A stretch of DNA of 64,000 nt, taken from contig OZ251535.1 of assembly GCA_965243165.1 (NCBI GenBank), positions 1,602,246 through 1,666,245 on the forward strand, given 5' to 3'. Both the position numbers and the translations under genes were made by a program. Below the pieces are notes generated by a model. The model made no database searches. It was not told the DNA's origin and saw nothing but the letters and a program-made list of their open reading frames with translations. This stretch comes from Candidatus Spongiisociaceae bacterium. GTDB lineage: Bacteria; Actinomycetota; Acidimicrobiia; Spongiisociales; Spongiisociaceae. This document shows positions 1 through 64,000 of this stretch, one piece after another (within the stretch, counting starts at the first letter, position 1; each line of letters opens with the position of its first letter).

Positions 1-55
1 GGTTGGAAATCGAACTTCGAAACATGATTGCCTGAGGTTCTTGTCCGGGCGGCCT
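1..55 (+). repeat. Partial copy (3' end only) of a ~300-350-bp non-coding repeat element also present at 46928-47225 (+) and 61141-61470 (-)
   Basis: Bases 1-50 (ggttggaaatcgaacttcgaaacatgattgcctgaggttcttgtcc) align to the reverse complement of 61141-61200 and to the 3' end of the 47.2-kb copy (gggttggatt...). The window starts inside the element. Confidence 0.6.
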
Positions 56-200
56 TGGAGGTGCCCGCTGGATGTCCGAACCGCCGGTGTATTGCGGATG
101 CCTGCGCAGATCGGTAGAGTCCGCGGTGATTCTTGTGCGCGTTGCGGCCTCTGCGGCTTCATAGAGCCGGTTCGCTCCGCGTGGAACGGATGTATCAGCC

Positions 201-1436
201 ATGAGGAGGATATCGAAGATGATGAAATACCGATGGTTGCGCCTGTCGTGCTTGGTCGTGTTCGCTTCGCTGGTGTTCGCCGCCTGCGGCGGCGATTCGA
301 GCGACGAGACGACGACCACCGCCGCCGCGCCCACCACCACGACCACCGCCGCGACGACCACGACCGCCGCGACGACCACCACCGAGGCCATGGCCGACGA
401 CATGGACAGCGACATGGCCGACGGCAGCGATATGGACGGCGATATGGCCGACGGCGGCGATACGGCGGGGGACATGGACGAAGTGGACATGGACTACCCA
501 ACCGCTGAATCGCTCGAGGGCTACAAAGCGGTGGCCCGCCCCGCGTCGCAGCGGTGGACGATCGGATACGGCGACGGCTTGTCGGGCATTCCGTTCACCG
601 ACTCGGTTACCGACAGCATCAACGAGGTGGCCGAGGCGATGGGCGTCGACATCGTCTACTGCGACAACGCATACGACCAGGAGAAGACGGTCCAGTGCTC
701 CGAGCTGATCGTGTCCCAGGGCGCCGACGGGGTGATCTTCGCCAACTGGATCGCGGGCACCGAGGAGCTGATCACGGGGATATTCCTCGACGCGGGCCTT
801 GTCTGCGTGGCTTACGACGGCCCCCATGAGGGTTGCAAGGCGTTCGGCCCCGACAACTACGAGGCTTCCGCAGAGGCGGGCCGCTTCTTGGGCCGGTACG
901 CCGTGAACCACGGTTGGGACCCGGCCGAGACCGAGCTGATCGTTCTCTGGACGCCGGGCGTGCAGGTGATGGCGGACCGCCGGGACGGCTCCATCGCCGG
1001 GGTGAAGGAGATCTTCGACATTCCGGATGAGAACATCCACACCGACATCCCGCACGAGACGTTCGAGGACGTCCAGGCCAACGTCACCTCTTGGGTCACC
1101 GCCAATCCCGAAGCCAAGAACGTGCTCTGCTTCGGCCACAGCGACCAGCCGGGCGTGGACTGCGCCGTGGCGTTGGAGGCGGGGGGGTTCCTGGGCCGGG
1201 CGGCGTCGGCCAGCCTGGGCGCCTCCGACGAGGCGCTGGTCGATCTCCGCACCCGGACCGACGAGGAGTCGATCTTCAAGGCCACCATCTCGTACTTCCC
1301 CGAGCGCTACGGCGAATACCTCGTTCCGATAGTGGTCGACATGCTCGAAGGCCGGGAGGGCGATGTTCCGGACAGGATCATCCCGGCGGTGTCGCCGGTT
1401 ACGCGCAACAACGTCATGGAGCTCTACCCCGGCTGA
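201..1436 (+). CDS. Sugar ABC transporter substrate-binding lipoprotein (periplasmic binding protein type I, ribose/monosaccharide family)
   Basis: 411 aa. N-terminal signal peptide with a lipobox (LVFAACGG), followed by a Thr/Ala-rich and Asp/Met-rich low-complexity linker. C-terminal PBP1 fold residues. Directly followed by the ATPase and permease genes. Confidence 0.8.
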   Translation: MRRISKMMKYRWLRLSCLVVFASLVFAACGGDSSDETTTTAAAPTTTTTAATTTTAATTTTEAMADDMDSDMADGSDMDGDMADGGDTAGDMDEVDMDYPTAESLEGYKAVARPASQRWTIGYGDGLSGIPFTDSVTDSINEVAEAMGVDIVYCDNAYDQEKTVQCSELIVSQGADGVIFANWIAGTEELITGIFLDAGLVCVAYDGPHEGCKAFGPDNYEASAEAGRFLGRYAVNHGWDPAETELIVLWTPGVQVMADRRDGSIAGVKEIFDIPDENIHTDIPHETFEDVQANVTSWVTANPEAKNVLCFGHSDQPGVDCAVALEAGGFLGRAASASLGASDEALVDLRTRTDEESIFKATISYFPERYGEYLVPIVVDMLEGREGDVPDRIIPAVSPVTRNNVMELYPG

Positions 1437-1454
1437 TAGGCCGGTCCTGATCAC

Positions 1455-1501
1455 GCCTTCGGAGGCCCGGAACCGCCTGTTCGATTCCGGGCCCCGAAGG
1501 C
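1455..1501 (+). terminator. GC-rich nested stem-loop between the SBP and ATPase genes (possible attenuator or weak terminator; no U-tract)
   Basis: An outer gccttcg...cgaaggc stem encloses a perfect 9-bp stem ggcccggaa/ttccgggcc. Position is intra-operonic, so it may set the SBP:ATPase transcript ratio. Confidence 0.3.
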
Positions 1502-1540
1502 GCGCGGGTGTAATATGCCCGAAATCCCGGTCGAAGGGTT

Positions 1541-2314
1541 ATGACAGACACCAAGCAGCCGTTGCTCACCATGAGGGGTGTGTCCAAGGCGTTCGGCCAC
1601 GTCCAGGCGTTGGTCGACGTCGACCTCGATGTAGAGCCCGGCGAGGTGATGGGCCTGCTGGGCGACAACGGGGCCGGCAAGTCCACTCTCATCAAGATAC
1701 TCTCCGGCGTCTACCGCGCCGACGAGGGGTGGTTCACCCGCGACGGCGCCGCCGCACACATAGCCAGTCCGAGCGACGCCCAAGCCCTGGGCATCGCCAC
1801 CGTCTACCAGGACTTGGCGCTGGTGGAGACGCGGGCGGTGGCCCACAACATCTACCTGGGGCGCGAGCCGCGCCGATGGGGGATGCTCAGCCGACGCAAG
1901 ATGGAAAAGGACGCCCAAGAACTCCTGACGAACCTCAACATAAACCTGCCGTCCGTCAAGGTGGATGTGGAGATTCTGTCCGGCGGGCAGCGGCAGGCGG
2001 TGGCCATCTCGCGGGCCCTTGCCCAGGGCGGGGACATCCTGCTGCTCGACGAACCCACCGCCGCGCTGGGCGTCGAACAGACCGAGCAGGTCCATCAGCT
2101 GGTGGGGAGCATGCGGGACCAGGGCAAATCGATCATCCTCATCACCCACGACCTGAGCGACGTGCTGAAGGTGGCCGACCGGATCGCGGTGCTGCGCCAG
2201 GGCCGACTCTGGGCCGACGTCCGGGCCGCCGACACCGACCTCAACCATATAATCGGCTGGATAACCGGCGCCCTGCCTTCCCAGTTCTCCAAGGCCGAGG
2301 AGGCGGCGGCATGA
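1541..2314 (+). CDS. Sugar ABC transporter ATP-binding protein
   Basis: Walker A GDNGAGKST, ABC signature LSGGQRQ, Walker B ILLLDEP. The upstream long ORF 1363.. is a fused-frame artefact. Confidence 0.9.
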   Translation: MTDTKQPLLTMRGVSKAFGHVQALVDVDLDVEPGEVMGLLGDNGAGKSTLIKILSGVYRADEGWFTRDGAAAHIASPSDAQALGIATVYQDLALVETRAVAHNIYLGREPRRWGMLSRRKMEKDAQELLTNLNINLPSVKVDVEILSGGQRQAVAISRALAQGGDILLLDEPTAALGVEQTEQVHQLVGSMRDQGKSIILITHDLSDVLKVADRIAVLRQGRLWADVRAADTDLNHIIGWITGALPSQFSKAEEAAA

Positions 2315-3300
2315 GCACCAGAACCGCCTATCTCAGAGAGCCGCTCCCCTTGTTGAAGAAGCTGTTCAGCGGCCGGGACTGGACCATCCCCGGCCTGATC
2401 CTGACGCTGGTTGCGCTGATGGTCTACTTCGGCGCCCAGTCGGAGTTCTTCTGGTCGGTCAGCAACTTCCTGAACATCGGGCGGTCGATATCCATCAGGG
2501 GCATCATCGCCATCGGGCTGACCATCGTGCTGATAAGCGGCGGGCTCGACCTGTCGATCGCGGCCGTGGCGGCCGTGGCGGGCATGGTGGCCGCCATGCT
2601 CATAGACACAGGCATGAACGGAATCCCGGCGGGGCTGATCGCCTTGGCCGCCGCCATGGTTCTGGGCGCCGTCAACGGTTCGGTCATCGTCAGGCTCCGC
2701 ATCAACCCGATCATCGCCACCCTCGCCACCCTGCTGCTCTTCCGGGGGATGGCCTACGTGGTGAGCGGCGGCGACAACGTCGTCATCGGGGTGAACACCT
2801 GGTCGTATCTCGGGCGGGGGACCTTCCTGGGAGTGCCCGTCGCCCTGCTGGTCATGCTGGGCATCATGGCCGCCGGCATCCTCTTCATGCGCTACTCGGT
2901 TCTCGGAAACTACCTGTATGCGATCGGCGGCAACTCCGAGGCCTGCCGCAACGTGGGGATGAAGGTCGACCGCATCCGCTTCGGCACCTACATGGCCACC
3001 GCGCTCCTGTCGGGACTCGCCGGCATCATCCTCATGTCCCAGGGAGGCACCGCGCAGCCCGCGGCCCTGAACGGCGCCGAGCTCGACATCTTCACTTCCG
3101 TGCTGCTGGGCGGGGTGGCCCTGACCGGCGGGCGGGGCAGCCTCTTCGGCACCCTGCTCGGCCTGTTCATCGTCGGCGTCATCACCAACGGGTTCATCCT
3201 CATCGGCCTCCAGATCTACTGGCAGGACGTCGCCCGGGGCGTCATCCTGATCCTCGCCGTAGCGCTGGACAGCATCCGCCGCGGCGGCGGCTACCGCTGA
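2311..3300 (+). CDS. Sugar ABC transporter permease (RbsC/BPD-type inner-membrane component)
   Basis: The ATG overlaps the ATPase stop (ATGA coupling). Multi-TM hydrophobic protein typical of ribose-type permeases. Confidence 0.85.
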   Translation: MSTRTAYLREPLPLLKKLFSGRDWTIPGLILTLVALMVYFGAQSEFFWSVSNFLNIGRSISIRGIIAIGLTIVLISGGLDLSIAAVAAVAGMVAAMLIDTGMNGIPAGLIALAAAMVLGAVNGSVIVRLRINPIIATLATLLLFRGMAYVVSGGDNVVIGVNTWSYLGRGTFLGVPVALLVMLGIMAAGILFMRYSVLGNYLYAIGGNSEACRNVGMKVDRIRFGTYMATALLSGLAGIILMSQGGTAQPAALNGAELDIFTSVLLGGVALTGGRGSLFGTLLGLFIVGVITNGFILIGLQIYWQDVARGVILILAVALDSIRRGGGYR

Positions 3301-3453
3301 CTTCGCGGGCGCCGGCCGGCGCCCTTGCGCGCCCTGGCCGCGATACGATTTGACGCGGGTATGAACAACGGGTCAACGGCGGTGATAAGATGGCAGCATC
3401 GCCGGCGGGCGCCGCGCCGAATCCGGCGGGGCGCAGTTTTCACAGGAGGCTCG

Positions 3454-3705
3454 ATGTCCGAACAGGCCCAGCCCGGACCAGGCGGCGGGCGCGCAGAAGC
3501 GAACCCCGACCTCGTCTTCGGCATGGCCGTGGCTAAGGGCGCCTTGGCGGGCATACCTGTGATGCTGGTGTTCCTCAGCATCGCCGTCTGGCTCATAACC
3601 GACCAGAGCGCGGTGGATTCGATCGTCATCGCCCTCCTGCCGGGAGTGCTGTTGGGGGTGTTCGGCGGCGGGTTCCTCGGCGTACTTCGGGGAATGGATC
3701 ACTGA
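3454..3705 (+). CDS. Small hypothetical membrane protein (2 TM)
   Basis: An aggagg RBS 8 nt upstream of the ATG at 3454. High GC3. Two hydrophobic helices. No recognisable family. Confidence 0.45.
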   Translation: MSEQAQPGPGGGRAEANPDLVFGMAVAKGALAGIPVMLVFLSIAVWLITDQSAVDSIVIALLPGVLLGVFGGGFLGVLRGMDH

Positions 3706-3779
3706 GACCGCACAGCAGGCAGGCGCAGCCCGAAAGAATCTTTGCCGATCGGGGGGCTTCCGCCCTCAGGGTATTCGAA

Positions 3780-4115
3780 TCACGAAAAACTGTCGATGGC
3801 GTCCTGCGTCGAGTCGTAGACCGCGATTATCTTGTCGAAGCCGCTTATCTTGAAGACGGCGCTGACCTGTTCGGACAACGCACAGACCGCAAATCTCCGT
3901 CCGGCCCTGTCCAGTTCCTTGGCGGTCAGCAGAGCAATCCGCAGCCCGGCGCTGTTCATGAACTCCACATCCTCCAAATCGAGGATCACATTTTGGTCGT
4001 TTTGGCCGACGGCCTCTTCGAGTTGCTCCTCGAAACCCTCGGCGCGGGCGCTGTCCAAGCGCCCCGAAGCCCTGAGGATCAACGCGCCTTCACGGCGCTC
4101 GGATACTATGGACAT
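3780..4115 (-). CDS. STAS-domain anti-sigma-factor antagonist (SpoIIAA/RsbV-like)
   Basis: Motifs ...LDLEDVEFMNSAGLRIAL... and a C-terminal ...ISGFDKII.. typical of STAS. Start taken at MSIVSE (4115), 2 nt after the HK stop. An alternative start at 4148 is possible. Confidence 0.8.
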   Translation of the reverse strand: MSIVSERREGALILRASGRLDSARAEGFEEQLEEAVGQNDQNVILDLEDVEFMNSAGLRIALLTAKELDRAGRRFAVCALSEQVSAVFKISGFDKIIAVYDSTQDAIDSFS

Positions 4116-4116
4116 C

Positions 4117-6360
4117 TCACACCTCCACTGTTTGTTCGTCCTCCGCAACTTCGTGCTGCGGTTTGGACAGAGGAAGTTCGATGATCATGGCGGTGAACTC
4201 CCCCTCTTCCGACTCTACCCTGATATTTCCGCCGTGCTCGCGGACTATGTCGCTGGTGAGGGCCAGACCGAGGCCGGTCCCCTCGTCGGTGGGTTTGGTG
4301 GTGAAGAAGGGGTTGAAGACCTTGTCGATCACTTCTTGGGGGATGCCGGTGCCGTTGTCCCGCACCACGACCACGGCTTTGTCCTCCTCGCGGCGGGTCT
4401 TGAGCAGCACCTTCGGCATGTACGGCCCATCTTCCTGCGGGGCTTTCTCCATCTCCGCCCGTTTCTTGTCGGTCGCATAGCAGGCGTTGCCCACCAGGTT
4501 GAGGAAGGTTCTCCCCAGGTCCTGGGTGATGGCGTCTATTTCTCCCATCTCCGGGTCGAGGTCCCGTTCGATGGTGAGGTTGAAGTTCGGGTCGGTCGCC
4601 CGGGCGCTGTGGTAGGCGAGCAGGGCGTGCTCGTTGAGCAGCTCGTTGAGGTCTACCCTCCGCCACTCGCCTCCGCCCCGGCCCATCATGAGCATGTCGT
4701 GCACGATGCGGTTGGCGCGCTCGCTGTGGTTGCGGATCCGCTTCAGGTTGTCGGTCAGGTCCTGGGTGATCTCGAGGATGAACTCCTTGGGGTCTTCGTC
4801 ATCCCCGTCACCGCCGCCCGACCCGCCGTTCTGGTCCAGGTCTTCCAGCTCTTCGATCAGCTCTTCGATCAGCTCCTCGGACACCTCCGAGAAGTTCTTG
4901 ATGAAGTTCAGCGGGTTGCGTATCTCGTGCGCCACTCCGGCGGTCACCTGGCCCAGAGCGGCCAGCTTCTCGCGCATGACGATCTGATCCTGGGCGCGCT
5001 GCAGATCCTCGAGCACCACCTCCAGCTGGCTGTTCTTCTCGCCCAGCTCCTCGGCCAGCTGCTCTACCAGGTTGAGCCGCTGCACCTCCAAGGCGTGGCG
5101 GCGGAACACCTCCAAAGCTTGAGCCATCTCGGCCACCTCGTCCTGCCCTTTCACGTCCACCTCTTCTTCCAGATCGCCCTCGGCCATGCGGCGCATCCGG
5201 GCCGACAGCTTGCCGATCCGGCGCACCAGGATGCGGCCCACGAACCCCCAGCTGATCAGCAGGGCCCCGGCGATGCCGACCGCGCTGATCACCAGCAGCA
5301 GGGTGCGTCCGGTGCCGATGGCCTGGGTGGAGGCGGCGTTGGCGGTGTTGGCGTCGACTTCGGCGGCGGTGACCAGCCGGTCCACCTGGCCGATCAGGTT
5401 GAGCGCCAAACCCTGGTTCTGCGCCATCAGAGCCTGCTGCTGGTTGCCCAGCTCCAGCCGCTGAATCAGCAGGTCGAAGCCGTCCCCCTCCTGAGAACCC
5501 ATCTCGAACAGCCGGTTGAAGATGGGTTGGATATCGGCCGTAAGCTCCGATTCGCCGAGGGTCCCCATGCTGATGGCGAGGTGGCCGGCGGCGGATTCGA
5601 AGCCCTCCTGCAGGGGCTCGATGAAGGCCGGGTCCGATACGTTGAAGGCGCTGGACATCTGCTGGGCGGCCACGGTCGCCTCGGACAGCAGCGCCGACAG
5701 GTGGCGGTAGCGGTTGAACTCGGGCGGGGACATATGCAGCTCGCGCGGCGCCGGCGCCGCCCCCAGCTCCCGGTAGCCGGTTATCTGGTAGAAGAGCTGA
5801 TCGTCGATGGCCGGGACCACGATGTTTTCGAGGCGGCTGCGCAGGTCGATCAGTTCCAGCCGCAGGGCTTCTCTCCTGGCGTTCAGATCGAATATCTGGG
5901 GCATGGCCTCCTCGATGGTGTCCAGGTTGGCGAACAGCGTCTGGGAGTTGCTGCGGATGCTCTCGAAGCGTTCTCTGATCAGCCAGTCGCTGAAGCCGCC
6001 TTCGGGGTCGGCCAACTGGCCCATGCCGCCCTCCATGATCTCGATCTGTTCTTCGAAACCCTGCCTCGCCCGGGCTATCTCCAGCGAGACGGAGGTCAGC
6101 TCGGCGGGTGTGCCGGTGCTGGTCAGGCGGGGGGCGGCCGCCGCCAAGGTGCTGGTGTACTCGGCGATGCGGAGCGCCGAGGTCATCTCGGGCAGGCTCA
6201 CCTCGGACACCTGGGTCTGGGCGGAGTCCACCCGGTTGAACGAGATCCAGCCCACCACGCTGGCGGCGATGGTCAGCATCAGGGCGGCGCCGATGCCCAT
6301 GTACATCTGAGTAGAGATGCGGTTGCGGAGAGCCAAAATCCGCTTCACCCGGTCGAGCAC
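4117..6360 (-). CDS. Sensor histidine kinase with a large (~330 aa) periplasmic sensor domain, HAMP, HisKA and HATPase_c
   Basis: 747 aa. A TM helix follows the N terminus and a second TM lies near aa 340. H-box AHEIRNPLNFI. G-boxes DNGTGIP...GTGLGLAL. Contains the in-frame repeat ELIEELIEELEDL. Confidence 0.85.
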   Translation of the reverse strand: MLDRVKRILALRNRISTQMYMGIGAALMLTIAASVVGWISFNRVDSAQTQVSEVSLPEMTSALRIAEYTSTLAAAAPRLTSTGTPAELTSVSLEIARARQGFEEQIEIMEGGMGQLADPEGGFSDWLIRERFESIRSNSQTLFANLDTIEEAMPQIFDLNARREALRLELIDLRSRLENIVVPAIDDQLFYQITGYRELGAAPAPRELHMSPPEFNRYRHLSALLSEATVAAQQMSSAFNVSDPAFIEPLQEGFESAAGHLAISMGTLGESELTADIQPIFNRLFEMGSQEGDGFDLLIQRLELGNQQQALMAQNQGLALNLIGQVDRLVTAAEVDANTANAASTQAIGTGRTLLLVISAVGIAGALLISWGFVGRILVRRIGKLSARMRRMAEGDLEEEVDVKGQDEVAEMAQALEVFRRHALEVQRLNLVEQLAEELGEKNSQLEVVLEDLQRAQDQIVMREKLAALGQVTAGVAHEIRNPLNFIKNFSEVSEELIEELIEELEDLDQNGGSGGGDGDDEDPKEFILEITQDLTDNLKRIRNHSERANRIVHDMLMMGRGGGEWRRVDLNELLNEHALLAYHSARATDPNFNLTIERDLDPEMGEIDAITQDLGRTFLNLVGNACYATDKKRAEMEKAPQEDGPYMPKVLLKTRREEDKAVVVVRDNGTGIPQEVIDKVFNPFFTTKPTDEGTGLGLALTSDIVREHGGNIRVESEEGEFTAMIIELPLSKPQHEVAEDEQTVEV

Positions 6361-6362
6361 GG

Positions 6363-7598
6363 CTATCTCTCCCTCATCCGGTCGGTGGGCTGGTAGCGCC
6401 CGTCGGGGCCTATGACGGTCAGGAACACCCGGTCCGATCCTTGGTTGTCGCCCTCACCGTAGCTGAGCGGGAATTCGTCCAAGGCGAGTTCTTGGGCCGT
6501 CAACAGAGCGTCGAGGAAGCAGGCGCGGGTGAGGCCGGCCCCGCACCCCTCCAGTCCGGCCACCGCCAGCCTGCCCGACAGATAGCCCTCCAGAGACACG
6601 AACCCGGGCTCCGCATCGGGGTCGTAGTCGGACAGCGCCCGCAGGTACGAGTCCACCACCGGCAGCGAATCGTCGGTGGGGAAGGGCACTACTTGGGTTA
6701 CGTACACCCCCTCGCCGTAGCCTCCCAGCTCTTCCAGTGACTGGGCCAAGGCGTTGCTGCCCACGAACGAGATCGTTATGAACACCGGGTCGAAACCGGA
6801 GTGGCGCGCCCAGGCGATCAGCTCCGCCACCGGGCGGTAGGCGCCCACGATGATCACCCCCTCGGGTTCACCCGCCATGAGGTCTATCAGCCCGGTCTTC
6901 ACCGCGGTGGTGTTGCGGGGGTACAACCCGATGGCCGTAGGCCTCATGCTGCGCCGGGTCAGGGCGGCCAGCGCCCCCCCGTAGCCGGCGCGACCGAAGG
7001 AATCGTCCTGGTACATGATGGCGATGCGCTCGATGCCCAGGTCCTCGGTCATGCGGGCGACCATCTCCTCGGTTTCCTGGGCGTAGGAGGCCCGCAGGTT
7101 GACGATGTTCGTCCAGCTGTCGTCGCGCAGGAAGGCGGCGCCGGTGAAAGGCGCCACGAAGGGTGTGTCCGCCTCGGCCGCCACGGGCGTGGCCGAGCGG
7201 GAGGTAGGCGTCCCCACCTCGCCGATCAGGGCGAATACCCGTTCCTCGTTGATCAGCTGCTGGGTGTTGGCGATGGCCGCCTCCGGTTCGTAGCCGTCGT
7301 CCAGGGTCACCAGCTCGAGGCGCCGGCCGTGGACTCCGCCCGACTGGTTGGCTTCGTGGAAGGCGGCCTCGATGCCCAGCCGCATGCCTATGCCGAGTTC
7401 TTGGGCGGGGCCGCTGAAGGCGGCCGACTGACCGAACACCACCCGGTCTTCGAACACCCCCGGCGTGTTCGCCGGCCTGGGGCGGGTGGAGGCGGTCGTG
7501 TCCGCCGCGCCGGCGGCGGCGGTGACGGCGGGGGCGCTGCTGGACGGCCCGCCGTTGCCGGAACCGCATCCAACTGCTAACAAGGCAACGGCCCCCAA
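6363..7598 (-). CDS. Periplasmic solute-binding lipoprotein, Liv/branched-chain-amino-acid (PBP1 type I) family, encoded inside a signalling operon
   Basis: A lipobox LLAVGCGS is followed by an Ala-rich linker and a LivK/J-like fold (RVVFGQSAAFSGP...). The track start at 7598 is a TTG. The gene overlaps the HK start. No ABC permease or ATPase genes are adjacent. Confidence 0.75.
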   Translation of the reverse strand: MGAVALLAVGCGSGNGGPSSSAPAVTAAAGAADTTASTRPRPANTPGVFEDRVVFGQSAAFSGPAQELGIGMRLGIEAAFHEANQSGGVHGRRLELVTLDDGYEPEAAIANTQQLINEERVFALIGEVGTPTSRSATPVAAEADTPFVAPFTGAAFLRDDSWTNIVNLRASYAQETEEMVARMTEDLGIERIAIMYQDDSFGRAGYGGALAALTRRSMRPTAIGLYPRNTTAVKTGLIDLMAGEPEGVIIVGAYRPVAELIAWARHSGFDPVFITISFVGSNALAQSLEELGGYGEGVYVTQVVPFPTDDSLPVVDSYLRALSDYDPDAEPGFVSLEGYLSGRLAVAGLEGCGAGLTRACFLDALLTAQELALDEFPLSYGEGDNQGSDRVFLTVIGPDGRYQPTDRMRER

Positions 7599-7639
7599 TC
7601 CGAGGGCGAAGGGCAGAGCACCTGTCCGGCGGCGGGGCT

Positions 7640-8074
7640 TTATTTGTCCCTCCCGATCTCCAGGGTCAAGTAGTTCCGGTCGGTTTCTCTTCGGTAGCTG
7701 ATCTCGTCCACCATCGTCTTGATCAGGTAGATGCCCAGCCCTCCGATCGGCCGGGACTCCAGCGGGGAGTTCAGATCAGGCAGGGGAGCGTCGGTCAACG
7801 GGTTGAAAGCAGGGCCGTCGTCCGACAGCTCCACAACTACCGATTCCGGTTGAGAATCGATCGTTATCTCATACTCCTCCAATCCGTTTGCCCTCCCATG
7901 TGTAAGAGCATTGACCTCCAGCTCTTCGAGGACCAGATTGACCGTGTATACCAGCTTGGGGGGCCAGCCTTCCTTTTCGCCGAGCATGACTATCTCGGAG
8001 TACACGTGATCCAGCAAGGCGGAGTTGGTGTCTTCCGCCTTGAGATCGATCTTCAGAGAGAGCGAACCCTTCAA
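7640..8074 (-). CDS. Anti-sigma regulatory factor / serine protein kinase (RsbW/SpoIIAB-like GHKL)
   Basis: 144 aa. Motifs ...VNLVLEELEVNALTHG... and ...GGLGIYLIKTMVDE. Overlaps the upstream PP2C gene by 4 nt. Confidence 0.8.
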   Translation of the reverse strand: MKGSLSLKIDLKAEDTNSALLDHVYSEIVMLGEKEGWPPKLVYTVNLVLEELEVNALTHGRANGLEEYEITIDSQPESVVVELSDDGPAFNPLTDAPLPDLNSPLESRPIGGLGIYLIKTMVDEISYRRETDRNYLTLEIGRDK

Positions 8075-9243
8075 TTGCCGTCCTCGCTGTAGAACAAAGT
8101 CAGGCAGGTGATGTCGTCCGACTGCACGGTATCGCCGGCGAAGGCATGCACCGCTTCGAAGATCGCTCGGTTCGCCTCCTTGGAATTCTTGGGGGGTGAT
8201 CCCTTGAATACATCTTGGAAACGGTTCATTCCAAACTCTTCCTGATCGGCGTTCATCGCCTCGGTTACACCGTCGGTGTAGAGTATCAAAGTGTCTCCCG
8301 GCGAGAGGCTTATCGTGCTCTGGGGATAGGAGAGGCCGGGAGCTATGCCCAGCGCCACCCCGCCGATGTAAGGGAGCAAAGTGGAGCTGCCGTCGCTGTG
8401 GACGATGAGGGGCGGGTTGTGTCCGCCGTTGGCGTATGTCAACACGCCGTCATCTGGAGAATAGACCGCGTATATGACGGTCACGAACAGGCCGGCTTCA
8501 TTGTCTTCGTGGAGCAGATTGTTGACATCCTCCATGACCTTGCCGGGTTCTTCGAGTCCGATGGCTGTTCCCTTCAGCAAGGTTCGGCTGGACATCATGA
8601 AGAGGGCAGCCGGCACTCCCTTGTCGGAGACATCAGCTATAGCTATACCAACGCGGCCGTCCTCCAGCTTGAAAAAATCATAGAAGTCACCCCCCACATC
8701 TCGGGCGGGCTCCATGTTGGCCCATATTTCATAGTTGATGTCCTTTGGAAAGCGGGTGGGCAGGATCGACTGCTGCATCTTGTTGGCGACATTCAACTCG
8801 TTTTGGAGAGTGATCAATTTGTCCCTGGAAGCGAGGGCTTCACGCCATTCGATCATGTGCTTCAAGGTGCGGTCGATGGTGTGCCGAAGGTCATCAAAAT
8901 CCAAAGGTTTGGTGACGAAATCGAAGGCACCTCGGTTCATGGCGGTTCTGATGTTCTCCATGTCGCCGTAGGCCGAGATTATTACCGAGCGGATGTTGGG
9001 GTCGACCTTAGGTATCTGTTCGAGCAAGGTCAAACCGTCCATCTGCGGCATGTTTATGTCGGAGAGAACCATATCTATGTCTTGGTAGTAGTTCAGCTTT
9101 TCCAGGGCATCGATGCCGTTGTGGGCAAAGACGAACTCATACTTGCCCCTTCTGATGGAGCGCCTCATACGCTGCAGGATGAGGGGCTCTACATCTGGCT
9201 CATCGTCCACGACCAGTATCTTGTATTTGTCCTTTAGTTCCAC
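8071..9243 (-). CDS. Response-regulator receiver fused to a PP2C/SpoIIE serine phosphatase (RsbU-like)
   Basis: N-terminal REC domain (ILVVDDEPD...DMVLSDINMP...DFVTKP). C-terminal PP2C domain (GGDFYDF...IADVSDKGVPAALFM...TDGVTEA). Noticeably lower GC (~50%) than the neighbouring genes. Confidence 0.85.
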   Translation of the reverse strand: MELKDKYKILVVDDEPDVEPLILQRMRRSIRRGKYEFVFAHNGIDALEKLNYYQDIDMVLSDINMPQMDGLTLLEQIPKVDPNIRSVIISAYGDMENIRTAMNRGAFDFVTKPLDFDDLRHTIDRTLKHMIEWREALASRDKLITLQNELNVANKMQQSILPTRFPKDINYEIWANMEPARDVGGDFYDFFKLEDGRVGIAIADVSDKGVPAALFMMSSRTLLKGTAIGLEEPGKVMEDVNNLLHEDNEAGLFVTVIYAVYSPDDGVLTYANGGHNPPLIVHSDGSSTLLPYIGGVALGIAPGLSYPQSTISLSPGDTLILYTDGVTEAMNADQEEFGMNRFQDVFKGSPPKNSKEANRAIFEAVHAFAGDTVQSDDITCLTLFYSEDGN

Positions 9244-9319
9244 TTTCTAGCTCACACTTCGGTATCGAGGGCTGGTGTTCCTGCTCGGCACAGGATTGAT
9301 CAGGAGTCGACCGGCTCGA

Positions 9320-9658
9320 CTAGCCCTGCAAGGCTGAAGACGCCGCGGCAAGGTCATCGTGAACATCTATGATCTGGTCGAAGCCGCTGATCATGAAGAT
9401 CTCGCGAACCATGTCGGACAGAGAGCAGATCGCGAACTTCTTGTCCTTTTGCTTGAGGTCCTTGGCGATCAACAAGATGACCCTGAGGCCGGCGCTGCTG
9501 ATGTAGTCGAGGTTCTCGAAGTCCAGGATCACAGTGCCGTCCTCGGAGGTGATCACAGCTTCCACCGAGTTCTGGAATTCGGAAGCGTTGGAGCCGTCGA
9601 TGCGGCCGTCGGTCTTTACGACCAGCTTCCCGCCTTCTCTTTCCGTGTTGATATTCAC
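9320..9658 (-). CDS. STAS-domain anti-sigma-factor antagonist, second copy
   Basis: Motifs LDFENLDYISSAGLRVIL and ISGFDQIIDV. First gene of the minus-strand operon. Confidence 0.8.
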   Translation of the reverse strand: MNINTEREGGKLVVKTDGRIDGSNASEFQNSVEAVITSEDGTVILDFENLDYISSAGLRVILLIAKDLKQKDKKFAICSLSDMVREIFMISGFDQIIDVHDDLAAASSALQG

Positions 9659-10034
9659 TTGGCCAGTCCTTTCCCTCGGAGTCCGTGTGCACCCGGAGGC
9701 CGCGCGGCGCCTCTGGCCGGCAGTCTAACAGGTTGGAGTGTAACACCTCCCCGTCTGCCCCGGTCGGCCGCCGGGCCGCGCCGGGCGGGGCGGCCCGGCG
9801 GTTCCGGCTTGCGGGCGGCCCCGCCTTCGATCGTTCACAGGGGCCGGGCGAGGCCGAGGACACCGGCAAAGCTCCCCTCTGACCTGGGGGTTGTCTCCGC
9901 AGGCAACCTTCTGCTCCGAGTCCAGGCCGAGGCCCCGCCCGCAGGCGTTCAACAACCGGAGAAATTGTATCATCGGCCCGGGGCCCTGCCCGCCGGCGGG
10001 CGGGCCGTCGATTCGAGAACTCGGGAGGAGAGAC

Positions 10035-11306
10035 ATGCGGTCGGGGAAGGCGCGGCCAGAAGGGGGGCTGCGCAGGCAGCTGGCGGTGTGCGGGGCGTCG
10101 ATGCTCTTGGCGGCGGCCTGCGCCCCGGATTACACACCGGGGCCTCTGGGGGCGGTGGAGGTGGGGCCGGGGGAGAAGATCCAGGTGCGGATGTTCCTGT
10201 CCCCCGACGAGGGGGGGTCGGGCATCACCAACCAGCGGATCGTACCGATCGCCTTGGAGCACTACGGACCGGTCCGCGGTTTCGAGGTGAGCCTCGGCGG
10301 CGGCAACGTCGACGACGACTGCACCCCCGAGGGCGGGCGGTCCGCCGCGCAGACGATCATCGACGAGGGGCGGGTGATAGGAGTGATCGGCACCACCTGT
10401 TCGGCGGCGGCGGCCGAGGCGTCGCCCCTGCTGACCGGGGAAGGGTTGGTGATGATCTCGTCGACCAACACCTCCCCGAGGCTCACCTCCGACCTGGCGG
10501 GCAACCCCGGCGAGTACCGCCGCGAAGGGTATTACCGGACTTCGGACAACGACCTGCTCCAGGGCGCCTCGGTGGCGCGGTTCCTGCACCTGGAGAAGGG
10601 CGTCACCAGGGCGGCGGCGGTCCACAACGGCGACGTGTACACCGAGAGCCTGGCCCGGGCCTTCGCCGGCTCGTTCCGGGGAATGGGGGGTGAGATCGTC
10701 TGGTTCGGCGCGGTGGACGAATCCCGGGAGGACATGTCGGCGGTGCTCGCCGAGATGGCGGCCGGCTCGCCCCAGGCGCTGTACTTCCCCGTCAGCAGGG
10801 AGAACGCCTTTGGATTGGTGCAGGGCGCGGCGGAGACGGCCGGTATGGAAGACGTCCTGCTGCTCACCTCCGACGCTTTGCTGGAGGACATCTTCATGGA
10901 GCGGGAAGAAACCGAGGGGGTGTTCTTCTCGGGGCCCGACAACCGCTTCCGCGGCGCCGAGAACCAGAGCACCGGACAGCACGCAGCCGACATCCTCGCC
11001 GAGTACCGGGCGGAGTACGGCCATGATCCTGAGACCCCCTTCTGGGCCCACACCTACGACGCCGCCGTGCTGCTGCTCGACGCGATCGAGGCCGCCTCCT
11101 TCGTGGACGGCGGGACGCTGGTGGTGGACCGGTCCGCAGTGCGGGAGCATCTGAACGGGATTTCGGAGTACGGGGGGATCATCGGGTCGATCACCTGCGA
11201 CGAGTTCGGCGACTGCGGGGTGGGGAAGCTGGTCGTCATCGAGCACATCGACTCCGGCGGCCTGGCCGCCTCCAAGGCCAACATCGTCTACGAGTTCGGA
11301 ACCTGA
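10035..11306 (+). CDS. Liv-type (branched-chain amino acid/amide) ABC substrate-binding lipoprotein, orphan
   Basis: ATG at 10035 preceded by a gggaggag RBS. Signal peptide with lipobox LAAACAP. Motif GVIGTTCSAAA, typical of the LivJ/K family. No transporter genes follow it. Divergent from the partner-switching operon. Confidence 0.8.
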   Translation: MRSGKARPEGGLRRQLAVCGASMLLAAACAPDYTPGPLGAVEVGPGEKIQVRMFLSPDEGGSGITNQRIVPIALEHYGPVRGFEVSLGGGNVDDDCTPEGGRSAAQTIIDEGRVIGVIGTTCSAAAAEASPLLTGEGLVMISSTNTSPRLTSDLAGNPGEYRREGYYRTSDNDLLQGASVARFLHLEKGVTRAAAVHNGDVYTESLARAFAGSFRGMGGEIVWFGAVDESREDMSAVLAEMAAGSPQALYFPVSRENAFGLVQGAAETAGMEDVLLLTSDALLEDIFMEREETEGVFFSGPDNRFRGAENQSTGQHAADILAEYRAEYGHDPETPFWAHTYDAAVLLLDAIEAASFVDGGTLVVDRSAVREHLNGISEYGGIIGSITCDEFGDCGVGKLVVIEHIDSGGLAASKANIVYEFGT

Positions 11307-11403
11307 GCGCCTCCCCCCGGCGGGCCTGAAGAGGCGGTGATCCCGAAGGGGAGGGCGGGGCGGTTAGCATGGGCGCGCGCTCGGTATCGCGGAAAGGAAT
11401 CGA

Positions 11404-11856
11404 ATGCTCGAAGCCCTGTTGTTCTTGCACATCCTCGGGGCGGCGGCCTGGTTGGGCGCCAACCTGGTGCGGGCCTTGGCCGGCCGGGCCTTTGCGAAGG
11501 GAGAAGACGCCGCCGCCGCCTCCTGGCACCGGACCACCATCACCGTCGGGCGGTTGATCCACACCCCGGCCGCCGTAGTGGTGTTCATCACGGGGTTCGG
11601 CCTGATCGGGATGTCGGAAGGCCGCTTCGAGATGACCGACCCCTTCGTGGTGGTCGGCATCATCGTGGTCGTGGTGGGGGCGGTGCTCGGCATGGCCGTG
11701 CTGGGCCCCAACGGAGAGCGGATCGCCTCCGCCTACGAGCAGGGCGACCGCCAGCTCGCCGAAACAGTGGCCCGCCGCTCGAGCGTGGTCGGATGGTTCG
11801 ACACCGCATTGGTCGCCTTCGCCACCCTGGTCATGGTGCTCCACTGGGGCGCCTGA
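11404..11856 (+). CDS. Hypothetical integral membrane protein (4 TM, DUF2269-like)
   Basis: 150 aa and highly hydrophobic, with host-like GC. Confidence 0.5.
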   Translation: MLEALLFLHILGAAAWLGANLVRALAGRAFAKGEDAAAASWHRTTITVGRLIHTPAAVVVFITGFGLIGMSEGRFEMTDPFVVVGIIVVVVGAVLGMAVLGPNGERIASAYEQGDRQLAETVARRSSVVGWFDTALVAFATLVMVLHWGA

Positions 11857-11892
11857 GGTTCGTCATGCTCAAGGCCTGATCGAAGCGGCCGG

Positions 11893-12339
11893 TCAGATAG
11901 TTTTTCCGCCGCACTTCCGCACCCTCGGTAAAAGGGCTGTGCCGTTGGCCTGCCGCAGTGGTCCATACCGCCTTGTGTCTACTCTTCTTCTATACTTGTA
12001 GGCCAACAAAACCTGTGGTCTGTATGATCCAAGTTCGCCGAACTGCTCGGAATTTTCAGCTATAATATTCAAACCCGATTGTACTTGTTCCCAAGCCTTC
12101 TTACGCAGTTGTCTCTTTATCTCTATTACAAACCACTCGTATCTGTTGTTATATTTTCTTAGTACAAGAAGGTCTGGTTTCTTCGTTCCTTTTTCAAGAA
12201 ATGACTGGCATTTATCACAATCTATAGCCATCAGGAATCCCTGGAAGTCAAGGACACATTCTTGATGATCTATAGGGTTGCCGGAAATCAAGCACCCGTG
12301 TTGAAAGTGGATGGCACGTAGGTGCTCTACTTCTATCAC
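11893..12339 (-). CDS. Small protein with a PD-(D/E)xK-like nuclease core, translationally coupled to the upstream AAA ATPase (candidate defence effector)
   Basis: 148 aa in a low-GC (~40%) segment. A GTG start overlaps the ATPase stop (GTGA). Contains ...KPDLLVL...YEWFVIEIKRQ.. (D...ExK). Cys/His-rich N terminus (HFQHGC...H.EC...CDKC). Confidence 0.55.
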   Translation of the reverse strand: MIEVEHLRAIHFQHGCLISGNPIDHQECVLDFQGFLMAIDCDKCQSFLEKGTKKPDLLVLRKYNNRYEWFVIEIKRQLRKKAWEQVQSGLNIIAENSEQFGELGSYRPQVLLAYKYRRRVDTRRYGPLRQANGTALLPRVRKCGGKTI

Positions 12340-13790
12340 GCTAGTAGATCTAATAGATCTGCTGTGTCTTCTGACAGCTCGTTGGCGACCTCAAGGTACT
12401 CGTCTTCGGATATACCCCAGTCAGGCTCAATTATTTCTTGAGTGACCCGAACAGGTCCAGCAGATTGGGAGTGTTGGAACCTATATACAGCTATATCATC
12501 AATAGCAATGTGCTCAGTACCTGGATATGTATCAGTATTCTTATTTAGTTTATTCTTCAATTGCCCCCGCAGGATACAATTCGATAACTCATGAAGTAAT
12601 ATCGAACTGTGTGTTGCACATACCACCTTTATGCCCTGGTTGACCAGGCCGACCAAGACTCGGGCAACGAGTCGAATGGCCTCGGGATGCAAATGTGATT
12701 CTGGTTCATCGATGATGAGCAGATCGTTGGGTGATACGAGGTGTTCCATCCACATGGCTAGGGGAGCAAGGTCCGCTACCATTGAAGAAGCGCGATGGAC
12801 CGCGATCCTGTGTCCATCTTGTTGATATTCCAGGGTAGGGACCATATTCTCCGCTGATCCTGCCCGGATACTGCCCCCCATGACTTCTCTCAATAGAGTT
12901 TGTGTGCCAGTTGTATCGGATTTGTCATCTCTGCGGGATCTAGTCTGGGAGTGTGGTCGGCGCGAGCCTATTATATTCGCCAATGACGAGACGAAATCCA
13001 AGGCGACTCCACCGAGTGAGGAGTCAGGAATTTTGGACAAGCCAAATCGCTTTTTGTCGAGATCCAAGCGCAATTTTATCACATCGGTCCACGCATTGAG
13101 CAAACCTGATCTTCCGGCTGGCAGATAATGTGCCTTACCATTTAGGCCTATGCGGCGAAAAAACTCACTCCAGACCGTGCTTGTTATAAGAAAAGATATC
13201 TCCCGATTACGTATCCCTTTGTCTCCCTCCTTTTTACTCATATTCTGCCAAAACATGAACTCGGATCGGATGTAATTACCTGACTTGTCCAAAGTAAGAA
13301 ATTTGTCTGGCACTTTAAGCGGACGCAGGGATCCAGTTTCAGCATTTTTGAAAAGACAAGTTCTCGCTTTATCTATTAGATCTTGATGGAGTTCGACCTT
13401 TATTTCTGTTGGTTGGTCCCATCTTGTTATATCTCCTAGGTCTGGTACTCCAAAATATTCCAGTAGATAATTCTGGAGCTCATCCCCGGAGTTATTGAGT
13501 AGGTTATTGATCCAATAATTGGCTTTATCTTCTAGCTCAGACGGAAACTTAAATGGATACTCGGAAGCAGTCTGTGCTGCTCGCAATAGGAGCTCTATTT
13601 CATCATCATCTAGGGCGTCTAGCAAGCCATAGGGCTTTACTGCTTTGTGGGTTGCATAGATAGCCTGGGCAAGGTAGGTCTTGCCCGTATTGTTCTTTCC
13701 TATCAGCACAGTGAGAGGCTTCAGCTCGACGTCGGCGTGTTCGATAGGGCCGAGATTCTCGACCACGAGTCTGAGATTGGTTGCGCCCAT
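12336..13790 (-). CDS. AAA_21/ABC-type (OLD/PtuA/AriA-like) ATPase, candidate anti-phage defence ATPase
   Basis: Walker A LIGKNNTGKT. Walker B with the diagnostic LLIIDEPESHLHP. His-loop VCATHS. ATG at 13790 preceded by a ggaaggaaggga RBS (the track's 13808 start is a TTG). Low GC relative to its flanks. Confidence 0.8.
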   Translation of the reverse strand: MGATNLRLVVENLGPIEHADVELKPLTVLIGKNNTGKTYLAQAIYATHKAVKPYGLLDALDDDEIELLLRAAQTASEYPFKFPSELEDKANYWINNLLNNSGDELQNYLLEYFGVPDLGDITRWDQPTEIKVELHQDLIDKARTCLFKNAETGSLRPLKVPDKFLTLDKSGNYIRSEFMFWQNMSKKEGDKGIRNREISFLITSTVWSEFFRRIGLNGKAHYLPAGRSGLLNAWTDVIKLRLDLDKKRFGLSKIPDSSLGGVALDFVSSLANIIGSRRPHSQTRSRRDDKSDTTGTQTLLREVMGGSIRAGSAENMVPTLEYQQDGHRIAVHRASSMVADLAPLAMWMEHLVSPNDLLIIDEPESHLHPEAIRLVARVLVGLVNQGIKVVCATHSSILLHELSNCILRGQLKNKLNKNTDTYPGTEHIAIDDIAVYRFQHSQSAGPVRVTQEIIEPDWGISEDEYLEVANELSEDTADLLDLLA

Positions 13791-13862
13791 GTCCCTTCCT
13801 TCCGACAACAGCTTAGCCTGTCCTTGGGGCGTATTGGCTCTATGTCAGCCCGAACGCCCAGT

Positions 13863-14579
13863 TTATTGCGGAAGGCTGCGGATGGTCTCGAGGGCGATCC
13901 TCACCATGCCGTCGAAGGTGCGCTCCCGCTCGTCGGGGGAGGAGGCTTCGCCGGTGACGAGGTGGTCGGAGACGGTAACGACGGCCAGCGCCCGCGCCCG
14001 CTCCTCGGCGGCGATGGCGTACAGCCCGGCCGCTTCCATCTCCACCGCCAGCACCCCCATCCGCTGCCAGATCTCGAGGGCGTTGTCGTAGGTGTTGTAG
14101 AACAGGTCGGAGGTGTGGAGGTTGCCGACGCGGGCCTCGATGCCCAGCCGGCCGGCGGCGTCGGCGGCCGCCCGCAGCAGCCCGAAGTCGGCGGTGGGGG
14201 CGTAGTCCCATCCGTTGTAGCGCCGGCGGTTGACGGTCGAGTCGGTGCAGGCGCCGATGGCCAGGATCGCATCCTTCATCTTCACGTCGGGGGAGATGCC
14301 GCCGCAGGTGCCCACCCGGATGAGGTTCTTCACCCCGTAGGTGCGGATCAGCTCGGTGATGTAGATGGACGCCGACGGCACCCCCATGCCGGTGCCCATC
14401 ACAGACACCGGAACGCCCCGGTAGGAGCCGGTGAACCCCAGCATGTTGCGGACCGAGGTCACCTCCGCCGCGTCTTCGAGGAAGGCCTCGGCTATGTAGC
14501 GGGCGCGCAGCGGGTCGCCCGGCAGCAGGATCGACTCTGCGAACGCCCCTTCGGGGGCCGATATATGGGGGGTGGCCAC
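13863..14579 (-). CDS. deoD: Purine nucleoside phosphorylase, DeoD type
   Basis: 238 aa. Motif [12 protein letters not shown]...VGTCGG...MEAAGLY, hallmarks of the PNP/UDP family 1. Confidence 0.9.
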
Positions 14580-14695
14580 AGATTCCTCCTTCTCCTCGGC
14601 GGGCGGCTCGGGCTCGGGCGCCTCGGCCGGCCCCGTCTTCGTTCCACCATGTGGTACGGTTGCCCGCGAGTCTAGACCCGCCCCGGGGAGGCCGA

Positions 14696-15430
14696 ATGAG
14701 CAGCGTGCGGTCCATCGAGCGGGCCTTCGCGTTGCTCGAGGCCGTCTCGGTTTCCGAGCAGGGGGTCACCGGCCTGGCCGAACGGGCGGGCATTCCCAAG
14801 AGCACGGCGGCGCGGATCCTCAAAACCCTGGAAACGATGGGGGCGGTGGAGAGGGCGCAGGAGGGCGTCTACCGGATCGGGCCCAAGGTGTACGGGCTGT
14901 CCGCCGCCCGGAGCCGGTCGGCCGAGCTGCTGCACAAGGCCCGCCCCCGCCTCGAGATGCTGGCCAGGGTGCTGGGCGAGGACGCCGGGCTGGCGGTGCA
15001 GGACGGCAACCAGGTCCACTTCATCGCCCAAGAAGACGCCGACAACAACGTGGTGGTGCGGGACTGGACGGGGACGCTGCTCCCTATGTACGTGGTTCCT
15101 TCCGGCCTGGTCATCCTGGCCCACTGGCCGCCGGACCAGCTGGACCGCTACCTGAGGGAGAAGCTCAAGCCCTACACCCGGCGCACGGTTACGGATCCGG
15201 CGCTCATCCGCAAGCGCCTGAAACGCATCCGCGAGGAGGGGTGGGCGTGGGTCATCGAAGAGTTCGTGGAGGGCATCAACTCGGTCGCCTCCCCCGTCTA
15301 CGACGACCGCGGGCGGGTGCTGGCCGCCGTCCACGTGCACGGCCCTTCCTACCGCTTTCCGGGCCGGTCCTCCCAGGGGGCGATCGCGGCCGAGGTGGCC
15401 CGGGCGGCGGCGCAGGTTTCCTCCTACTGA
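14696..15430 (+). CDS. IclR-family transcriptional regulator
   Basis: N-terminal HTH (RAFALLEAV...[23 protein letters not shown]) and a C-terminal IclR effector domain. Confidence 0.85.
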
Positions 15431-15498
15431 CCGAGCATTCTCGGGTCCGCCCTCGTTCGGGGGGCGGGTTCGCGTCCGTTGCCGCGGGCGGAGGGCCG

Positions 15499-16053
15499 TC
15501 AGGGAGTGGAGTGCTTGCGGGCGGCGAACACCCGGCGGACCATCGGCTCGAAGAACTCCAACGGCAGCGGCTCGTAGTCCGGATCGAAGCAGTTCTGGTC
15601 GTAGCGGGCGCAGAACTCCACCGCATCCCCGTACCAGGGGTGGTCCTCGAAGACGTCGCGGGCGTTGCGGTCCCCGCCGAAGTGGTGGAAGTAGTAGTAG
15701 CCCTGGAACAGGCCGTGATGGCGGATGATCCAGTAGTTCTTCTCGGAGACGTAGGGCCGCAGGATGTCCGCCGCCGCCTGGCTGTGGTTGTAGGGGGAGA
15801 TCAGGTCGCCGATGTCGTGGAGCAGGCAGCACACCACGTACTCCTCGCTCCGCCCGTCCCGGTGGGCGCGGCTGGCCGACTGCAGGGCGTGTTCGAACCG
15901 GCTGATCCGGTAGCCGGTGTCCCCCTCGTTCCACTGCACCCACTCAAGCAGCCGGTCCACGTAGTCGGCGTGGAGGCCCTCCTCCAGGCGGGCGAGGAGC
16001 TCGTAGTCCTCCTTGGTGCCGTCTTCCATCCTGGTGAAAGAGACCTGTCGCAT
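15499..16053 (-). CDS. HD-domain phosphohydrolase-like protein
   Basis: 184 aa C-terminal segment of a long artefactual ORF. Motif HD...(CLLHDIGD) with His-rich motifs. ATG at 16053. Confidence 0.6.
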   Translation of the reverse strand: MRQVSFTRMEDGTKEDYELLARLEEGLHADYVDRLLEWVQWNEGDTGYRISRFEHALQSASRAHRDGRSEEYVVCCLLHDIGDLISPYNHSQAAADILRPYVSEKNYWIIRHHGLFQGYYYFHHFGGDRNARDVFEDHPWYGDAVEFCARYDQNCFDPDYEPLPLEFFEPMVRRVFAARKHSTP

Positions 16054-16197
16054 ATTCGCTCTCCGTGCTGGGTCCGGGCCGGCGCCGGGGGGCGGGAACG
16101 GCGGTTTCCCCTCGGCCTCGGCGCTTTCATCACTCAAGCGCCCGGCGGGGGTAGTATTCATTCCGCACAGGCCGGTTTCGCACCAGGAGTTTACAAC

Positions 16198-18048
16198 ATG
16201 ATGAGAGATGTCGAACGGGAACGCCTCGAGATCGACCAGACGATCGGGGACATGACGCTGGTCGACCTGATGGACCGCAACGCCGAGAAGCACGGCAGCC
16301 TGGCGGCCCTCCGGTGGGAAGCCGACGACGGGGTGCGCACCCTGAGCTGGGCCGCCTACCGGCGGCAGGTGCGGGAGGCGGCCGCCGGTCTGCTGGCCTT
16401 GGGCGTCGGGCGGGGGGCGTTCACGGCCCTGCAGGCCTCCAACCGGCCCGAACATGTGATCGCGGACCTGGGCGTCGTGTACGCCGGGGCCACCCCGGTC
16501 TCGGTCTACAACACCCTCGCCCCCTCCCAGATCAAATACATCGCCGGCCACTGCTCGGCCTCGGTCGCGGTCGTGGAGAACACCGACTACCTCGACCGTT
16601 GGGAGGAGATAAAGGGCGAATTGCCGGACCTCGGCTGCATCGTGGTCATGGAGCTCTCGGAGGACCGCCGCACCGAAGGGGTGATCTCTTGGGGCGATCT
16701 GCTCGCCAAGGGCAAGGCCGCCTTGGAGGAGACCCCCGATCTGGTCGACCGTTCGGCGGGGGAGGTCTCCCCGGGCGATCTGGCCACCCTCATCTACACG
16801 TCCGGCACCACCGGAACCCCCAAGGCGGTGATGGTCACCCACCGCAACCTGCTGTGGACCCTCGAGTGCGTGGCCCGCACCTTCCTGGACATCCCCGACC
16901 ATCTGCGGCTGGTGTCGTATCTGCCGCTCGCCCACATCGGGGAGCGGGTGGTCAGCCACTACGCGCCGATGTGGTGGGCCGGCTCCGCCCGCTACGTGCC
17001 CGACCTGACGCAGGTGCTGCCGGCGGTGCAGGAGACCCGCCCCGACGTGTTCTTCGCGGTGCCGAGGGTGTGGGAGAAGTTCCACGCCGGGCTGATGGCC
17101 AAGCTGGAATCCAACCCCAACGCCCGCAAGCGCGCCTTGGCCCTCAAGGCGGTGGATCTGGCCTGGTCCGTCCAGAAGCTCGAGCATTCGGGCGGCAAGC
17201 CCGGACTGGGGGACAGGATCAAGCTGGCCCTGTTCGACCGTCTGGTCTTCTCGAAGATCCGACATGGGCTGGGGCTGGACGAGCTGGTGCTGGCCATCTC
17301 GGCCGCCGCCCCCGTCTCGCCCGAACTGCTGATGTTCTTCCGCGGCATCGGCGTCCCCGTCTTCGAGCTGTACGGCATGACCGAGTCGACCGGCCCCGGC
17401 GCCACCAACCGTCCGGGCAGCGACCGGATCGGCAGCGTCGGCCCCGCCATGCCGGGGGTGGAGATCGCCACCGAGGACGACGGGGAGGTGCTGATCCGGG
17501 GCGGGCTGGTCACCGCCGGGTACTACAAGGATCCGGAGGGCACCGCCCAGACCTTCGACGACGACGGCTGGCTGCACACCGGAGACCTGGGCCGCCTCGA
17601 CGGCAACGGTTTCCTGTCGATCGTCGGGCGCAAGAAGGAGATCATCATCACCGCCGCCGGCAAGAACGTGGCGCCGGCCCGGCTGGAGAACATGATCAAC
17701 GAGCACGCCCTCATCTCCCAGGCCTGCCTGGTGGGGGACGGGCGCCGCTACCTGACGCTGCTGGTGGCTCTCGACCCCGACAACGCCCCCGGATGGGCCG
17801 AGAGCAACGGGGTCGAGTACGAGAGTTTCGAGGCCTTCAGCCGCACCCCCCGGGTGGCCGAGGAGGTGGAGCGGATCGTAGAGGCCGCCAACGGCGAGGT
17901 CGCCCGGGTGGAGCAGGCCCGCAAGTGGTACATCGCCTCCGAGCCCTGGACGGTGGAGACCGGAGAGCTGACCCCCTCCCTCAAGCTGAAGCGCCGGGTG
18001 GTGCTGGAGAACTACTCCGCCCAGATCGAGGAGATGTACGCCGACTGA
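16198..18048 (+). CDS. Long-chain-fatty-acid--CoA ligase (AMP-dependent synthetase, FadD type)
   Basis: AMP-binding motif YTSGTTGTPKAV and a GDLGRLDGNGFLSIVGRKKE motif. The ORF 14572..18048 is this gene with a spurious N-terminal extension. Confidence 0.9.
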   Translation: MMRDVERERLEIDQTIGDMTLVDLMDRNAEKHGSLAALRWEADDGVRTLSWAAYRRQVREAAAGLLALGVGRGAFTALQASNRPEHVIADLGVVYAGATPVSVYNTLAPSQIKYIAGHCSASVAVVENTDYLDRWEEIKGELPDLGCIVVMELSEDRRTEGVISWGDLLAKGKAALEETPDLVDRSAGEVSPGDLATLIYTSGTTGTPKAVMVTHRNLLWTLECVARTFLDIPDHLRLVSYLPLAHIGERVVSHYAPMWWAGSARYVPDLTQVLPAVQETRPDVFFAVPRVWEKFHAGLMAKLESNPNARKRALALKAVDLAWSVQKLEHSGGKPGLGDRIKLALFDRLVFSKIRHGLGLDELVLAISAAAPVSPELLMFFRGIGVPVFELYGMTESTGPGATNRPGSDRIGSVGPAMPGVEIATEDDGEVLIRGGLVTAGYYKDPEGTAQTFDDDGWLHTGDLGRLDGNGFLSIVGRKKEIIITAAGKNVAPARLENMINEHALISQACLVGDGRRYLTLLVALDPDNAPGWAESNGVEYESFEAFSRTPRVAEEVERIVEAANGEVARVEQARKWYIASEPWTVETGELTPSLKLKRRVVLENYSAQIEEMYAD

Positions 18049-18086
18049 CCCGCGCCGTTCCCGGCCGGTCGCCTCGGCAGGCTGAT

Positions 18087-19076
18087 ATGGGCCCTTCCCG
18101 GCTTCCCAGGGCGGTGGTTACACGCCGCCCGCCCGGCGCCGCCGAGGCGATGCTGGCGGAGGCGGCCGAGGTGTGGACCTGGCCGGAGAACCGCCCTATT
18201 CCGAGGGGTGAGCTGCTGGCCGGGGCGGGGGAGGCGGACGGCCTCTACTGCATGCTCACCGACCGGATCGACTCGGAGCTGCTGGACGCCGCCCCGCGGC
18301 TGGCTGCGGTCAGCCAGATGGCGGTGGGGGTGGACAACATCGATTTGGCGGCGTGCACGGCGAGGGGGATTCCGGTGGGCCACACCCCGGACGTTTTGAC
18401 CGAGGCCACCGCCGACGCCGCCTTCGGCCTGTTGATAGCCGCCGCCCGCCGCTTCAGGGAAGGGATGGAGGACGTCGCGGGGGGCCGGTGGGGGGAGTGG
18501 GACCCCATGTACATGGTCGGATCGGACATTTTCGGCTCCACCCTCGGCGTGGTCGGCCTCGGCCGGATCGGCCGGGCGGCGGCCCGCCGGGCGTCCGGCT
18601 TCGGGATGCGGATTCTCTACACCAAGCGCCGCCGCGACCCCGCCGCCGAGAAAGAACTGGGTGTGGAGTACCGCCCATTCGAACAGTTGCTGGCCGAGTC
18701 CGACCACGTGATGGTGCTGACCAGCCTCCACCCCGGCACCCATCGGCTGATCGACCGGGCTGCGCTGGCCGCCATGAAGCCCTCCGCCACCCTCGTAAAC
18801 GCCTCCCGCGGTCCGGTGGTCGACACCGACGCCCTGGCCGAAGCCTTGGCCGCCGGGTCGATAGCGGCGGCCGGACTGGACGTGACCGACCCGGAACCCC
18901 TTCCCCCCGGCCACCCGCTCGCCTCCTTCCCCAACTGCTTCATCGTCCCCCACATCGGAAGCGCCACCGTCCGCACCCGCATCCAGATGGCCGAGCTGGC
19001 GGCGGCCAACCTGACATCCGCCCTCCAAGGACAGCGGATGCCCCACTGCATCAACCCCGAGGTCTACTCGGCTTGA
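18087..19076 (+). CDS. D-isomer-specific 2-hydroxyacid dehydrogenase (glyoxylate/hydroxypyruvate reductase family)
   Basis: NAD-binding motif GVVGLGRIGRAAARR. Catalytic region ...NASRG...D...HIGSAT. Start at MGPSRLPRAVVTRR. Confidence 0.85.
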   Translation: MGPSRLPRAVVTRRPPGAAEAMLAEAAEVWTWPENRPIPRGELLAGAGEADGLYCMLTDRIDSELLDAAPRLAAVSQMAVGVDNIDLAACTARGIPVGHTPDVLTEATADAAFGLLIAAARRFREGMEDVAGGRWGEWDPMYMVGSDIFGSTLGVVGLGRIGRAAARRASGFGMRILYTKRRRDPAAEKELGVEYRPFEQLLAESDHVMVLTSLHPGTHRLIDRAALAAMKPSATLVNASRGPVVDTDALAEALAAGSIAAAGLDVTDPEPLPPGHPLASFPNCFIVPHIGSATVRTRIQMAELAAANLTSALQGQRMPHCINPEVYSA

Positions 19077-19089
19077 CTATCATGGGCTG

Positions 19090-22000
19090 ATGGGCAACCC
19101 AGGTAGATCAGTTTCCCAGAGATGGGAAGGTCCTGATGGACCGCTCGGCGAGTACATCCGTAAGGAGACTCATAATACGTTAGAAGCGTATCGAAATCAA
19201 CCTAACTATGTTGATAGAGATGGCAAGGCTGAGGAATCCAAGGCAAAAGGTGGTTACGCTGGCCGTCAGTTGTTAGAGCTGGTTCAGAACAGCGCCGATG
19301 CTTTGGAAGGAACCAAAGGTGGACGTATAGAGGTGCATCTGGATCAAAATTATCTCTATTGTGCTGACAACGGCAATCCTATCGGCAAAGACGGTATAAC
19401 CGCTTTGATGTTTTCCTATCTGTCAACCAAACAAGGAGTGAACCAGATCGGCAGGTTTGGATTAGGTTTTAGATCGGTGCTAGAGATTACAGACAGTCCA
19501 GAATTCTTTTGCCGTGCGGGGTCCTTTGGTTTTTCTAGATCACGTGCCAAAGAAAAAATTGAAGACTTTTATCCCGATGCTCAATACTATCCTGTTTTGA
19601 ATTTGCCATTTCCGTTAGCACCTGAGCCAGAGTTCGAAAGTGATCCAATCCTGAAAGGACTTAGTACGTGGGCGATGAATATTGTTCGCCTTCCTTTGAA
19701 GCCAGGCGCGGGCGATGGTCTTATCAAACAGATAAGATCGTTTCCATCTGAATTGCTGTTATTCGTTGAGCATGTGAAGGAGATGAAGCTTTCAATGAAA
19801 GAATATTGTTCTAAGGTGACTCTTGAAAGAGTTGATGACTTATATCTTCTCCATAAGGATGATGATCACAGTCTTTGGAAACTTTTTGAGTGCATCTATG
19901 AGCTATCTGACGAGGCTTTAGAAGACGCGAAACCAGTTTATGAAGAGGACAGTGTCCTTATCACCTGGGCTGTACCAATTGATCGGATGAACGCTCCGAG
20001 TTATAAGAATTTTTGGATTTTCTTCCCTACGAAAACAGCAAGTCTTGTAGCAGGTATTCTCAATGCTCGCTGGAAGCCACATGAAGACCGTCATAACCTA
20101 CTATCAGGGGCTTATAATAAAGAACTTATTGATGACACGGCTGATCTTATTATCGACTATTTAGATCAGCTTTCCACTGATGATGATCCAGCTCAACATT
20201 TGGATGCCTTACCGCGCCGACTTGAATCCGGTGATAGTGCACTCACAAATCAACTCCGTGACAAGCTATATTCTGGTCTAGTAGAGCATGAGGTGGTTCC
20301 AGATCAGGATGGCCAATTGCAGAAGATTCGAGACATTTCATATCCGCCGATCAATCTGCCAGTAGAGGCACTAAATATGTGGTCCGATTGCAAGGTTCGA
20401 CCTTCAGAATGGCTCCATCATACGGCTCGTACTCGTACAAGATTCTCGGTTATAGAAAGGATATTCGAATTTGCTAAAAATGGTCGGAGTAGTTTGCTAT
20501 ATTCATATTTACAAATTGGAAGTTCCAGACATGTCCCGGTTTCTAGCCTATCCGAATGGTTGGAGGCATTGGTAAATACTGCTAGCTCGGAAGAAGATTC
20601 TGTTCACGCTTCAATAGTTGCTGTCCAGATTGCTGCTATATTGATTGACGATGATAAATGGCAGGACACAGAATTTGGTAATATCTTGCTTTCAGCTAGT
20701 AATAACTGGTGTCTTCTTGATGCAGATAGTCTCTTTTTGGGCGGAGAGGAGGAACATACAGATATGTCAAAAGCAAGCCTTGTGCATCCTCAATTGGAAT
20801 CCGATCCTGAAACCCTGAGAATCTTGCAAGAATATTTTCGATTTGATTCAATGAGCTCAGAATTAGCCTTCCGAAGAAAGGTTGAAGATCTGTACCAAAG
20901 GGGAGAATGGGAGAAACTTTGGACTATATCCCGAGATGCTAATGCATTGTGGTTACAGATTATTCAGGATCAGCCTTGCTGGTATAATGTTCTTCGGCTC
21001 CGTAGTGTGTCTGGTGAGTGGTATCGCTTTTCAGAGTTACTATTACCGGGATATATTGTGCCTAGTGATGGTAGTCGAGATGCCATAAATGCTATTGATA
21101 TAGAGTATCATCATCAAGACCTTGACCTTGTGCAAAAACTCGGCATGCCCGATAGACCGATAGAGAATTATGATTATAAAGAAATAGAATCTCGAGAGTA
21201 CAATAGGTATAAATATATTTGTTATAGACAATATCTTGACGAAGAATTCCTTTATTCACATCCACGAAGAAACTTGATGGAATTTGATGATCATATGGCG
21301 ATAGGTCCTCTTAAATTATTCGAATACCTGTCTGAAGAGGGTAATGCATTATACACAGAGGCAATCCTTGAATATGACAGCATATTTGAGCCTTGGATAT
21401 TAAGGTATAAAGGGAAATCTACAGAGTACCCCAGTAAGGAGTTTGACTCCCCAGCTATAAAAGCTCTGTTAGAGGATGGTCATATCAGAGTAGGTAATTA
21501 CGGTATTTCTAAACTCTCAGATGGACTAGGCATTAAACCAAAGTCTGAACATGTGAGACGTTGGCTTCTTGAGCACCGTAATTCTAGCCTCTTTCGCAAA
21601 GCTTTTGATATAGAGATAGTTCCAACTATTGAGTTGCTAGGCAAAAGCACGCCGGTTCTTTTAGTTGATGAATGGCCGGGATTAAAACAACATTTAAACC
21701 GTCTTGGATTATCAGACCTTGAATTGATACGGTGTAATCAAATTGGCTTTGATAGTAGCGGTTTTGAGCTAAGCTGTTGGGTAAAGGGAGATAATATATA
21801 TACTTTAGGTGGAGATGAAAGGGATGAACTCCAAGCGATAGTTCTAGAGATCAAGCTGTCGCTTACAGAATCCGAGATAACACAGATCATCTCTCGACAG
21901 ACGGCTGAGGATATCAAAGCAGCTCGCGCCAAAATCCGTAGTAAGTCAACGGATGCCGAACGGTTACTAGCCGCAGTGGGTGAAAGAGCATTGATACACG

Positions 22001-23541
22001 GACTTCCCGCGGCTTTAAGGCGGTACAGAGAGGAAGAAGATCAAGAAGCAGCTGGTATCAGGGCTGCTGAGGCAACTATAGCTATTTACGATGTCGGAGC
22101 TCTATGGGAATATCGAGACCTTCTCCAGGATTTAAGTCCACCAAGTAGATGGGCAGGAAGCCGGCCAGCAGTTGAATTCGTTAGATCGCTCGGGTTTAGC
22201 GAAGAATGGGCTGGACAATCTAGAAGAGGTCGTCCGCCATTTATTGAAGTTGACGGTCCATTTAATTTACCTAAGCTTCATGATTATCAGCGTAAGATAG
22301 CCAACAATCTGAGAGCGATGTTGCGACGAGATATTCTTGAAAGAAGACGCGGCCTCATAAGTCTGCCAACGGGGGCAGGTAAGACGCTCGTAGCAGTCCA
22401 AGCTATTGTTGAAGCAATACGCAACGATGAATATACGGGGGGCGTGCTTTGGATCGCCGATCGAGACGAGCTTTGTGAGCAGGCAGTAGAGGCATGGCGA
22501 CGAGTTTGGTCCAACATAGGAGTTGATGCGGCCCCTTTGCGTATTTCCAGATTATGGCAGGGTAATAAGAATCCTACACCAGTGGGCTTTCAGCATGTCA
22601 TCGTTGCATCTATACAAACACTGAATAGTCGGGTGGTCAGGCAATCTGAAGATAGTAGATTTCTTGAGGCCTTCAAGTTAGTGGTATTTGATGAAGCACA
22701 TCATTCAATTGCACCTAGCTATACACAGGTTATGGCTAAACTTGGATTGACCTTTAGGCGAAAAGAAGATGAACCCTTCTTGATCGGACTGACTGCTACA
22801 CCATACCGCGGGCACAATGAGGAGGAAACACAGCGTCTAGCTAAACGCTATGAGCAGAACAGACTAGATGCTGGGGCTTTTTCAAGTGCTTATGTAGATC
22901 ATTTTTCAAGTGCTTATGCAGATCAAATGACTAACCAACTGCAAGATACAAGAGTCTTGGCGTTCGCCGATCATGAAACTATTGAAGGAGGTGATTTTAC
23001 TCTCACTAAAGAAGCATTACAAGAAATGCTTGAAAAAGGAGTTGCTTGGCTCCCGCCAAGCTTTGAAATTGCGATGGGACTAGACCGTGATAGAACACGG
23101 CGTATTCTTAGGGCGTACGATGAACATATTCGCGGCCAAGGCTGGCCAACACTTATTTTTGCTACTTCAGTAGACCATGCTAGAACATTGGCTGCTCTGC
23201 TTAATGAAGCTGGAGTAACTGCAAGGTCAGTAGATGGAACTACCCCGCATGTGGTTCGTCGTAAAATTGTCAAAGATTTTAGGGCTGGTCAAATTGAGGC
23301 ACTAGTGAACTATAATGTGTTTACTGAGGGGTTTGATGCTCCGCAAACGCGGGCGATCATGGTAGCACGTCCTGTCTATAGCCCCAATCTATATTTCCAG
23401 ATGATCGGGCGAGGTTTACGCGGGCCAAAAAACGGCGGCAATGAAAGGTGCTTGATCCTCAACGTCAAGGACAACATTGTGAACTACGAGGAGAAGCTTG
23501 CTTTCACAGAGCTGGATTGGCTTTGGGCAGACGGACATTGA
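19090..23541 (+). CDS. Giant (1483 aa) fusion protein with an N-terminal MORC/sacsin-type GHKL ATPase, a ~700-aa uncharacterised middle region and a C-terminal DEAH-box SF2 helicase (ResIII-like); candidate single-gene defence/restriction protein
   Basis: Low GC (~42%) against ~69% flanks. N-terminal Bergerat-fold motifs LELVQNSADA...DNGNPIG...GRFGLGFRS. C-terminal helicase motifs: I (PTGAGKT), II (VFDEAHH), III (TATP), VI (QMIGRGLR). Confidence 0.8.
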   Translation: MGNPGRSVSQRWEGPDGPLGEYIRKETHNTLEAYRNQPNYVDRDGKAEESKAKGGYAGRQLLELVQNSADALEGTKGGRIEVHLDQNYLYCADNGNPIGKDGITALMFSYLSTKQGVNQIGRFGLGFRSVLEITDSPEFFCRAGSFGFSRSRAKEKIEDFYPDAQYYPVLNLPFPLAPEPEFESDPILKGLSTWAMNIVRLPLKPGAGDGLIKQIRSFPSELLLFVEHVKEMKLSMKEYCSKVTLERVDDLYLLHKDDDHSLWKLFECIYELSDEALEDAKPVYEEDSVLITWAVPIDRMNAPSYKNFWIFFPTKTASLVAGILNARWKPHEDRHNLLSGAYNKELIDDTADLIIDYLDQLSTDDDPAQHLDALPRRLESGDSALTNQLRDKLYSGLVEHEVVPDQDGQLQKIRDISYPPINLPVEALNMWSDCKVRPSEWLHHTARTRTRFSVIERIFEFAKNGRSSLLYSYLQIGSSRHVPVSSLSEWLEALVNTASSEEDSVHASIVAVQIAAILIDDDKWQDTEFGNILLSASNNWCLLDADSLFLGGEEEHTDMSKASLVHPQLESDPETLRILQEYFRFDSMSSELAFRRKVEDLYQRGEWEKLWTISRDANALWLQIIQDQPCWYNVLRLRSVSGEWYRFSELLLPGYIVPSDGSRDAINAIDIEYHHQDLDLVQKLGMPDRPIENYDYKEIESREYNRYKYICYRQYLDEEFLYSHPRRNLMEFDDHMAIGPLKLFEYLSEEGNALYTEAILEYDSIFEPWILRYKGKSTEYPSKEFDSPAIKALLEDGHIRVGNYGISKLSDGLGIKPKSEHVRRWLLEHRNSSLFRKAFDIEIVPTIELLGKSTPVLLVDEWPGLKQHLNRLGLSDLELIRCNQIGFDSSGFELSCWVKGDNIYTLGGDERDELQAIVLEIKLSLTESEITQIISRQTAEDIKAARAKIRSKSTDAERLLAAVGERALIHGLPAALRRYREEEDQEAAGIRAAEATIAIYDVGALWEYRDLLQDLSPPSRWAGSRPAVEFVRSLGFSEEWAGQSRRGRPPFIEVDGPFNLPKLHDYQRKIANNLRAMLRRDILERRRGLISLPTGAGKTLVAVQAIVEAIRNDEYTGGVLWIADRDELCEQAVEAWRRVWSNIGVDAAPLRISRLWQGNKNPTPVGFQHVIVASIQTLNSRVVRQSEDSRFLEAFKLVVFDEAHHSIAPSYTQVMAKLGLTFRRKEDEPFLIGLTATPYRGHNEEETQRLAKRYEQNRLDAGAFSSAYVDHFSSAYADQMTNQLQDTRVLAFADHETIEGGDFTLTKEALQEMLEKGVAWLPPSFEIAMGLDRDRTRRILRAYDEHIRGQGWPTLIFATSVDHARTLAALLNEAGVTARSVDGTTPHVVRRKIVKDFRAGQIEALVNYNVFTEGFDAPQTRAIMVARPVYSPNLYFQMIGRGLRGPKNGGNERCLILNVKDNIVNYEEKLAFTELDWLWADGH

Positions 23542-24093
23542 TGCTAGATGATCCTTTGCTGTTGGGCCAGACTGGCTCGTTCTGTCGGCGGCACTCTTGG
23601 CGGCGTGCGGCTCGGTGGCACAAGATATATCCCCGAGCCTCACGACCCACGAATCATTCCGTCTGCTTCCGAGGCGGCGGCGATTTCTCCGTCTTATGAC
23701 GTATTGACAGCCGATACCATGAGCTTTCAGGATGGTTTGGAGATAAACGGGCTCTTCGGAAACGAGAGAGGTAGGGGCAGGGCGGAGGTGTCATGGTCAG
23801 GTTTTGTTTGCGAGTGCCGCGTCCTGGTGTCCGTCCCGAGAGGGGCGGATCTGGTTGAAAGCCGCTGGCATGGACCATCTGGCAGCCTCACCCGCACCGG
23901 TAGATTCAGGTTTAGAGTGGCAACACTCAGCTCAGCTATCATTACCGGCTGTGATTGCATTCCCCTCTCCCGACTGGACATACCAGCCTCGCGCCGCCCG
24001 TGACCTACCCGACGTGATGGAAGCGCCGGACAGGCGGGGGCCGTTCGTGGTGCCCATCTCCCTCATTTTGAAGAGGCGGATTAGGGTGAAACG

Positions 24094-24336
24094 ATGAGCC
24101 GGAGTGATTGGAGCGGGTTCGGGTGGCGTCCGGCCCTCGCCGCCGTGTTGATTGGGTGGTTCTTGCCGGTTGCGGCTCTTTGGGCGGCTGTCATCGTTGC
24201 CTTGTTCTCGCTGTGGGCCTGGCGGGCCGAGGGGAGGCGCCGGGCCGGTCTGCTGCTGGGCGCCGCTTCGTGCATGGCGGCGGCCGCCGGCCTCCGTCTG
24301 CTGTCGGCGGTTCCTGTTGTCATCGAGATGACTTGA
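24094..24336 (+). CDS. Small hypothetical membrane protein
   Basis: 80 aa with two TM helices. An agggtga RBS-like sequence upstream. Weak support. Confidence 0.3.
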   Translation: MSRSDWSGFGWRPALAAVLIGWFLPVAALWAAVIVALFSLWAWRAEGRRRAGLLLGAASCMAAAAGLRLLSAVPVVIEMT

Positions 24337-24462
24337 TTCCTGGGTTTCTGGCCGACAGTGGTATGTTGATTGATAAACAAGAACAAGATCGTTCGCTAGT
24401 ATCAGGCCGAAGTACGAGGCGGCGCCGCGATCGGACAGCGGTCAGGACGGGGAAAATCGGAA

Positions 24463-24975
24463 ATGGCGGAATCGACAGGCCGGATCATCGACGACGGGAT
24501 CGACTGGAGGCTCGGCAACTGGGGGGAGGTGGTGCCGGACGACTACCGCAGGATCGAGGCGGCGGCCCGGATGGAACAGCTCGCCGGCGTCTTGTCGGAC
24601 GAGATGGATCGGGTGGCGGACGAGGAAGGCCTGATCAACCAGGGCGACTACAAGGTCCTGTCGACGGTGCGGTTGGCGGAGCACAGGGGCGAACCCATCA
24701 CCGCCATCGAAGTGGCGCGGCGGTTGGAGATGACGGCGGCGACCATGGTCAACCGGATCGACCGGCTGGAGGCGCTCGGCTACGTCCGGCGGAACCCCCA
24801 CCCGCTCGACCGGAGGGCGGCCTACCTGGGCATCACCTCAGAGGGGATAGCCTGCGCGGAGAGGACGGTCCGCCGGCGCACCGAGGTGCGGGAGCGTTAC
24901 CTGTCGGCGCTGACCAAAAGAGAGCGCCAATCCTTCACCAGGTTGCTGCGGAAGCTGGCCGCGGCTTGGATGTAG
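24463..24975 (+). CDS. MarR-family transcriptional regulator
   Basis: Winged HTH ...ITAIEVARRLEMTAATMVNRIDRLEALGYVRR..DRR. Confidence 0.8.
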   Translation: MAESTGRIIDDGIDWRLGNWGEVVPDDYRRIEAAARMEQLAGVLSDEMDRVADEEGLINQGDYKVLSTVRLAEHRGEPITAIEVARRLEMTAATMVNRIDRLEALGYVRRNPHPLDRRAAYLGITSEGIACAERTVRRRTEVRERYLSALTKRERQSFTRLLRKLAAAWM

Positions 24976-24993
24976 GGCCCCCGGCGGGTTGGT

Positions 24994-25806
24994 TCAGCCT
25001 GACGCCCGTTCCTGCAGGAATCGTTCGAGGGCCCCTTCTCGCCGGGCAGTAGGAGCGAGCGGCGTCCGTTTGCCGTCAGAGCGGACGAGCGCGCCGCGCC
25101 GGGTGAGTTCATCGAGCCTCTCCTCGAGCGCCGCCGGGGATGGGCCGCCGGGGCCGGCCTCGGAGATCGTCACCAGCAGGACGCCGGCGTCCGCCTCGAC
25201 CGTTGTCTCGGGGCCGAGGGCCCGGTTGCTGATTCCCAGGGACGAGCCGGCTTCGAGGGCTTCGCCATGCAGGTTCCACTTCGCTCCGGTGATGGTTACC
25301 CCGGCTGCGGTTCCGCCGAGGGGAATCACGCTGAAGACGGCCCCGGCTGCGGCGGGGAGGGTGAGCGGGCCCCGGCCGCCGTGCACCGTATAGGCCGTCT
25401 CCCGCTCCATCACCCAGCGCACCCGGGTATTCCGCAGGGCCGGGGAGGCGATCACCGCCGCGTTCCCCAGCAGGTGGTCGAGCCGCCCCCCGCCCCCTCC
25501 GATCACCGTGATCTCGTCCGCCCCCCGCCGGAGGGCCGCCGCCAGCGCCAGCTCCAGGTCGGTGGCGTCCTTGTCGGGCGGGTGAGCCTCTATCTCGGTT
25601 CCTTCGTCGAACACCGCGTCGAGCGCCTCTTTGCCGATCGAGTCGAGGTCGCCCACCAGGACGTCCACCGTCCGCCCTGCGGCCGCCGCCAGACGGGCGC
25701 CCGAGTCCGCCGCCAGCACCAGGCCGGGGGCGGGAAGGCCGGCCAGCCGCCCGGCCGAGACCGGATCGCCTCCGGTGAATATATGGACGGAGAGCGCGGC
25801 GCGCAT
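24994..25806 (-). CDS. Thiamine pyrophosphokinase
   Basis: 270 aa. Motif VGDLDSI...DKDATDLELAL, the TPK catalytic signature. The ATG overlaps the stop of the upstream propeller gene. Confidence 0.75.
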   Translation of the reverse strand: MRAALSVHIFTGGDPVSAGRLAGLPAPGLVLAADSGARLAAAAGRTVDVLVGDLDSIGKEALDAVFDEGTEIEAHPPDKDATDLELALAAALRRGADEITVIGGGGGRLDHLLGNAAVIASPALRNTRVRWVMERETAYTVHGGRGPLTLPAAAGAVFSVIPLGGTAAGVTITGAKWNLHGEALEAGSSLGISNRALGPETTVEADAGVLLVTISEAGPGGPSPAALEERLDELTRRGALVRSDGKRTPLAPTARREGALERFLQERASG

Positions 25807-27266
25807 CAGGAAGAGGGCGTCGGGGAGGCCGGAGAGAAGGCCGCCATGGAGCCGGGCCCCACCAGGATGGGGTTTTCTTCGTCCAGGGGCTGGAAGAACA
25901 CGTAGTCGTCGTTGCGGTCGAAGGCTGCATACACGAAGCCGGAGCTGTCGGGCGCCCAGAGGTCGTGGCTCAGGTCGTACTGGCCCCAGAAGAGCAGGTA
26001 GCTGCGCAGGAAGGTGTCGGTAGGAACGATGTCCTGGTAGCGGGTGATGCCCCCCGAATCGTAGACGCTCACCGTCATGGCGTTGAGGCCGGCGCCCAGC
26101 AGGAGGATCTTGCGGCTGTCGGGGCTCCACTGCCAGGCGAAGGCGCCGGGGGCGTCGATCTCCTCCGTGCGCCCGGCGGCGAGGTCCACCACCCGCATGG
26201 CCGTGGTCGTTCCGAGGTTCTGTATGGAGTAGGCCACCGACTCCCCGTCGGGCGACAGGGAGAAGTTGAAGTAGCCGGCGCCCCTGCCCAACACCTCGAT
26301 CTCTCCGGTGTCGAGGTCGTGGATGACCAGCTCGTCCCGCCGTTCTTCCGGGCTGTCCGGGTCTGCGCCGCCCGGTTCGGGGGGGCGGACGTAGAGGATC
26401 GACCGGCCCTCGTCGGTCCAGGCCGCCGCTTGGAAATCGGAGTTGGCGGGAACGGGGGCCTCGAGGGGAGAGGAGTCCCCCGTGTCCGGGTCCAGCAACG
26501 CCAGGCTGGTCCTGCCCAGGCGGGTGATCAGCTCGTTCCCCTCCGGGGACCAATGGAAGTAATAGGAAGTGGACGAGTTCATCGGGACGACGGCCTCGCG
26601 GTCGAGGTCGAGGATGGCCAGGGCCACCCGGCCCGGATCGGGCGAACCGAGCATCCCCAGCGCCCGCCCGTCGGGGCGCCACTGCATGTAGTAGACCCCG
26701 AACGGCGTTTCGTAGGAGCGCGCCGCACCCCCCTCCGCCCGGCCCACCGACACCGAGGCGCCCTCCGGGGAGATGCGCGCCCAGGCCACCAGGCTCCCGT
26801 CCGGCGACCAGGTGGGTTGGCTCACGAACTCCCCCTCGGCCGCGTACAGCTCGACCTGTTCGGTGTTGGGGCCGAAGACGGTGACCGACCGGCCGGAGGG
26901 CCCGTTCACCGCCATCTGCATGGCTTCCAGGTCGAGTTCTCGCGGCGAGATGTCCAGCGGGGCGGGCGGGCGGGGGGCGTCCTGTCCGGGTTCGGCGGGG
27001 GCGTCCGTTGTCGTCTGGCCGGCGGCCGGGGCGGCTTCGGCGGCGTCCGATCCGGAAGGGTCCGCTTCTGCCGCCTCCGTCGGGGACGGTCGGGTTTCGG
27101 CGGCGGCCGGAGCGGTGGATGCGGGGGGAAGGGCCGTCTCCGGCGCGCCCTCGAAGACCACTTCGCTGCCGGATGAAGAGCAGGCGGCGGTGAGGAGGAT
27201 TCCGGCGGCGAGCAGGGCGGCGGCCGACGATGCGGGGCGCCTGGCGTGAGCCGCGCGGGTCGTCAT
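25806..27266 (-). CDS. Secreted/lipoprotein beta-propeller protein (TolB/PD40-like WD40 repeats)
   Basis: Start at MTTRAAH with a lipobox LLTAACSSS. Repeated ...SPDG...WSPDG... blades. Confidence 0.7.
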   Translation of the reverse strand: MTTRAAHARRPASSAAALLAAGILLTAACSSSGSEVVFEGAPETALPPASTAPAAAETRPSPTEAAEADPSGSDAAEAAPAAGQTTTDAPAEPGQDAPRPPAPLDISPRELDLEAMQMAVNGPSGRSVTVFGPNTEQVELYAAEGEFVSQPTWSPDGSLVAWARISPEGASVSVGRAEGGAARSYETPFGVYYMQWRPDGRALGMLGSPDPGRVALAILDLDREAVVPMNSSTSYYFHWSPEGNELITRLGRTSLALLDPDTGDSSPLEAPVPANSDFQAAAWTDEGRSILYVRPPEPGGADPDSPEERRDELVIHDLDTGEIEVLGRGAGYFNFSLSPDGESVAYSIQNLGTTTAMRVVDLAAGRTEEIDAPGAFAWQWSPDSRKILLLGAGLNAMTVSVYDSGGITRYQDIVPTDTFLRSYLLFWGQYDLSHDLWAPDSSGFVYAAFDRNDDYVFFQPLDEENPILVGPGSMAAFSPASPTPSS

Positions 27267-27313
27267 GATTCGACTGTAACATGGGACCGTTGCACGAGCG
27301 GCGAGGATGGAGC

Positions 27314-27955
27314 ATGACGACCAGCGAAACAATGACCGCCGAAGCGCTGATGAACTTCAGCGAGGAGGCCGTCGAGCGGATAATCGAGATACGCGATCAG
27401 GAGCCGGGCGACGACGACTACGGCCTGCTCATCGAGATCACCGGCATGCAGGGCATACAGTTCGGCTACTCGTTGTCGTTCATTTCGCTGGCCGAAGTGG
27501 ACGCCGCCGACCACGTGGAGCGCCACGGCGGCCTGACGGTGGTCATCCCGGCCGCCGACTGTGAAAACATGTCCGGCGCCACCCTCGCCGTGTCGACCAA
27601 CCCGGCCGCTCCGGGCCTGGCCATCGACAACCCCAACAACCCTGCGCCCCCCGCCCCGCGTCCGCCCGCCGGCGACCTCACCGGCCCCATCGCCGAGCAG
27701 GCGACCCAGGTGATCGAACAGCAGATCAACCCCGCCATCGCCGCCCACGGCGGCTACGCCCGGCTGGTGAGCGAGGAGAACGGGGTGATCTACCTGGAGA
27801 TGGGCGGCGGCTGCCAGGGGTGCGGGATGGCCGCCATGACCCTGCGGCAGGGGATCGAGCGGATCCTGCGCGATTCCATTCCCGAGATCGTCGAGATCGT
27901 CGACGTCACCGACCACATGAGCGGCGAGAACCCCTACTACGCGGCGTCGCACTGA
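27314..27955 (+). CDS. Fe-S cluster biogenesis protein NfuA-like (degenerate A-type carrier domain + Nfu domain)
   Basis: N-terminal IscA/ErpA-like domain (IEITGMQGIQFGYSLSF). C-terminal Nfu domain with CQGCG. Confidence 0.7.
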   Translation: MTTSETMTAEALMNFSEEAVERIIEIRDQEPGDDDYGLLIEITGMQGIQFGYSLSFISLAEVDAADHVERHGGLTVVIPAADCENMSGATLAVSTNPAAPGLAIDNPNNPAPPAPRPPAGDLTGPIAEQATQVIEQQINPAIAAHGGYARLVSEENGVIYLEMGGGCQGCGMAAMTLRQGIERILRDSIPEIVEIVDVTDHMSGENPYYAASH

Positions 27956-28421
27956 TTTTCAAGATGAACAGCCAGGGTCGGCGGAGCCCGCCTTTCCATC
28001 CGGCTGCTGAAAGTTTGTCACACCCTCCTGATATCTTGGGGCGGTACAGAAACCGCAGCCGGTCCGGATGCTGCGGTCATACAGAGGCCGCTCCGCCCGG
28101 GGCCGGGGCTCCAAGGGCGGGGCGGTCGACCTGGCTGTGCCGAGGCGGATCGGGCGCAGAGGGCCGCAACGCGCCCTCGGCGTCCGAAGACGGTGGTTCG
28201 GCGGCGGGGGAGGGGGCCCGGCGGAAGCCGGGGCGGGGGGCGGAGAACGCGAAAAACGGTGTTCTCCGTGCTCCTCGGGCTTGGTTTCGGTTTCGAGCGG
28301 GTTGAATTCCTGTCGAGCGGCAGTGGGCGTCTCGGGTCTGCCAAGTCAGCAGCGTACGGGACAGCCGATCGACTATCGGCGCTTGGATTCGGCGGGCCCA
28401 TGGAACCGCCGGCGGGGCGGG

Positions 28422-29201
28422 TCAGTCATAGATGAACCAGCCGTCCGGCGCCTGCGGTCTGTCGGGCGGGGCGCCGTCGGCCTCGATGCCGGCCGCCGGC
28501 GCCGGTGATGTGAGCCATACGGAGCTTTCGGTTCCGAGGGAGCAGGGGTAGTCGGCGGCTTTCCGTTCTCCCAGCAGGATGCTGCATTCTGCTTCGAGCG
28601 CGCACCGCCAGGAGAAGTCGATCCGTTCCACCCCGGCGGCCTCCAGGCGGCGGGAGGTTTCCTCGAAAGTGCTCCGGCCGACGAGCTCGTCGGCGGCCGC
28701 CAGCGAGTCGACGACCACCCGCGAGGCCCGGGCCGGGCTCTCGTACCGGAGCTGGCGGGACCACGGGAGGTTGGTGTAGTCCTTCATCCAGAAGGCCCAG
28801 GCGCTGGCCGGTTCGACCAGCGGCGCCGTCCAGAGCCTGTACAAGGGCCTCCATGTGAAGAGCCCGCCCGCCTGTCCGGATGCGGACGGAACCTCTTCTC
28901 GTTCCTTTCGCCTCCGCAGGCGGCGCCTGCCGCGGGGCGGGTCCGCCAAGGTCACGTGCACCGCCGGCAGGTCGAACCGTCCGGCGAGCGCACCGCTGAG
29001 CGAACGGCACATGGCCCGGATTTCGTCGATCGCTTCGAGGTCCGCCCGGCTGGTTGCCGTCGGCCGCCCCGTGTGCTGCGCGGAGTAGAGGCTGCCCATG
29101 ATCCCGATGAGGGCGTCGGCCGCCGGGCGTTCGTCGACGGAGTTGGCTTTTTTGACCATCTTGATCAGGTCGGAGAGGCCTCCGCCGCTGAGAACATCCA
29201 T
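28422..29201 (-). CDS. Hypothetical protein
   Basis: 259 aa ORF with strongly biased high GC3. No recognisable motifs. Confidence 0.45.
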   Translation of the reverse strand: MDVLSGGGLSDLIKMVKKANSVDERPAADALIGIMGSLYSAQHTGRPTATSRADLEAIDEIRAMCRSLSGALAGRFDLPAVHVTLADPPRGRRRLRRRKEREEVPSASGQAGGLFTWRPLYRLWTAPLVEPASAWAFWMKDYTNLPWSRQLRYESPARASRVVVDSLAAADELVGRSTFEETSRRLEAAGVERIDFSWRCALEAECSILLGERKAADYPCSLGTESSVWLTSPAPAAGIEADGAPPDRPQAPDGWFIYD

Positions 29202-29334
29202 GCCGGGCGGCAGCCGTTCAGGAGTCGATGTCGATCGTCTCGGACACCCGGCCGAGCATACATGCAGCCCTTCTCGGACGGCGGTCCGGGCGGCGCCCGA
29301 AGCCGGGGAGGAGGCTCTCCAAGATTTACCCCCC

Positions 29335-29366
29335 GTTCACCCCGAGGGAGACGGCGCTTAACACCG
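29335..29366 (+). promoter_or_regulatory. Possible PHO-box-like direct repeats upstream of pstS
   Basis: GTTCACC at 29335-41 and TTAACACC 22 nt downstream, ~45-75 nt upstream of the pstS ATG. Resembles actinobacterial PhoP/RegX3 direct-repeat units. Weak. Confidence 0.25.
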
Positions 29367-29409
29367 GCCCCCTAACTTGCCCTGCGGCTCTCGATTGAAG
29401 GAGGATTCC

Positions 29410-30543
29410 ATGACACACCGAAAGACGCGGCGCGCCCGCGCCGCCGCTTTCCTGGCTGCGGCTGCGCTGGCGGCCGCGGCCTGCGGAGGCGGGGGAACCG
29501 GAGGCGGGGTGACCACCATCGCCGTTACCGCCCCCCCGGCCGAGGCAGAGGCCGCCCCGGCGGCGGACAGCGGCTCGGACACCGCGTCCGGCGGCGGGGC
29601 GGAAGCGGCGGAGACGGCGGCCTCTTCCGGTGCGTCGGATGGGGGGGTGTTCGGTTTGGCGCCGGTCGATCCGTTGTCGGCGTCGGGGAATATCGCGGTT
29701 GCGGGTTCGTCTACGGTGTTTCCATTGGCGGAGTCGATGGCGGCCCGGTTCGAGGATGAGGGTTTTTCGGGGTTGGTGACCGTCGACTCGATTGGTTCGG
29801 GGGCCGGCTTCGAGCGGTTCTGCGTGGCCGGCGAGTCGGATGTCTCGAATGCTTCTCGTCCGATCAGGGACACCGAGGTGGAGTCGTGCGAGTCGATCGG
29901 CCGGACGCCGATCGAGTTCCGGGTGGGGACGGATGCGTTGGCGGTTACGGTGTCGCCGGGCAATACCTTTGCTGCGGATTTGACGGTGGAGGAGCTGGGG
30001 GTGTTGTTCTCGACGGCCGATGTTTGGTCCGATGTCCGGGCCGGGTTTCCTGCGAATCCGATCCAGCGCTTCATTCCGGGCACGGATTCGGGTACGTTCG
30101 ATTACTTCGTGGAGGAGATCTTCGATGAGGACGAGGGTCCGATCCTGGCGGCGGGGAATACGCAGCTGTCGGAGGACGACAACGTGTTGGTGCAGGGGAT
30201 CTCGGGTGACGGCTGCAACCCTTCTGACGCCTCGACGACGTGCGCCGTTGGTTTCTTCGGGTATGCGTACTACGCGGAGAACAGGGATCTGTTGTCGGTG
30301 TTGAGCATCGAGGGGGTCGAGCCGACTGCGGAGTCGGTGAATGCGAATACGTATCCGTTGGCCCGTCCGCTGTTCATGTATTCGACGGCGTCGATCATTG
30401 CGGAGAAGCCGCAGGTGGGCGCCTTCTTGAGCTTCGTGCTTCAGTTCGTGAACGAGGAGATCGGGGAGGTGGGTTACTTCCCGGCGCCTGATGCGGTGCT
30501 GCAGTCCGCCGCCGACGAACTCAAAGCCGCCGCCGGCGGCTGA
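29410..30543 (+). CDS. pstS: Phosphate ABC transporter substrate-binding lipoprotein PstS
   Basis: Lipobox AAAACGGG. Motif GSSTVFPL, conserved in PstS. gaaggagg RBS. Confidence 0.9.
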   Translation: MTHRKTRRARAAAFLAAAALAAAACGGGGTGGGVTTIAVTAPPAEAEAAPAADSGSDTASGGGAEAAETAASSGASDGGVFGLAPVDPLSASGNIAVAGSSTVFPLAESMAARFEDEGFSGLVTVDSIGSGAGFERFCVAGESDVSNASRPIRDTEVESCESIGRTPIEFRVGTDALAVTVSPGNTFAADLTVEELGVLFSTADVWSDVRAGFPANPIQRFIPGTDSGTFDYFVEEIFDEDEGPILAAGNTQLSEDDNVLVQGISGDGCNPSDASTTCAVGFFGYAYYAENRDLLSVLSIEGVEPTAESVNANTYPLARPLFMYSTASIIAEKPQVGAFLSFVLQFVNEEIGEVGYFPAPDAVLQSAADELKAAAGG

Positions 30544-30738
30544 TCGGGGAGCGGGCGGAACCGTCGGGAAAGCTTCTGCGAGCGGGGGGCCGGCGCCTCC
30601 CGGGCCCCCCGCTCCCGCTGTCTAGGATTCTGGGAAAGGAGGCCCGAAATCGCTGCTGCAGGAACGGAGGGCGCCGCCGCCGGGGCCGGGGCGCTCAGCC
30701 TTCGCCGGAGGCGCCGCCCCGGCGAGGCGGCGATTCGG

Positions 30739-31626
30739 GTGCTGCTGTTCGCGGCGGCGGCCGTTTCGATCCTCACCACGGTGGGCATCGTCTTCGAGCT
30801 GGGCAAGGAGGCCCTGCTTTTCTTCCGGTCGGAGGAGGCCTCCGTCGGGGAGTTCCTCACCTCCACCCGCTGGCAGCCGGCCATCCTCGACTTCGGCGTC
30901 TGGCCGCTGGTGCTGGCCACCTTGACCACTTCCGCAACGGCCATGGTGGTGGCGCTGCCCTGCGGGCTGGCCACCGCCGTCTATCTGAGCGAGTACGCCT
31001 CGCCCCGGGTGCGGGGGGTGATCAAACCGATCCTCGAGGTGCTCGCCGGCATCCCCACCGTGGTGTACGGCTACTTCGCCCTCACCTTCATGACCCCCCT
31101 GCTCCGCTCCGTCCTGGGGGCGGGCGTCGTGGAGATATTCAACACCGCCTCGGCGGGGATCGTGGTCGGCATTCTCATCATCCCGCTGGTCAGCTCCATG
31201 TCCGAGGACGCCCTGCATGCGGTTCCGATGCCGCTGCGGGAGGCTTCCTACGGGGTGGGGGCCACCAAGCTGGAGACCTCCCTCCGGGTGGTGCTGCCGG
31301 CCGCCCTGTCGGGCATCACCGCCGCTTGCGTGGTGTCGATCTCCCGGGCGGTAGGCGAGACCATGGTGGTGGCCATCGCGGCGGGGGCCGGACCCAAGAA
31401 CTTCACCTTCGGGGAGGACAGCCTGTTCGGCTACGTACTCAACCCGTTCGTGGCGGGGGAGACCATGACCGGCCACATCGTCCGCATCAGCGGCGGCGAC
31501 CTGAGCTACGACTCCATCGACTACAACTCGATCTTCGCCATCGGGCTGGCCCTGTTCGTCATCACCCTGGGCCTCAACGTGGTCAGCCGCCGGTTCGTGG
31601 CCCGCTTCCGGGAGGTGTACGAATGA
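30739..31626 (+). CDS. pstC: Phosphate ABC transporter permease PstC (start uncertain; probably an upstream non-ATG start)
   Basis: BPD_transp_1 EAA-like loop. 6 TM. The in-frame open region extends upstream to ~30620 without an ATG. Confidence 0.8.
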   Translation: MLLFAAAAVSILTTVGIVFELGKEALLFFRSEEASVGEFLTSTRWQPAILDFGVWPLVLATLTTSATAMVVALPCGLATAVYLSEYASPRVRGVIKPILEVLAGIPTVVYGYFALTFMTPLLRSVLGAGVVEIFNTASAGIVVGILIIPLVSSMSEDALHAVPMPLREASYGVGATKLETSLRVVLPAALSGITAACVVSISRAVGETMVVAIAAGAGPKNFTFGEDSLFGYVLNPFVAGETMTGHIVRISGGDLSYDSIDYNSIFAIGLALFVITLGLNVVSRRFVARFREVYE

Positions 31627-32990
31627 CCCCCCGCCCCCCGGACGCCCGGGAAGGCGCGCCGGAGCTGTTCGCATCCTCTCCTCAGATGATGCGCCGCCGC
31701 CGGAAGGGCGCGGCCGTCAAGTTCGTCCTGCTGCTGGCGCTCATGGCGGCGGTGGCGGCATTGGTCACCCTCATCATCACCGTGGTCAACAGCTCGTTCG
31801 GGCTGGCGGCGGTGGAGAACTCCCGGTCCCCCTCCGAGCTGGCCGCCGGCCTGGGGCATCCGGAGGGGACCGCGCTCGACTCGCTCGGCAAAGAGGACCT
31901 GACGGCGCTCCTGGAAGCCGAGATCTCCAACAACCTGGGGCGGCGCTTCGAGCGGGAGCAGCGCTTCTTCGACGACCGGCTGGTCTTCGAGGACATCTAT
32001 GCGTTCAACGAACTGTGCATGTCGGAGGCGCCGCCCCCCGCCTGCAGTCTTCCGGCCCGGAGCAGAGAGCAGGTGTACGAGCTGGTGGTGGAGCGGGTGG
32101 TGGAGCCCGCCGTCGTCGGCGCCTGGTCGCTCATCGACTCGGTGTTCGACCGGCGCGGAATCGAAGCCGAGGCCGCCGCCGAACACCCGGAAGCCGAGCT
32201 GGCCTTCCGGTCCTGGATTTCCTGGGACTTCATCAGCAGCCCGCAGTCCCCTGATCCGGCCGCCGCCGGCATCCGCACCGCCCTGTTGGGTTCCCTGTGG
32301 GTGGTGCTGATAACCCTGATCTTCTCCTTCCCGATCGGGGTGGGCGCCGCCATCTACCTGGAGGAGTACGCCAAGGAGAACCGCCTCAACTCGATCATCC
32401 AGACCAACATCAACAATCTGGCGGGCGTTCCCTCGATCATCTACGGCATGCTGGGCCTGGCCATATTCGTGCGGACCCTGGAGGTGTTCACCAGCGGCTC
32501 TTTCCTCGGCGGGGGAGGGGGCGCCACCGCCAACGGGCGCACCATCGTCTCGGCCGGCCTCACCCTCGGCCTGCTGATCCTGCCGCTGATCATCATCAAC
32601 GCCCAAGAGGCGATCCGGGCGGTTCCGGGTTCCCTTCGGCAGGCCGGAATGGCGCTGGGTTCCACCAAATGGCAGACGGTGCGGGCGCATGTGCTCCCCA
32701 ACGCCCTGCCCGGCATCCTCACCGGCACCATCCTGGCGGTGGCCCGGGCGCTGGGCGAGACGGCGCCGCTGGTGGTGGTGGGGGCGTCCACCTTCATCAC
32801 TGCCGACCCCGCCGGCCCCTTCTCGAAGTTCACGGCGCTGCCCATCCAGATCTACCAGTGGACCAGCCGGCCCCAGGATGAGTTCCGCAACATCGCCGCC
32901 GCCGCGATAATCGTCCTGCTGGTTCTGCTGTTGACGCTGAACGCGGCGGCGGTGCTGCTCAGGAATCGTTATTCTCGGAGGACGGCATGA
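31623..32990 (+). CDS. pstA: Phosphate ABC transporter permease PstA (long form with a large periplasmic loop)
   Basis: The ATG overlaps the pstC stop. C-terminal permease core ...[18 protein letters not shown]... Confidence 0.85.
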
Positions 32991-33835
32991 CGATGGAAGA
33001 GACTCGGACGGCGGTCGGGGCGATGACAGAACAGACCCTTCCCAGAGGCGCCGAAATGGATTCCGCCTCCGGCGCCTTCGTCATGGAAACCGAGCGCCTC
33101 GACGTCTACTACCAGCGGTTCCGAGCGCTCAAGGACGTAACGCTGTCCTTCCGCGACCGTCAGATCACCGCCCTGATCGGACCTTCCGGCTGCGGCAAGA
33201 GCACCCTGCTGAGAACCCTCAACCGCATGAACGACTTGGTGCCCACCGCCCGAATGGAGGGGGAGGTCAGGTTCCACGGCCAGAACATCTTCGATGAATC
33301 GGTCGATCCGGTGGAGCTGCGCCGCCGGGTGGGGATGGTGTTCCAGAAGCCCAATCCGTTTCCCAAGAGCATCTACCAGAACGTGGCGTGGGGGGCCAAG
33401 ATCAACGGGGTGAAGGACGGCCTCGGCGATCTGGTCGAGCATTCCCTCCGCCAGGCGGCCCTGTGGGACGAGGTGAAAGACAAGCTGGACGAGAGCGGGT
33501 ACTCCCTGTCGGGCGGCCAGCAGCAGCGGTTGTGCATCGCCCGCGCCATCGCCGTCAAGCCGGAGATCATCCTCATGGACGAGCCCACCTCGGCGCTCGA
33601 CCCGGTGGCCACCCTGCGCATCGAAGAGCTCATCCAGGAGCTCAAGGTCGAATACACGATCATCATCGTCACCCACAACATGCAGCAGGCCGCCCGCGCC
33701 TCCGACTACACCGTGTTCCTCAACATGGACCGCGACCGGGCCGGATACGTGGTGGAGTCCGGTTCGACCAACACGCTGTTCACCAACCCCGCCAGGGCCG
33801 AGACCGAGGACTACATCACCGGGCGGTTCGGATGA
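32987..33835 (+). CDS. pstB: Phosphate import ATP-binding protein PstB
   Basis: Walker [10 protein letters not shown]. Signature [14 protein letters not shown]. Walker [16 protein letters not shown] overlap with pstA. Confidence 0.95.
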
Positions 33836-34517
33836 CCGAGTTCCGCAGCCAGTTCCACGCCGAGCTCAACGAGATGGAGGTGCTGCTGCTCGACATGGCC
33901 GAGCTGGCCGAGCGCCAGATCGTGGACGCGGTGGAATCCCTCCTCAAGGGGGACGCCGAGGCGGCCCGCCGGGTGCGGAGCGGCGACCGTCAGATCGACC
34001 AGATGTACGTGGCGGTGGAGCGGCGCTGGCACGAGATCATGGCGCGCCAGACGCCGGTGGCTTCGGATCTCCGCCTCATGTCGCTCATCCTCCAGGCCGG
34101 CCACAGCCTGGAGCGGATGGGGGATCAGGCCTCCAACATCGCCTACATCACGGAGGTAACCGACGGCCTGCCGCAGAACGCCACCATCCTCCTGCATATC
34201 CGGGAGATGCGGTCGGTCGTGGTGCCGATGCTGCAGACCGCCATGGAGTCGCTGATCAAGCGGGACCTGAACCTGGCGCTGCGCCTCCCGGAGATGGACG
34301 ACCCGGCCGATTGGCTCAACCGCAACATCTGGAAGGAGGTGGCGGCCTGCGGCCCCGACCCCGACCTGCTCGAATGGGCGGTGCAGATGATCCTGGCGGC
34401 GAGGGCGCTGGAACGGGTGGGGGACCGGGCGGTCGACATCGGGGAGCAGGTGGCCTTTCTGCTGACCGGGGAGTTCCGAGAGTTTCCGGAGGGCTGGATG
34501 ACGATGCAGCAGCCGCG

Positions 34518-34521
<4 letters not shown>
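33832..34521 (+). CDS. phoU: Phosphate signalling complex protein PhoU
   Basis: Two PhoU repeats (E..M...A......D....A..V...D..ID). ATGA overlap with pstB. Confidence 0.9.
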
Positions 34522-35236
<715 letters not shown>

Positions 35237-35240
<4 letters not shown>

Positions 35241-36481
35241 TCAGGGTTGACAGGTTCCGGGAAGCGGCGGGCCGGAACGTTCTCAGGTGGATCTGCCCCC
35301 CCGCCTTGCTGCTGGCGGGTCTGGCGGCTCTCTCGGGGCCGGCGCCCTGGCCCTGGATAGGCGGTTCGGCGGCTCTGGCGGGCGCCGGGGCGTGGTTGTG
35401 GGCCGGCCGCCTCGGACGCCGGGCGGAGGCAGAGGCCGGGCGGCGCATCGGCGAGCTGAACGCCGTCAACGCCCGGCTGGCGGACGGAGAGAAGCTGCAC
35501 GCCGCCCTCCTGGAGTCGCTGCCGGTGGGGGTGATGGCGGTGGGCGCCGAACGGCCGGTGTACGCCAACCGGACGGCGGTCGATTTCCTGGGGGGGCGGG
35601 TGACCGAAACGGGGACGCCGCTGCCGGCCGCGGTCCGTTCCGTTACCGCCGAGGCCCGCCGGGGCCGGGCCTCCTCGGGGCAGTTCGTTCAGGGCCTCCC
35701 CCGCCGCATCATCGAGGTGTCGGCCCATCCGCCGGACGGGGGGGGAGGCGGCGCCGGCCTGATCATGATCCACCTGGTCGACGTAACCGAGCGCCGGGAG
35801 ACCGACCGGATACGGCAGGACTTCGCAGCGGCCGCCTCCCACGAGCTCAAGACCCCGGCGGCGGCCGTCCGGGCGGCGGCCGAGACGGTGCTGACGGCCT
35901 TGGAGGACGACCCGGAAGTGGCGCTGGACTTCGCAGGGCGCATCCTCGACAACGCGGTCCGCATGTCCCGGATCGTCAACGACCTGCTGGACCTGTCCCG
36001 CCTCGAATCCGGCGCCCTGAAGGAAGAGCCTTTCGATCTGGCCGACGTGCTCGGCGAAGAGGCGCAGCGCTTCGGCGGCGCCAGCCCGGCGGTCGAGTTC
36101 GGGGCCGACCCCACCCCCATGCTGGGCAACCCCTCCGACATGGCCCTCGCTTTCAGGAACCTGCTGGAGAACGCCGTCCGCAACACCCCCGGCAACGGCT
36201 GGGTGAGAGCCTCGGTGGGTTCGGAGAACGGCGAGGCCCGGGTGGAGGTGTCCGACAACGGCGCTGGCATCCCCGCCGCCGACCTACCCCGCATCTTCGA
36301 ACGCTTCTACCGGGTGGACGAAGCCCGCTCCCGCGCCGCCGGCGGCACCGGCCTGGGCCTGGCCATAGTCAAACATGTAGCCGATCTGCACCGAGGCCGG
36401 GTGGAGGCGGAAAGCCGCCTGGGAGAAGGCTCCACCTTCCGGATCTGCGTGCCGGTCATACCGCCCGGCCCCGCCGGCTGA
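35237..36481 (+). CDS. Sensor histidine kinase (SenX3/PhoR-like)
   Basis: N-terminal TM. H-box ASHELKTP. N/G boxes NLLENAVRNT...DNGAGIP...GTGLGLAIV. ATGA overlap with the RR gene. Confidence 0.85.
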
Positions 36482-36490
36482 GATAAAGAC

Positions 36491-37123
36491 TTACGGTCGA
36501 CGGACGGGCCTTTCCGCCGCCTGCCGCTCGGGTCTGCGGGCCAAAGCGCCGGCAAGGCGGTCGGCGAGGGCCTGCTCGCCGATGCTGCGCAGCTGTTCCG
36601 ACAGCTCCGGCCGCGACTTCGGGAAGACACCCGCCTTGCTGAGCGCGGCGCGGGCCAGATGCGTCAACATGGAGATCCGGAGCTCCGCGGCGGCGTCGAG
36701 GTCGCCGATGGACAGCATTTCGTCGTAGAGGGTTCGAGTCCTGTCTGCGCCGGCCCGCGCCTCGACTGCGGACGGCGGCGTGAGGCGGTCGTTCCAGTCG
36801 GCGCACAGCCGCGTCCACCAGGCGTCCCGCTCGAACAGCGCGTGACCGTACCGCACGGTCCAGGAAAGGTAGTCGTCTCCGGCCGCCAATTTCTGTAAGA
36901 CTGCGGCCTGCTCGTACAACCGCAGATCCACATCGATCGGCCTCCTCCTCAAGTCGGGCGGGTGGTTCCGGTACACCATCACGAGGTCGAGGTCGTCGCT
37001 GTACTCCACGTCCCGCACGGCGGAGCCGGAAGCGACGACCGCCGTTGCCGCTTCGTTGCTTCTCGCGGTCCGCACTGCCTGAAGCGTCCATTCCCGAGCT
37101 TCTCCGCTGGACCATGAACGCAC
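36491..37123 (-). CDS. Nucleotidyltransferase (MNT-fold) protein, possibly fused to a HEPN-like C terminus
   Basis: Minimal NTase motif GSAVRDVEYSDDLDLVMVY. The C-terminal half is alpha-helical with an Rx5H-like RISMLTH. GTG start at 37123 inferred. Embedded in a longer artefactual ORF. Confidence 0.5.
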   Translation of the reverse strand: MRSWSSGEAREWTLQAVRTARSNEAATAVVASGSAVRDVEYSDDLDLVMVYRNHPPDLRRRPIDVDLRLYEQAAVLQKLAAGDDYLSWTVRYGHALFERDAWWTRLCADWNDRLTPPSAVEARAGADRTRTLYDEMLSIGDLDAAAELRISMLTHLARAALSKAGVFPKSRPELSEQLRSIGEQALADRLAGALARRPERQAAERPVRRP

Positions 37124-37167
37124 CGCGCCGAGTGAGAAACCCGCGGTGCGCGGCCCTACCAACTGCC

Positions 37168-38526
<1,359 letters not shown>

Positions 38527-38696
38527 CGAATAACCGGCGCTGGCGAGGGGAATGGCGGTTCTCCTTGCGTAGAGGAAGTCGGGCGGCCATGCAGGTTAGC
38601 CTGCGATACTCTGGTTGCACCCTTCGCGCTCCGACGCCCCTGCTGCCGGTGCACCGGAGCGGCGGGCAATCGGGAAGGAGCGCGGGAGAAGCGCCG

Positions 38697-40439
38697 ATGG
38701 TGAGCAACTTGGAGCTGGCCGCCCTGTTCGGGGAGATGGCCGCGCTCACCAAGATCGCCGACGGCAGCGCCCAGTCCTTCCGGGCGCGCGCCTACGAGGC
38801 CGCCGCCAAGACCATCGAGGGGCTGTCCGCCAAGGCGGCGGAACTGTCTGCGGCCGAGCTGAAGAAACTGCCGGGCATCGGCGGCGCCACCGCCGCCAAG
38901 ATCCGCGAGTACGCCGATTCGGGGCGGATCGCCAAGCTGGAACAGCTGCGGGAGGAGTTCCCGCCGGACTTCCGGGCGCTGGTGAACGTCCCCGGCCTCG
39001 GTCCGAAGCGGGCGGTGCAGCTGCGGAACGAGCTGGGGGTGGGCTCCGCCGAGGAACTGGCGGCGGCCCTCGAAGCGGGGGCGGTGCGGGAGCTGGCGGG
39101 CTTCGGCGAACGGATGGAAGCCAACCTGCGGCGGGCCATGCAGCGGCTGGGCATGTCCGGCAAAGAGCGCCGCACTCCGATCCTGACCGCCATGCGCGAG
39201 GCGGAATGGCTGTTGGCCGAGGTGCGGGCGCTGCCGGGGGTGGAGGCCGCCGCCTACTGCGGGAGCCTGCGGCGTTTCCGGGACACGGTGGCCGACCTCG
39301 ACATCCTGGTGGGGACCTCCGATTCGGGGGCGGTGGCCGAGCGGCTGGTGAACCTGGGGTGGATCCGCCGGGTGATCGCCTCGGGGGGCACCAAGACCTC
39401 GGTGGTGAGCCAGTCGGGCCTCCAGGTGGACGTGCGGATGGTGCCGATGCGCCGGTGGGGGGCGGCGGTCCTGTATTTCACCGGTTCGCAGGCCCACAAC
39501 ATCCGGCTGCGCCGTCTGGCCATCCAGCGGGGGTGGACGCTCAACGAATACGCCCTGTCCGACGCCGGCGCCGGGGTGGAGATCGCGGCGCAGACCGAGG
39601 AGGAGATCTACGCGGCGCTGGGGCTGCCGTGGATTCCGCCCGCCATCCGGGAGGACCGGGGGGAGATCGAGGCGGGGCTGGGGGGCGGGCTGCCCGGCTT
39701 GGTGACGGACGGGGACCTGCGGGGCGATCTGCACGTCCACACCGACCTGTCGGGGGACGGGGACGATTCCCTGGAGGCGGTGCTGGCGGCGGCGGCGGAG
39801 ATGGGCTTGGATTACATCGCCGTTACCGACCACGCCGAGAACCTGGCCGTCAACGGAGCAAGCCGGGGGGAGATGCTGGCCCAGCGGCGGCGGATCGCTT
39901 CCCTCCAAGAGGAATATCCGGGGATGCGGATACTGCATGGAGTGGAGCTGAACATCGCTCCGGACGGCTCGCTCGACTACGACCGCGATTTCCTGATGGG
40001 ATACGACTGGTGCGTCGCCTCGGTGCACAGCCACTTCGACCTGGCAGCCGCCGAGCAGACCGAACGGCTGGCGGCGGCGGTGAGGCATCCGGCGGTGAAT
40101 GCGGTCGGCCATCTGCTGGGGCGGCGGATCGGGCGGAGGCCCGGCATCGAAGTGGACGTGGAGGCGGTGCTCGACGCCGCCGAGGCGACCGGTACGGCCA
40201 TCGAGATCAATTCCCACCTCGACCGGCTCGACGCCCCCGTGGAGGTGCTGTGGCAGGCGAGGCGCCGCCCCGGCGTCCGCTTCGTCATCTCCACCGACGC
40301 CCACCGGGTCGGCGAGCTGGCCCAGTCCAAATGGGGTGTGCTGCAGGCCCAGCGGGGATGGGTGGAAAAAGACAGAATCGCCAACACCTGGCCGGCCGAG
40401 CAGTTTCTGGACTGGGTTCGGGAGGTTCGAGGGGGATGA
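38697..40439 (+). CDS. polX: DNA polymerase/3'-5' exonuclease PolX (Pol beta-like domain + PHP domain)
   Basis: HhH motifs (LPGIGGATAAKI, VPGLGPKRAVQL). Pol X palm. C-terminal PHP motifs HVHTDLSGDG...HAEN... Confidence 0.85.
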   Translation: MVSNLELAALFGEMAALTKIADGSAQSFRARAYEAAAKTIEGLSAKAAELSAAELKKLPGIGGATAAKIREYADSGRIAKLEQLREEFPPDFRALVNVPGLGPKRAVQLRNELGVGSAEELAAALEAGAVRELAGFGERMEANLRRAMQRLGMSGKERRTPILTAMREAEWLLAEVRALPGVEAAAYCGSLRRFRDTVADLDILVGTSDSGAVAERLVNLGWIRRVIASGGTKTSVVSQSGLQVDVRMVPMRRWGAAVLYFTGSQAHNIRLRRLAIQRGWTLNEYALSDAGAGVEIAAQTEEEIYAALGLPWIPPAIREDRGEIEAGLGGGLPGLVTDGDLRGDLHVHTDLSGDGDDSLEAVLAAAAEMGLDYIAVTDHAENLAVNGASRGEMLAQRRRIASLQEEYPGMRILHGVELNIAPDGSLDYDRDFLMGYDWCVASVHSHFDLAAAEQTERLAAAVRHPAVNAVGHLLGRRIGRRPGIEVDVEAVLDAAEATGTAIEINSHLDRLDAPVEVLWQARRRPGVRFVISTDAHRVGELAQSKWGVLQAQRGWVEKDRIANTWPAEQFLDWVREVRGG

Positions 40440-40454
40440 TTCCATCCAGTCAGG

Positions 40455-41702
40455 TCAGTAGAGGTGTCCTTCGAGGCCGAGCAGCCATAGGGTGAGGATG
40501 GTGAGGGCGAGGCCGGCTGCGGCGCAGATCGTCCAGTCGATCAGGCGGGCGGCGAGTCTTCTGCCGGTTTTGGCGGGCGGGCGGGTGGTGTTGCGGTTTG
40601 GTTGGCGGGGGTGGTCTGGGGTGACGGCGGTGCGGGTGATTTGGTCGTGCCAGCCGCGTCGTTGGGTGTTGAAGAGGGGGGAGGCGGCGGTGAGGAGGAA
40701 GATGGGTATTCCGGCTAGGGGGATGAGGAGGGGGAGGTGGAGGGCGGCCCATCTGGCGGTTGTGCGGGTCCATCGGGGGGTTTGTCTGCCGGGGGTGCGG
40801 ATGGTTTGGATTCGGGTGAGGCGTTTGCCGATCGTTCGTCCGAGGGCGGCGGTTGTCAGGGTTTCGTAGAGGAGGAAGGGCGCCAGGAACAGACCGGCTG
40901 CGGCCGGGTAGGCGAGGAGGATGAAGGCCAAGAGGTCGACTCCGTTCGTATCGCTTCCGGTGTCTTCGTCGTTGCCGCCGAGGCCGGTCCGCATCAGGAG
41001 TTGTTCCAGCAGCGGGTTGAGGACTGTGATGCTCACGTCGTTTGTGGTTCCGTCTCTTCCCGCCGGGATGCCGGCGCGGATGCGGTCCAGCAGGTCCGCT
41101 TTCTTGGCGGGGGTGTCGACCACATCATGGAGTGCGACGGCAACTTCGATCTGTCCGGTTGTGATGTCTGGGGAAGACGTTATACCTGTTACCTCTTCGT
41201 AGCCGGATATGATGTCGTGAACGATCTGATGGCGTTTGGTGAGGCCTGCTTCGGTGAATCCCCGGTTTTCGATGATTCGGATGTCACGCGGGAAGGCTCG
41301 GACGGCTTCAACTGCCTCGGCGGGCGCTGTTCCGGTGAAGGATACAAACCCATTCACGCCGTCTTCGATCCAAGAACCTGTAAAGTCTTCCGGAAACTTT
41401 TCCCTGATTTGGTTGACCAAATAGCCGAACGGGCTTTGCCAGGCGTAATTCTCGATTGCTTCTTCGAGCGAGATGCCTTCCTGTTCTGCCAGAAATTCCA
41501 GGTCGCGGCAACGTTCTCCTGGAATTATTCCGGCGGCCAGCTGTTCGATTGGGTCCACTTTGGTCAGGGTGGTGGTAGTGACCAGAGTTCCGTATACGGG
41601 TGTACAGGTCCATGCGTTGCCGGCAGTCGGCATTGTGAGCAGGGATACCGCCAGCATTCCCAGCATCCACCCTGCCAGTGAGCTGCGCGTTCGGGTTGTC
41701 AT
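40455..41702 (-). CDS. Membrane protein with an N-terminal secreted domain homologous to the S1 protease pro-region, fused to a C-terminal RDD-family membrane domain (cassette A, gene 3)
   Basis: Signal peptide MTTRTRSSLAGWMLGMLAVSLLTMPTAGNAW. Residues ~50-230 align with the pro-region of protease 42889-44223 (EQEGISLEEAIENYAWQ...AFPRDIRIIENRGFTEAGL). C terminus carries RDD motifs (LGRTIGKRL...RRGWHD). The ATG overlaps the upstream gene stop (ATGA). Confidence 0.75.
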   Translation of the reverse strand: MTTRTRSSLAGWMLGMLAVSLLTMPTAGNAWTCTPVYGTLVTTTTLTKVDPIEQLAAGIIPGERCRDLEFLAEQEGISLEEAIENYAWQSPFGYLVNQIREKFPEDFTGSWIEDGVNGFVSFTGTAPAEAVEAVRAFPRDIRIIENRGFTEAGLTKRHQIVHDIISGYEEVTGITSSPDITTGQIEVAVALHDVVDTPAKKADLLDRIRAGIPAGRDGTTNDVSITVLNPLLEQLLMRTGLGGNDEDTGSDTNGVDLLAFILLAYPAAAGLFLAPFLLYETLTTAALGRTIGKRLTRIQTIRTPGRQTPRWTRTTARWAALHLPLLIPLAGIPIFLLTAASPLFNTQRRGWHDQITRTAVTPDHPRQPNRNTTRPPAKTGRRLAARLIDWTICAAAGLALTILTLWLLGLEGHLY

Positions 41703-42844
41703 GGGCCGCCTCGGTGTGCTTCGGAGGTTGGAACGACGATAGCGCCGGCGGCTTTGTCGTGCCATCCGCGCCGTTGGGAGTCGAAGAGGGGGGAGGCGGC
41801 TGTCAGGAAGAAGATGAGTATTCCGATGATGGGGAGTGCCAGGAGGGGAAGGTAGATCACAATCCATCTGATGCTGGCTCTCTTCCATCCTGGAACTCGG
41901 CCGTTGCCGATGCACACCACTCGGGTCTGGGTGAGAATTTTTCCGATCGTTTCTCCTCGAAGAGCAATCAGCGGCAACTCGTAGATGACCACCGAGGCTA
42001 AGACAGCAACGAAACCTATATGAAGTATAGATATAGCTATCCAGAGGTCGGATTCAGGTAACAGGCTCTGAACAGTAATCTGGAATGGTTCTATAAACGC
42101 AATACCTTTGTATATATCTATAAAAGTAGATCCTTCAAGTTCCAACAATCCTATCGACCATATCACAAGAGTGATCCCAGCTATTGAATATAGCAACCAG
42201 TCAATAGTTCGGGACAGGAACCGCTTATGCGTGGGAACTGAAAGAGAAACATTGTCCTGGATGGCCGGTGTTTTAGATGCTTGGGTAACAATTGTGCCCG
42301 CGATCTTGTCATGCCATCCGCGTCTTTGAGGGTCGAAGAGGGGGGATATAACTGTCAAGAGGAAAATTATTATTCCGATTATAGGAACCAGAAGAGGAAG
42401 ATATATTATCGCCCATCGCACGCTGGACATCTTCCATCCCGGAACGCGGCCGTTACTGTTATGAGTTACTTTGATTCCCATCATTATCTTCCCGATAGTC
42501 TGACCCCTGGCGGCGGTCATCGGAAGTTCATATAGAAGCGATGGAACCAGTAACAGGATTACACAGGCTAAGTGTATAGCAAAAATGGATAACCAAGGTT
42601 GAAAGTCAGGTACAGCATAAGTCTCAAACCATAATCTATAGGATTGTGAAGGAACTGAATCTCCACCTCCCAAGCCCACATAAGTTCTTGTAAAGCCGGT
42701 TACCCAGATTAGAGAGGACATCCCCCAGATCAGAGAGGACATCCAAAGCCAGATGCCTATAACAACATATAGTAACCAATCAATACATCGAGCTAATATG
42801 CGCCCTATCGATTCAGATTGATTGATACCGATAAGGCTCGCCAT
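41699..42844 (-). CDS. Tandem RDD-domain integral membrane protein (cassette A, gene 2)
   Basis: Two RDD units (GQTIGKIMMGIKV...RRGWHDKIAGT and GETIGKILTQTRV...RRGWHDKAAG) with multiple TM helices. Low GC. Confidence 0.75.
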   Translation of the reverse strand: MASLIGINQSESIGRILARCIDWLLYVVIGIWLWMSSLIWGMSSLIWVTGFTRTYVGLGGGDSVPSQSYRLWFETYAVPDFQPWLSIFAIHLACVILLLVPSLLYELPMTAARGQTIGKIMMGIKVTHNSNGRVPGWKMSSVRWAIIYLPLLVPIIGIIIFLLTVISPLFDPQRRGWHDKIAGTIVTQASKTPAIQDNVSLSVPTHKRFLSRTIDWLLYSIAGITLVIWSIGLLELEGSTFIDIYKGIAFIEPFQITVQSLLPESDLWIAISILHIGFVAVLASVVIYELPLIALRGETIGKILTQTRVVCIGNGRVPGWKRASIRWIVIYLPLLALPIIGILIFFLTAASPLFDSQRRGWHDKAAGAIVVPTSEAHRGGP

Positions 42845-42888
42845 TAGTTACTCCTTTCCTTGTGTTATTTTGTGCTTCATAATTGTGT

Positions 42889-44223
42889 TTATGAAGTAGC
42901 TACTGTCCAGCCTGGGAAGGCATCATCAATGTGATGAACCGGTGTAAAAAGATCCCGACGTTTTAAGCCAAATATCCAGTTGCCACTGTGAATACCGTAT
43001 GCAGTGGTTCCATGAAACCAAGGGCCTCCAGAATCACCTCCTCTGGCCTTTCTATTATGCATAGCAACCAGCTTTCGTCCTTCAGGATAGTATACGCTGC
43101 CCCTGTATACTCTGTCTACAGTGTAGCCGCTAGATTTCCCATATTTTCGCAACCATTGGCCTTCCATTGGTACTCCAGTAGATTCAACAAACTGATAATC
43201 GTTTGGTCCGCTGTCGTAACGAAATTCGTTCACAAGGGTATAGCCAGAAGGAACAGAATGTCTCTGAAGGTCCCCCCATTCTCCTTGATGTTCTATCCCC
43301 CAACCTAGCCGAAGATAAATAGAGCCGTCAATTAATCTTTGATTATTGCCACAGTGTCCTGCAGTAGAAATATGTCTCCTTCCACTCGTATGTTCAAGAA
43401 CAAAGCCCACTGTGCATGTGCTGAGATGCATTCCTCCTGTTACATCCTCATCTCCCCCGCCAGGAGTGGAGGTTACAATATTGAAAAGAACGTCTTTATT
43501 AGTCCCAGTACTGGCAACACTCCCGACTGGAAGGTTAGCTTGGAGAAGATCAAGCATAGATGTCTTCTCCTCAGGAGTAGATTCTGAGTTTTTTAGTACT
43601 ACTTCCACGGTTAGTAGTCCAGTTCCGATATCGTAGGTTGAGGCGGCTGTATCTATATTATCGTTGCCTATCACGCTATTATGAACTGAATCGAGACGTT
43701 GTCTAAGATCGGCTTCGGTGAAGCCCCGGTTCTCGATGATCTGCACGGCACGCGGGAAGGCCCGGATGGAACTCGCAGCACCGGCGGGCGCTGTTCCGGA
43801 GAAGGCCACCCAAGCTGTCAGATCTTCTTCGATCCGGGCTCCGGCGAAATCACCCGGATAATCTTGGCGGATTTCGTTGACCAAATAGGCGAGCGGGCCT
43901 TGCCAGGCGTACTTCTCGATCGCTTTGTCGAGTGAGATGCCTTCCTGTTCGGCCTGCCAGGTCAGCTGCTCGCGAAGCGCTTCGGATATTTCTCCCGCCG
44001 CGAACCGGGAAACCGGGTCGCTCGGGTTGCTCGGTGCCTTTTCGTCGGTTCCCCCTCCGCCGGAGGGTGCGCCGGTGCTGGGGGTTCCGAACCCGCCGTC
44101 GTCGGATCCGGGGGGTGAAACGGCCTGAACGGTCGAGGGGACGACCAGCGCCAACGCCAGCAACAGCAGGATGCCCGCCCTCGCCTTCGTGCGCCTCCGA
44201 ACTCTGCGTCTGCGGATCATCAT
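42889..44223 (-). CDS. Secreted S1-family serine protease, alpha-lytic protease/streptogrisin-like (S1E), with an N-terminal pro-region (cassette A, gene 1)
   Basis: Signal peptide, then a ~200-aa pro-region. Catalytic His in TAGHCG and Ser in GDSGGPWF. Paired Cys residues. Confidence 0.85.
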   Translation of the reverse strand: MMIRRRRVRRRTKARAGILLLLALALVVPSTVQAVSPPGSDDGGFGTPSTGAPSGGGGTDEKAPSNPSDPVSRFAAGEISEALREQLTWQAEQEGISLDKAIEKYAWQGPLAYLVNEIRQDYPGDFAGARIEEDLTAWVAFSGTAPAGAASSIRAFPRAVQIIENRGFTEADLRQRLDSVHNSVIGNDNIDTAASTYDIGTGLLTVEVVLKNSESTPEEKTSMLDLLQANLPVGSVASTGTNKDVLFNIVTSTPGGGDEDVTGGMHLSTCTVGFVLEHTSGRRHISTAGHCGNNQRLIDGSIYLRLGWGIEHQGEWGDLQRHSVPSGYTLVNEFRYDSGPNDYQFVESTGVPMEGQWLRKYGKSSGYTVDRVYRGSVYYPEGRKLVAMHNRKARGGDSGGPWFHGTTAYGIHSGNWIFGLKRRDLFTPVHHIDDAFPGWTVATS

Positions 44224-44420
44224 GAGATGCCTCCTGCCATCCTGCTTCTATTGCTTCTTCGAAGATATCACATCTAACAGGGTTCCGGAGGCTGAAACCG
44301 CATATTTCATAATTGTGTGCAATATGCAAAACCAAAGGATTGCATATTGTATACAATCTCAGCAAAACAGGTTAGCCTCACCGCTCGAGTCCGACTGATA
44401 CAGTTTATCTTCGCTGGCGA
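44224..44420 (-). promoter_or_regulatory. Low-GC promoter/leader of cassette A with a GntR-type palindromic operator; ~90% identical to 55130-55277 upstream of cassette B
   Basis: Near-dyad TGCAATATGCAA-N10-TTGCATATTGTA. The second arm also contains the perfect palindrome TTGTATACAA (GntR-like t.GT...AC.a). AT-rich -10-like hexamers. Confidence 0.5.
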
Positions 44421-44439
44421 GCTGATCGGTGCCGCTATT

Positions 44440-44700
44440 GGATCAATTCCCACCTCGACCAGCTTTGACGCCCCAGTCAAAGGTGCTGCGGCGGGCGAGA
44501 TGCCGCCTCGGTGTCCGCTTCGTCATCTTCACCGAGGCCTGCCGAGTCGGTGCTCCAGACCAGTCAAAGTGGGGGTGGGCTGCAGGCAGCGGAGCAGGAT
44601 GGAAGAGACAGGATCGCCAACACCTGGACAGCCGGGCGGTTCTCGACTGGGTTCGGAAGGTCTGCCGGGGTGACCGGACGTCTCTGCGGAGTGTCGGGCG
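44440..44700 (+). pseudogene. Degenerate duplicate of the polX 3' end (~75% identical to 40185-40440)
   Basis: ORF 44429..44713 translates to ...GVRFVIFTEACRVGAPDQSKWGW...DRQHLD.RAVLDWVRKV, against PolX ...GVRFVISTDAHRVGELAQSKWGV...DRIANTWPAEQFLDWVREV. Together with the intact polX end it brackets cassette A. Confidence 0.65.
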
Positions 44701-44723
44701 GCGGCGGCGTTAGGCTCCCGTCC

Positions 44724-45083
44724 ATGGACGGGCAAGGTACGGGAACGGGCGCGGACGCCGTCGGCCGGGGCGGAAGTTCTCTGGACCGGTTGGTGCGGGC
44801 CCACCCCCATGGGGTGATCCTCACGGTCTGGGTGACGCCTCGGGCGGTGCGCAGCGAGGTGGCGGGGCCGCATGGATCGTATCTGCGGGTGCGGGTCGCG
44901 GCCCCCGCCGAGGGGGGGCGGGCCAACCAGGCCGTTGTCCGCCTGCTTTCCAGCACCTTCGGGTGCCGGGTGGATCTGTTGTCCGGCGCCAGGAGCCGCA
45001 TCAAGCGCATGCTGCTGCGGGGCGCTGACCCCGACTCGGTGACCGCCGCCGTCGCCGCCGTTGCCCGGCGGGGCCGCAGATGA
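44724..45083 (+). CDS. DUF167 (YggU-like) protein
   Basis: Motif ...ILTVWVTPRAVRSEVAGPHGSYLRVRVAAPAEGGRANQAVVRLL.., characteristic of DUF167. Confidence 0.6.
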   Translation: MDGQGTGTGADAVGRGGSSLDRLVRAHPHGVILTVWVTPRAVRSEVAGPHGSYLRVRVAAPAEGGRANQAVVRLLSSTFGCRVDLLSGARSRIKRMLLRGADPDSVTAAVAAVARRGRR

Positions 45084-45138
45084 TGCGCAGGCGGGGCGGC
45101 CCTGCTACTTTCACGGCGTCCAGCAACGCCGGAGGTGG

Positions 45139-45531
45139 ATGATGCCGGTTCTGCGCCGAAGAAAGAAGCTGGCCGATTCAACGCTCGCCTATTTCAAGAG
45201 GATCCTCCAAGAGCGGGAGCGGGAGCTGTTGGCGGTCATTGCCGAACACGAGGCGGAGCGCCAAGAGGTGCGCATGGCCGAGACGGCGGCCGAGCGCAGC
45301 CCCGACCCCGACTCGGCCGACGGCGGGTCCATGGCTTTCGAGTTCGAGAAGGAGCTGTCTGTCGACCGCAACACCCGAGACATCCTGGCCCAGGTCCGCT
45401 CGGCCTTGGCGGCGGTGGAGGACGGCGTCTACGGCGTGTGCCGGGTTTGCCGGAGCCCCATCAGGGTGGCGCGGCTCCGAGCCCTTCCCCACACCAGCCT
45501 ATGCGTGGCTTGCGCCTCGAAAAGGCGCTGA
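45139..45531 (+). CDS. DksA/TraR-family C4 zinc-finger transcription factor
   Basis: Coiled-coil N terminus. C-terminal CRVC...CVAC zinc finger. ggaggtgg RBS. Confidence 0.75.
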   Translation: MMPVLRRRKKLADSTLAYFKRILQERERELLAVIAEHEAERQEVRMAETAAERSPDPDSADGGSMAFEFEKELSVDRNTRDILAQVRSALAAVEDGVYGVCRVCRSPIRVARLRALPHTSLCVACASKRR

Positions 45532-45980
45532 CCGTCCGGCGGCGCCGGGCCGCGCTGGTTGGGGCGGTGGTGTTGACGGCCGATCAGATCACCAAGCTGT
45601 GGGCCCGCACCGCCCTGGCGGACGGCGGCATCGAGGTGATACCGGGTTTCCTGCGGTTCCATCTGGGCGAGAACGCCGGCTCGGCCTTCTCCCTCTTCCA
45701 GGGCCAGGGCCCGCTGCTGGGGCTGGCGGCCGCCGCCGCCTCCGTTTTCATCCTGGTGATAGTCGAGCGGGCGGGCGCCCGTCTGGAGGTGGCCGGGCTT
45801 TCCTTGATCCTGGGCGGCGCGGTCGGCAACCTGGCCGACCGGGTGGTGAAAGGCCCCTGGTTGACCGGGACGGTCACAGATTTCATCGACTTCAGCTTCT
45901 GGCCGAACTTCAACCTGGCCGACTCGGCGATCACCCTGGGCGTGGCGGGGATGCTGTGGGCGGCGAGACGAGGCGGATGA
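45501..45980 (+). CDS. lspA: Lipoprotein signal peptidase II
   Basis: Conserved LspA regions: ADQITKLWA, NAGSAFSLF, FNLADSAITLG. Confidence 0.8.
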   Translation: MRGLRLEKALTVRRRRAALVGAVVLTADQITKLWARTALADGGIEVIPGFLRFHLGENAGSAFSLFQGQGPLLGLAAAAASVFILVIVERAGARLEVAGLSLILGGAVGNLADRVVKGPWLTGTVTDFIDFSFWPNFNLADSAITLGVAGMLWAARRGG

Positions 45981-46924
45981 CCGTCCCCGAATCGATGGAG
46001 GGGGAACGGTTCGACGCCGCCCTCGCCCGGTTGGCGGGGGTGAGCCGCTCCCGGGCGCGGCGGCTGATCGAGTCGGGCGAGGCTGGCCTGTCCCCGGTGG
46101 GCGGGGCGGGCGCCCCCGGCCGGACCGGCGTCCGGCGCATCCGGCTGAACACGCGGGCGGCGGCGGGCGACCGTATCTGGTTCCGGCCGCCGGAGGAACC
46201 CGTCCTCGGCCCCGAACCCATCCCCCTCGCCGTGCTCTACGAGGATCCGCACCTGGCGGTGATCGACAAACCGGCCGGCCTGGTCGTCCACCCCGGGGCG
46301 GGCAACTGGGGCGGCACCCTCGTATCGGCCCTGCTTCACTGCTGGCCGGAGGTGGAAGGGGTGGGGGAGCACCCCCGGTGGGGCATCGTCCACCGGCTCG
46401 ACAAGGACACCTCCGGGGCGATGGCGGTCGCCCGCCGCCCGGAGGCGCACCGCGGCCTGTCGGCGGCGCTGGCGGCCCGCCGGGTGAATAGGAGCTACCT
46501 GGCGCTGGTGCACGGCGCCTTCACCGCCGGCGCCGGGACCATCGACGCCCCCATCGACCGCCGCCGGGGCCGCCGCTTCGTCGGCCCGGACGGGAAACCG
46601 GCGGTTACCCGCTACCGTCGTCTGTCGGAGTGGCGGCGGCCCGGTCTCAGCCTTTTGGAGATCACCCTGGAGACGGGCCGCACCCACCAGATCAGGGTCC
46701 ACCTGGAGTCGATCGGGCGGCGGGTGGTGGGCGACGCCCTCTACGGCAAGCCGGGCGGCGGAGGGGCGCCCGATCCCGGGAGGCAGTGGCTGCATTCCCG
46801 GCTTCTGAGCTTCACCCACCCGATCACGGGGGCGCCCGTCGAGGCGGAGGCCCCCCTCCCCCCGGAGCTGCGGTCTTCCCTGGATGAGCTCGGCCCCCCC
46901 GACCTGGGCGCCGCCCCCGGGTGA
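45977..46924 (+). CDS. RluA-family 23S rRNA pseudouridine synthase (RluD-like)
   Basis: S4 domain plus the catalytic motif HRLDKDTSG. ATGA overlap with lspA. Confidence 0.85.
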   Translation: MTVPESMEGERFDAALARLAGVSRSRARRLIESGEAGLSPVGGAGAPGRTGVRRIRLNTRAAAGDRIWFRPPEEPVLGPEPIPLAVLYEDPHLAVIDKPAGLVVHPGAGNWGGTLVSALLHCWPEVEGVGEHPRWGIVHRLDKDTSGAMAVARRPEAHRGLSAALAARRVNRSYLALVHGAFTAGAGTIDAPIDRRRGRRFVGPDGKPAVTRYRRLSEWRRPGLSLLEITLETGRTHQIRVHLESIGRRVVGDALYGKPGGGGAPDPGRQWLHSRLLSFTHPITGAPVEAEAPLPPELRSSLDELGPPDLGAAPG

Positions 46925-46927
46925 AGC

Positions 46928-47225
46928 AAGGAACCGAAGCGGTCGAGCCTGCGAAAGTTCTCCGAACATACGTACCCCTAGCCGGAAGCCCGAAAATTTG
47001 GTATACCTATTGGGCTGAAGCACAAACACCGCCGCGAGTTCTGGAGAGGGCGGCGGTCAGAGAGACGGATCCCGTTCGGTCCGGCCCCGTCGGGCCGGGG
47101 GCGGCCTTGTGCGGCCCGGCGGATTTTCGTTCAAGGAGGCGGCGGCGGGGGATGGGCCCGGGTTTGCCGGCGGGGAGGGGCCGATTTTCGCGTTCTCGAG
47201 GGCATTTGGGTTGGATTGAAGGAGC
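46928..47225 (+). repeat. Full copy of the ~300-bp non-coding repeat element; inverted partner at 61141-61470
   Basis: ~90% identity over ~290 bp to the reverse complement of 61.2-61.47 kb. Indels between copies break every reading frame. Contains the palindrome ggtatacc and GC hairpins (ccggccccgtcgggccgg). Confidence 0.7.
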
Positions 47226-47403
47226 GGACGGCGGCGTGTTTGCCTCAGCGGGTTTGCCGAAAGGAGGGTATCTATGGCCTATATCGGCAGATGTCATGTT
47301 TGAGGCGCAACGGGCGCTGGCGAGTCGGTCTATGCCTGACGGCAGGGGCGGCCGACCGCTCGCTCGAGGCTCCCGGGCAGCCAGCTGGGCCGCTCTCCAA
47401 GGG

Positions 47404-47589
47404 TCAGTCGTCTTCGGTTTCGGTCGGGGAGGGTTCCGGATCGGGGTCGGCCGGAGAAATGTGGGAGTAGTAGCCCGCTATGTAGAACACTATCTGCAGC
47501 AGGACGAACACGCCCAAGGTTATCCACGGCCACCGAACCATCAGTTCCCCGAGTTCACCGACCAGCCTAACCACCGCATTCCCCTTCAA
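47404..47589 (-). pseudogene. Duplicated 3'-end fragment of the DUF2339 gene (tandem duplicate of 47650-47835)
   Basis: The ORF ends ...SPADPDPEPSPTETEDD, against the DUF2339 C terminus ...SPVPPADPDPEPSPTETEEAA. About 170 bp of nucleotide identity, including the 3' flank. Confidence 0.6.
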
Positions 47590-47733
47590 CCTCGACTGGC
47601 ATCATCGTAGTTTACATCGTTGATTGACATCGGGAACGCAACGGGTGCCCGCGAGTCGGTCTATGCCTGACGGCAGGGGCGGCCGACCGCTCGCTCGAGG
47701 CCCCCGGGCAGCCGGCCGGGCCGTTTCCAGGGG

Positions 47734-50475
47734 TCAGGCGGCTTCTTCGGTTTCGGTCGGGGAGGGTTCCGGATCGGGGTCGGCCGGAGGGACGGGGGAG
47801 AAGTAGCCCACTATCAGCAGCAGGACGCCCACGCCCAGGAAGGACACCACCCGGGCCAGGGTTCCGGTGTTGCCGAGGTCTACCAGGAACAGCTTCACCA
47901 CCACCACTCCCATCAGGGCGGCGCCTGCGATCCATACCGGACGCCGGACGAGCCGCCCGCCGGCCACCATCGCGCCCAGCCCGGCCAGCCCCCACAGGAT
48001 CGACAGGGACGCCTGCAGCAGGGTGGAGTCGAACATGTCTCCGAATCGGAACGGCACATCGAACCAATGGTGGACGGTGCGCACCGCACTCATCGTCAAC
48101 AGCAGCATCCCGAAAGCGGCCGTCCATCCAACCCAGTTGCGCCGGACGACGGACAGTTCCCAGCCCTCGAAGGGGGCGGTCCGGCGCCGCCACAGGAAAG
48201 CCGCGGCAGCCGTCAGGACGACGGCCGCCTCCAGCGGGTTGAGCAGCGGCAGATAGACCAGCGGACGCGGATCGCCGTCGGATGTCAGCAGGAGCACCGC
48301 CGACGCCGCCGTCAGCCCCGCCAGCAGCATCCCCGCCCCGGCGGTGAGGTAGACGCGCCGATACGGGCGGAGAGGCCAGGGGATGCGGCGCCCGTTCCAC
48401 AGCGGGATGGAGGCGGCCGCCAGCGCGGCGGCGACCCCCGCCGACGCGGGCCACACCCCGTCCGCCGCCCGATCGACCAGCGCGGACGCCTCCAAGGCGG
48501 CGAGCGCTGCAACCAGCCAGAGGCCCCCTGCGTGCAGGGCGGCCGCCAGTTTCGGGAACTGGTCCTCCCGCAGCCGCAGGAACAGGTAGAACACCGCCAG
48601 CGCGGCCGGCCAGGCCGCCCATCCGTATTCGTCGAACGGATGGCCGAGCCGCTCGGAATCCTCCCAGACAACTGTTATGAGCAGCGCCGCCGCCATGGCC
48701 GGCAGGACCGCCGTTCCCAGCGCCGCCAGCCGCGGCCAGCGCAGATGAGGCGCCGCCAGCGCCGCCCCTCCCAGACAGGCGGTCGTCCACACCAGCACGG
48801 CGGCCAGTTCGGCGTAGGAGAGCTGGTTGGCGATTTCCGTCGACCCGCCCCACAGGAGCCACGCCGCCCCCCATATCATCCCCATCCAAACCGCCGTCAG
48901 GCCGGAGGGGGTTCGGTGCCGCTCCCGGTCGTACAGCCAGGCCGAGAACAGCCCGGCCGCGGCCAGGAGGGCCGACCCGGCCAGATAGGGGTTGACCACC
49001 GGGAGGGCGTCGGCCGGATAGGGCAGCTCGACCAGCAGGAACCACATGAAGCTGACCCCCGCCAAGCCTTGGAGAAAAGCGCCGCCCGCCGCCAGCAGAC
49101 GGAAACGGCGGCGCAGGCCCATCCACACCACCGCCGCTCCTTCCGCCGCCCATATCAGGGATATGTAGAAGGCGTCGAAGGCCAGCGGGACGGCCAGCGA
49201 GGCGAAGAACAGGCCCAAGCCCAAGTGGGCGTCGCTCAGCAGCCTCCGCTCCCGGAAGACCCGCCAGTGGGCGGCCAGCAGCCCGCCGTGGAGGGCGGCC
49301 AGCCCCAAGGCGCTGAAGGCCGGTCCGTATTCGGTGTGGCCGACCAGCTCGTTCTGCAACAGGAAAACGGTGAACGGAGCTCCGAAGATCAGCGGCCCGT
49401 CTACCGTCCACCGGGCGGCCGGGCTGCGCTCCCGCCCCCGGATCTCCAGAAGCAGGGGCGCCGATATGTACATGACCGCGAACAGGGCCAGGAATATCTG
49501 GGCGGAGGCCATTTGGACGGGGTCGTAGCGGAGCAGCAGCCAGTGGGCGCTCACCCCGTATGTGAAGATGAAGCCCAAGAGGCTCAGCTCCGGCCAGCCT
49601 TTGAACCAGGTGAGGGCCAGCACCGCGGCGCCGAGCACCGCCATGTAGGTGAAGAGGAGCAGATGGTTCCCGTCGTCCACCGAGATCAACACCGGCGCCA
49701 GGAACCCGCCGATGAGGCCCAGCACCGACAGGGCGCGGGAGTCCTGCACCGTTGACAGCGCTCCGGTCCACACGGTGATCGCCACCACCGCGGCTATAGC
49801 GGCGGGGCCGGGCAGCACCTCGTAGCGGATGAGCGAGGCGTACACGGTCAGATAGAGGACCGCCGACCCTCCTCCCTGCAGGCTGAGCGCGTACATCAGA
49901 TTGCGCCGCCGCACCCACAGCCCCACCCCGGTCATGGCCGCTCCGAACAGGGCGGCCGCGGCCAGCCGCATTTCCAGGGTGAGGGTGATCCAGCCCCGGT
50001 TCAAGGCGGTCTGGATCAGGAATCCCAGCCCGATCAACGACAACAGGACCCCCGCTTTCACCGGGGCGTTGCCGGCGGTGAACCAGTTCTTGACGGCCCG
50101 CGCCGGTGCGCTCAGCAGCGCGGCGAGAGGGTCCTGCCGCGGAGGGTCCTCTTCGATTCGAGCCGGGGCGGCGGCAACCGGTTCGGGGCGCGGCCCCGCC
50201 GGAGACGGACGGGCGGCGGCAACCGGCGCGGGAGCCGCCCGGGGTGCGGCGGCCGGGGGCGGCGGAGCGGGGGCGGCGGGCGGAGCCTCCTTCGCGGGCG
50301 GGGCCGGTGCGGCCGCCTCGGCTTCGGGCTTTTGGCCGGCCTCCAGCTGTTCTACCCGTTTCCGGAGGCGGGTCACCTCGGCGCTCAATCGGCTGATCCG
50401 CACGGCCATAGGGATGAGGACGGGCGCCGTCGCCGCCAAGACGAACAAGACGGGCAAGACGATGTACAAACCCAC
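47734..50475 (-). CDS. DUF2339-family large polytopic membrane protein with an N-terminal coiled coil
   Basis: 913 aa. A GTG start at 50475 follows a ggaggggct RBS. Coiled coil (RISRLSAEVTRLRKRVEQLEAG), a Pro/Ala-rich linker, then >20 TM helices. The track ORF's N terminus (MDPHNRQMGRPPPPP...) is read-through of the upstream repeat. Confidence 0.75.
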   Translation of the reverse strand: MGLYIVLPVLFVLAATAPVLIPMAVRISRLSAEVTRLRKRVEQLEAGQKPEAEAAAPAPPAKEAPPAAPAPPPPAAAPRAAPAPVAAARPSPAGPRPEPVAAAPARIEEDPPRQDPLAALLSAPARAVKNWFTAGNAPVKAGVLLSLIGLGFLIQTALNRGWITLTLEMRLAAAALFGAAMTGVGLWVRRRNLMYALSLQGGGSAVLYLTVYASLIRYEVLPGPAAIAAVVAITVWTGALSTVQDSRALSVLGLIGGFLAPVLISVDDGNHLLLFTYMAVLGAAVLALTWFKGWPELSLLGFIFTYGVSAHWLLLRYDPVQMASAQIFLALFAVMYISAPLLLEIRGRERSPAARWTVDGPLIFGAPFTVFLLQNELVGHTEYGPAFSALGLAALHGGLLAAHWRVFRERRLLSDAHLGLGLFFASLAVPLAFDAFYISLIWAAEGAAVVWMGLRRRFRLLAAGGAFLQGLAGVSFMWFLLVELPYPADALPVVNPYLAGSALLAAAGLFSAWLYDRERHRTPSGLTAVWMGMIWGAAWLLWGGSTEIANQLSYAELAAVLVWTTACLGGAALAAPHLRWPRLAALGTAVLPAMAAALLITVVWEDSERLGHPFDEYGWAAWPAALAVFYLFLRLREDQFPKLAAALHAGGLWLVAALAALEASALVDRAADGVWPASAGVAAALAAASIPLWNGRRIPWPLRPYRRVYLTAGAGMLLAGLTAASAVLLLTSDGDPRPLVYLPLLNPLEAAVVLTAAAAFLWRRRTAPFEGWELSVVRRNWVGWTAAFGMLLLTMSAVRTVHHWFDVPFRFGDMFDSTLLQASLSILWGLAGLGAMVAGGRLVRRPVWIAGAALMGVVVVKLFLVDLGNTGTLARVVSFLGVGVLLLIVGYFSPVPPADPDPEPSPTETEEAA

Positions 50476-50567
50476 AGCCCCTCCCTTCTGGGCCGATCCT
50501 AGCGAAGGAGAGTCTTCCTGTTCGGACTGTGTTCCTTCCGCCGGTCGATGCGCCGGGGTGATTCCGT

Positions 50568-51050
50568 TCAGTAGAGGTGTCCTTCGAAGCCGAGCAGCCA
50601 TAGGGTGAGGATGGTGAGGGCGAGGCCGGATGCGGTGCAGATCGTCCAGTCGATCAGGCGGGCGGCGAGCCTTCTGCCGGCTGCGGCGGGCGGGCGGGTG
50701 GTGTTTCGGCTTGGTTGGGGGTCTGGGGTTACGGCGGTGCGGGTGATTTTGTCGTGCCATCCGCGTCGTTGGGGGTCGAAGAGGGGGGAGGCGGCGGTGA
50801 GGAGGAAGATGGGTATTCCGGCCAGGGGGATGAGCAGGGGGAGGTGGAGGGCGGCCCATCTGGCGGTTGTGCGGGTCCATCTTGGGGTTTGTCCGCCGGG
50901 GGTGCGGATGGTTTGGATTCGGGTGAGGCGTTTACCGATCGTTCGTCCGAGGGCGGCGGTTGCCAGGGTTTCGTAGAGAAGGAAGGGTGCCAGGAACAGG
51001 CCGGCGGCGGCCAGGTAGACGAGGAGCAACAGCACCAAGGGGTCGACGCC
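50568..51050 (-). repeat. ~480-bp direct repeat (3' end of the pro-region-RDD fusion gene). Copies at 40455-40935 (~90% id) and a partial third copy at 51712-51845
   Basis: Nucleotide alignment of the two cassette termini. The encoded C termini (…RTIGKRLTRIQTIRTPG.QTPRWTRTTARWAALHLPLLIPLAGIPIFLLTAASPLF...LGLEGHLY) are nearly identical. The segment is high-GC, unlike the rest of the cassettes. Confidence 0.75.
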
Positions 51051-51701
51051 GCGGCCGGCATCGCTTTCACCACCCGGCACATCTGGCTCAGTTCCGTCTC
51101 CGGTGTTCATCAACATTTCGAGGCGGTGCAGGAGTGGATTCATAACGATCAGGTCAATGTCATCTATGGTTCCGTCTCTTCCGGCTGGAATTTCAGCACG
51201 GATGCGGTCTAGTATGGTTGCTTTCTTGGCGGGAGTGTCGACCGAATCGTCGAGCACGAAGTTCACCGTGAATTGTCCTGTGGCTATATCGAAGGTAGAT
51301 CCAGTTTCTATTACGCTTTCGTTGTTCCATACGATATCATGAACGATGGTGAGTCGTTCTTTGAGTTGTGCTTCGGTGTAGCCGCGGTCCTCGATGATTT
51401 GTATGTCGCGGGGAAACGCCAGAATTGTTTCTACGGCGCCGGCGGGGGCTTCTCCAGCGAAGGCGATCCAAACCGTCTGGTCGTCTTCGATCCGAGCTCC
51501 TGCAAAATCTTCTGGATATTCTTCCCGGATATCGTTGACCATCGTAGACAGTGATCCCTTTGTAAGGGTGGCAGCGGCGGCCAGAGCATCGGATACGAGT
51601 GTACTGGCCCATGCGTTGCCGGCGGTCAACGCTGCAAGTAGGAAAACCGCCAGCATTCCCAGCAACCGCCATGTCTGTGAGCTTCGCCTCCGGGTACTCA
51701 T
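50568..51701 (-). CDS. Pro-region-like domain fused to an RDD membrane domain (cassette B, gene 4). Shorter pro-like domain than its paralogs
   Basis: Signal peptide MSTRRRSSQTWRLLGMLAVFLLAALTAGNAWA. Pro-like segment (…ILAFPRDIQIIEDRGYTEAQL…). RDD C terminus. Start overlaps the upstream gene stop. Confidence 0.75.
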   Translation of the reverse strand: MSTRRRSSQTWRLLGMLAVFLLAALTAGNAWASTLVSDALAAAATLTKGSLSTMVNDIREEYPEDFAGARIEDDQTVWIAFAGEAPAGAVETILAFPRDIQIIEDRGYTEAQLKERLTIVHDIVWNNESVIETGSTFDIATGQFTVNFVLDDSVDTPAKKATILDRIRAEIPAGRDGTIDDIDLIVMNPLLHRLEMLMNTGDGTEPDVPGGESDAGRGVDPLVLLLLVYLAAAGLFLAPFLLYETLATAALGRTIGKRLTRIQTIRTPGGQTPRWTRTTARWAALHLPLLIPLAGIPIFLLTAASPLFDPQRRGWHDKITRTAVTPDPQPSRNTTRPPAAAGRRLAARLIDWTICTASGLALTILTLWLLGFEGHLY

Positions 51702-52576
51702 CGGCCGCCTCCTGTTTGCCGATTGTTCGTCCGAGGGCGGCGGCTGCCAGGGTTTCGTAGGAGGAAGAGCGTCAGGAGCAGGCTGGCGGCGGCTAAGCAG
51801 ACGAGGAGTAACAGCACCAGGGGGTCAACGCCGCGGCCGACTTCGCTTTCACCATCCGGCATACCTAGCTCGGGTCCGCCTTCGATGCGATCGACAACCT
51901 TCAGGTCGATGTCATCTATGGTTCCGTCTCTTCCCGCCGGTATTTCAGCGCGGATGCGGTTTAGTATGGTTGCTTTCTTGGCGGGGGTATCGATTGAATC
52001 ATGCAGTACGATAGTAACTTGGATCTGTCCGGTAGTGATGGAGTAAGTCGATATGTAATCTATCACCTCTTCGTAGCTGGACGCGATTCCGGAAACAATC
52101 CCGTGGCGTTTGTTGAGGGTTGCTTCGGTGAATCCCCGGTTTTCGATGATTCGGATGGGGTGTGGGAAGGCTCGGATGGCTTCAACGGCCTCGGCGGGCG
52201 CTGTTCCGGTGAAGGATACAAAACCATTCACGTCGTTCCTGATCCAAGAGCCTGTAAAGTCTTCGGGATATTTTTCCCTGATTTCGTTGACTAAATAGGA
52301 GAACGCGTCTTGCCAGGCGTACCTCTCAATGGATTCTTCGAGCGAGATGCCTTCCTGTTCTGCTATCAATTCCAGGTCTTGGCAAAGGTATCCAGAGATT
52401 ATTCCGGCGGCCAGCTGTTCAACTGGGTCGGCCTTTGTCAGGGTAGTATTGGTGTCTGGAGTGTCGGATACGGTTGTACAGGTCCATGCGTTGCCGGCGG
52501 TCGGCGCTGCGAGCAGGGAAACCGTCAGTATTCCCAGCAACCGCCATGCCAATGAACTGCGGGCTCGGGTTTTCAT
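51698..52576 (-). CDS. Pro-region-like secreted protein, a C-terminally truncated paralog of the pro-region-RDD fusions (cassette B, gene 3); likely a degenerate copy
   Basis: The N-terminal 230 aa are ~75% identical to 40455..41702. The TM region ends in the out-of-frame tail ...RNPGSRRPRTNNRQTGGGR. The alternative frame at 51712-51760 still encodes AAALGRTIGK (RDD motif), so a frameshift plus deletion is inferred. Confidence 0.6.
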   Translation of the reverse strand: MKTRARSSLAWRLLGILTVSLLAAPTAGNAWTCTTVSDTPDTNTTLTKADPVEQLAAGIISGYLCQDLELIAEQEGISLEESIERYAWQDAFSYLVNEIREKYPEDFTGSWIRNDVNGFVSFTGTAPAEAVEAIRAFPHPIRIIENRGFTEATLNKRHGIVSGIASSYEEVIDYISTYSITTGQIQVTIVLHDSIDTPAKKATILNRIRAEIPAGRDGTIDDIDLKVVDRIEGGPELGMPDGESEVGRGVDPLVLLLLVCLAAASLLLTLFLLRNPGSRRPRTNNRQTGGGR

Positions 52577-53730
52577 GAGCTGCCCCTCGACTGTTGGCGG
52601 CCTTGAAGCCCTTCGGAGGTTGGAACGACGATGGTGCCTGCGGCTTTGTCGTGCCATCCGCGCCGTTGGGGGTCGAAGAGGGGGGAGGCGGCTGTCAGAA
52701 GGAAGACCAGTATTCCGATGATGGGTAGTGCGAGGAGGGGAAGGTAGAGCACCATCCATCTTATGCTGGCTTTCTTCCATCCGGGAACTTGGCCGTTGTC
52801 GATGCATACTACTTGGGTCTTGGTGAGTATTTTTCCGATTGTTTCTCCTCGAAGAGCAGTCAGCGGCAACTCGTAGATAACTACCGAGATGAAGACAATG
52901 GTGAAGGAATTATGAATTCCAAATACAGCCAACCAGAAGTCGGATTCATATATCATCCGTCTTATACCCTCAATCTGATAAGAGATGCTCAATGGTTCTA
53001 TGGCAACCCTGCTATTGTATAGGTCTATGAAGGTTGATCCTTCGAGTTCTAGCAATCCAATTGACCATATCAGAAAGGTAACTCCAGCTATTGAATATAG
53101 CAGCCAGTCGATAGTTCGGGCCAGCAACCGTTTGTGTGCACCGGTTGGAAAGAGAAGTGATGTTCTTGATTCTTTGTCTTTACTTACTGGAGCGACGAGT
53201 GTGCCAGCGATTTTGTCGTGCCAGCCGTGTCGTTGAGAGTTGAACAGCGGTGATGCGGTTGTCAGGAGGAAAATCAGTATTCCGATTATTGGAATCAGAA
53301 GAGGAAGGTAGAGTATCGCCCATCTTATGCTGGATCTTGTCCATCCTGGAAAGTGGCCCTTATTGTTGTGGGTTACTTTGATTCCCATCAGTATCTTCCC
53401 GGCTGTTTGCCCTCTCGCGGCGATCAGCGGTAGTTCATATAGAAGAGATGGAAGTAGTAATAGTATTACACCGGCCAGATGTATAGCAAAGATAGATGTC
53501 CAGGGTTGGAGGTCAGGTATCGCATAGGTTTCGATCCATGTTACCGGAGGCGGCGGAGGGTCAGGTTCAACCTGATAAGTACTCCGTTTTGTTCCCGTCA
53601 AGAGTGCTATCCAATCTTGAGATGATAATAAAAGAGTTATGCCTGTAATAACATAGATCGTCCAATCGATGCACCGAGCTAATACGCGCCTCGTTGATTC
53701 AGATTGGTTGATCTTTATGATGCTTGCCAT
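52573..53730 (-). CDS. Tandem RDD-domain membrane protein (cassette B, gene 2), paralog of 41699..42844
   Basis: Start MASIIKINQSES, matching MASLIGINQSES in the paralog. Two RDD units (GQTAGKILMGIKV...RHGWHDKIAG and GETIGKILTKTQV...RRGWHDKAAG). Confidence 0.7.
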   Translation of the reverse strand: MASIIKINQSESTRRVLARCIDWTIYVITGITLLLSSQDWIALLTGTKRSTYQVEPDPPPPPVTWIETYAIPDLQPWTSIFAIHLAGVILLLLPSLLYELPLIAARGQTAGKILMGIKVTHNNKGHFPGWTRSSIRWAILYLPLLIPIIGILIFLLTTASPLFNSQRHGWHDKIAGTLVAPVSKDKESRTSLLFPTGAHKRLLARTIDWLLYSIAGVTFLIWSIGLLELEGSTFIDLYNSRVAIEPLSISYQIEGIRRMIYESDFWLAVFGIHNSFTIVFISVVIYELPLTALRGETIGKILTKTQVVCIDNGQVPGWKKASIRWMVLYLPLLALPIIGILVFLLTAASPLFDPQRRGWHDKAAGTIVVPTSEGLQGRQQSRGSS

Positions 53731-53779
53731 TTTCTTTTTGCCCTCCTCGTCTCCTGCTATTACCTTTATAGCCGATGGT

Positions 53780-55129
53780 TTATGAAGTAGCGACATCCCA
53801 ACCAGGAAAGGCGTCTTCAATATGATGGACCGGAGTAAAAAGGCTTCTCCTTTTACTGGCTGGACGCCCTATATCATTTTTGTAGCCAAAATGAATACCA
53901 TAGGCGGTGTCTCCCCGGAACCATGGACCCCCAGAATCTCCTCCTTGAGTTGTATGACTAAACATTGCTACTAGATGTTCTGCTATACCGGCATTAACAA
54001 CACCTCTGTAGACCCAATCTGATTTATAACCTGTGGACATTCCATAATTTAATAATACTTGACCTTCCACTGGGACTCCGGTTGACAAGATCGGCCGAGA
54101 GTGCCGCCCGCTGCTATTATAACGAATACTATTTGTCAGAGTGTGTCCTGAAGGTACGGAATGCCGTTGAAGGTCTCCCCATCGTCCTTCATGTTCGTCT
54201 TCAAAAGTCAATGTTATCCTAATATTGCCGTCCCTCAATGTCTGATTGTTGGAACAGTGGCCTGCAGTGGAGATATTCCTCTCCCCGTTTGAGTTCTCAA
54301 GAACAAACCCTGCTGTGCACCGGCTGAGATGTGTCCCGCCTCGTATGTCGGATTCAGCTCCGCCCGCTATGTCACTTACGACATTCAGAGTCACGTCGCT
54401 GGTTCCAACGTTGGCAACGCTTCCGATCGGGAGTTCGGCGCGTAGAAGATCCGACAGTGCTTTCTTCTGTGCGGGGGTGTCAGCCGAATCCTCGATTGCG
54501 ACGGTTACCTCCAACCGGCCGGTAGCGAGGTCGTAGGTCGAGACAGCGTCTTCGACCTTGTCGTTTGCCATCACGCTGTCATGAACGGCGGTGAGGCGCC
54601 GATTGAGGCCAGCTTCGGTGAAACCCCGGTTCTCGATGATTTGCACGGCGCGCGGGAAGGCGCGGATGGAGCTCGCAGCACCGGCGGGCGCCGTTCCGGA
54701 GAAGGCCACCCAGGCTGTCAGATCTTCTTCGATCCGGGCTCCGGCGAAATCATTCGGATAATCTTGGCGGATCTCGTTGACCAGATAGGCGAGGGGGCCT
54801 TGCCATGCGTACTTCTCAATCGCTTTGTCGAGTGAGATGCCTTCCTGTTCGGCCTGCCAGGTCAGCTGTTCGCGAAGGGCTTCGGAGATCTCTCCCGCCG
54901 CGAACCGGGCAACCGGGTCACTGGGGCTGCTCGGCGCCTCTTCGTTGCCTCCCCCTCCGCTGGCTGGTACACCGGCGCCGGGGCCGGGGGTTCCGAACCC
55001 GCCGTCGTCGGATCCGGGGGGTGAAGCGGCCTGAACGGCCAAGGGGAGGACCAGCGCCAGCGCCAGCAACAGCAGGATGCCCGCCCTCGCCTTCGTGCGC
55101 CTCCGAGCTCTGCGTCTGCGGATCATCAT
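53780..55129 (-). CDS. Secreted S1E (alpha-lytic/streptogrisin-like) serine protease with pro-region (cassette B, gene 1), paralog of 42889..44223
   Basis: Signal peptide. Pro-region ~90% identical to the cassette A protease. The mature domain has diverged (TAGHCSNN, GDSGGPWF). Confidence 0.85.
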   Translation of the reverse strand: MMIRRRRARRRTKARAGILLLLALALVLPLAVQAASPPGSDDGGFGTPGPGAGVPASGGGGNEEAPSSPSDPVARFAAGEISEALREQLTWQAEQEGISLDKAIEKYAWQGPLAYLVNEIRQDYPNDFAGARIEEDLTAWVAFSGTAPAGAASSIRAFPRAVQIIENRGFTEAGLNRRLTAVHDSVMANDKVEDAVSTYDLATGRLEVTVAIEDSADTPAQKKALSDLLRAELPIGSVANVGTSDVTLNVVSDIAGGAESDIRGGTHLSRCTAGFVLENSNGERNISTAGHCSNNQTLRDGNIRITLTFEDEHEGRWGDLQRHSVPSGHTLTNSIRYNSSGRHSRPILSTGVPVEGQVLLNYGMSTGYKSDWVYRGVVNAGIAEHLVAMFSHTTQGGDSGGPWFRGDTAYGIHFGYKNDIGRPASKRRSLFTPVHHIEDAFPGWDVATS

Positions 55130-55277
55130 GAGATTCCTCCTGTCATCCGGCTTCCTATTGCTTCTTCGAAGATATCACATCGAATAGGGTTCCGGAGGCT
55201 GAAACCGCCTATTTTGTAATTGTGTGCAATATGCAAAACCGGAAGATTGCATATTGTATACAATCTCAGCAAACCGG
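55130..55277 (-). promoter_or_regulatory. Promoter/operator region of cassette B, lying between the GntR gene and the protease gene
   Basis: Contains the same TGCAATATGCAA / TTGCATATTGTATACAA dyads as the cassette A leader. Low GC. Confidence 0.5.
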
Positions 55278-55976
55278 TCAGGCCATGGCGTTGTTTCGGC
55301 GCGCTGATATCAGTTGTTGTATTTCGGAAGAGACTGCCGTCAGGTGCTCGGCGATCCACTGCTCGGCCCGGTCGGAGTCCTTGGCTCGGATGGCTTCCGT
55401 CAGGACTTTGTACATCGAATGCCGGTGCGGGGCTGCGTCGACGCTCATCCAGTAGCGGCCCAGTCCGGTGCGGAGCCTGCCCACGATGGCGGCGGTCAGC
55501 GGGCAGTGGGCGGCGGTGTAGACGCGCTGGTAGAACCGGTCGGTGAGCTCCCGCCGCCGGGCGGGGTTATCCTCGCCGTCGATCTGCTTCGCCAGTTCGG
55601 TGAGCTCGTCCACGGCGGCGGGGGTGATCCGTTCGATCGCCAACCGCAGGGCGAAGGTCTCCAACAAGATGCGGAGCTGGTAGGTCTCCTCCAGCTCCTC
55701 GGGTTCGAGCATTCGGACCGTTGCCCCCCGGTGGGGGGCGTAATCCACCAGGCCTTCCGCGGCGAGGGTGTGGAGGGCGGCGGTCACCGGCACCCGCGAG
55801 GTGTTCAGCTCTTTGGCCAGGGCCGCTTGGCGCAGCCTTTGCCCCGGTTTCAGGACGCCGGTGATGATCGCCTCGCGCAGAGCGGCCGTTACGGCTTCTT
55901 CCACCGTGCTGTAACGCAGGTTGGCCCGGTGGGCTATCTCTGCGAGAGTTCCTTCTGCGGCCATCCGCCCGGCCAT
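55278..55976 (-). CDS. GntR-family transcriptional regulator (FadR/FCD subfamily)
   Basis: N-terminal wHTH (...GQRLRQAALAKELNTSRVPVTAALHTLAAEGLV). C-terminal all-helical FCD domain. Sits immediately upstream of the cassette B operator. Confidence 0.8.
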   Translation of the reverse strand: MAGRMAAEGTLAEIAHRANLRYSTVEEAVTAALREAIITGVLKPGQRLRQAALAKELNTSRVPVTAALHTLAAEGLVDYAPHRGATVRMLEPEELEETYQLRILLETFALRLAIERITPAAVDELTELAKQIDGEDNPARRRELTDRFYQRVYTAAHCPLTAAIVGRLRTGLGRYWMSVDAAPHRHSMYKVLTEAIRAKDSDRAEQWIAEHLTAVSSEIQQLISARRNNAMA

Positions 55977-56009
55977 ATCCCGCCCCGGCTGTGGGTGTCT
56001 CCGCCCAGG

Positions 56010-56981
56010 CTACCAGGGGTGTCCGGGGCCGGTCGGCGGAGGGGGCCGCCTTCGGGGGCCGAGGAACTCGGCGGCAACGTCTAGGAACAGGCGGGGGGTT
56101 TCCAGCATCGATATGTGCCCGGCCCCGGTGATGGGGGTGAAGGTCCAATCGGGGCGGATGCGGGCGACCGCCTCGGCGGCTTTGTGGGGAACCACGGAGT
56201 CCGCCGTTCCATGCATGAGTAGCGTGGGCGCCTCTATCTTCATCACCATTCGGTCGTATTTCCGGGGCGGGGTCATCAGGCCGAAGATGGAACGGAAGGC
56301 GGTGAACTGGGTCTTGGGCAGCCAGGGCATGCGGCAGCGCTCGTTGGACGAGGCGAGGTGCAGGCGCCGGGCCGCCGGGGAGATCGATCCGCCGCCGGTC
56401 AGCAGAGCCAGCGCATCGTCGATCCGCCGCTCGGGCACCCCGCTGCGGTACACCCAGGCGATCAGGACCCGGTTGAGGCCGGGGGTCATGTAGAGCAGGA
56501 GCGTCATGATCCAGACGGGGTGGAGGGAGCGTATGTCCCAGCAGGGGGCGGGCGGGTCGAGCAGCACCAGCCGCTCTATAAGCTCAGGCCGCCCGCCCGC
56601 CAGCAGCATGGCTGCCAGCGCCCCCATCGAGTTGCCGACGATCACCGCCGGGCGGTCGGTGCGGGCCTCGATGAACCCGGCCAGGAATTCGGCCTGGGCG
56701 TGGATCGAAGAGGAGCGCCCCGCCAGGGGGGAGCGCCCGAAGCCGGGCAGGTCGGGGGCGAGCACCCTCCCGAAGCGGGTCATCTCGGCCCCCACTTCCA
56801 TCCAGTTGATGCCCGCGCCCCCCAGCCCGTGCACCAGCAGCACCAGCCGCCCTTCCCCCCCGTAGTCGATGCCGTGGACCGGGCCGTCCAAGTCGACCGT
56901 GAAGCGCTTCAGGGCCGCCGCCTCCGCCGGGTGCGCCGCCGCCCCGCCGGCGGAGGAGGCTGCGGGGCCGCCGGATGACAT
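56010..56981 (-). CDS. Alpha/beta-fold hydrolase
   Basis: Motif HGLGG, a GNSMG nucleophile elbow and a C-terminal His (GAGH). Confidence 0.7.
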   Translation of the reverse strand: MSSGGPAASSAGGAAAHPAEAAALKRFTVDLDGPVHGIDYGGEGRLVLLVHGLGGAGINWMEVGAEMTRFGRVLAPDLPGFGRSPLAGRSSSIHAQAEFLAGFIEARTDRPAVIVGNSMGALAAMLLAGGRPELIERLVLLDPPAPCWDIRSLHPVWIMTLLLYMTPGLNRVLIAWVYRSGVPERRIDDALALLTGGGSISPAARRLHLASSNERCRMPWLPKTQFTAFRSIFGLMTPPRKYDRMVMKIEAPTLLMHGTADSVVPHKAAEAVARIRPDWTFTPITGAGHISMLETPRLFLDVAAEFLGPRRRPPPPTGPGHPW

Positions 56982-56987
56982 GGCGGT

Positions 56988-57953
<966 letters not shown>

Positions 57954-58075
57954 GACGGCGGTCTGCCCGTCCGGGGATGCGTCTCCGGATGCGGCGGCCG
58001 CTGCTGAGCCGGCGCCGGAGGCGGGGGAGTCGGAGAAGCCGAAGTTCTCGCCGGCGCTGGCCGTTCTCGCCGCCG

Positions 58076-59044
58076 TCACGGGGCGAACACCCCCTCCTCC
58101 ACGGAGGCCGGATCCGGCCAAGGGCTCGCCTCGGCGAACGCCGCCGCGTCGTCGGCGGCCTCCCGGCAGCGGCGGGCGGTTTCATCGAGGAAGGCCCGGT
58201 CCACCGTTCCGTCCTCAAGCAGCTTCCGTTCGTACCGGTCGATCGGGTCCCGCTTCCTCCACTTCTCCAGCAGCTCCTCCGGCACGTATTCGGCGCCGTC
58301 GTGGATGGCGTGGCCCAGCATCCGCATCGTCCTGGCCTCGATCAGAGAGGGTCCGCCGCCCGGCCTGGCCCGTTCCAGCGCCGCCGACGCCGCCCGGTAG
58401 ACGGCCTCCACGTCGTTGCCGTCCACCTCCTCGGCGGGAACACCGGCCGCCCGGCTGCGGCGGACGATGTTGCGTCCGGCCAGGTGCCGGTGGACGGGGG
58501 TGGAGTAGGCGTACTGGTTGTTCTCCACCACGATCACCAGGGGCGCCTGGTAGAGGGCCGCCATGTTCAGCACCTCGTGGAACAGCCCGGTGGCGGTCCC
58601 CCCGTCGCCCAGGTAGGCCATGGCGGCCCTCGGCCGGCCCCGGTAGGTGAAGGACATGGCCGCCCCCAGGGCGGTGGAGACCGACTGGGGGATGTGGCTG
58701 ATGAACCCCACGATGCCGAGGGAGAGGTCGCCGCATCCGTGCAGGTTGGCGTCCCTCCCGCCGGTCACGCCCCCGGCCCGCCCCAGCTGGTTGGCAAAGA
58801 TGCGGCGGGGGGTCATGCCCCGGATCAGGTAACAGCCGAGGTCGCGGTGGAGGGGGGCGGCCACGTCGTCGGGGGCGAGGGCGGCGCCGGTGCCCACACT
58901 GATCGCTTCGTGGCCCCGCTGGTTGAAGGTGCCGCCCACCCCCCGCCCCTGTTTCCAGAGGGCGGCCAGCCGGTCGTCCAAGGTGCGGGTGAGCCGCATC
59001 CAGTAATGAAGCTCGCGGCGCAGCTCGTCCGGCAGGGGTTCCAT
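58076..59044 (-). CDS. 2-oxoacid dehydrogenase E1 component alpha subunit (TPP-dependent)
   Basis: TPP-binding motif GDGGTATG...VENNQYA. Confidence 0.85.
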   Translation of the reverse strand: MEPLPDELRRELHYWMRLTRTLDDRLAALWKQGRGVGGTFNQRGHEAISVGTGAALAPDDVAAPLHRDLGCYLIRGMTPRRIFANQLGRAGGVTGGRDANLHGCGDLSLGIVGFISHIPQSVSTALGAAMSFTYRGRPRAAMAYLGDGGTATGLFHEVLNMAALYQAPLVIVVENNQYAYSTPVHRHLAGRNIVRRSRAAGVPAEEVDGNDVEAVYRAASAALERARPGGGPSLIEARTMRMLGHAIHDGAEYVPEELLEKWRKRDPIDRYERKLLEDGTVDRAFLDETARRCREAADDAAAFAEASPWPDPASVEEGVFAP

Positions 59045-59082
59045 GCCCCGATTCTACGCGCCGCTCCGGCGCCCGCCGGGGG

Positions 59083-61092
59083 TCAGGGGCCGCAGGCGGG
59101 GGGAACAGGGTCGTCGGACAGGGCGTCGAGCAGGGAAAGCGCCCCGGCCGCCTCTTCGCCGAAGGGGCGTCGGCCCTCCGCTGCGCCTTGCCGGCTTCGG
59201 CGGCCGGCCTGCCGGAGCGCGTTGGCGAACAGGTGCCGGGAAACGGCTTCGGGGGCGGTGATCCGGCCTTCGGCCAAGAGGCGGGCGCCCCGCTCCAGGC
59301 AGGCCTCCAGGAATTCTCGCTCTTGCTCTTCTGCTGCTTGCCCCTGCCCGGTGCGGAGGGCGGGCCGGGCGGCCAGCTCCTCGGCGGCCACCAGGTAGGC
59401 CTCCAGGTAGGGCCGGAGCACCCAGGGGGCGCAGTGGGGGCGGAGCCGCTCCAGCAGCCGATCCGCCGCCCCCTGCGCCAGCAGGTCCTCCCAGACGGGT
59501 TCCCTCCGTTTCATCTCCTGGTGGATTTCGTCGAAGAAGGCGCGGCGGGCGGGGAAGAAGAACTCGGATCCCAGCAGGTTCCTCAAATCAGACACCTGAT
59601 TCCAGAAGGCGAGCACGGGGCTGCGCGCCGGGGAGCCGTCCGCCGCTCCCGCCCCCGCGGCCGCGGCTAGCCCCGCCTCGGCGGCGGCGGGGGTTACGAA
59701 GAAGTGGATGATGGTGTTGCGGTAGTAGCCGGCGGCCAAGCGGCGGCCGGGCGGAATGCGGTAGGCCGGGGGCGCTCCTTCCTGCCCGGCGGCTTCGGGC
59801 GGGGCCTCGACCTCGACCACCCCGTGTTCCTCCAGTCCGCGCATGATCCGATCCAGGCCTTCGGGGTCTTCCAGGACGTCGAGCGGTTCGGTGGCGGGCA
59901 GGCCCCGCTCCTTGGCGCAGGCGGCCAGCCCGGACAAGGCGGCGGCCAGCTCGGGGCGGGTGAGCGGACGCCCGCCGGCCGCCAGCAGGGGCGCGGCGGC
60001 CAGGGCGGAGGGGGTCAGGGGGGTGATCCGGTTGATCCTGATGCACACCTCGGCGGCGGTCCGCTGGAGGGCGGTGCGCCTTTCTTCATCGGCGGGGCCG
60101 TCCGCCAGCGCCTCCCGGAGCGGCAGCGGCTCCCCGAAGCGGAGGTGGATGCTGCCGTTGGGCCTGCGGAGCGCCCGGATCGTTCCCACCAGCCAGGCGA
60201 AGGTCTCGGGTTGTTTGTCCAACCCCGCCTGCTCGGCGGTGTAGCAGTCCAGCTCGTGGACGTGGTCGTAGCTGATCGAGGTGGGGACCAGGCAGACGTC
60301 GGAGCGGCCGGAGGCTTCGAGGGCGTCGGCGGCGTAACCCAGCAGTCCGTAGCGGGGTGTGAGGAGCTTGCCGGTGCGGCTCCTGGTCCCTTCCATGTAC
60401 CACTCCAGGGAGGCGCCCCGCTCGATCAGATATTCGAAGTAGGAGCGGAGGACGAACTTGTAGAGGGGGTCGTCGCCGAAGGTGCGCCGGATGAAGAACA
60501 GCCCCGACCGGCGGGCGAGGGGGCCGATCGGGAAGAAACTCATGTTGACCCCCCCGGCTGTCTGGTGGTTGCGGTGGCCGTTCTCCCAGAGCACCCGCCG
60601 CAGCACCAGATGATCGAGGTTGGACTTGTGGGAGGGCAGGAAGACGAGGGGGCGGCCGTCCGCCGTGCGCTTCAGTTCTTCCAGCCGGCCGGGGTCGTAG
60701 CGGATCTGGTCGAACCCCCGGCGGTAGAGGATGCGCGTCGCGCAGGCCACTGCGTTCACGACCATCGGGGAGTGGGCTGCGGCGATCTCCTTCAGATAGC
60801 GGTCGGCCCGCCGGTTCACCTCGGCGGCGCCGGGGCTCGGATCGAGTTCTTCGGCCAGCCGGGCCAGGCCTTCCTGGAAGCCGGGGCGGCGCCGGACGTC
60901 CTCCCTGACGGGCCGGGGCGTCCTCCGCAGGGGGCCGCCGGATTCCCGCCGCCGGGCGGCCTTCCGCGCAGCCGGGGGCGGCTTGGCGTCCATCGGCGTC
61001 AGCGGACGCCCGCCGGAGGGCCGGGGTTGGGCGCGGGGCGGGGGGCGGACGCTCCGCCCCTTCCGGCCTGCGGCCGAAGACGATCCGAACAT
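59083..61092 (-). CDS. Glycerol-3-phosphate/lysophospholipid acyltransferase (PlsB-like GPAT family)
   Basis: HX4D acyltransferase motif (PSHKSNLDHL). Motifs FIRRTF and EGTRSRTGKLL. Start at MFGSSS (61092) is uncertain; MDAKPPP at 60993 is an alternative. Confidence 0.7.
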   Translation of the reverse strand: MFGSSSAAGRKGRSVRPPPRAQPRPSGGRPLTPMDAKPPPAARKAARRRESGGPLRRTPRPVREDVRRRPGFQEGLARLAEELDPSPGAAEVNRRADRYLKEIAAAHSPMVVNAVACATRILYRRGFDQIRYDPGRLEELKRTADGRPLVFLPSHKSNLDHLVLRRVLWENGHRNHQTAGGVNMSFFPIGPLARRSGLFFIRRTFGDDPLYKFVLRSYFEYLIERGASLEWYMEGTRSRTGKLLTPRYGLLGYAADALEASGRSDVCLVPTSISYDHVHELDCYTAEQAGLDKQPETFAWLVGTIRALRRPNGSIHLRFGEPLPLREALADGPADEERRTALQRTAAEVCIRINRITPLTPSALAAAPLLAAGGRPLTRPELAAALSGLAACAKERGLPATEPLDVLEDPEGLDRIMRGLEEHGVVEVEAPPEAAGQEGAPPAYRIPPGRRLAAGYYRNTIIHFFVTPAAAEAGLAAAAGAGAADGSPARSPVLAFWNQVSDLRNLLGSEFFFPARRAFFDEIHQEMKRREPVWEDLLAQGAADRLLERLRPHCAPWVLRPYLEAYLVAAEELAARPALRTGQGQAAEEQEREFLEACLERGARLLAEGRITAPEAVSRHLFANALRQAGRRSRQGAAEGRRPFGEEAAGALSLLDALSDDPVPPACGP

Positions 61093-61140
61093 GACCCTGT
61101 CACCGGGCCGCAATCCTAGATTGGCGGCTCCAAGGTTTAC

Positions 61141-61470
61141 CCCCGACAAGAACCTCGTGCAATCATGATGGCTCGAAGTTCGATTCCAATTCCAACCCAA
61201 ACGCCCCCAAGTCCGCGAAAATCGGCCCCTCCCCGCCGGCAAACCCGGGCCCATCCCCCGCCGCCGCCTCCTTGAACGAAAATCCGCCGGGCCGTACGAG
61301 GCCGCCTCCGGCCCGACGGGGCCGGAACGAACGGAATGCCGTTTCTGACCGCCGCCCTCTCCAGAACTCGCGGCGGTGTTTGTGCTTCAGCCCAATAGGT
61401 ATACCAAAATTCGGGGCTTCCGTATAGAGGTATGTTCGGAGAAGATTTCGCGGACTCGACCGCTTCGATC
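61141..61470 (-). repeat. Inverted copy of the ~300-bp non-coding repeat element, in the divergent plsB-like/dtd intergenic region
   Basis: Reverse-complement alignment with 46928-47225 and with window bases 1-50. Confidence 0.7.
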
Positions 61471-61625
61471 CTCCGGCCTCGCTCGGAGGTGCCCCAAATC
61501 CAGGGAGGGCAGGCTCGGAAGCGGCGTTCATGACGGCCTCTGCCGCACGCCTCGCCCCAACCGCTCATCTCGGCAGCGAGCGGCAATGCCTTGCCTTACG
61601 GGCGGGCGAGGGTAGGTTTGACCTC

Positions 61626-62081
61626 ATGCGGGCGCTCATCCAGCGGGTAGATCATGCTTCGGTGTCGGTGGACGGCGAGGTGACGGGCCGGGTGGGGAAC
61701 GGTCTGCTGGTTCTGGTGGGGGCGGGCCGGGCGGATACCGAAACCGACGCCCGCGCTCTGGCCGCCAAGGTGGCGGGGCTGCGCATCTTCCCCGACGACG
61801 GCGGAAGGTTCAACCTGTCCCTGCGGGACGTTGGGGGCGCAGTGCTGGTGGTCAGCCAGTTCACCCTGTACGCCGACGTGCGCCGGGGCCGCCGCCCCAG
61901 CTTCACCGGGGCGGCCCGCCCGGAGCAGGCCGAACGCCTGGTGGACGAGTTCGCCCGGGCGGTCGAGGCGGAAGGCGTCGAGGTGGCCGAGGGCCGGTTC
62001 GGCGCCATGATGCAGGTAGACCTCCGCAACAACGGCCCCTTCACCCTCATGGTCGAGACCGTGGACGGCCGGGTTGTATGA
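61626..62081 (+). CDS. dtd: D-aminoacyl-tRNA deacylase
   Basis: N terminus MRALIQRV. Motifs SQFTL and NGPFT. Confidence 0.9.
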
Positions 62082-62301
62082 ACCTGCCGCAGCCTGGGCT
62101 TTCACATCCGATTTGCCCGCCTTCCCCGTTCTGATATGTGCAACCTGTCGAATCTGTCATACCCCCCTCGTACCTTGAACATGGTGAAACTACGACCCCG
62201 CCCTCCAAGTCTGGGGCGGCTTCCAGGCTGGGGCCGAAGTCGGTGATGTGTCCGCCGCGGGTGATATCGTCCCTGCCGGGCGCCGCAGGAAAGGAGAGGC
62301 C

Positions 62302-64000
62302 GTGAAAGAAGTGTCCTTCAACGAGAGGTTCGCGGACGCCCTGCGGATCGCGTCCGGTTGGGATGACAGCTGGATCGTGAAGGACAGCGCCGATGTGGGG
62401 CTGTTCGTCGAGGAACGCAGATCTCCTGACGTGTTGCTGATCTTGCCCAACTCACCTCCGATAGTGGTCGAATGCAAGTTCGATGACGGGTCGGGCGACC
62501 CGGTGGAAGACGCCAAGAAAGAATTGGGGCTCACCATTTCCCAGGCGGGGGCGGGCGCATCCGGACGGAATATCCACGCCGCGGCGGCGGTGTATTACCC
62601 GCCGGGAGCCCGACAATGGGGAGATCAGGAAGTCGTAGCCAGGTTCGTTGACAGCGGCGAGCAAGTGCGGTGGAAGTTCATCTCGGGAAGAGGCGCCGAC
62701 TACTGCGCTCTCTGGCCCGAGCGGGGCTGGTTGACCGGTTCTGTATTCGACTTTGCTGACAGTATCGCTAAAACGGCGACAGACGCCGAGATAATTGATT
62801 TGGCCGCCGGGGGCGCCGCGAGCTGCATCTTGGCGGCGGCGGCTTCGCTCGATGCGGTGCTGGGCAACCACCCCGCCGAGAAGGAACGGATCAGCGCTCT
62901 GATGGGTTCACCGGACGATATCAGAATCGGATTGCAGGTGGCGTGTCTGGTGTGGTTCGATTCGATGCTCATCTTGAACGAACTGGGGAGAAGAAACCCG
63001 CGATTCGGCAGCACCGCATCCTGCCGGGATGAGGTCGGCAAAATCTTCGCTCAGAAGATAAAGGAAGAGTGGGGAAAGGTGCTCGCGGTCAACTATGACT
63101 CGGTGTTCCGCCCTGCCTTCGATGCGTTTCCTCAGGTTTTGCCGCCGGCCTCCTTCTGTGACACCTTTACAACCCTCGCGAACGCGGTCGACGAGGCAGA
63201 ACAATACTTGCTGGGAGAAACTGCGGACTTGGCGGGGGGAATCTTCGCCCGAGTCATGGACGACGGGCAGCGGAAGAACTCGGCTGCTTTCTACACCCGC
63301 CCCGAAGCGGCTGAATATCTGACCTATCTTACCCTTCCTGATGTTGCGGAACTTTCCGATGATTGGCGGAGTTGGAGGATCGCCGACTTCGCCTGCGGGA
63401 CAGGCACCCTCCTGCGGGCGGGGTACCGGCGGCTGCAACAGTTCGCATCCGGCCGCGGGGCGCCGCTCGACGCCTACCACCGAGCGATGATAGAGGAGGG
63501 GTTGTGCGGGGTGGATGTTGCCCCTATCGCTGTCCACCTCACCGCCGCCGGGATCGTGGGCCTGCGGCCGGAAGTCGATTACAACCCGACCAACATCGGG
63601 CTGGCGAGGATCGGAGCAACAGACGGAGGGAACGGTGGGGTCTTTACCGGGTCGGTCGAGCTGTTGGGGGAGCATGAAACTCGGCTGTTCACCGACAACT
63701 ACGACACCCAGAAGGGGACGGAGATTGAGAACGGCCAGGGCGTTTCCGTCTTGGCAGCCGAAGACGGCTCCTTCGACGCGGTGTTGATGAACCCCCCTTA
63801 CTCCCGGACCGGCGGGGGGCAGAAGCTGTTCGACCTGTCGGGCATTTCCCCCTCGGACCGGCGGGCGGCGCAGAAGCGGGTCTGGAAGCTGGCCCAAGGC
63901 ACCTGCGGTGACGGCAATGCCGGTTTGGCTTCGGTGTTCGCGGCGATAGGCGACCGCAAGCTCAAAGACGAGATGCGCATGGGTCTGGTGCTCCCGTTGA
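62302..64000 (+). CDS. Type IIG/IIL restriction-modification enzyme, 3'-truncated by the window end. N-terminal PD-(D/E)xK endonuclease and gamma-class N6-adenine methyltransferase (MmeI/BREX-PglX-like). Not in the supplied ORF track
   Basis: Open frame from a GTG at 62302 (RBS aggaaaggagagg) to the window end, with no stop over >560 codons. Endonuclease motif PD...VVECK. MTase motif I DFACGTGTLL. MTase motif IV VLMNPPY. GC is slightly below the flanks. Confidence 0.65.
   Translation, partial: MKEVSFNERFADALRIASGWDDSWIVKDSADVGLFVEERRSPDVLLILPNSPPIVVECKFDDGSGDPVEDAKKELGLTISQAGAGASGRNIHAAAAVYYPPGARQWGDQEVVARFVDSGEQVRWKFISGRGADYCALWPERGWLTGSVFDFADSIAKTATDAEIIDLAAGGAASCILAAAASLDAVLGNHPAEKERISALMGSPDDIRIGLQVACLVWFDSMLILNELGRRNPRFGSTASCRDEVGKIFAQKIKEEWGKVLAVNYDSVFRPAFDAFPQVLPPASFCDTFTTLANAVDEAEQYLLGETADLAGGIFARVMDDGQRKNSAAFYTRPEAAEYLTYLTLPDVAELSDDWRSWRIADFACGTGTLLRAGYRRLQQFASGRGAPLDAYHRAMIEEGLCGVDVAPIAVHLTAAGIVGLRPEVDYNPTNIGLARIGATDGGNGGVFTGSVELLGEHETRLFTDNYDTQKGTEIENGQGVSVLAAEDGSFDAVLMNPPYSRTGGGQKLFDLSGISPSDRRAAQKRVWKLAQGTCGDGNAGLASVFAAIGDRKLKDEMRMGLVLPL

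What the first reader, a model, noticed from the sequence alone, without database searches (positions are those of the whole stretch)
50568..52576. Mosaic relationship between the cassettes: A3 = B2-like N terminus + B1-like C terminus; B2 has lost its RDD domain; three copies of a ~480-bp high-GC repeat
The N-terminal 230 aa of 40455..41702 are most similar to 51698..52576 (B2). Its last ~160 aa and ~480 bp of DNA are ~90% identical to the 3' end of 50568..51701 (B1). B2 ends in an out-of-frame tail, but an alternative frame at 51712-51760 still encodes AAALGRTIGK. 51712-51845 is a third partial copy of the same repeat. So either cassette A arose from a B-like cassette by a deletion between homologous RDD-fusion paralogs, or cassette B arose by partial duplication. 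The repeated 3' segment is high-GC, unlike the rest of the cassettes, suggesting gene conversion or amelioration at the cassette boundary.
Basis: seen in the sequence. Interest (0 to 1): 0.6.

Follow-up and report, generated by a model that had tools for sequence, protein, structure and literature searches.

The report
Gene-converted protease pro-domain/RDD membrane gene cassettes
Two low-GC operons in a sponge-symbiont actinobacterium each encode a secreted protease plus membrane proteins that carry extra copies of the protease's own folding (pro) domain, and the reported mosaic comes from old gene duplication plus repeated copying of one segment between the copies.

Summary
A3 (40455-41702) resembles B2 in its 5' part (about 76% nt) and B1 in its last ~455 bp (94.6%). 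B2 (51698-52576) has lost the RDD domain through a 2-bp deletion and keeps a 130-bp remnant of the repeat.

Related loci show three old lineages of the N-terminal module: A3-type, B2-type and B1-type. A3 has true orthologues elsewhere, so it is not a recent B2xB1 deletion hybrid.

The shared 3' segment is a gene-conversion tract. Copies within one genome differ at 0-22 of 417 sites, and in the two closest genomes that is fewer than between orthologues. Third-codon identity jumps from 54% to 94% at the tract boundary.

B2's truncation recurs in two independent assemblies and evolves at dN/dS about 0.3. It is therefore neither an assembly error nor a decaying pseudogene.

Identity between the cassettes correlates with GC (rho 0.59).

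The N-terminal module is a paralogue of the pro region of the adjacent alpha-lytic-type serine protease. Fused to an RDD membrane anchor, it probably acts in trans as a surface-tethered foldase or inhibitor; this is inferred, not shown. The evolutionary process is ordinary; the gene architecture appears undescribed.

The parts
40455..41702 (-). A3: signal peptide, protease pro-region paralogue (about 40983-41570) and a partial RDD membrane domain.
   Evidence: Pfam RDD hit at 5.7e-17, covering profile positions 40-136 of 137. The AlphaFold N-terminal domain has pLDDT 85-96. The top four Foldseek PDB hits are the alpha-lytic protease pro region. The protein is identical to P0015, from an NCBI contig of 3.19 Mb.
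40455..40910 (-). Gene-conversion tract in A3: the GC-rich 3' repeat, copy 1.
   Evidence: 89-95% identity to B1 in 100-nt windows. There are 22 differences in 417 bp. Third-codon identity is 94% here against 54% upstream. The boundary is sharp in the variable-site display.
50568..51701 (-). B1: signal peptide, a B1-type pro module lacking about 43 N-terminal residues, and a partial RDD domain.
   Evidence: Pfam RDD hit at 3.4e-16. Alignment. Orthologues in L003 and L004 and in domain 2 of the L001 fusion protein. Identical to P0005.
50568..51017 (-). Gene-conversion tract in B1: GC-rich 3' repeat, copy 2.
51698..52576 (-). B2: signal peptide, B2-type pro module, one transmembrane helix (51758-51829) and a basic frameshifted tail (51701-51757). 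No RDD domain.
   Evidence: No Pfam hit. Hydropathy and charge; coordinates. The same architecture occurs in L003 and L004. dN/dS is 0.27-0.36.
51713..51845 (-). Partial third copy of the repeat inside B2. The 2-bp deletion lies at about 51759/51760. Homology ends at 51713, where the B1 ribosome-binding site begins.
   Evidence: DNA alignments; coordinates.
41699..42844 (-). Cassette A double-RDD membrane protein. Its stop overlaps the A3 start (ATGA).
   Evidence: Pfam RDD hit at 5.9e-38 with two stretches. ORF list.
52573..53730 (-). Cassette B double-RDD membrane protein. The likely start is the ATG at 53730; the mechanical ORF runs to 53820. Its stop overlaps the B2 start.
   Evidence: Pfam RDD hit at 6.6e-41. 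The MASIIK start is shared with orthologues.
42889..44223 (-). Cassette A pre-pro serine protease of the S1E (streptogrisin / alpha-lytic protease) family.
   Evidence: phmmer hits to 2oua and 1sgc. AlphaFold pTM 0.75. Foldseek hits to NAPase, alpha-lytic protease and SGPA at E 1e-11. H290 and D318 are invariant and S398 nearly invariant.
53780..55129 (-). Cassette B pre-pro serine protease (S1E). 72% nt identity to the A copy.
43730..44323 (-). Second homogenised tract, 83-95% identical to about 54640-55230 in cassette B. It covers the promoter/operator, the signal peptide and the first half of the protease pro region.
   Evidence: Sliding identity and GC.
44312..44357 (.). 18-nt inverted repeat (ATTGTGTGCAATATGCAA / TTGCATATTGTATACAAT) upstream of protease A. 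Putative GntR operator.
   Evidence: Conserved in seven loci, including the distant L006 and L013.
55219..55264 (.). The same inverted repeat upstream of protease B.
55278..55976 (-). GntR/FCD-family regulator immediately upstream of cassette B. It travels with the cassette in L013.
   Evidence: Precomputed Pfam labels.
40175..40426 (+). Functional 3' end of the PolX/PHP gene: left copy of the direct repeat flanking cassette A.
44412..44661 (+). Decayed duplicate of the PolX 3' end (79% identity, with indels): right copy of the direct repeat flanking cassette A.
   Evidence: The site is empty in L001. The same insertion occurs in L015.

Best explanation
**What it is.** The window comes from a ~70% GC genome of a sponge-associated Acidimicrobiia bacterium, a relative of Candidatus Spongiisociaceae. 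It holds two paralogous low-GC operons. Each encodes three kinds of protein:
- a secreted alpha-lytic-type (S1E) serine protease with its own pro region;
- a double-RDD membrane protein;
- one or two 'Pro-RDD' proteins.

In a Pro-RDD protein, a paralogue of the protease pro region is exported by a signal peptide. A piece of the RDD protein holds it on the membrane.

**Why it looks mosaic (shown).**
1. The pro module exists in three old paralogue lineages: A3-type, B2-type and B1-type. They predate the split from related genomes. A3 is an orthologue of genes that sit at the B locus in other genomes. It is not a B2xB1 hybrid.
2. The ~455-bp RDD-encoding 3' segment is repeatedly homogenised by gene conversion. 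This happens between copies in one genome, whether they are adjacent or 10 kb apart.
3. B2 is an old derivative. Its RDD part was removed at a duplication- or deletion-type junction, and a 2-bp deletion created a basic tail. This leaves a pro module on a single-pass anchor. The gene is kept under purifying selection.

**GC pattern.** Segments homogenised between the cassettes are GC-richer than the divergent cores. This fits GC-biased gene conversion, or recombination arms around an exchangeable core (inferred).

**Function (inferred, about 35% confidence).** The tethered pro modules act in trans on the cognate protease as foldase and/or tight inhibitor at the cell surface. Both operons probably answer to one GntR regulator through a shared operator.
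For: **Three lineages**
- In the NJ tree and identity table of the pro parts, W_A3 groups with L001_g3 and L005_g3 at 82-83%. It is 76% identical to W_B2 and 67% to W_B1.
- B2-type and B1-type each have about 80% orthologues in the L001 fusion protein. L008 encodes the same two-domain protein.
- L001 and L008 hold all three types in one array.

**Conversion**
- Differences in 417 bp: L001 F against g3, 0. L008 F against g3, 6. L001 against L008, 9-11. W A3 against B1, 22. W_B1 against its L003 and L004 orthologues, 28 and 26.
- Third-codon identity between A3 and B1 is 54% in the pro part and 94% in the RDD part. Fisher p = 1e-17.
- Boundaries are sharp at the tract start and at the stop codon. 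Shared variants are patchy among A3, B1, L003_B1 and L004_B1.

**B2**
- The 2-bp deletion and the junction are mapped.
- The same tail occurs in L003 and L004.
- dN/dS is 0.27-0.36, like B1 and A3.
- The ATGA stop/start overlap with B1 is kept.

**GC**
- Spearman rho is 0.59, p = 7e-5, between A/B identity and GC over 39 windows.

**Function**
- The A3 N-terminal domain is 46-49% identical to the pro regions of the neighbouring proteases.
- Its only significant Foldseek PDB hits are 3pro and 4pro, chains C and D.
- The protease domain matches alpha-lytic protease and NAPase.
- The alpha-lytic protease pro region works in cis or in trans (abstract of PMC2289522).
- The pro module is acidic and follows a signal peptide; the loop after the first helix is basic.
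- The pro-to-anchor linkers resemble the cognate protease's pro/mature junction. A protease has GGGDEDVTGG and A3 has GGNDEDTGSD. B protease has GGAESDIRGG and B1 has GGESDAGRG.
- The operator-like inverted repeat is conserved upstream of both proteases and in five other loci.
Against: **Limits of the evolutionary evidence**
- The lineage trees are simple NJ trees on uncorrected distances from 8-12 sequences. Conversion may also have touched the pro parts: B1 and B2 are 80-90% identical at both ends but 60-67% in the middle.
- All comparison loci are metagenome contigs. Collapsed or chimeric repeats could inflate within-genome identity, most of all the 0 differences in L001.
- In the window genome the paralogue/orthologue contrast is small (22 against 26-28 differences).

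**Limits of the GC argument**
- The GC-identity correlation rests on one pair of cassettes.
- The gene in L002 already has a GC-richer RDD part (GC3 0.72 against 0.54). Whether L002 has other copies is unknown. The GC contrast therefore cannot be due to recent conversion alone.

**Limits of the functional evidence**
- There is no experimental or complex-model evidence.
- Pfam's alpha-lytic pro-domain model gives no hit.
- The RDD part of the A3 model has low confidence.
- Some related loci keep the Pro-RDD genes but lack the protease (L001, L004, L002).
- The linkers are short, acidic and Gly-rich, so their resemblance to the junctions could be chance.
Confidence: 0.7

Rival explanations
1. 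A3 is a recent hybrid. It was made in this genome, or a near ancestor, by a deletion or unequal crossover between a B2-like and a B1-like gene. Cassette A would then be a B-like cassette that lost one gene.
For: Within the window, A3's 5' part is closest to B2 and its 3' part to B1, with one switch point near 40910.
Against: A3's 5' part is only 76% identical to B2. It is 82-83% identical to full-length genes in L001 and L005, and L008 has a full-length counterpart. Those genes carry the same module and sit beside B2-type and B1-type modules in L001 and L008. The protease of cassette A is also of a different type from that of cassette B: 72% between them, against 86% to L008. The 3' identity is found between any two copies in a genome. 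That is the pattern of conversion, not of a single crossover.
Confidence: 0.08
2. The B2/B1 pair arose by a partial tandem duplication of one ancestral Pro-RDD gene. The duplicated unit ran from about 12 nt upstream of the ATG to the GRTIGK codons. The downstream copy (B1) then diverged quickly.
For: The junction has exactly this form. Homology of B2 to the RDD segment ends at 51713. Homology of B1 to the A3 and B2 starts begins about 12 nt before the ATG. B1 and B2 are 80-90% identical at both ends of the unit.
Against: In the pro-module tree B2-type groups with A3-type, and B1-type lies outside. This needs strongly unequal rates or later conversion of the B2 middle. L001 and L008 have a different, in-frame B2::B1 fusion. 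The array may therefore once have held complete B2 and B1 genes, cut down by separate deletions.
Confidence: 0.4
3. The pattern is an assembly artefact: collapsed or chimeric repeats, and a sequencing frameshift in B2.
For: Short-read contigs break inside the repeat. L015 ends at window position 40799, and the P0001 contig is only 2.4 kb.
Against: The B2 frameshift and the B2/B1 junction recur in L003 (95.5% identity over 13.7 kb) and in L004 (91%), which come from different samples. Cassette A with its PolX repeat recurs in L015 at 98.6%. A3 and B1 differ at 22 sites, so they are not collapsed copies.
Confidence: 0.03
4. The high similarity of the 3' segment reflects only strong purifying selection on the RDD membrane domain, not conversion.
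For: The RDD segment is the most conserved part of the protein family.
Against: Third-codon positions are 94% identical in the tract against 54% upstream. Among the 124 identical residues only 9 use different codons. Copies in L001 and L008 are closer within a genome (0 and 6 differences) than orthologues between the two genomes (9-11).
Confidence: 0.03
5. B2 is a dead pseudogene left over from the rearrangement.
For: It lost its RDD domain through a frameshift and keeps an out-of-frame remnant.
Against: The ORF is intact in three genomes that differ by 4-10%. dN/dS is 0.27-0.36, equal to B1 and A3. The new tail is conserved and basic, as expected on the cytoplasmic side of a single-pass anchor. 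The stop still overlaps the B1 start codon. L003 and L004 have gained an in-frame 19-residue insertion without breaking the frame.
Confidence: 0.12
6. The GC-rich, conserved cassette ends are not products of GC-biased conversion. They are homology arms. The divergent low-GC cores are swapped between strains by homologous recombination, as at other variable surface loci.
For: Different parts of the cassette give conflicting trees. The W_A protease groups with L008 and L006, and the W_B protease with L003 and L005, while the double-RDD genes group differently. The cassette occurs in at least four genomic contexts. Other low-GC islands in the window carry defence-type genes typical of horizontal transfer.
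Against: The cassette family stays low-GC in all lineages sampled, at conserved positions. No mobility gene lies in the cassettes. This reading is compatible with conversion rather than opposed to it.
Confidence: 0.3

Closest known systems
Alpha-lytic protease / streptogrisin family (MEROPS S1E) pre-pro-enzymes and their pro region (PDB 2PRO, 3PRO, 4PRO)
   Same: The cassette proteases have the S1E fold, the His/Asp/Ser triad and an N-terminal pro region after a signal peptide. The A3, B1 and B2 N-terminal module is homologous to that pro region (46-49% identity). Its best Foldseek PDB matches are the alpha-lytic protease pro region. The pro region is known to act in trans (PMC2289522 abstract).
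RDD family membrane proteins (Pfam PF06271)
   Same: A3, B1 and the double-RDD proteins pass the Pfam threshold. They contain the GxTxGK and RRGWHD motifs.
   Different: A3 and B1 match only profile positions 40-136 or 48-136. They then end with what is the first helix of the next RDD repeat in the double-RDD protein. They are therefore a permuted slice of the neighbouring gene. The function of RDD proteins is largely unknown (own knowledge).
Stand-alone propeptide-like protease inhibitors, such as MEROPS family I9 (subtilisin propeptide homologues)
   Same: The idea is the same: a propeptide paralogue encoded apart from the protease and acting on it in trans (own knowledge, not tested here).
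   Different: The protease clan and the fold are different. Those inhibitors are soluble, not membrane-anchored. Inhibition is not shown here.
Concerted evolution by gene conversion in bacterial paralogues (for example tuf genes, rRNA operons, pilin and surface-protein cassettes)
   Same: Paralogues within a genome are more alike than orthologues. Tract boundaries are sharp and synonymous sites are homogenised.
   Different: The tract covers only one domain of a fusion gene. It operates both inside a tandem array and between operons 10 kb apart. It coincides with a local rise in GC inside low-GC islands of a high-GC genome.

Membership tests
S1E (alpha-lytic protease / streptogrisin) serine proteases: 42889-44223 and 53780-55129 | Chymotrypsin-type double beta-barrel fold closest to S1E members | tested here: met
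   phmmer hits to 2oua and 1sgc at E 1e-6 to 5e-6. Foldseek hits to NAPase, alpha-lytic protease, SGPA and TFPA at E about 1e-11, target TM 0.7-0.79.
S1E (alpha-lytic protease / streptogrisin) serine proteases: 42889-44223 and 53780-55129 | Catalytic His, Asp and Ser | tested here: met
   H290 and D318 are invariant and G396-D397-S398-G399-G400 nearly invariant in 39 homologues. TAGHC and GDSGGP occur in both window proteins.
S1E (alpha-lytic protease / streptogrisin) serine proteases: 42889-44223 and 53780-55129 | Signal peptide followed by an N-terminal pro region that precedes the mature domain | tested here: met
   Hydrophobic N-terminus after a basic stretch. A confident alpha/beta domain at residues 70-230 before the protease domain.
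Alpha-lytic protease pro region (Pfam PF02983; PDB 2PRO/4PRO): N-terminal modules of A3, B1 and B2 | Sequence match to the family profile | tested here: not met
   No Pfam hit other than RDD at E <= 0.01. No PDB sequence hit at E <= 10.
Alpha-lytic protease pro region (Pfam PF02983; PDB 2PRO/4PRO): N-terminal modules of A3, B1 and B2 | Two-lobed alpha/beta fold of the pro region | tested here: inconclusive
Alpha-lytic protease pro region (Pfam PF02983; PDB 2PRO/4PRO): N-terminal modules of A3, B1 and B2 | Homology to the pro region of a bona fide S1E protease | tested here: met
   46-49% identity over about 180 residues to the pro regions of the two cassette proteases. DNA similarity of 74-76%.
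Alpha-lytic protease pro region (Pfam PF02983; PDB 2PRO/4PRO): N-terminal modules of A3, B1 and B2 | Catalyses folding of, and inhibits, the mature protease | not testable with these tools
   Needs refolding and inhibition assays or a complex model.
RDD family (PF06271) | Profile match above the curated threshold | tested here: met
   A3 62.7 bits, B1 60.2 bits, double-RDD proteins 130.7 and 140.2 bits, against a cut-off of 24.1. B2 has no hit, so B2 is not a member.
RDD family (PF06271) | Complete domain with the N-terminal Arg/Asp helix | tested here: not met
   A3 and B1 cover only profile positions 40-136 and 48-136 of 137. An RRLAARLIDW helix sits at the C-terminus instead.
Concerted evolution by gene conversion (3' RDD segment) | Paralogues within a genome more similar than orthologues between genomes | tested here: met
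   0 differences in L001 and 6 in L008, against 9-11 between L001 and L008. 22 differences for W A3/B1, against 26-28 for W_B1 and its orthologues.
Concerted evolution by gene conversion (3' RDD segment) | Homogenisation includes synonymous sites and has discrete boundaries | tested here: met
   Third-position identity 94% against 54%, Fisher p = 1e-17. Boundaries lie near 40910 / 51017 and at the stop codon.
Integrative mobile element (cassette A) | Integrase or transposase gene, and flanking direct repeats | tested here: not met
   Direct repeats of about 250 bp are present, and the site is empty in L001. The 4 kb between them holds only the three cassette genes, with no recombinase ORF.

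The most novel reading that the evidence does not exclude
The Pro-RDD proteins may be a natural, dedicated, trans-acting partner system for kinetically stable secreted proteases. Pro-region paralogues on the cell surface would fold, capture or neutralise the cognate protease. Their linkers would mimic that protease's own cleavage junction. Modules would diversify by cassette shuffling while conversion keeps the membrane anchor uniform. In that case the system would resemble a protease/immunity pair in a sponge symbiont. A second novel element: the conversion tracts stand out as GC-rich patches in low-GC islands, which would be a clean bacterial case of GC-biased gene conversion.
Probability: 0.28. 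Interest if true: 0.7.

Novelty: new variant of a known kind. Interest (0 to 1): 0.45.

Why it matters
The evolutionary process here is ordinary: duplication, deletion and gene conversion between paralogues. This corrects the idea that A3 is a simple hybrid.

The genes themselves are unusual. A protease pro region, the textbook intramolecular chaperone, has been copied out of its protease. It is fused to a membrane anchor in up to three versions per operon. Among the 150 best of 514 related protein clusters, only four carry this kind of fusion.

If the tethered pro modules do fold or inhibit the protease in trans, this would be a natural example of what has so far been shown by experiment with alpha-lytic protease. 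It would also suggest how a symbiont controls a destructive secreted enzyme at its own surface.

The link between conversion tracts and local GC gives a small, testable case for GC-biased conversion in bacteria.

Tried and rejected
**Hypotheses rejected**
- Recent B2xB1 deletion hybrid for A3: rejected on orthologue identities.
- Assembly error in B2: rejected, because L003 and L004 share the frameshift and junction.
- Selection-only explanation of the 3' identity: rejected on third-codon identity.
- Mobile-element origin of cassette A: no recombinase gene lies between the direct repeats.

**Searches that found nothing**
- A sequence search of the PDB with the Pro-RDD profile found nothing.
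- Rfam gave no hit in the window at gathering thresholds.
- Literature searches for RDD with prodomain or alpha-lytic protease, and for Spongiisociaceae biology, returned nothing relevant.
- The genome-collection scan returned only one locus, L002. The comparative set therefore rests on metagenome contigs.

- The RDD part of the A3 model had pLDDT below 50, so I did not use it.
- An exact look-up of P0005 returned no contig.

**Not attempted**
- Polarised substitution analysis for GC-biased conversion. The only outgroup, the L002 type, is about 68% identical and too distant.


Full report
**1. Observation**

The window is about 70% GC. It holds two islands of 41-50% GC on the minus strand.

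Self-BLAST shows the islands are co-linear:
- 40823-44366 aligns with 51714-55273 at 74.6%.
- 40455-41419 aligns with 50568-51541 at 78%.
- B1 aligns with B2 (50930-51539 with 51714-52291) at 72%.

In a three-way alignment, A3 (40455-41702) is 75-95% identical to B2 (51698-52576) over its 5' part. It then switches to 83-98% identity with B1 (50568-51701), from about 40910 / 51017 to the stop codon.

B2 has no RDD hit in Pfam, while A3, B1 and both double-RDD proteins do. B2 carries a 2-bp deletion at about 51759/51760. The deletion creates the tail RNPGSRRPRTNNRQTGGGR, and the other frame still reads YETLAAAALGRTIGKQ. Homology to the RDD segment ends at 51713, twelve nucleotides before the B1 start codon.

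**2. What the genes are**

Each cassette encodes three kinds of protein.

*Protease.* The first gene is a pre-pro serine protease of the S1E family.
- Sequence hits go to the Nocardiopsis protease 2oua and to SGPA.
- Fold hits go to NAPase, alpha-lytic protease and SGPA.
- The catalytic residues are conserved across 39 homologues.

*Double-RDD protein.* The second gene encodes a membrane protein with two RDD domains.

*Pro-RDD proteins.* A3, B1 and B2 begin with a signal peptide. An acidic domain of about 180 residues follows, 46-49% identical to the pro regions of the neighbouring proteases.
- This domain is modelled with pLDDT 85-96.
- Its only significant Foldseek matches in the PDB are the alpha-lytic protease pro region, 3pro and 4pro chains C and D.

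The membrane part of A3 and B1 corresponds to the double-RDD protein from the middle of its first RDD domain to the first helix of its second. A Pro-RDD gene is thus built from pieces of the two genes upstream of it.

Successive genes overlap by ATGA.

**3. Source and relatives**

- A3 and B1 are identical to proteins from an NCBI contig of 3.19 Mb.
- The one hit in the genome collection is a MAG of Candidatus Spongiisociaceae, class Acidimicrobiia.
- The Pro-RDD family is tiny: 12 clusters in 5.8 billion proteins.
- A profile of the pro module finds 514 clusters among 1.84 billion representatives. Of the best 150, only four carry an RDD or membrane fusion. Most of the others that can be classified are ordinary proteases.

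**4. Related loci**

| Locus | Relation to the window | Gene order |
|---|---|---|
| L003 | 95.5% over 13.7 kb | GntR, protease, double-RDD, B2, B1, DUF2339; same B2 tail |
| L004 | 91% | Same B2 and B1; protease and GntR lost |
| L005 | 86% | One full-length A3-type gene at the B locus, with an in-frame stop |
| L001, L008 | 84-92% in flanks (L001) | Double-RDD, in-frame B2::B1 fusion (589-596 aa), intact A3-type gene, DUF2339 |
| L006 | more distant | One cassette between the hydrolase gene and PolX |
| L013 | more distant | GntR, protease and RDD genes in a different neighbourhood |
| L015 | 98.6% | Cassette A at the PolX site |

**5. Three module lineages**

The pro-module DNA falls into three groups:
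- A3-type: W_A3, L001_g3 and L005_g3, at 82-93% identity within the group.
- B2-type: W, L003 and L004 B2, plus the first domain of the L001 fusion, at 77-96%.
- B1-type: W, L003 and L004 B1, plus the second domain of the L001 fusion, at 80-97%.

L008's two genes have the same architectures as those of L001 and nearly the same protein sequences.

Between groups, identity is 64-80%, and A3-type lies nearest to B2-type. The three types therefore predate the split between the window lineage and the L001/L008 lineage. A3 is the orthologue of genes that lie at the B locus elsewhere. This rules out a recent B2xB1 deletion as its origin.

The proteases also fall into two types. W_A groups with L008 and L006. 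W_B groups with L003 and L005. The double-RDD genes group differently again. The history of the cassettes is reticulate.

**6. The 3' repeat is a conversion tract**

Differences over the last 417 bp:

| Comparison | Differences |
|---|---|
| L001, its two copies | 0 |
| L008, its two copies | 6 |
| L001 against L008 | 9-11 |
| W A3 against W B1 | 22 |
| W B1 against its L003 / L004 orthologues | 28 / 26 |

The pro part of B1 is 96.8% identical to L003, so the larger divergence in the 3' part stands out.

Third-codon identity between A3 and B1 is 54% in the pro part and 94% in the RDD part. Fisher p = 1e-17. Protein-level constraint cannot explain this.

The variable-site display shows a sharp start to the tract and a sharp end at the stop codon. 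Variants are shared in patches among A3, B1, L003_B1 and L004_B1. This is concerted evolution by repeated gene conversion. It acts both inside an array and between operons 10 kb apart.

**7. B2**

The junction runs from 12 nt upstream of the ATG to the GRTIGK codons. This is what a partial tandem duplication would leave. Two deletions from a longer array would give the same result, and the in-frame fusion in L001 and L008 shows that such deletions happen. I rate duplication at about 0.4.

Whatever its origin, B2 is not decaying:
- The ORF, the tail and the ATGA overlap are kept in three genomes.
- dN/dS is 0.27-0.36, like B1 (0.34-0.40) and A3 (0.34-0.37).
- The product has the form of a single-pass membrane protein. 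An acidic pro module lies outside, followed by one helix and a basic tail.

**8. GC**

GC3 falls from about 0.8 at the 5' end of the protease genes to 0.2-0.4 in their 3' halves. It stays mostly at 0.3-0.5 in the double-RDD genes, rises to 0.6-0.75 at their 3' ends, and reaches 0.72-0.85 in the A3 and B1 RDD segment. Flanking native genes have GC3 of 0.83-0.90.

Over 39 windows of 100 nt, A/B identity correlates with GC (Spearman rho 0.59, p = 7e-5). Three homogenised tracts stand out:
- 44323-43730: promoter, signal peptide and first half of the pro region.
- 41963-41763: the 3' end of the double-RDD gene.
- 40910-40455: the RDD segment of A3.

The conserved ends might instead act as recombination arms around an exchangeable low-GC core. 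The L002 gene already shows the GC contrast, so recent conversion is not the whole story.

Other low-GC islands in the window carry defence-type genes. Such islands are therefore a general feature of accessory DNA in this genome.

**9. Context**

Cassette A lies between two copies of the last ~250 bp of the PolX gene. The copies are at 40175-40426 and 44412-44661 and are 79% identical. The right copy has indels.
- L001 has the empty site.
- L015 has the same insertion.
- L006 and L002 place the cassette family next to PolX.

I infer, with low confidence, that cassette A entered by homologous recombination, from a relative in which a cassette abuts PolX.

An 18-nt inverted repeat containing ATTGTATACAAT lies upstream of both protease genes and in five other loci. 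A GntR/FCD regulator gene precedes cassette B and travels with the cassette in L013. One regulator probably controls both operons. This is inferred.

**10. How it most likely works**

*Shown:*
- module homology;
- fold similarity;
- export signals;
- gene linkage;
- conservation under selection.

*Established for the family:* the alpha-lytic protease pro region is needed for folding and can act in trans (PMC2289522 abstract).

*Inferred:* the tethered pro modules bind the cognate protease at the cell surface, as foldase and/or inhibitor. The linkers between pro module and anchor resemble the cognate protease's own pro/mature junction:
- A protease has GGGDEDVTGG and A3 has GGNDEDTGSD.
- B protease has GGAESDIRGG and B1 has GGESDAGRG.

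This hints at cassette-specific pairing and possibly cleavage. The evidence is weak, because the linkers are short and of low complexity. I put the functional model at about 0.35 and the evolutionary account at about 0.8.

**11. Verdict**

The finding is confirmed as an observation and only partly as an interpretation. The process behind it is well known. The architecture it reveals, protease pro-region paralogues on RDD membrane anchors, seems undescribed and is rare. I class it as a new variant of a known kind, of moderate interest.

Noticed in passing
window 44312-44357 and 55219-55264: An 18-nt inverted repeat with a 10-nt spacer, containing the perfect palindrome ATTGTATACAAT, lies upstream of both protease genes. 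It is conserved in L003, L005, L008, L006 and L013. It looks like a GntR-family operator, and cassette A keeps it although it has no GntR gene of its own.
   Followed up: partly
window 40175-40426 and 44412-44661: Cassette A is flanked by a ~250-bp direct repeat of the PolX 3' end (79% identity; the right copy has decayed with indels). The site is empty in L001, and the same insertion occurs in L015. No recombinase gene lies between the repeats.
   Followed up: partly
window 43730-44323 vs about 54640-55230; 41763-41963 vs about 52640-52840: Two further segments are 83-95% identical between the cassettes, and both are GC-richer than their surroundings. They look like additional conversion tracts. 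Across the cassettes, identity correlates with GC (rho 0.59).
   Followed up: partly
window 12336-13808 (-) and 19090-23541 (+): Other low-GC islands (40-50% GC) encode an AAA_15/AbiEii-like ATPase and a 1483-aa ResIII/DEAD helicase protein. In L002 a low-GC Eco57I-type methylase sits next to PolX. Low-GC islands in this lineage seem to hold defence-type accessory genes.
   Followed up: partly
window 46935-47215 vs 61467-61191; 47306-47516 vs 47637-47837: There is a 283-bp inverted repeat at 90% identity, 14 kb apart, and a ~210-bp direct repeat at 85%. Neither has an Rfam match. Their nature is unknown.
   Followed up: no
L001 7845-9614 and L008 6393-8183: In these relatives the B2-type and B1-type pro modules are fused in frame into one protein of 589-596 aa, with two pro modules and one RDD anchor. 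An intact A3-type gene follows.
   Followed up: yes
L004 6775-7927; L001 6089-6642: Some relatives have lost the protease (L004 has also lost GntR; L001 keeps a truncated GntR) but keep the RDD and Pro-RDD genes. L004 has extra partial RDD duplicates in place of the lost genes.
   Followed up: no
L005 about 9150: The A3-type gene of L005 has an in-frame stop codon replacing the Trp in DFTGSWIEDG. In this locus a B-type protease is paired with an A3-type module.
   Followed up: no
protein P0157 (309 aa, from the representative search): This is an RDD protein in which half a pro module sits in the loop between the first and second membrane helices. It appears to be an independent way of displaying the pro module on an RDD scaffold.
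   Followed up: no
L015 end (= window 40799); P0001 contig (2.4 kb): Short-read contigs of close relatives break inside the 3' repeat, as expected for a near-identical repeat. Copy number in MAGs of this clade may therefore be under-reported.
   Followed up: no
window 43440-43480, 40930-40960, 51040-51060 (linker codons): The acidic, Gly-rich linkers after the pro modules resemble the pro/mature junction of the protease in the same cassette. A has GGGDEDVTGG against GGNDEDTGSD in A3. B has GGAESDIRGG against GGESDAGRG in B1.
   Followed up: partly

Follow-up and report, generated by a model that had tools for sequence, protein, structure and literature searches.

A truncated open frame at the end of a Candidatus Spongiisociaceae window probably encodes a single-chain restriction-modification enzyme of type IIG/IIL architecture

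The window, by which we mean the whole 64,000-nt stretch of Candidatus Spongiisociaceae DNA analyzed here, ends inside a plus-strand open frame that is absent from the ORF track because the track omits ORFs running off the end of their source. What does this frame encode, and what would its product do in the cell? The original prediction had described the plus strand as open from the GTG at 62302 to the window edge. Translation of 62302-64000 bore this out, yielding 566 sense codons and zero stops. An in-frame stop was sought and none was found, the methyltransferase motifs were sought on translation and are present, and the quoted strings were located at residues 42-59 (PDVLLILPNSPPIVVECK), 362-368 (DFACGTG) and 497-500 (NPPY). 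The gene, its start region and its upstream neighbor are as follows.

62302..64000, plus strand: 5' part of the probable single-chain restriction-modification enzyme gene, 566 of ~973 codons, running off the window edge
62288..62299, plus strand: Shine-Dalgarno-like ribosome-binding site GGAAAGGAGAGG, read directly from the sequence
61629..62081, plus strand: dtd (D-Tyr-tRNA deacylase), upstream housekeeping neighbor, Pfam Tyr_Deacylase E=7e-55

The ribosome-binding site ends 2 nt before the GTG at 62302, with its core AGGAG 5 nt upstream of the start. The equivalent position in a syntenic metagenomic locus (L001) carries ATG, and the 220-bp intergenic region with the ribosome-binding site is 96.4% identical between the window and L001. 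The family alignment begins at 62302; a second in-frame GTG at 62248 is an alternative start, and the closest in-frame stop upstream lies at ~62184. The GC content of codon positions 1/2/3 in this frame was 0.63/0.48/0.76, which is a coding signature. The antisense ORFs overlapping 62302-64000 were also examined and no family support was found for them. A promoter and terminator scan of 61900-62500 returned nothing, a result that is uninformative for a high-GC organism, and an Rfam scan of the window gave no match.

Homology searches placed the frame far beyond chance. One search with the fragment returned 338 homologues, nearly all of ~950-990 aa and either unnamed or labeled 'hypothetical protein' or 'N-6 DNA methylase'. 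When 1.84 billion cluster representatives (50% identity clusters) were searched with a profile, 6,487 matched at E<=1e-3 and 2,033 of these at E<=1e-30, the latter setting the family size at no fewer than 2,033 representatives; among the best 150 matches nearly all were full length. The closest homologue, P0001 (973 aa), is 86% identical to the window fragment with no indels. In L001 its gene comes immediately after dtd, as does the frame in the window, and the window and L001 align without gaps across the visible 1,699 nt. The C-terminus beyond base 64000 was read from P0001 as a proxy. The window ends at codon 566, before the recognition domain and the stop, so the window copy could be disrupted downstream.

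An AlphaFold2 model of P0001, built from an 88-sequence alignment, reached a pLDDT of 90.1 and a pTM of 0.92. When this model was compared with the PDB using Foldseek, the best match was BpuSI (E=2e-17, full-length alignment), followed by CamA, BrxX/PglX, LlaBIII, M.BseCI and DrdV. No member of the family was recognized among solved structures. The modeled domain boundaries (residues ~1-147, 148-305, 306-610, 612-840 and 842-963) lie very close to the published boundaries of MmeI (1-155, 156-300, 301-620, 621-825 and 826-919; PMC4833311). The domains and motifs visible in the window, as predicted from the model and the family alignment, are listed here.

62302..62742, plus strand: N-terminal PD-(D/E)xK nuclease domain, aa 1-147, candidate catalytic residues E3, D43, E57 and K59
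62425..62478, plus strand: PD-x13-ExK motif, P42 D43 ... E57 C58 K59, aa 42-59
62743..63216, plus strand: all-helical connector domain, aa 148-305, helices at 148-301 in the AlphaFold2 model of the orthologue
63217..64000, plus strand: visible part of the methyltransferase domain, aa 306 to ~610, the remainder lying past the window edge
63283..63303, plus strand: AAFYTRP, an FYT(P) element resembling motif X, ahead of motif I; A328, Y331 and T332 invariant
63385..63405, plus strand: methyltransferase motif I, DFACGTG (SAM binding), aa 362-368; D362, G366 and G368 invariant in 253/253
63790..63801, plus strand: methyltransferase motif IV, NPPY (catalytic, adenine-N6), aa 497-500; N-P-P invariant in 253/253

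The PD-(D/E)xK endonuclease motif proposed in the original prediction sits in a confidently folded domain. The N-terminal domain was modeled with a pLDDT of 94 as a PD-(D/E)xK nuclease fold, with BpuSI among its top structural matches. Searched alone, this domain gave no significant match, either for 21 members against Pfam or as a profile against PDB sequences, and the nuclease assignment therefore comes from the predicted fold and the conserved acidic residues. Across 253 full-length members, E3, D43 and E57 are essentially invariant. At residue 59, 118 of these members have E, 76 have S, 37 have K and 20 have A; the canonical lysine is thus present in 15% of the family, with E in 47%, S in 30% and A in 8%. 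The window protein and its clade keep K59 and with it the complete E3/D43/E57/K59 set. In the E and S subfamilies, which lack K59, R74 and R137 are kept by 92-97% of members; every member of the A group has R74, and 80% have R137. Conservation is relaxed in the K59 clade (R74 in 76%, R137 in 54%), and the window protein has E74 and L137. This pattern suggests that the basic residue may have been relocated in the clades without K59. With the lysine replaced in 85% of members, the alignment points to a nuclease chemistry that is not textbook across the family.

The helical connector that follows occupies the place that a helical spacer takes in MmeI (residues 156-300; PMC4833311) and in BpuSI (PMC3185434). 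Beyond the connector, N6-adenine methyltransferase motifs I and IV were found downstream of the nuclease motif, as had been claimed, and both are invariant across the family apart from the fourth residue of motif IV, which is Y in 154 and F in 99 of the 253 members. The AAFYTRP element we take to be the probable motif X of gamma-class methyltransferases. The motifs and the modeled fold argue for a gamma-class SAM-dependent N6-adenine DNA methyltransferase domain, with the activity predicted.

Curated profiles barely see this protein, and sequence profiles detect only a weak methyltransferase signal. The window fragment matched Pfam Eco57I (PF07669) with E=8e-4 and 20.0 bits, and P0001 with 21.9 bits, both under the gathering cut-off of 25.3 bits, which is passed by more distant members (P0005, 36.2 bits; P0006, 39.1 bits; P0014, 28.8 bits); membership of this Pfam domain would accordingly be borderline. 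More distant family members also pass the Pfam N6_Mtase cut-off. Matches of the protein to NCBIfam models were far below cut-off. Among PADLOC models, MTase_II matched at 2e-7, and the best type IIG model, REase_MTase_IIG, at 7e-7 over ~100 residues. Comparison of the family profile with PDB sequences gave marginal matches to LlaBIII (4e-3), BrxX (8e-3) and DrdV (E=0.011).

Past the window edge, the model of P0001 predicts a beta-rich target-recognition domain (residues ~612-840) and a C-terminal helical bundle (~842-963). Residues ~612-840 of P0001 align with the target-recognition domains of CamA, M.TaqI and MmeI, and the C-terminal part matches N6-adenine DNA methyltransferases with a TaqI-type recognition domain as well as BpuSI, MmeI, DrdV and PglX. 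The family alignment contains no sharply hypervariable block in this domain; variability takes the form of scattered single positions within a conserved scaffold. One locus (L015), on the chromosome of a Rhodothermales MAG (OZ242302.1), carries three tandem family copies at 2137-5118, 5476-8460 and 9977-12976. These copies are 96-99% identical and differ exclusively in two C-terminal patches, which in P0001 numbering correspond to residues ~715-744 (patch A) and ~830-853 (patch B). The patches form a mosaic, with copy 1 carrying A1-B1, copy 2 A1-B2 and copy 3 A2-B2. This arrangement suggests that recombination between copies may generate several specificities; it is also possible that the tandem pattern is an assembly artefact of the MAG. 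Family-wide variability was higher at patch positions than elsewhere in the C-terminal part (2.63 vs 2.08 bits, permutation p=1e-4), and the variable patch positions lie between invariant scaffold such as GPTH..IGH.......GAF and GGRAW...AF.LW.NSTLG. Variability of this kind on a conserved scaffold hints at specificity determinants, for which it would be expected. It resembles the situation in MmeI-family enzymes, whose specificity is altered via few residues of the target-recognition domain (PMC4833311).

Composition and divergence set the gene apart from its surroundings. Its GC content is 0.62, compared with 0.716 in the 6 kb upstream. At the L001 locus, GC is 0.55-0.67 over the 9-16 kb segment that holds both the orthologue and a paralogue, and 0.70-0.74 in the flanks. 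Between the window and L001, dN and dS were 0.009 and 0.067 for dtd, and 0.078 and 0.274 for the restriction-modification gene, which is under purifying selection (dN/dS 0.28). Protein identity was 86% for the restriction-modification enzyme and 97.5-98% for the flanking proteins; the gene has thus diverged faster than its neighbors. Taken together, the low GC, fast divergence and purifying selection fit what would be expected of a functional, horizontally exchanged defence gene.

The genes around the frame were then compared between the window and L001. The dtd protein is 98% identical at the amino acid level, and further upstream an acyltransferase and other genes are syntenic; this synteny of the window is common to L001 and L002 only. 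The dtd gene is the left edge of the lower-GC insert and lies outside the system. In L001, P0001 is followed by an unrelated, acidic 396-aa protein, a convergent paralogue and UvrD/PD-(D/E)xK helicase-nuclease genes of housekeeping type, and by analogy the window probably continues past base 64000 in the same way. The two family members of L001 are located as follows.

L001:9050-11971: P0001 orthologue
L001:13270-16173, minus strand: convergent paralogue

The paralogue (967 aa) is 27% identical over its full length and keeps all motifs, E-A-K among them. A distance of 1.3 kb separates it from the orthologue upstream, and it falls within the ~7 kb lower-GC segment between dtd and the UvrD/PD-(D/E)xK helicase-nuclease pair.

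Examination of ~170 flanking genes at 80 loci from species-representative genomes revealed no recurrent partner family, and 132 of these immediate neighbors were singletons or belonged to rare families. The largest recurring neighbor clusters (ABC ATPase, short-chain dehydrogenase, enolase-like and NADH-dehydrogenase subunit) were rejected as partners, being generic housekeeping genes at variable distances. The acidic 396-aa protein of L001 was likewise rejected; it is secreted-looking, has no Pfam or PADLOC match and occurs in L001 and L002 only. No companion methyltransferase was found in L001 besides the same-family paralogue. Since no partner is conserved across the 80 loci, the protein would act without partners, in the manner of MmeI-type (type IIL) enzymes; it is a self-contained unit found in widely differing genomic surroundings.

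Several observations bear on where the family occurs. The best 80 genomic matches span many phyla, and many, by raw count, come from sponge-named lineages (Poribacteria, Ca. Poriferisodalis, Ca. Spongiisociaceae) and from MAG series resembling host-associated marine projects. The closest genome match is an Acidimicrobiia sponge symbiont with 49% identity. At five loci (L019, L023, L041, L055 and L056) the family copy is split into at least two adjacent same-strand ORFs; these copies are frameshifted pseudogenes or long-read assembly errors. In tailed viruses of Halorubrum and Haloferax (H6-H15), homologues cover the connector-plus-methyltransferase part only (28% identity over query residues 251-676) and carry the annotation 'type IIG restriction modification enzyme'. 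The Nitrosospira plasmid pNRS527-2 (H1/L084) bears a near-full-length member that adjoins T4SS genes; this member straddles the record origin and hence has no listed annotation.

Comparison with known systems supported the class that had been proposed for the frame, a type IIG/IIL restriction-modification enzyme. A PD-(D/E)xK endonuclease domain is fused to a methyltransferase in one polypeptide, the domain order is that of BpuSI and MmeI, and in the orthologue P0001 a target-recognition domain lies within the same chain. The absence of a recurrent companion methyltransferase gene at the 80 loci, and of any besides the paralogue in L001, is a feature of type IIL. Every architectural feature of type IIG/IIL that could be examined was found. 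The type IIG enzyme RM.BpuSI (PDB 3s1s) shares this order and is the best structural match with just 12-16% sequence identity; it depends on the companion methyltransferases M1 and M2 of its own operon (PMC3185434), whereas the present family has no conserved methyltransferase partner. The type IIL MmeI family (PDB 5hr4) has the same domain order as well, but no significant sequence similarity to the present family. The Pfam model MmeI_Mtase gave E=0.04 for P0014 and 1e-4 for P0038 (13.5-21.9 bits, cut-off 27), the models MmeI_N, MmeI_hel, MmeI_TRD and MmeI_C had no match, and MmeI was absent from the results of the PDB sequence search. The MmeI family was originally defined by full-length similarity at E<1e-20 (PMC2731913), and with its models below cut-off or unmatched, membership by sequence in the family of Morgan et al. 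2009 was rejected. The D, E and K residues are completely conserved in characterized MmeI enzymes (PMC2731913), in contrast to the minority of the present family that keeps the lysine. The type IIL enzyme DrdV (PDB 7lo5), one of the marginal profile matches, has ~10% identity. CamA, M.BseCI and M.TaqI are gamma-class N6-adenine methyltransferases with a TaqI-type target-recognition domain and have neither an N-terminal nuclease nor a helical connector.

The original prediction had called the arrangement both MmeI-like and BREX-PglX-like. The MmeI domain order held, but likeness to PglX covers the methyltransferase and recognition folds only. BREX PglX/BrxX (PDB 8c45, 9ewz) has no nuclease domain and functions within a ~six-gene BREX operon only. 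An identity as BREX PglX was rejected: the NCBIfam models BREX_1/2_MTaseX scored ~9 bits against cut-offs of 400-500, neither the upstream part of the window nor the genes that follow P0001 in L001 include BREX genes (BrxA/B/C, PglZ, BrxL), and none recur in the 80 loci. Type ISP enzymes (LlaGI/LlaBIII) were rejected as well, as the protein has no helicase-like ATPase motor and its nuclease-methyltransferase spacer is a ~155-residue helical bundle without ATPase profile matches.

With an open frame, motifs, folds, domain order, no conserved partners, purifying selection and an atypical composition all observed here, we consider it probable that the ORF encodes the first 566 of ~973 residues of a single-polypeptide restriction-modification enzyme of type IIG/IIL architecture, which would recognize an asymmetric site, methylate adenine and cleave at a distance. 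We infer its catalytic activities, a recognition site, a cleavage distance and methylation of a single strand. In the proposed mechanism, a short asymmetric DNA site would be gripped by the recognition and methyltransferase domains and its target adenine flipped out. This adenine would become methylated if the DNA is that of the host; foreign DNA lacking the methyl group would be cut by the tethered nuclease at a constant spacing from the site, probably once two enzyme molecules have paired. As no companion methyltransferase is conserved beside the gene, host protection would most likely be provided by the enzyme's own methylation. MmeI-type enzymes work without a companion methyltransferase (PMC2731913).

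Three other explanations were weighed against this one. The protein might be an orphan adenine DNA methyltransferase whose nuclease-like domain is dead and retained for DNA binding or regulation, so that methylation would occur without restriction. We regard this as unlikely, since the window protein and its clade keep the full set of candidate catalytic residues, and D43 and E57 are invariant even in the clades without the lysine, which indicates a metal-binding site under selection. In those clades the near-invariance of R74 and R137 suggests compensation rather than decay, and the lower GC, fast divergence and varied contexts suit a defence gene. It is much less probable still that the protein serves as methyltransferase in a multi-gene defence system (BREX PglX-like, DISARM-like or MADS-like) with its partners past the window edge: the downstream genes of L001 include no BREX, DISARM or MADS partners, no neighbor family recurs in the 80 loci, the BREX models matched with E values of 0.25-0.31, and PglX is without a nuclease domain. 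NPPY-type enzymes also include HemK/PrmC, METTL5 and rRNA/tRNA methyltransferases, and a methyltransferase that modifies RNA or protein instead of DNA would be in keeping with that motif; we give this explanation hardly any weight.

Within the preferred reading, that of a single-chain restriction-modification enzyme, a further proposal can be put forward tentatively, with the odds somewhat against it. The family may be a distinct uncurated lineage with thousands of diverged members, many of them in sponge-symbiont lineages, in which the nuclease site has been remodeled with R74/R137 replacing the lysine and two exchangeable C-terminal patches set specificity. If so, tandem near-identical copies such as those of L015 would give one genome several specificities by recombination.

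Other low-GC islands were observed in the window. The 1,483-aa product of a gene at 19090-23541 (plus strand) ends in a ResIII/DEAD/SNF2 helicase, and its N-terminal part matches a sacsin domain (PF25794) below threshold; a gene at 12336-13808 (minus strand) encodes a 490-aa AAA_15/AAA_21 ATPase. Both genes lie in islands of 41-50% GC, which are probably the two islands that the original prediction had counted, with the present gene, as at least three defence-type loci in 64 kb. In two paralogous two-gene cassettes at 41699-44223 and 52573-55129 (minus strand), one gene encodes a membrane protein of the RDD family (381 and 415 aa) and the other a 444/449-aa protein whose C-terminus is weakly trypsin-like. 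The cassettes lie in islands of ~47-49% GC in a genome of ~70% GC, and the same RDD gene and low-GC segment were found at the left end of L001.

The gene described here is an ordinary kind of defence gene, of known architecture and from a large uncurated family, and the understanding of how such enzymes work is unchanged by this result. For the window, it adds a credible, horizontally acquired defence gene. If the two-patch pattern holds, the family could serve as an MmeI-like scaffold for engineering recognition specificities. Members of the family score under or close to the cut-offs of Pfam and NCBIfam and match PADLOC models weakly, and the family is probably under-counted in censuses of defence systems. 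This under-counting would weigh most for sponge-symbiont genomes, where enrichment of restriction-modification recurs.
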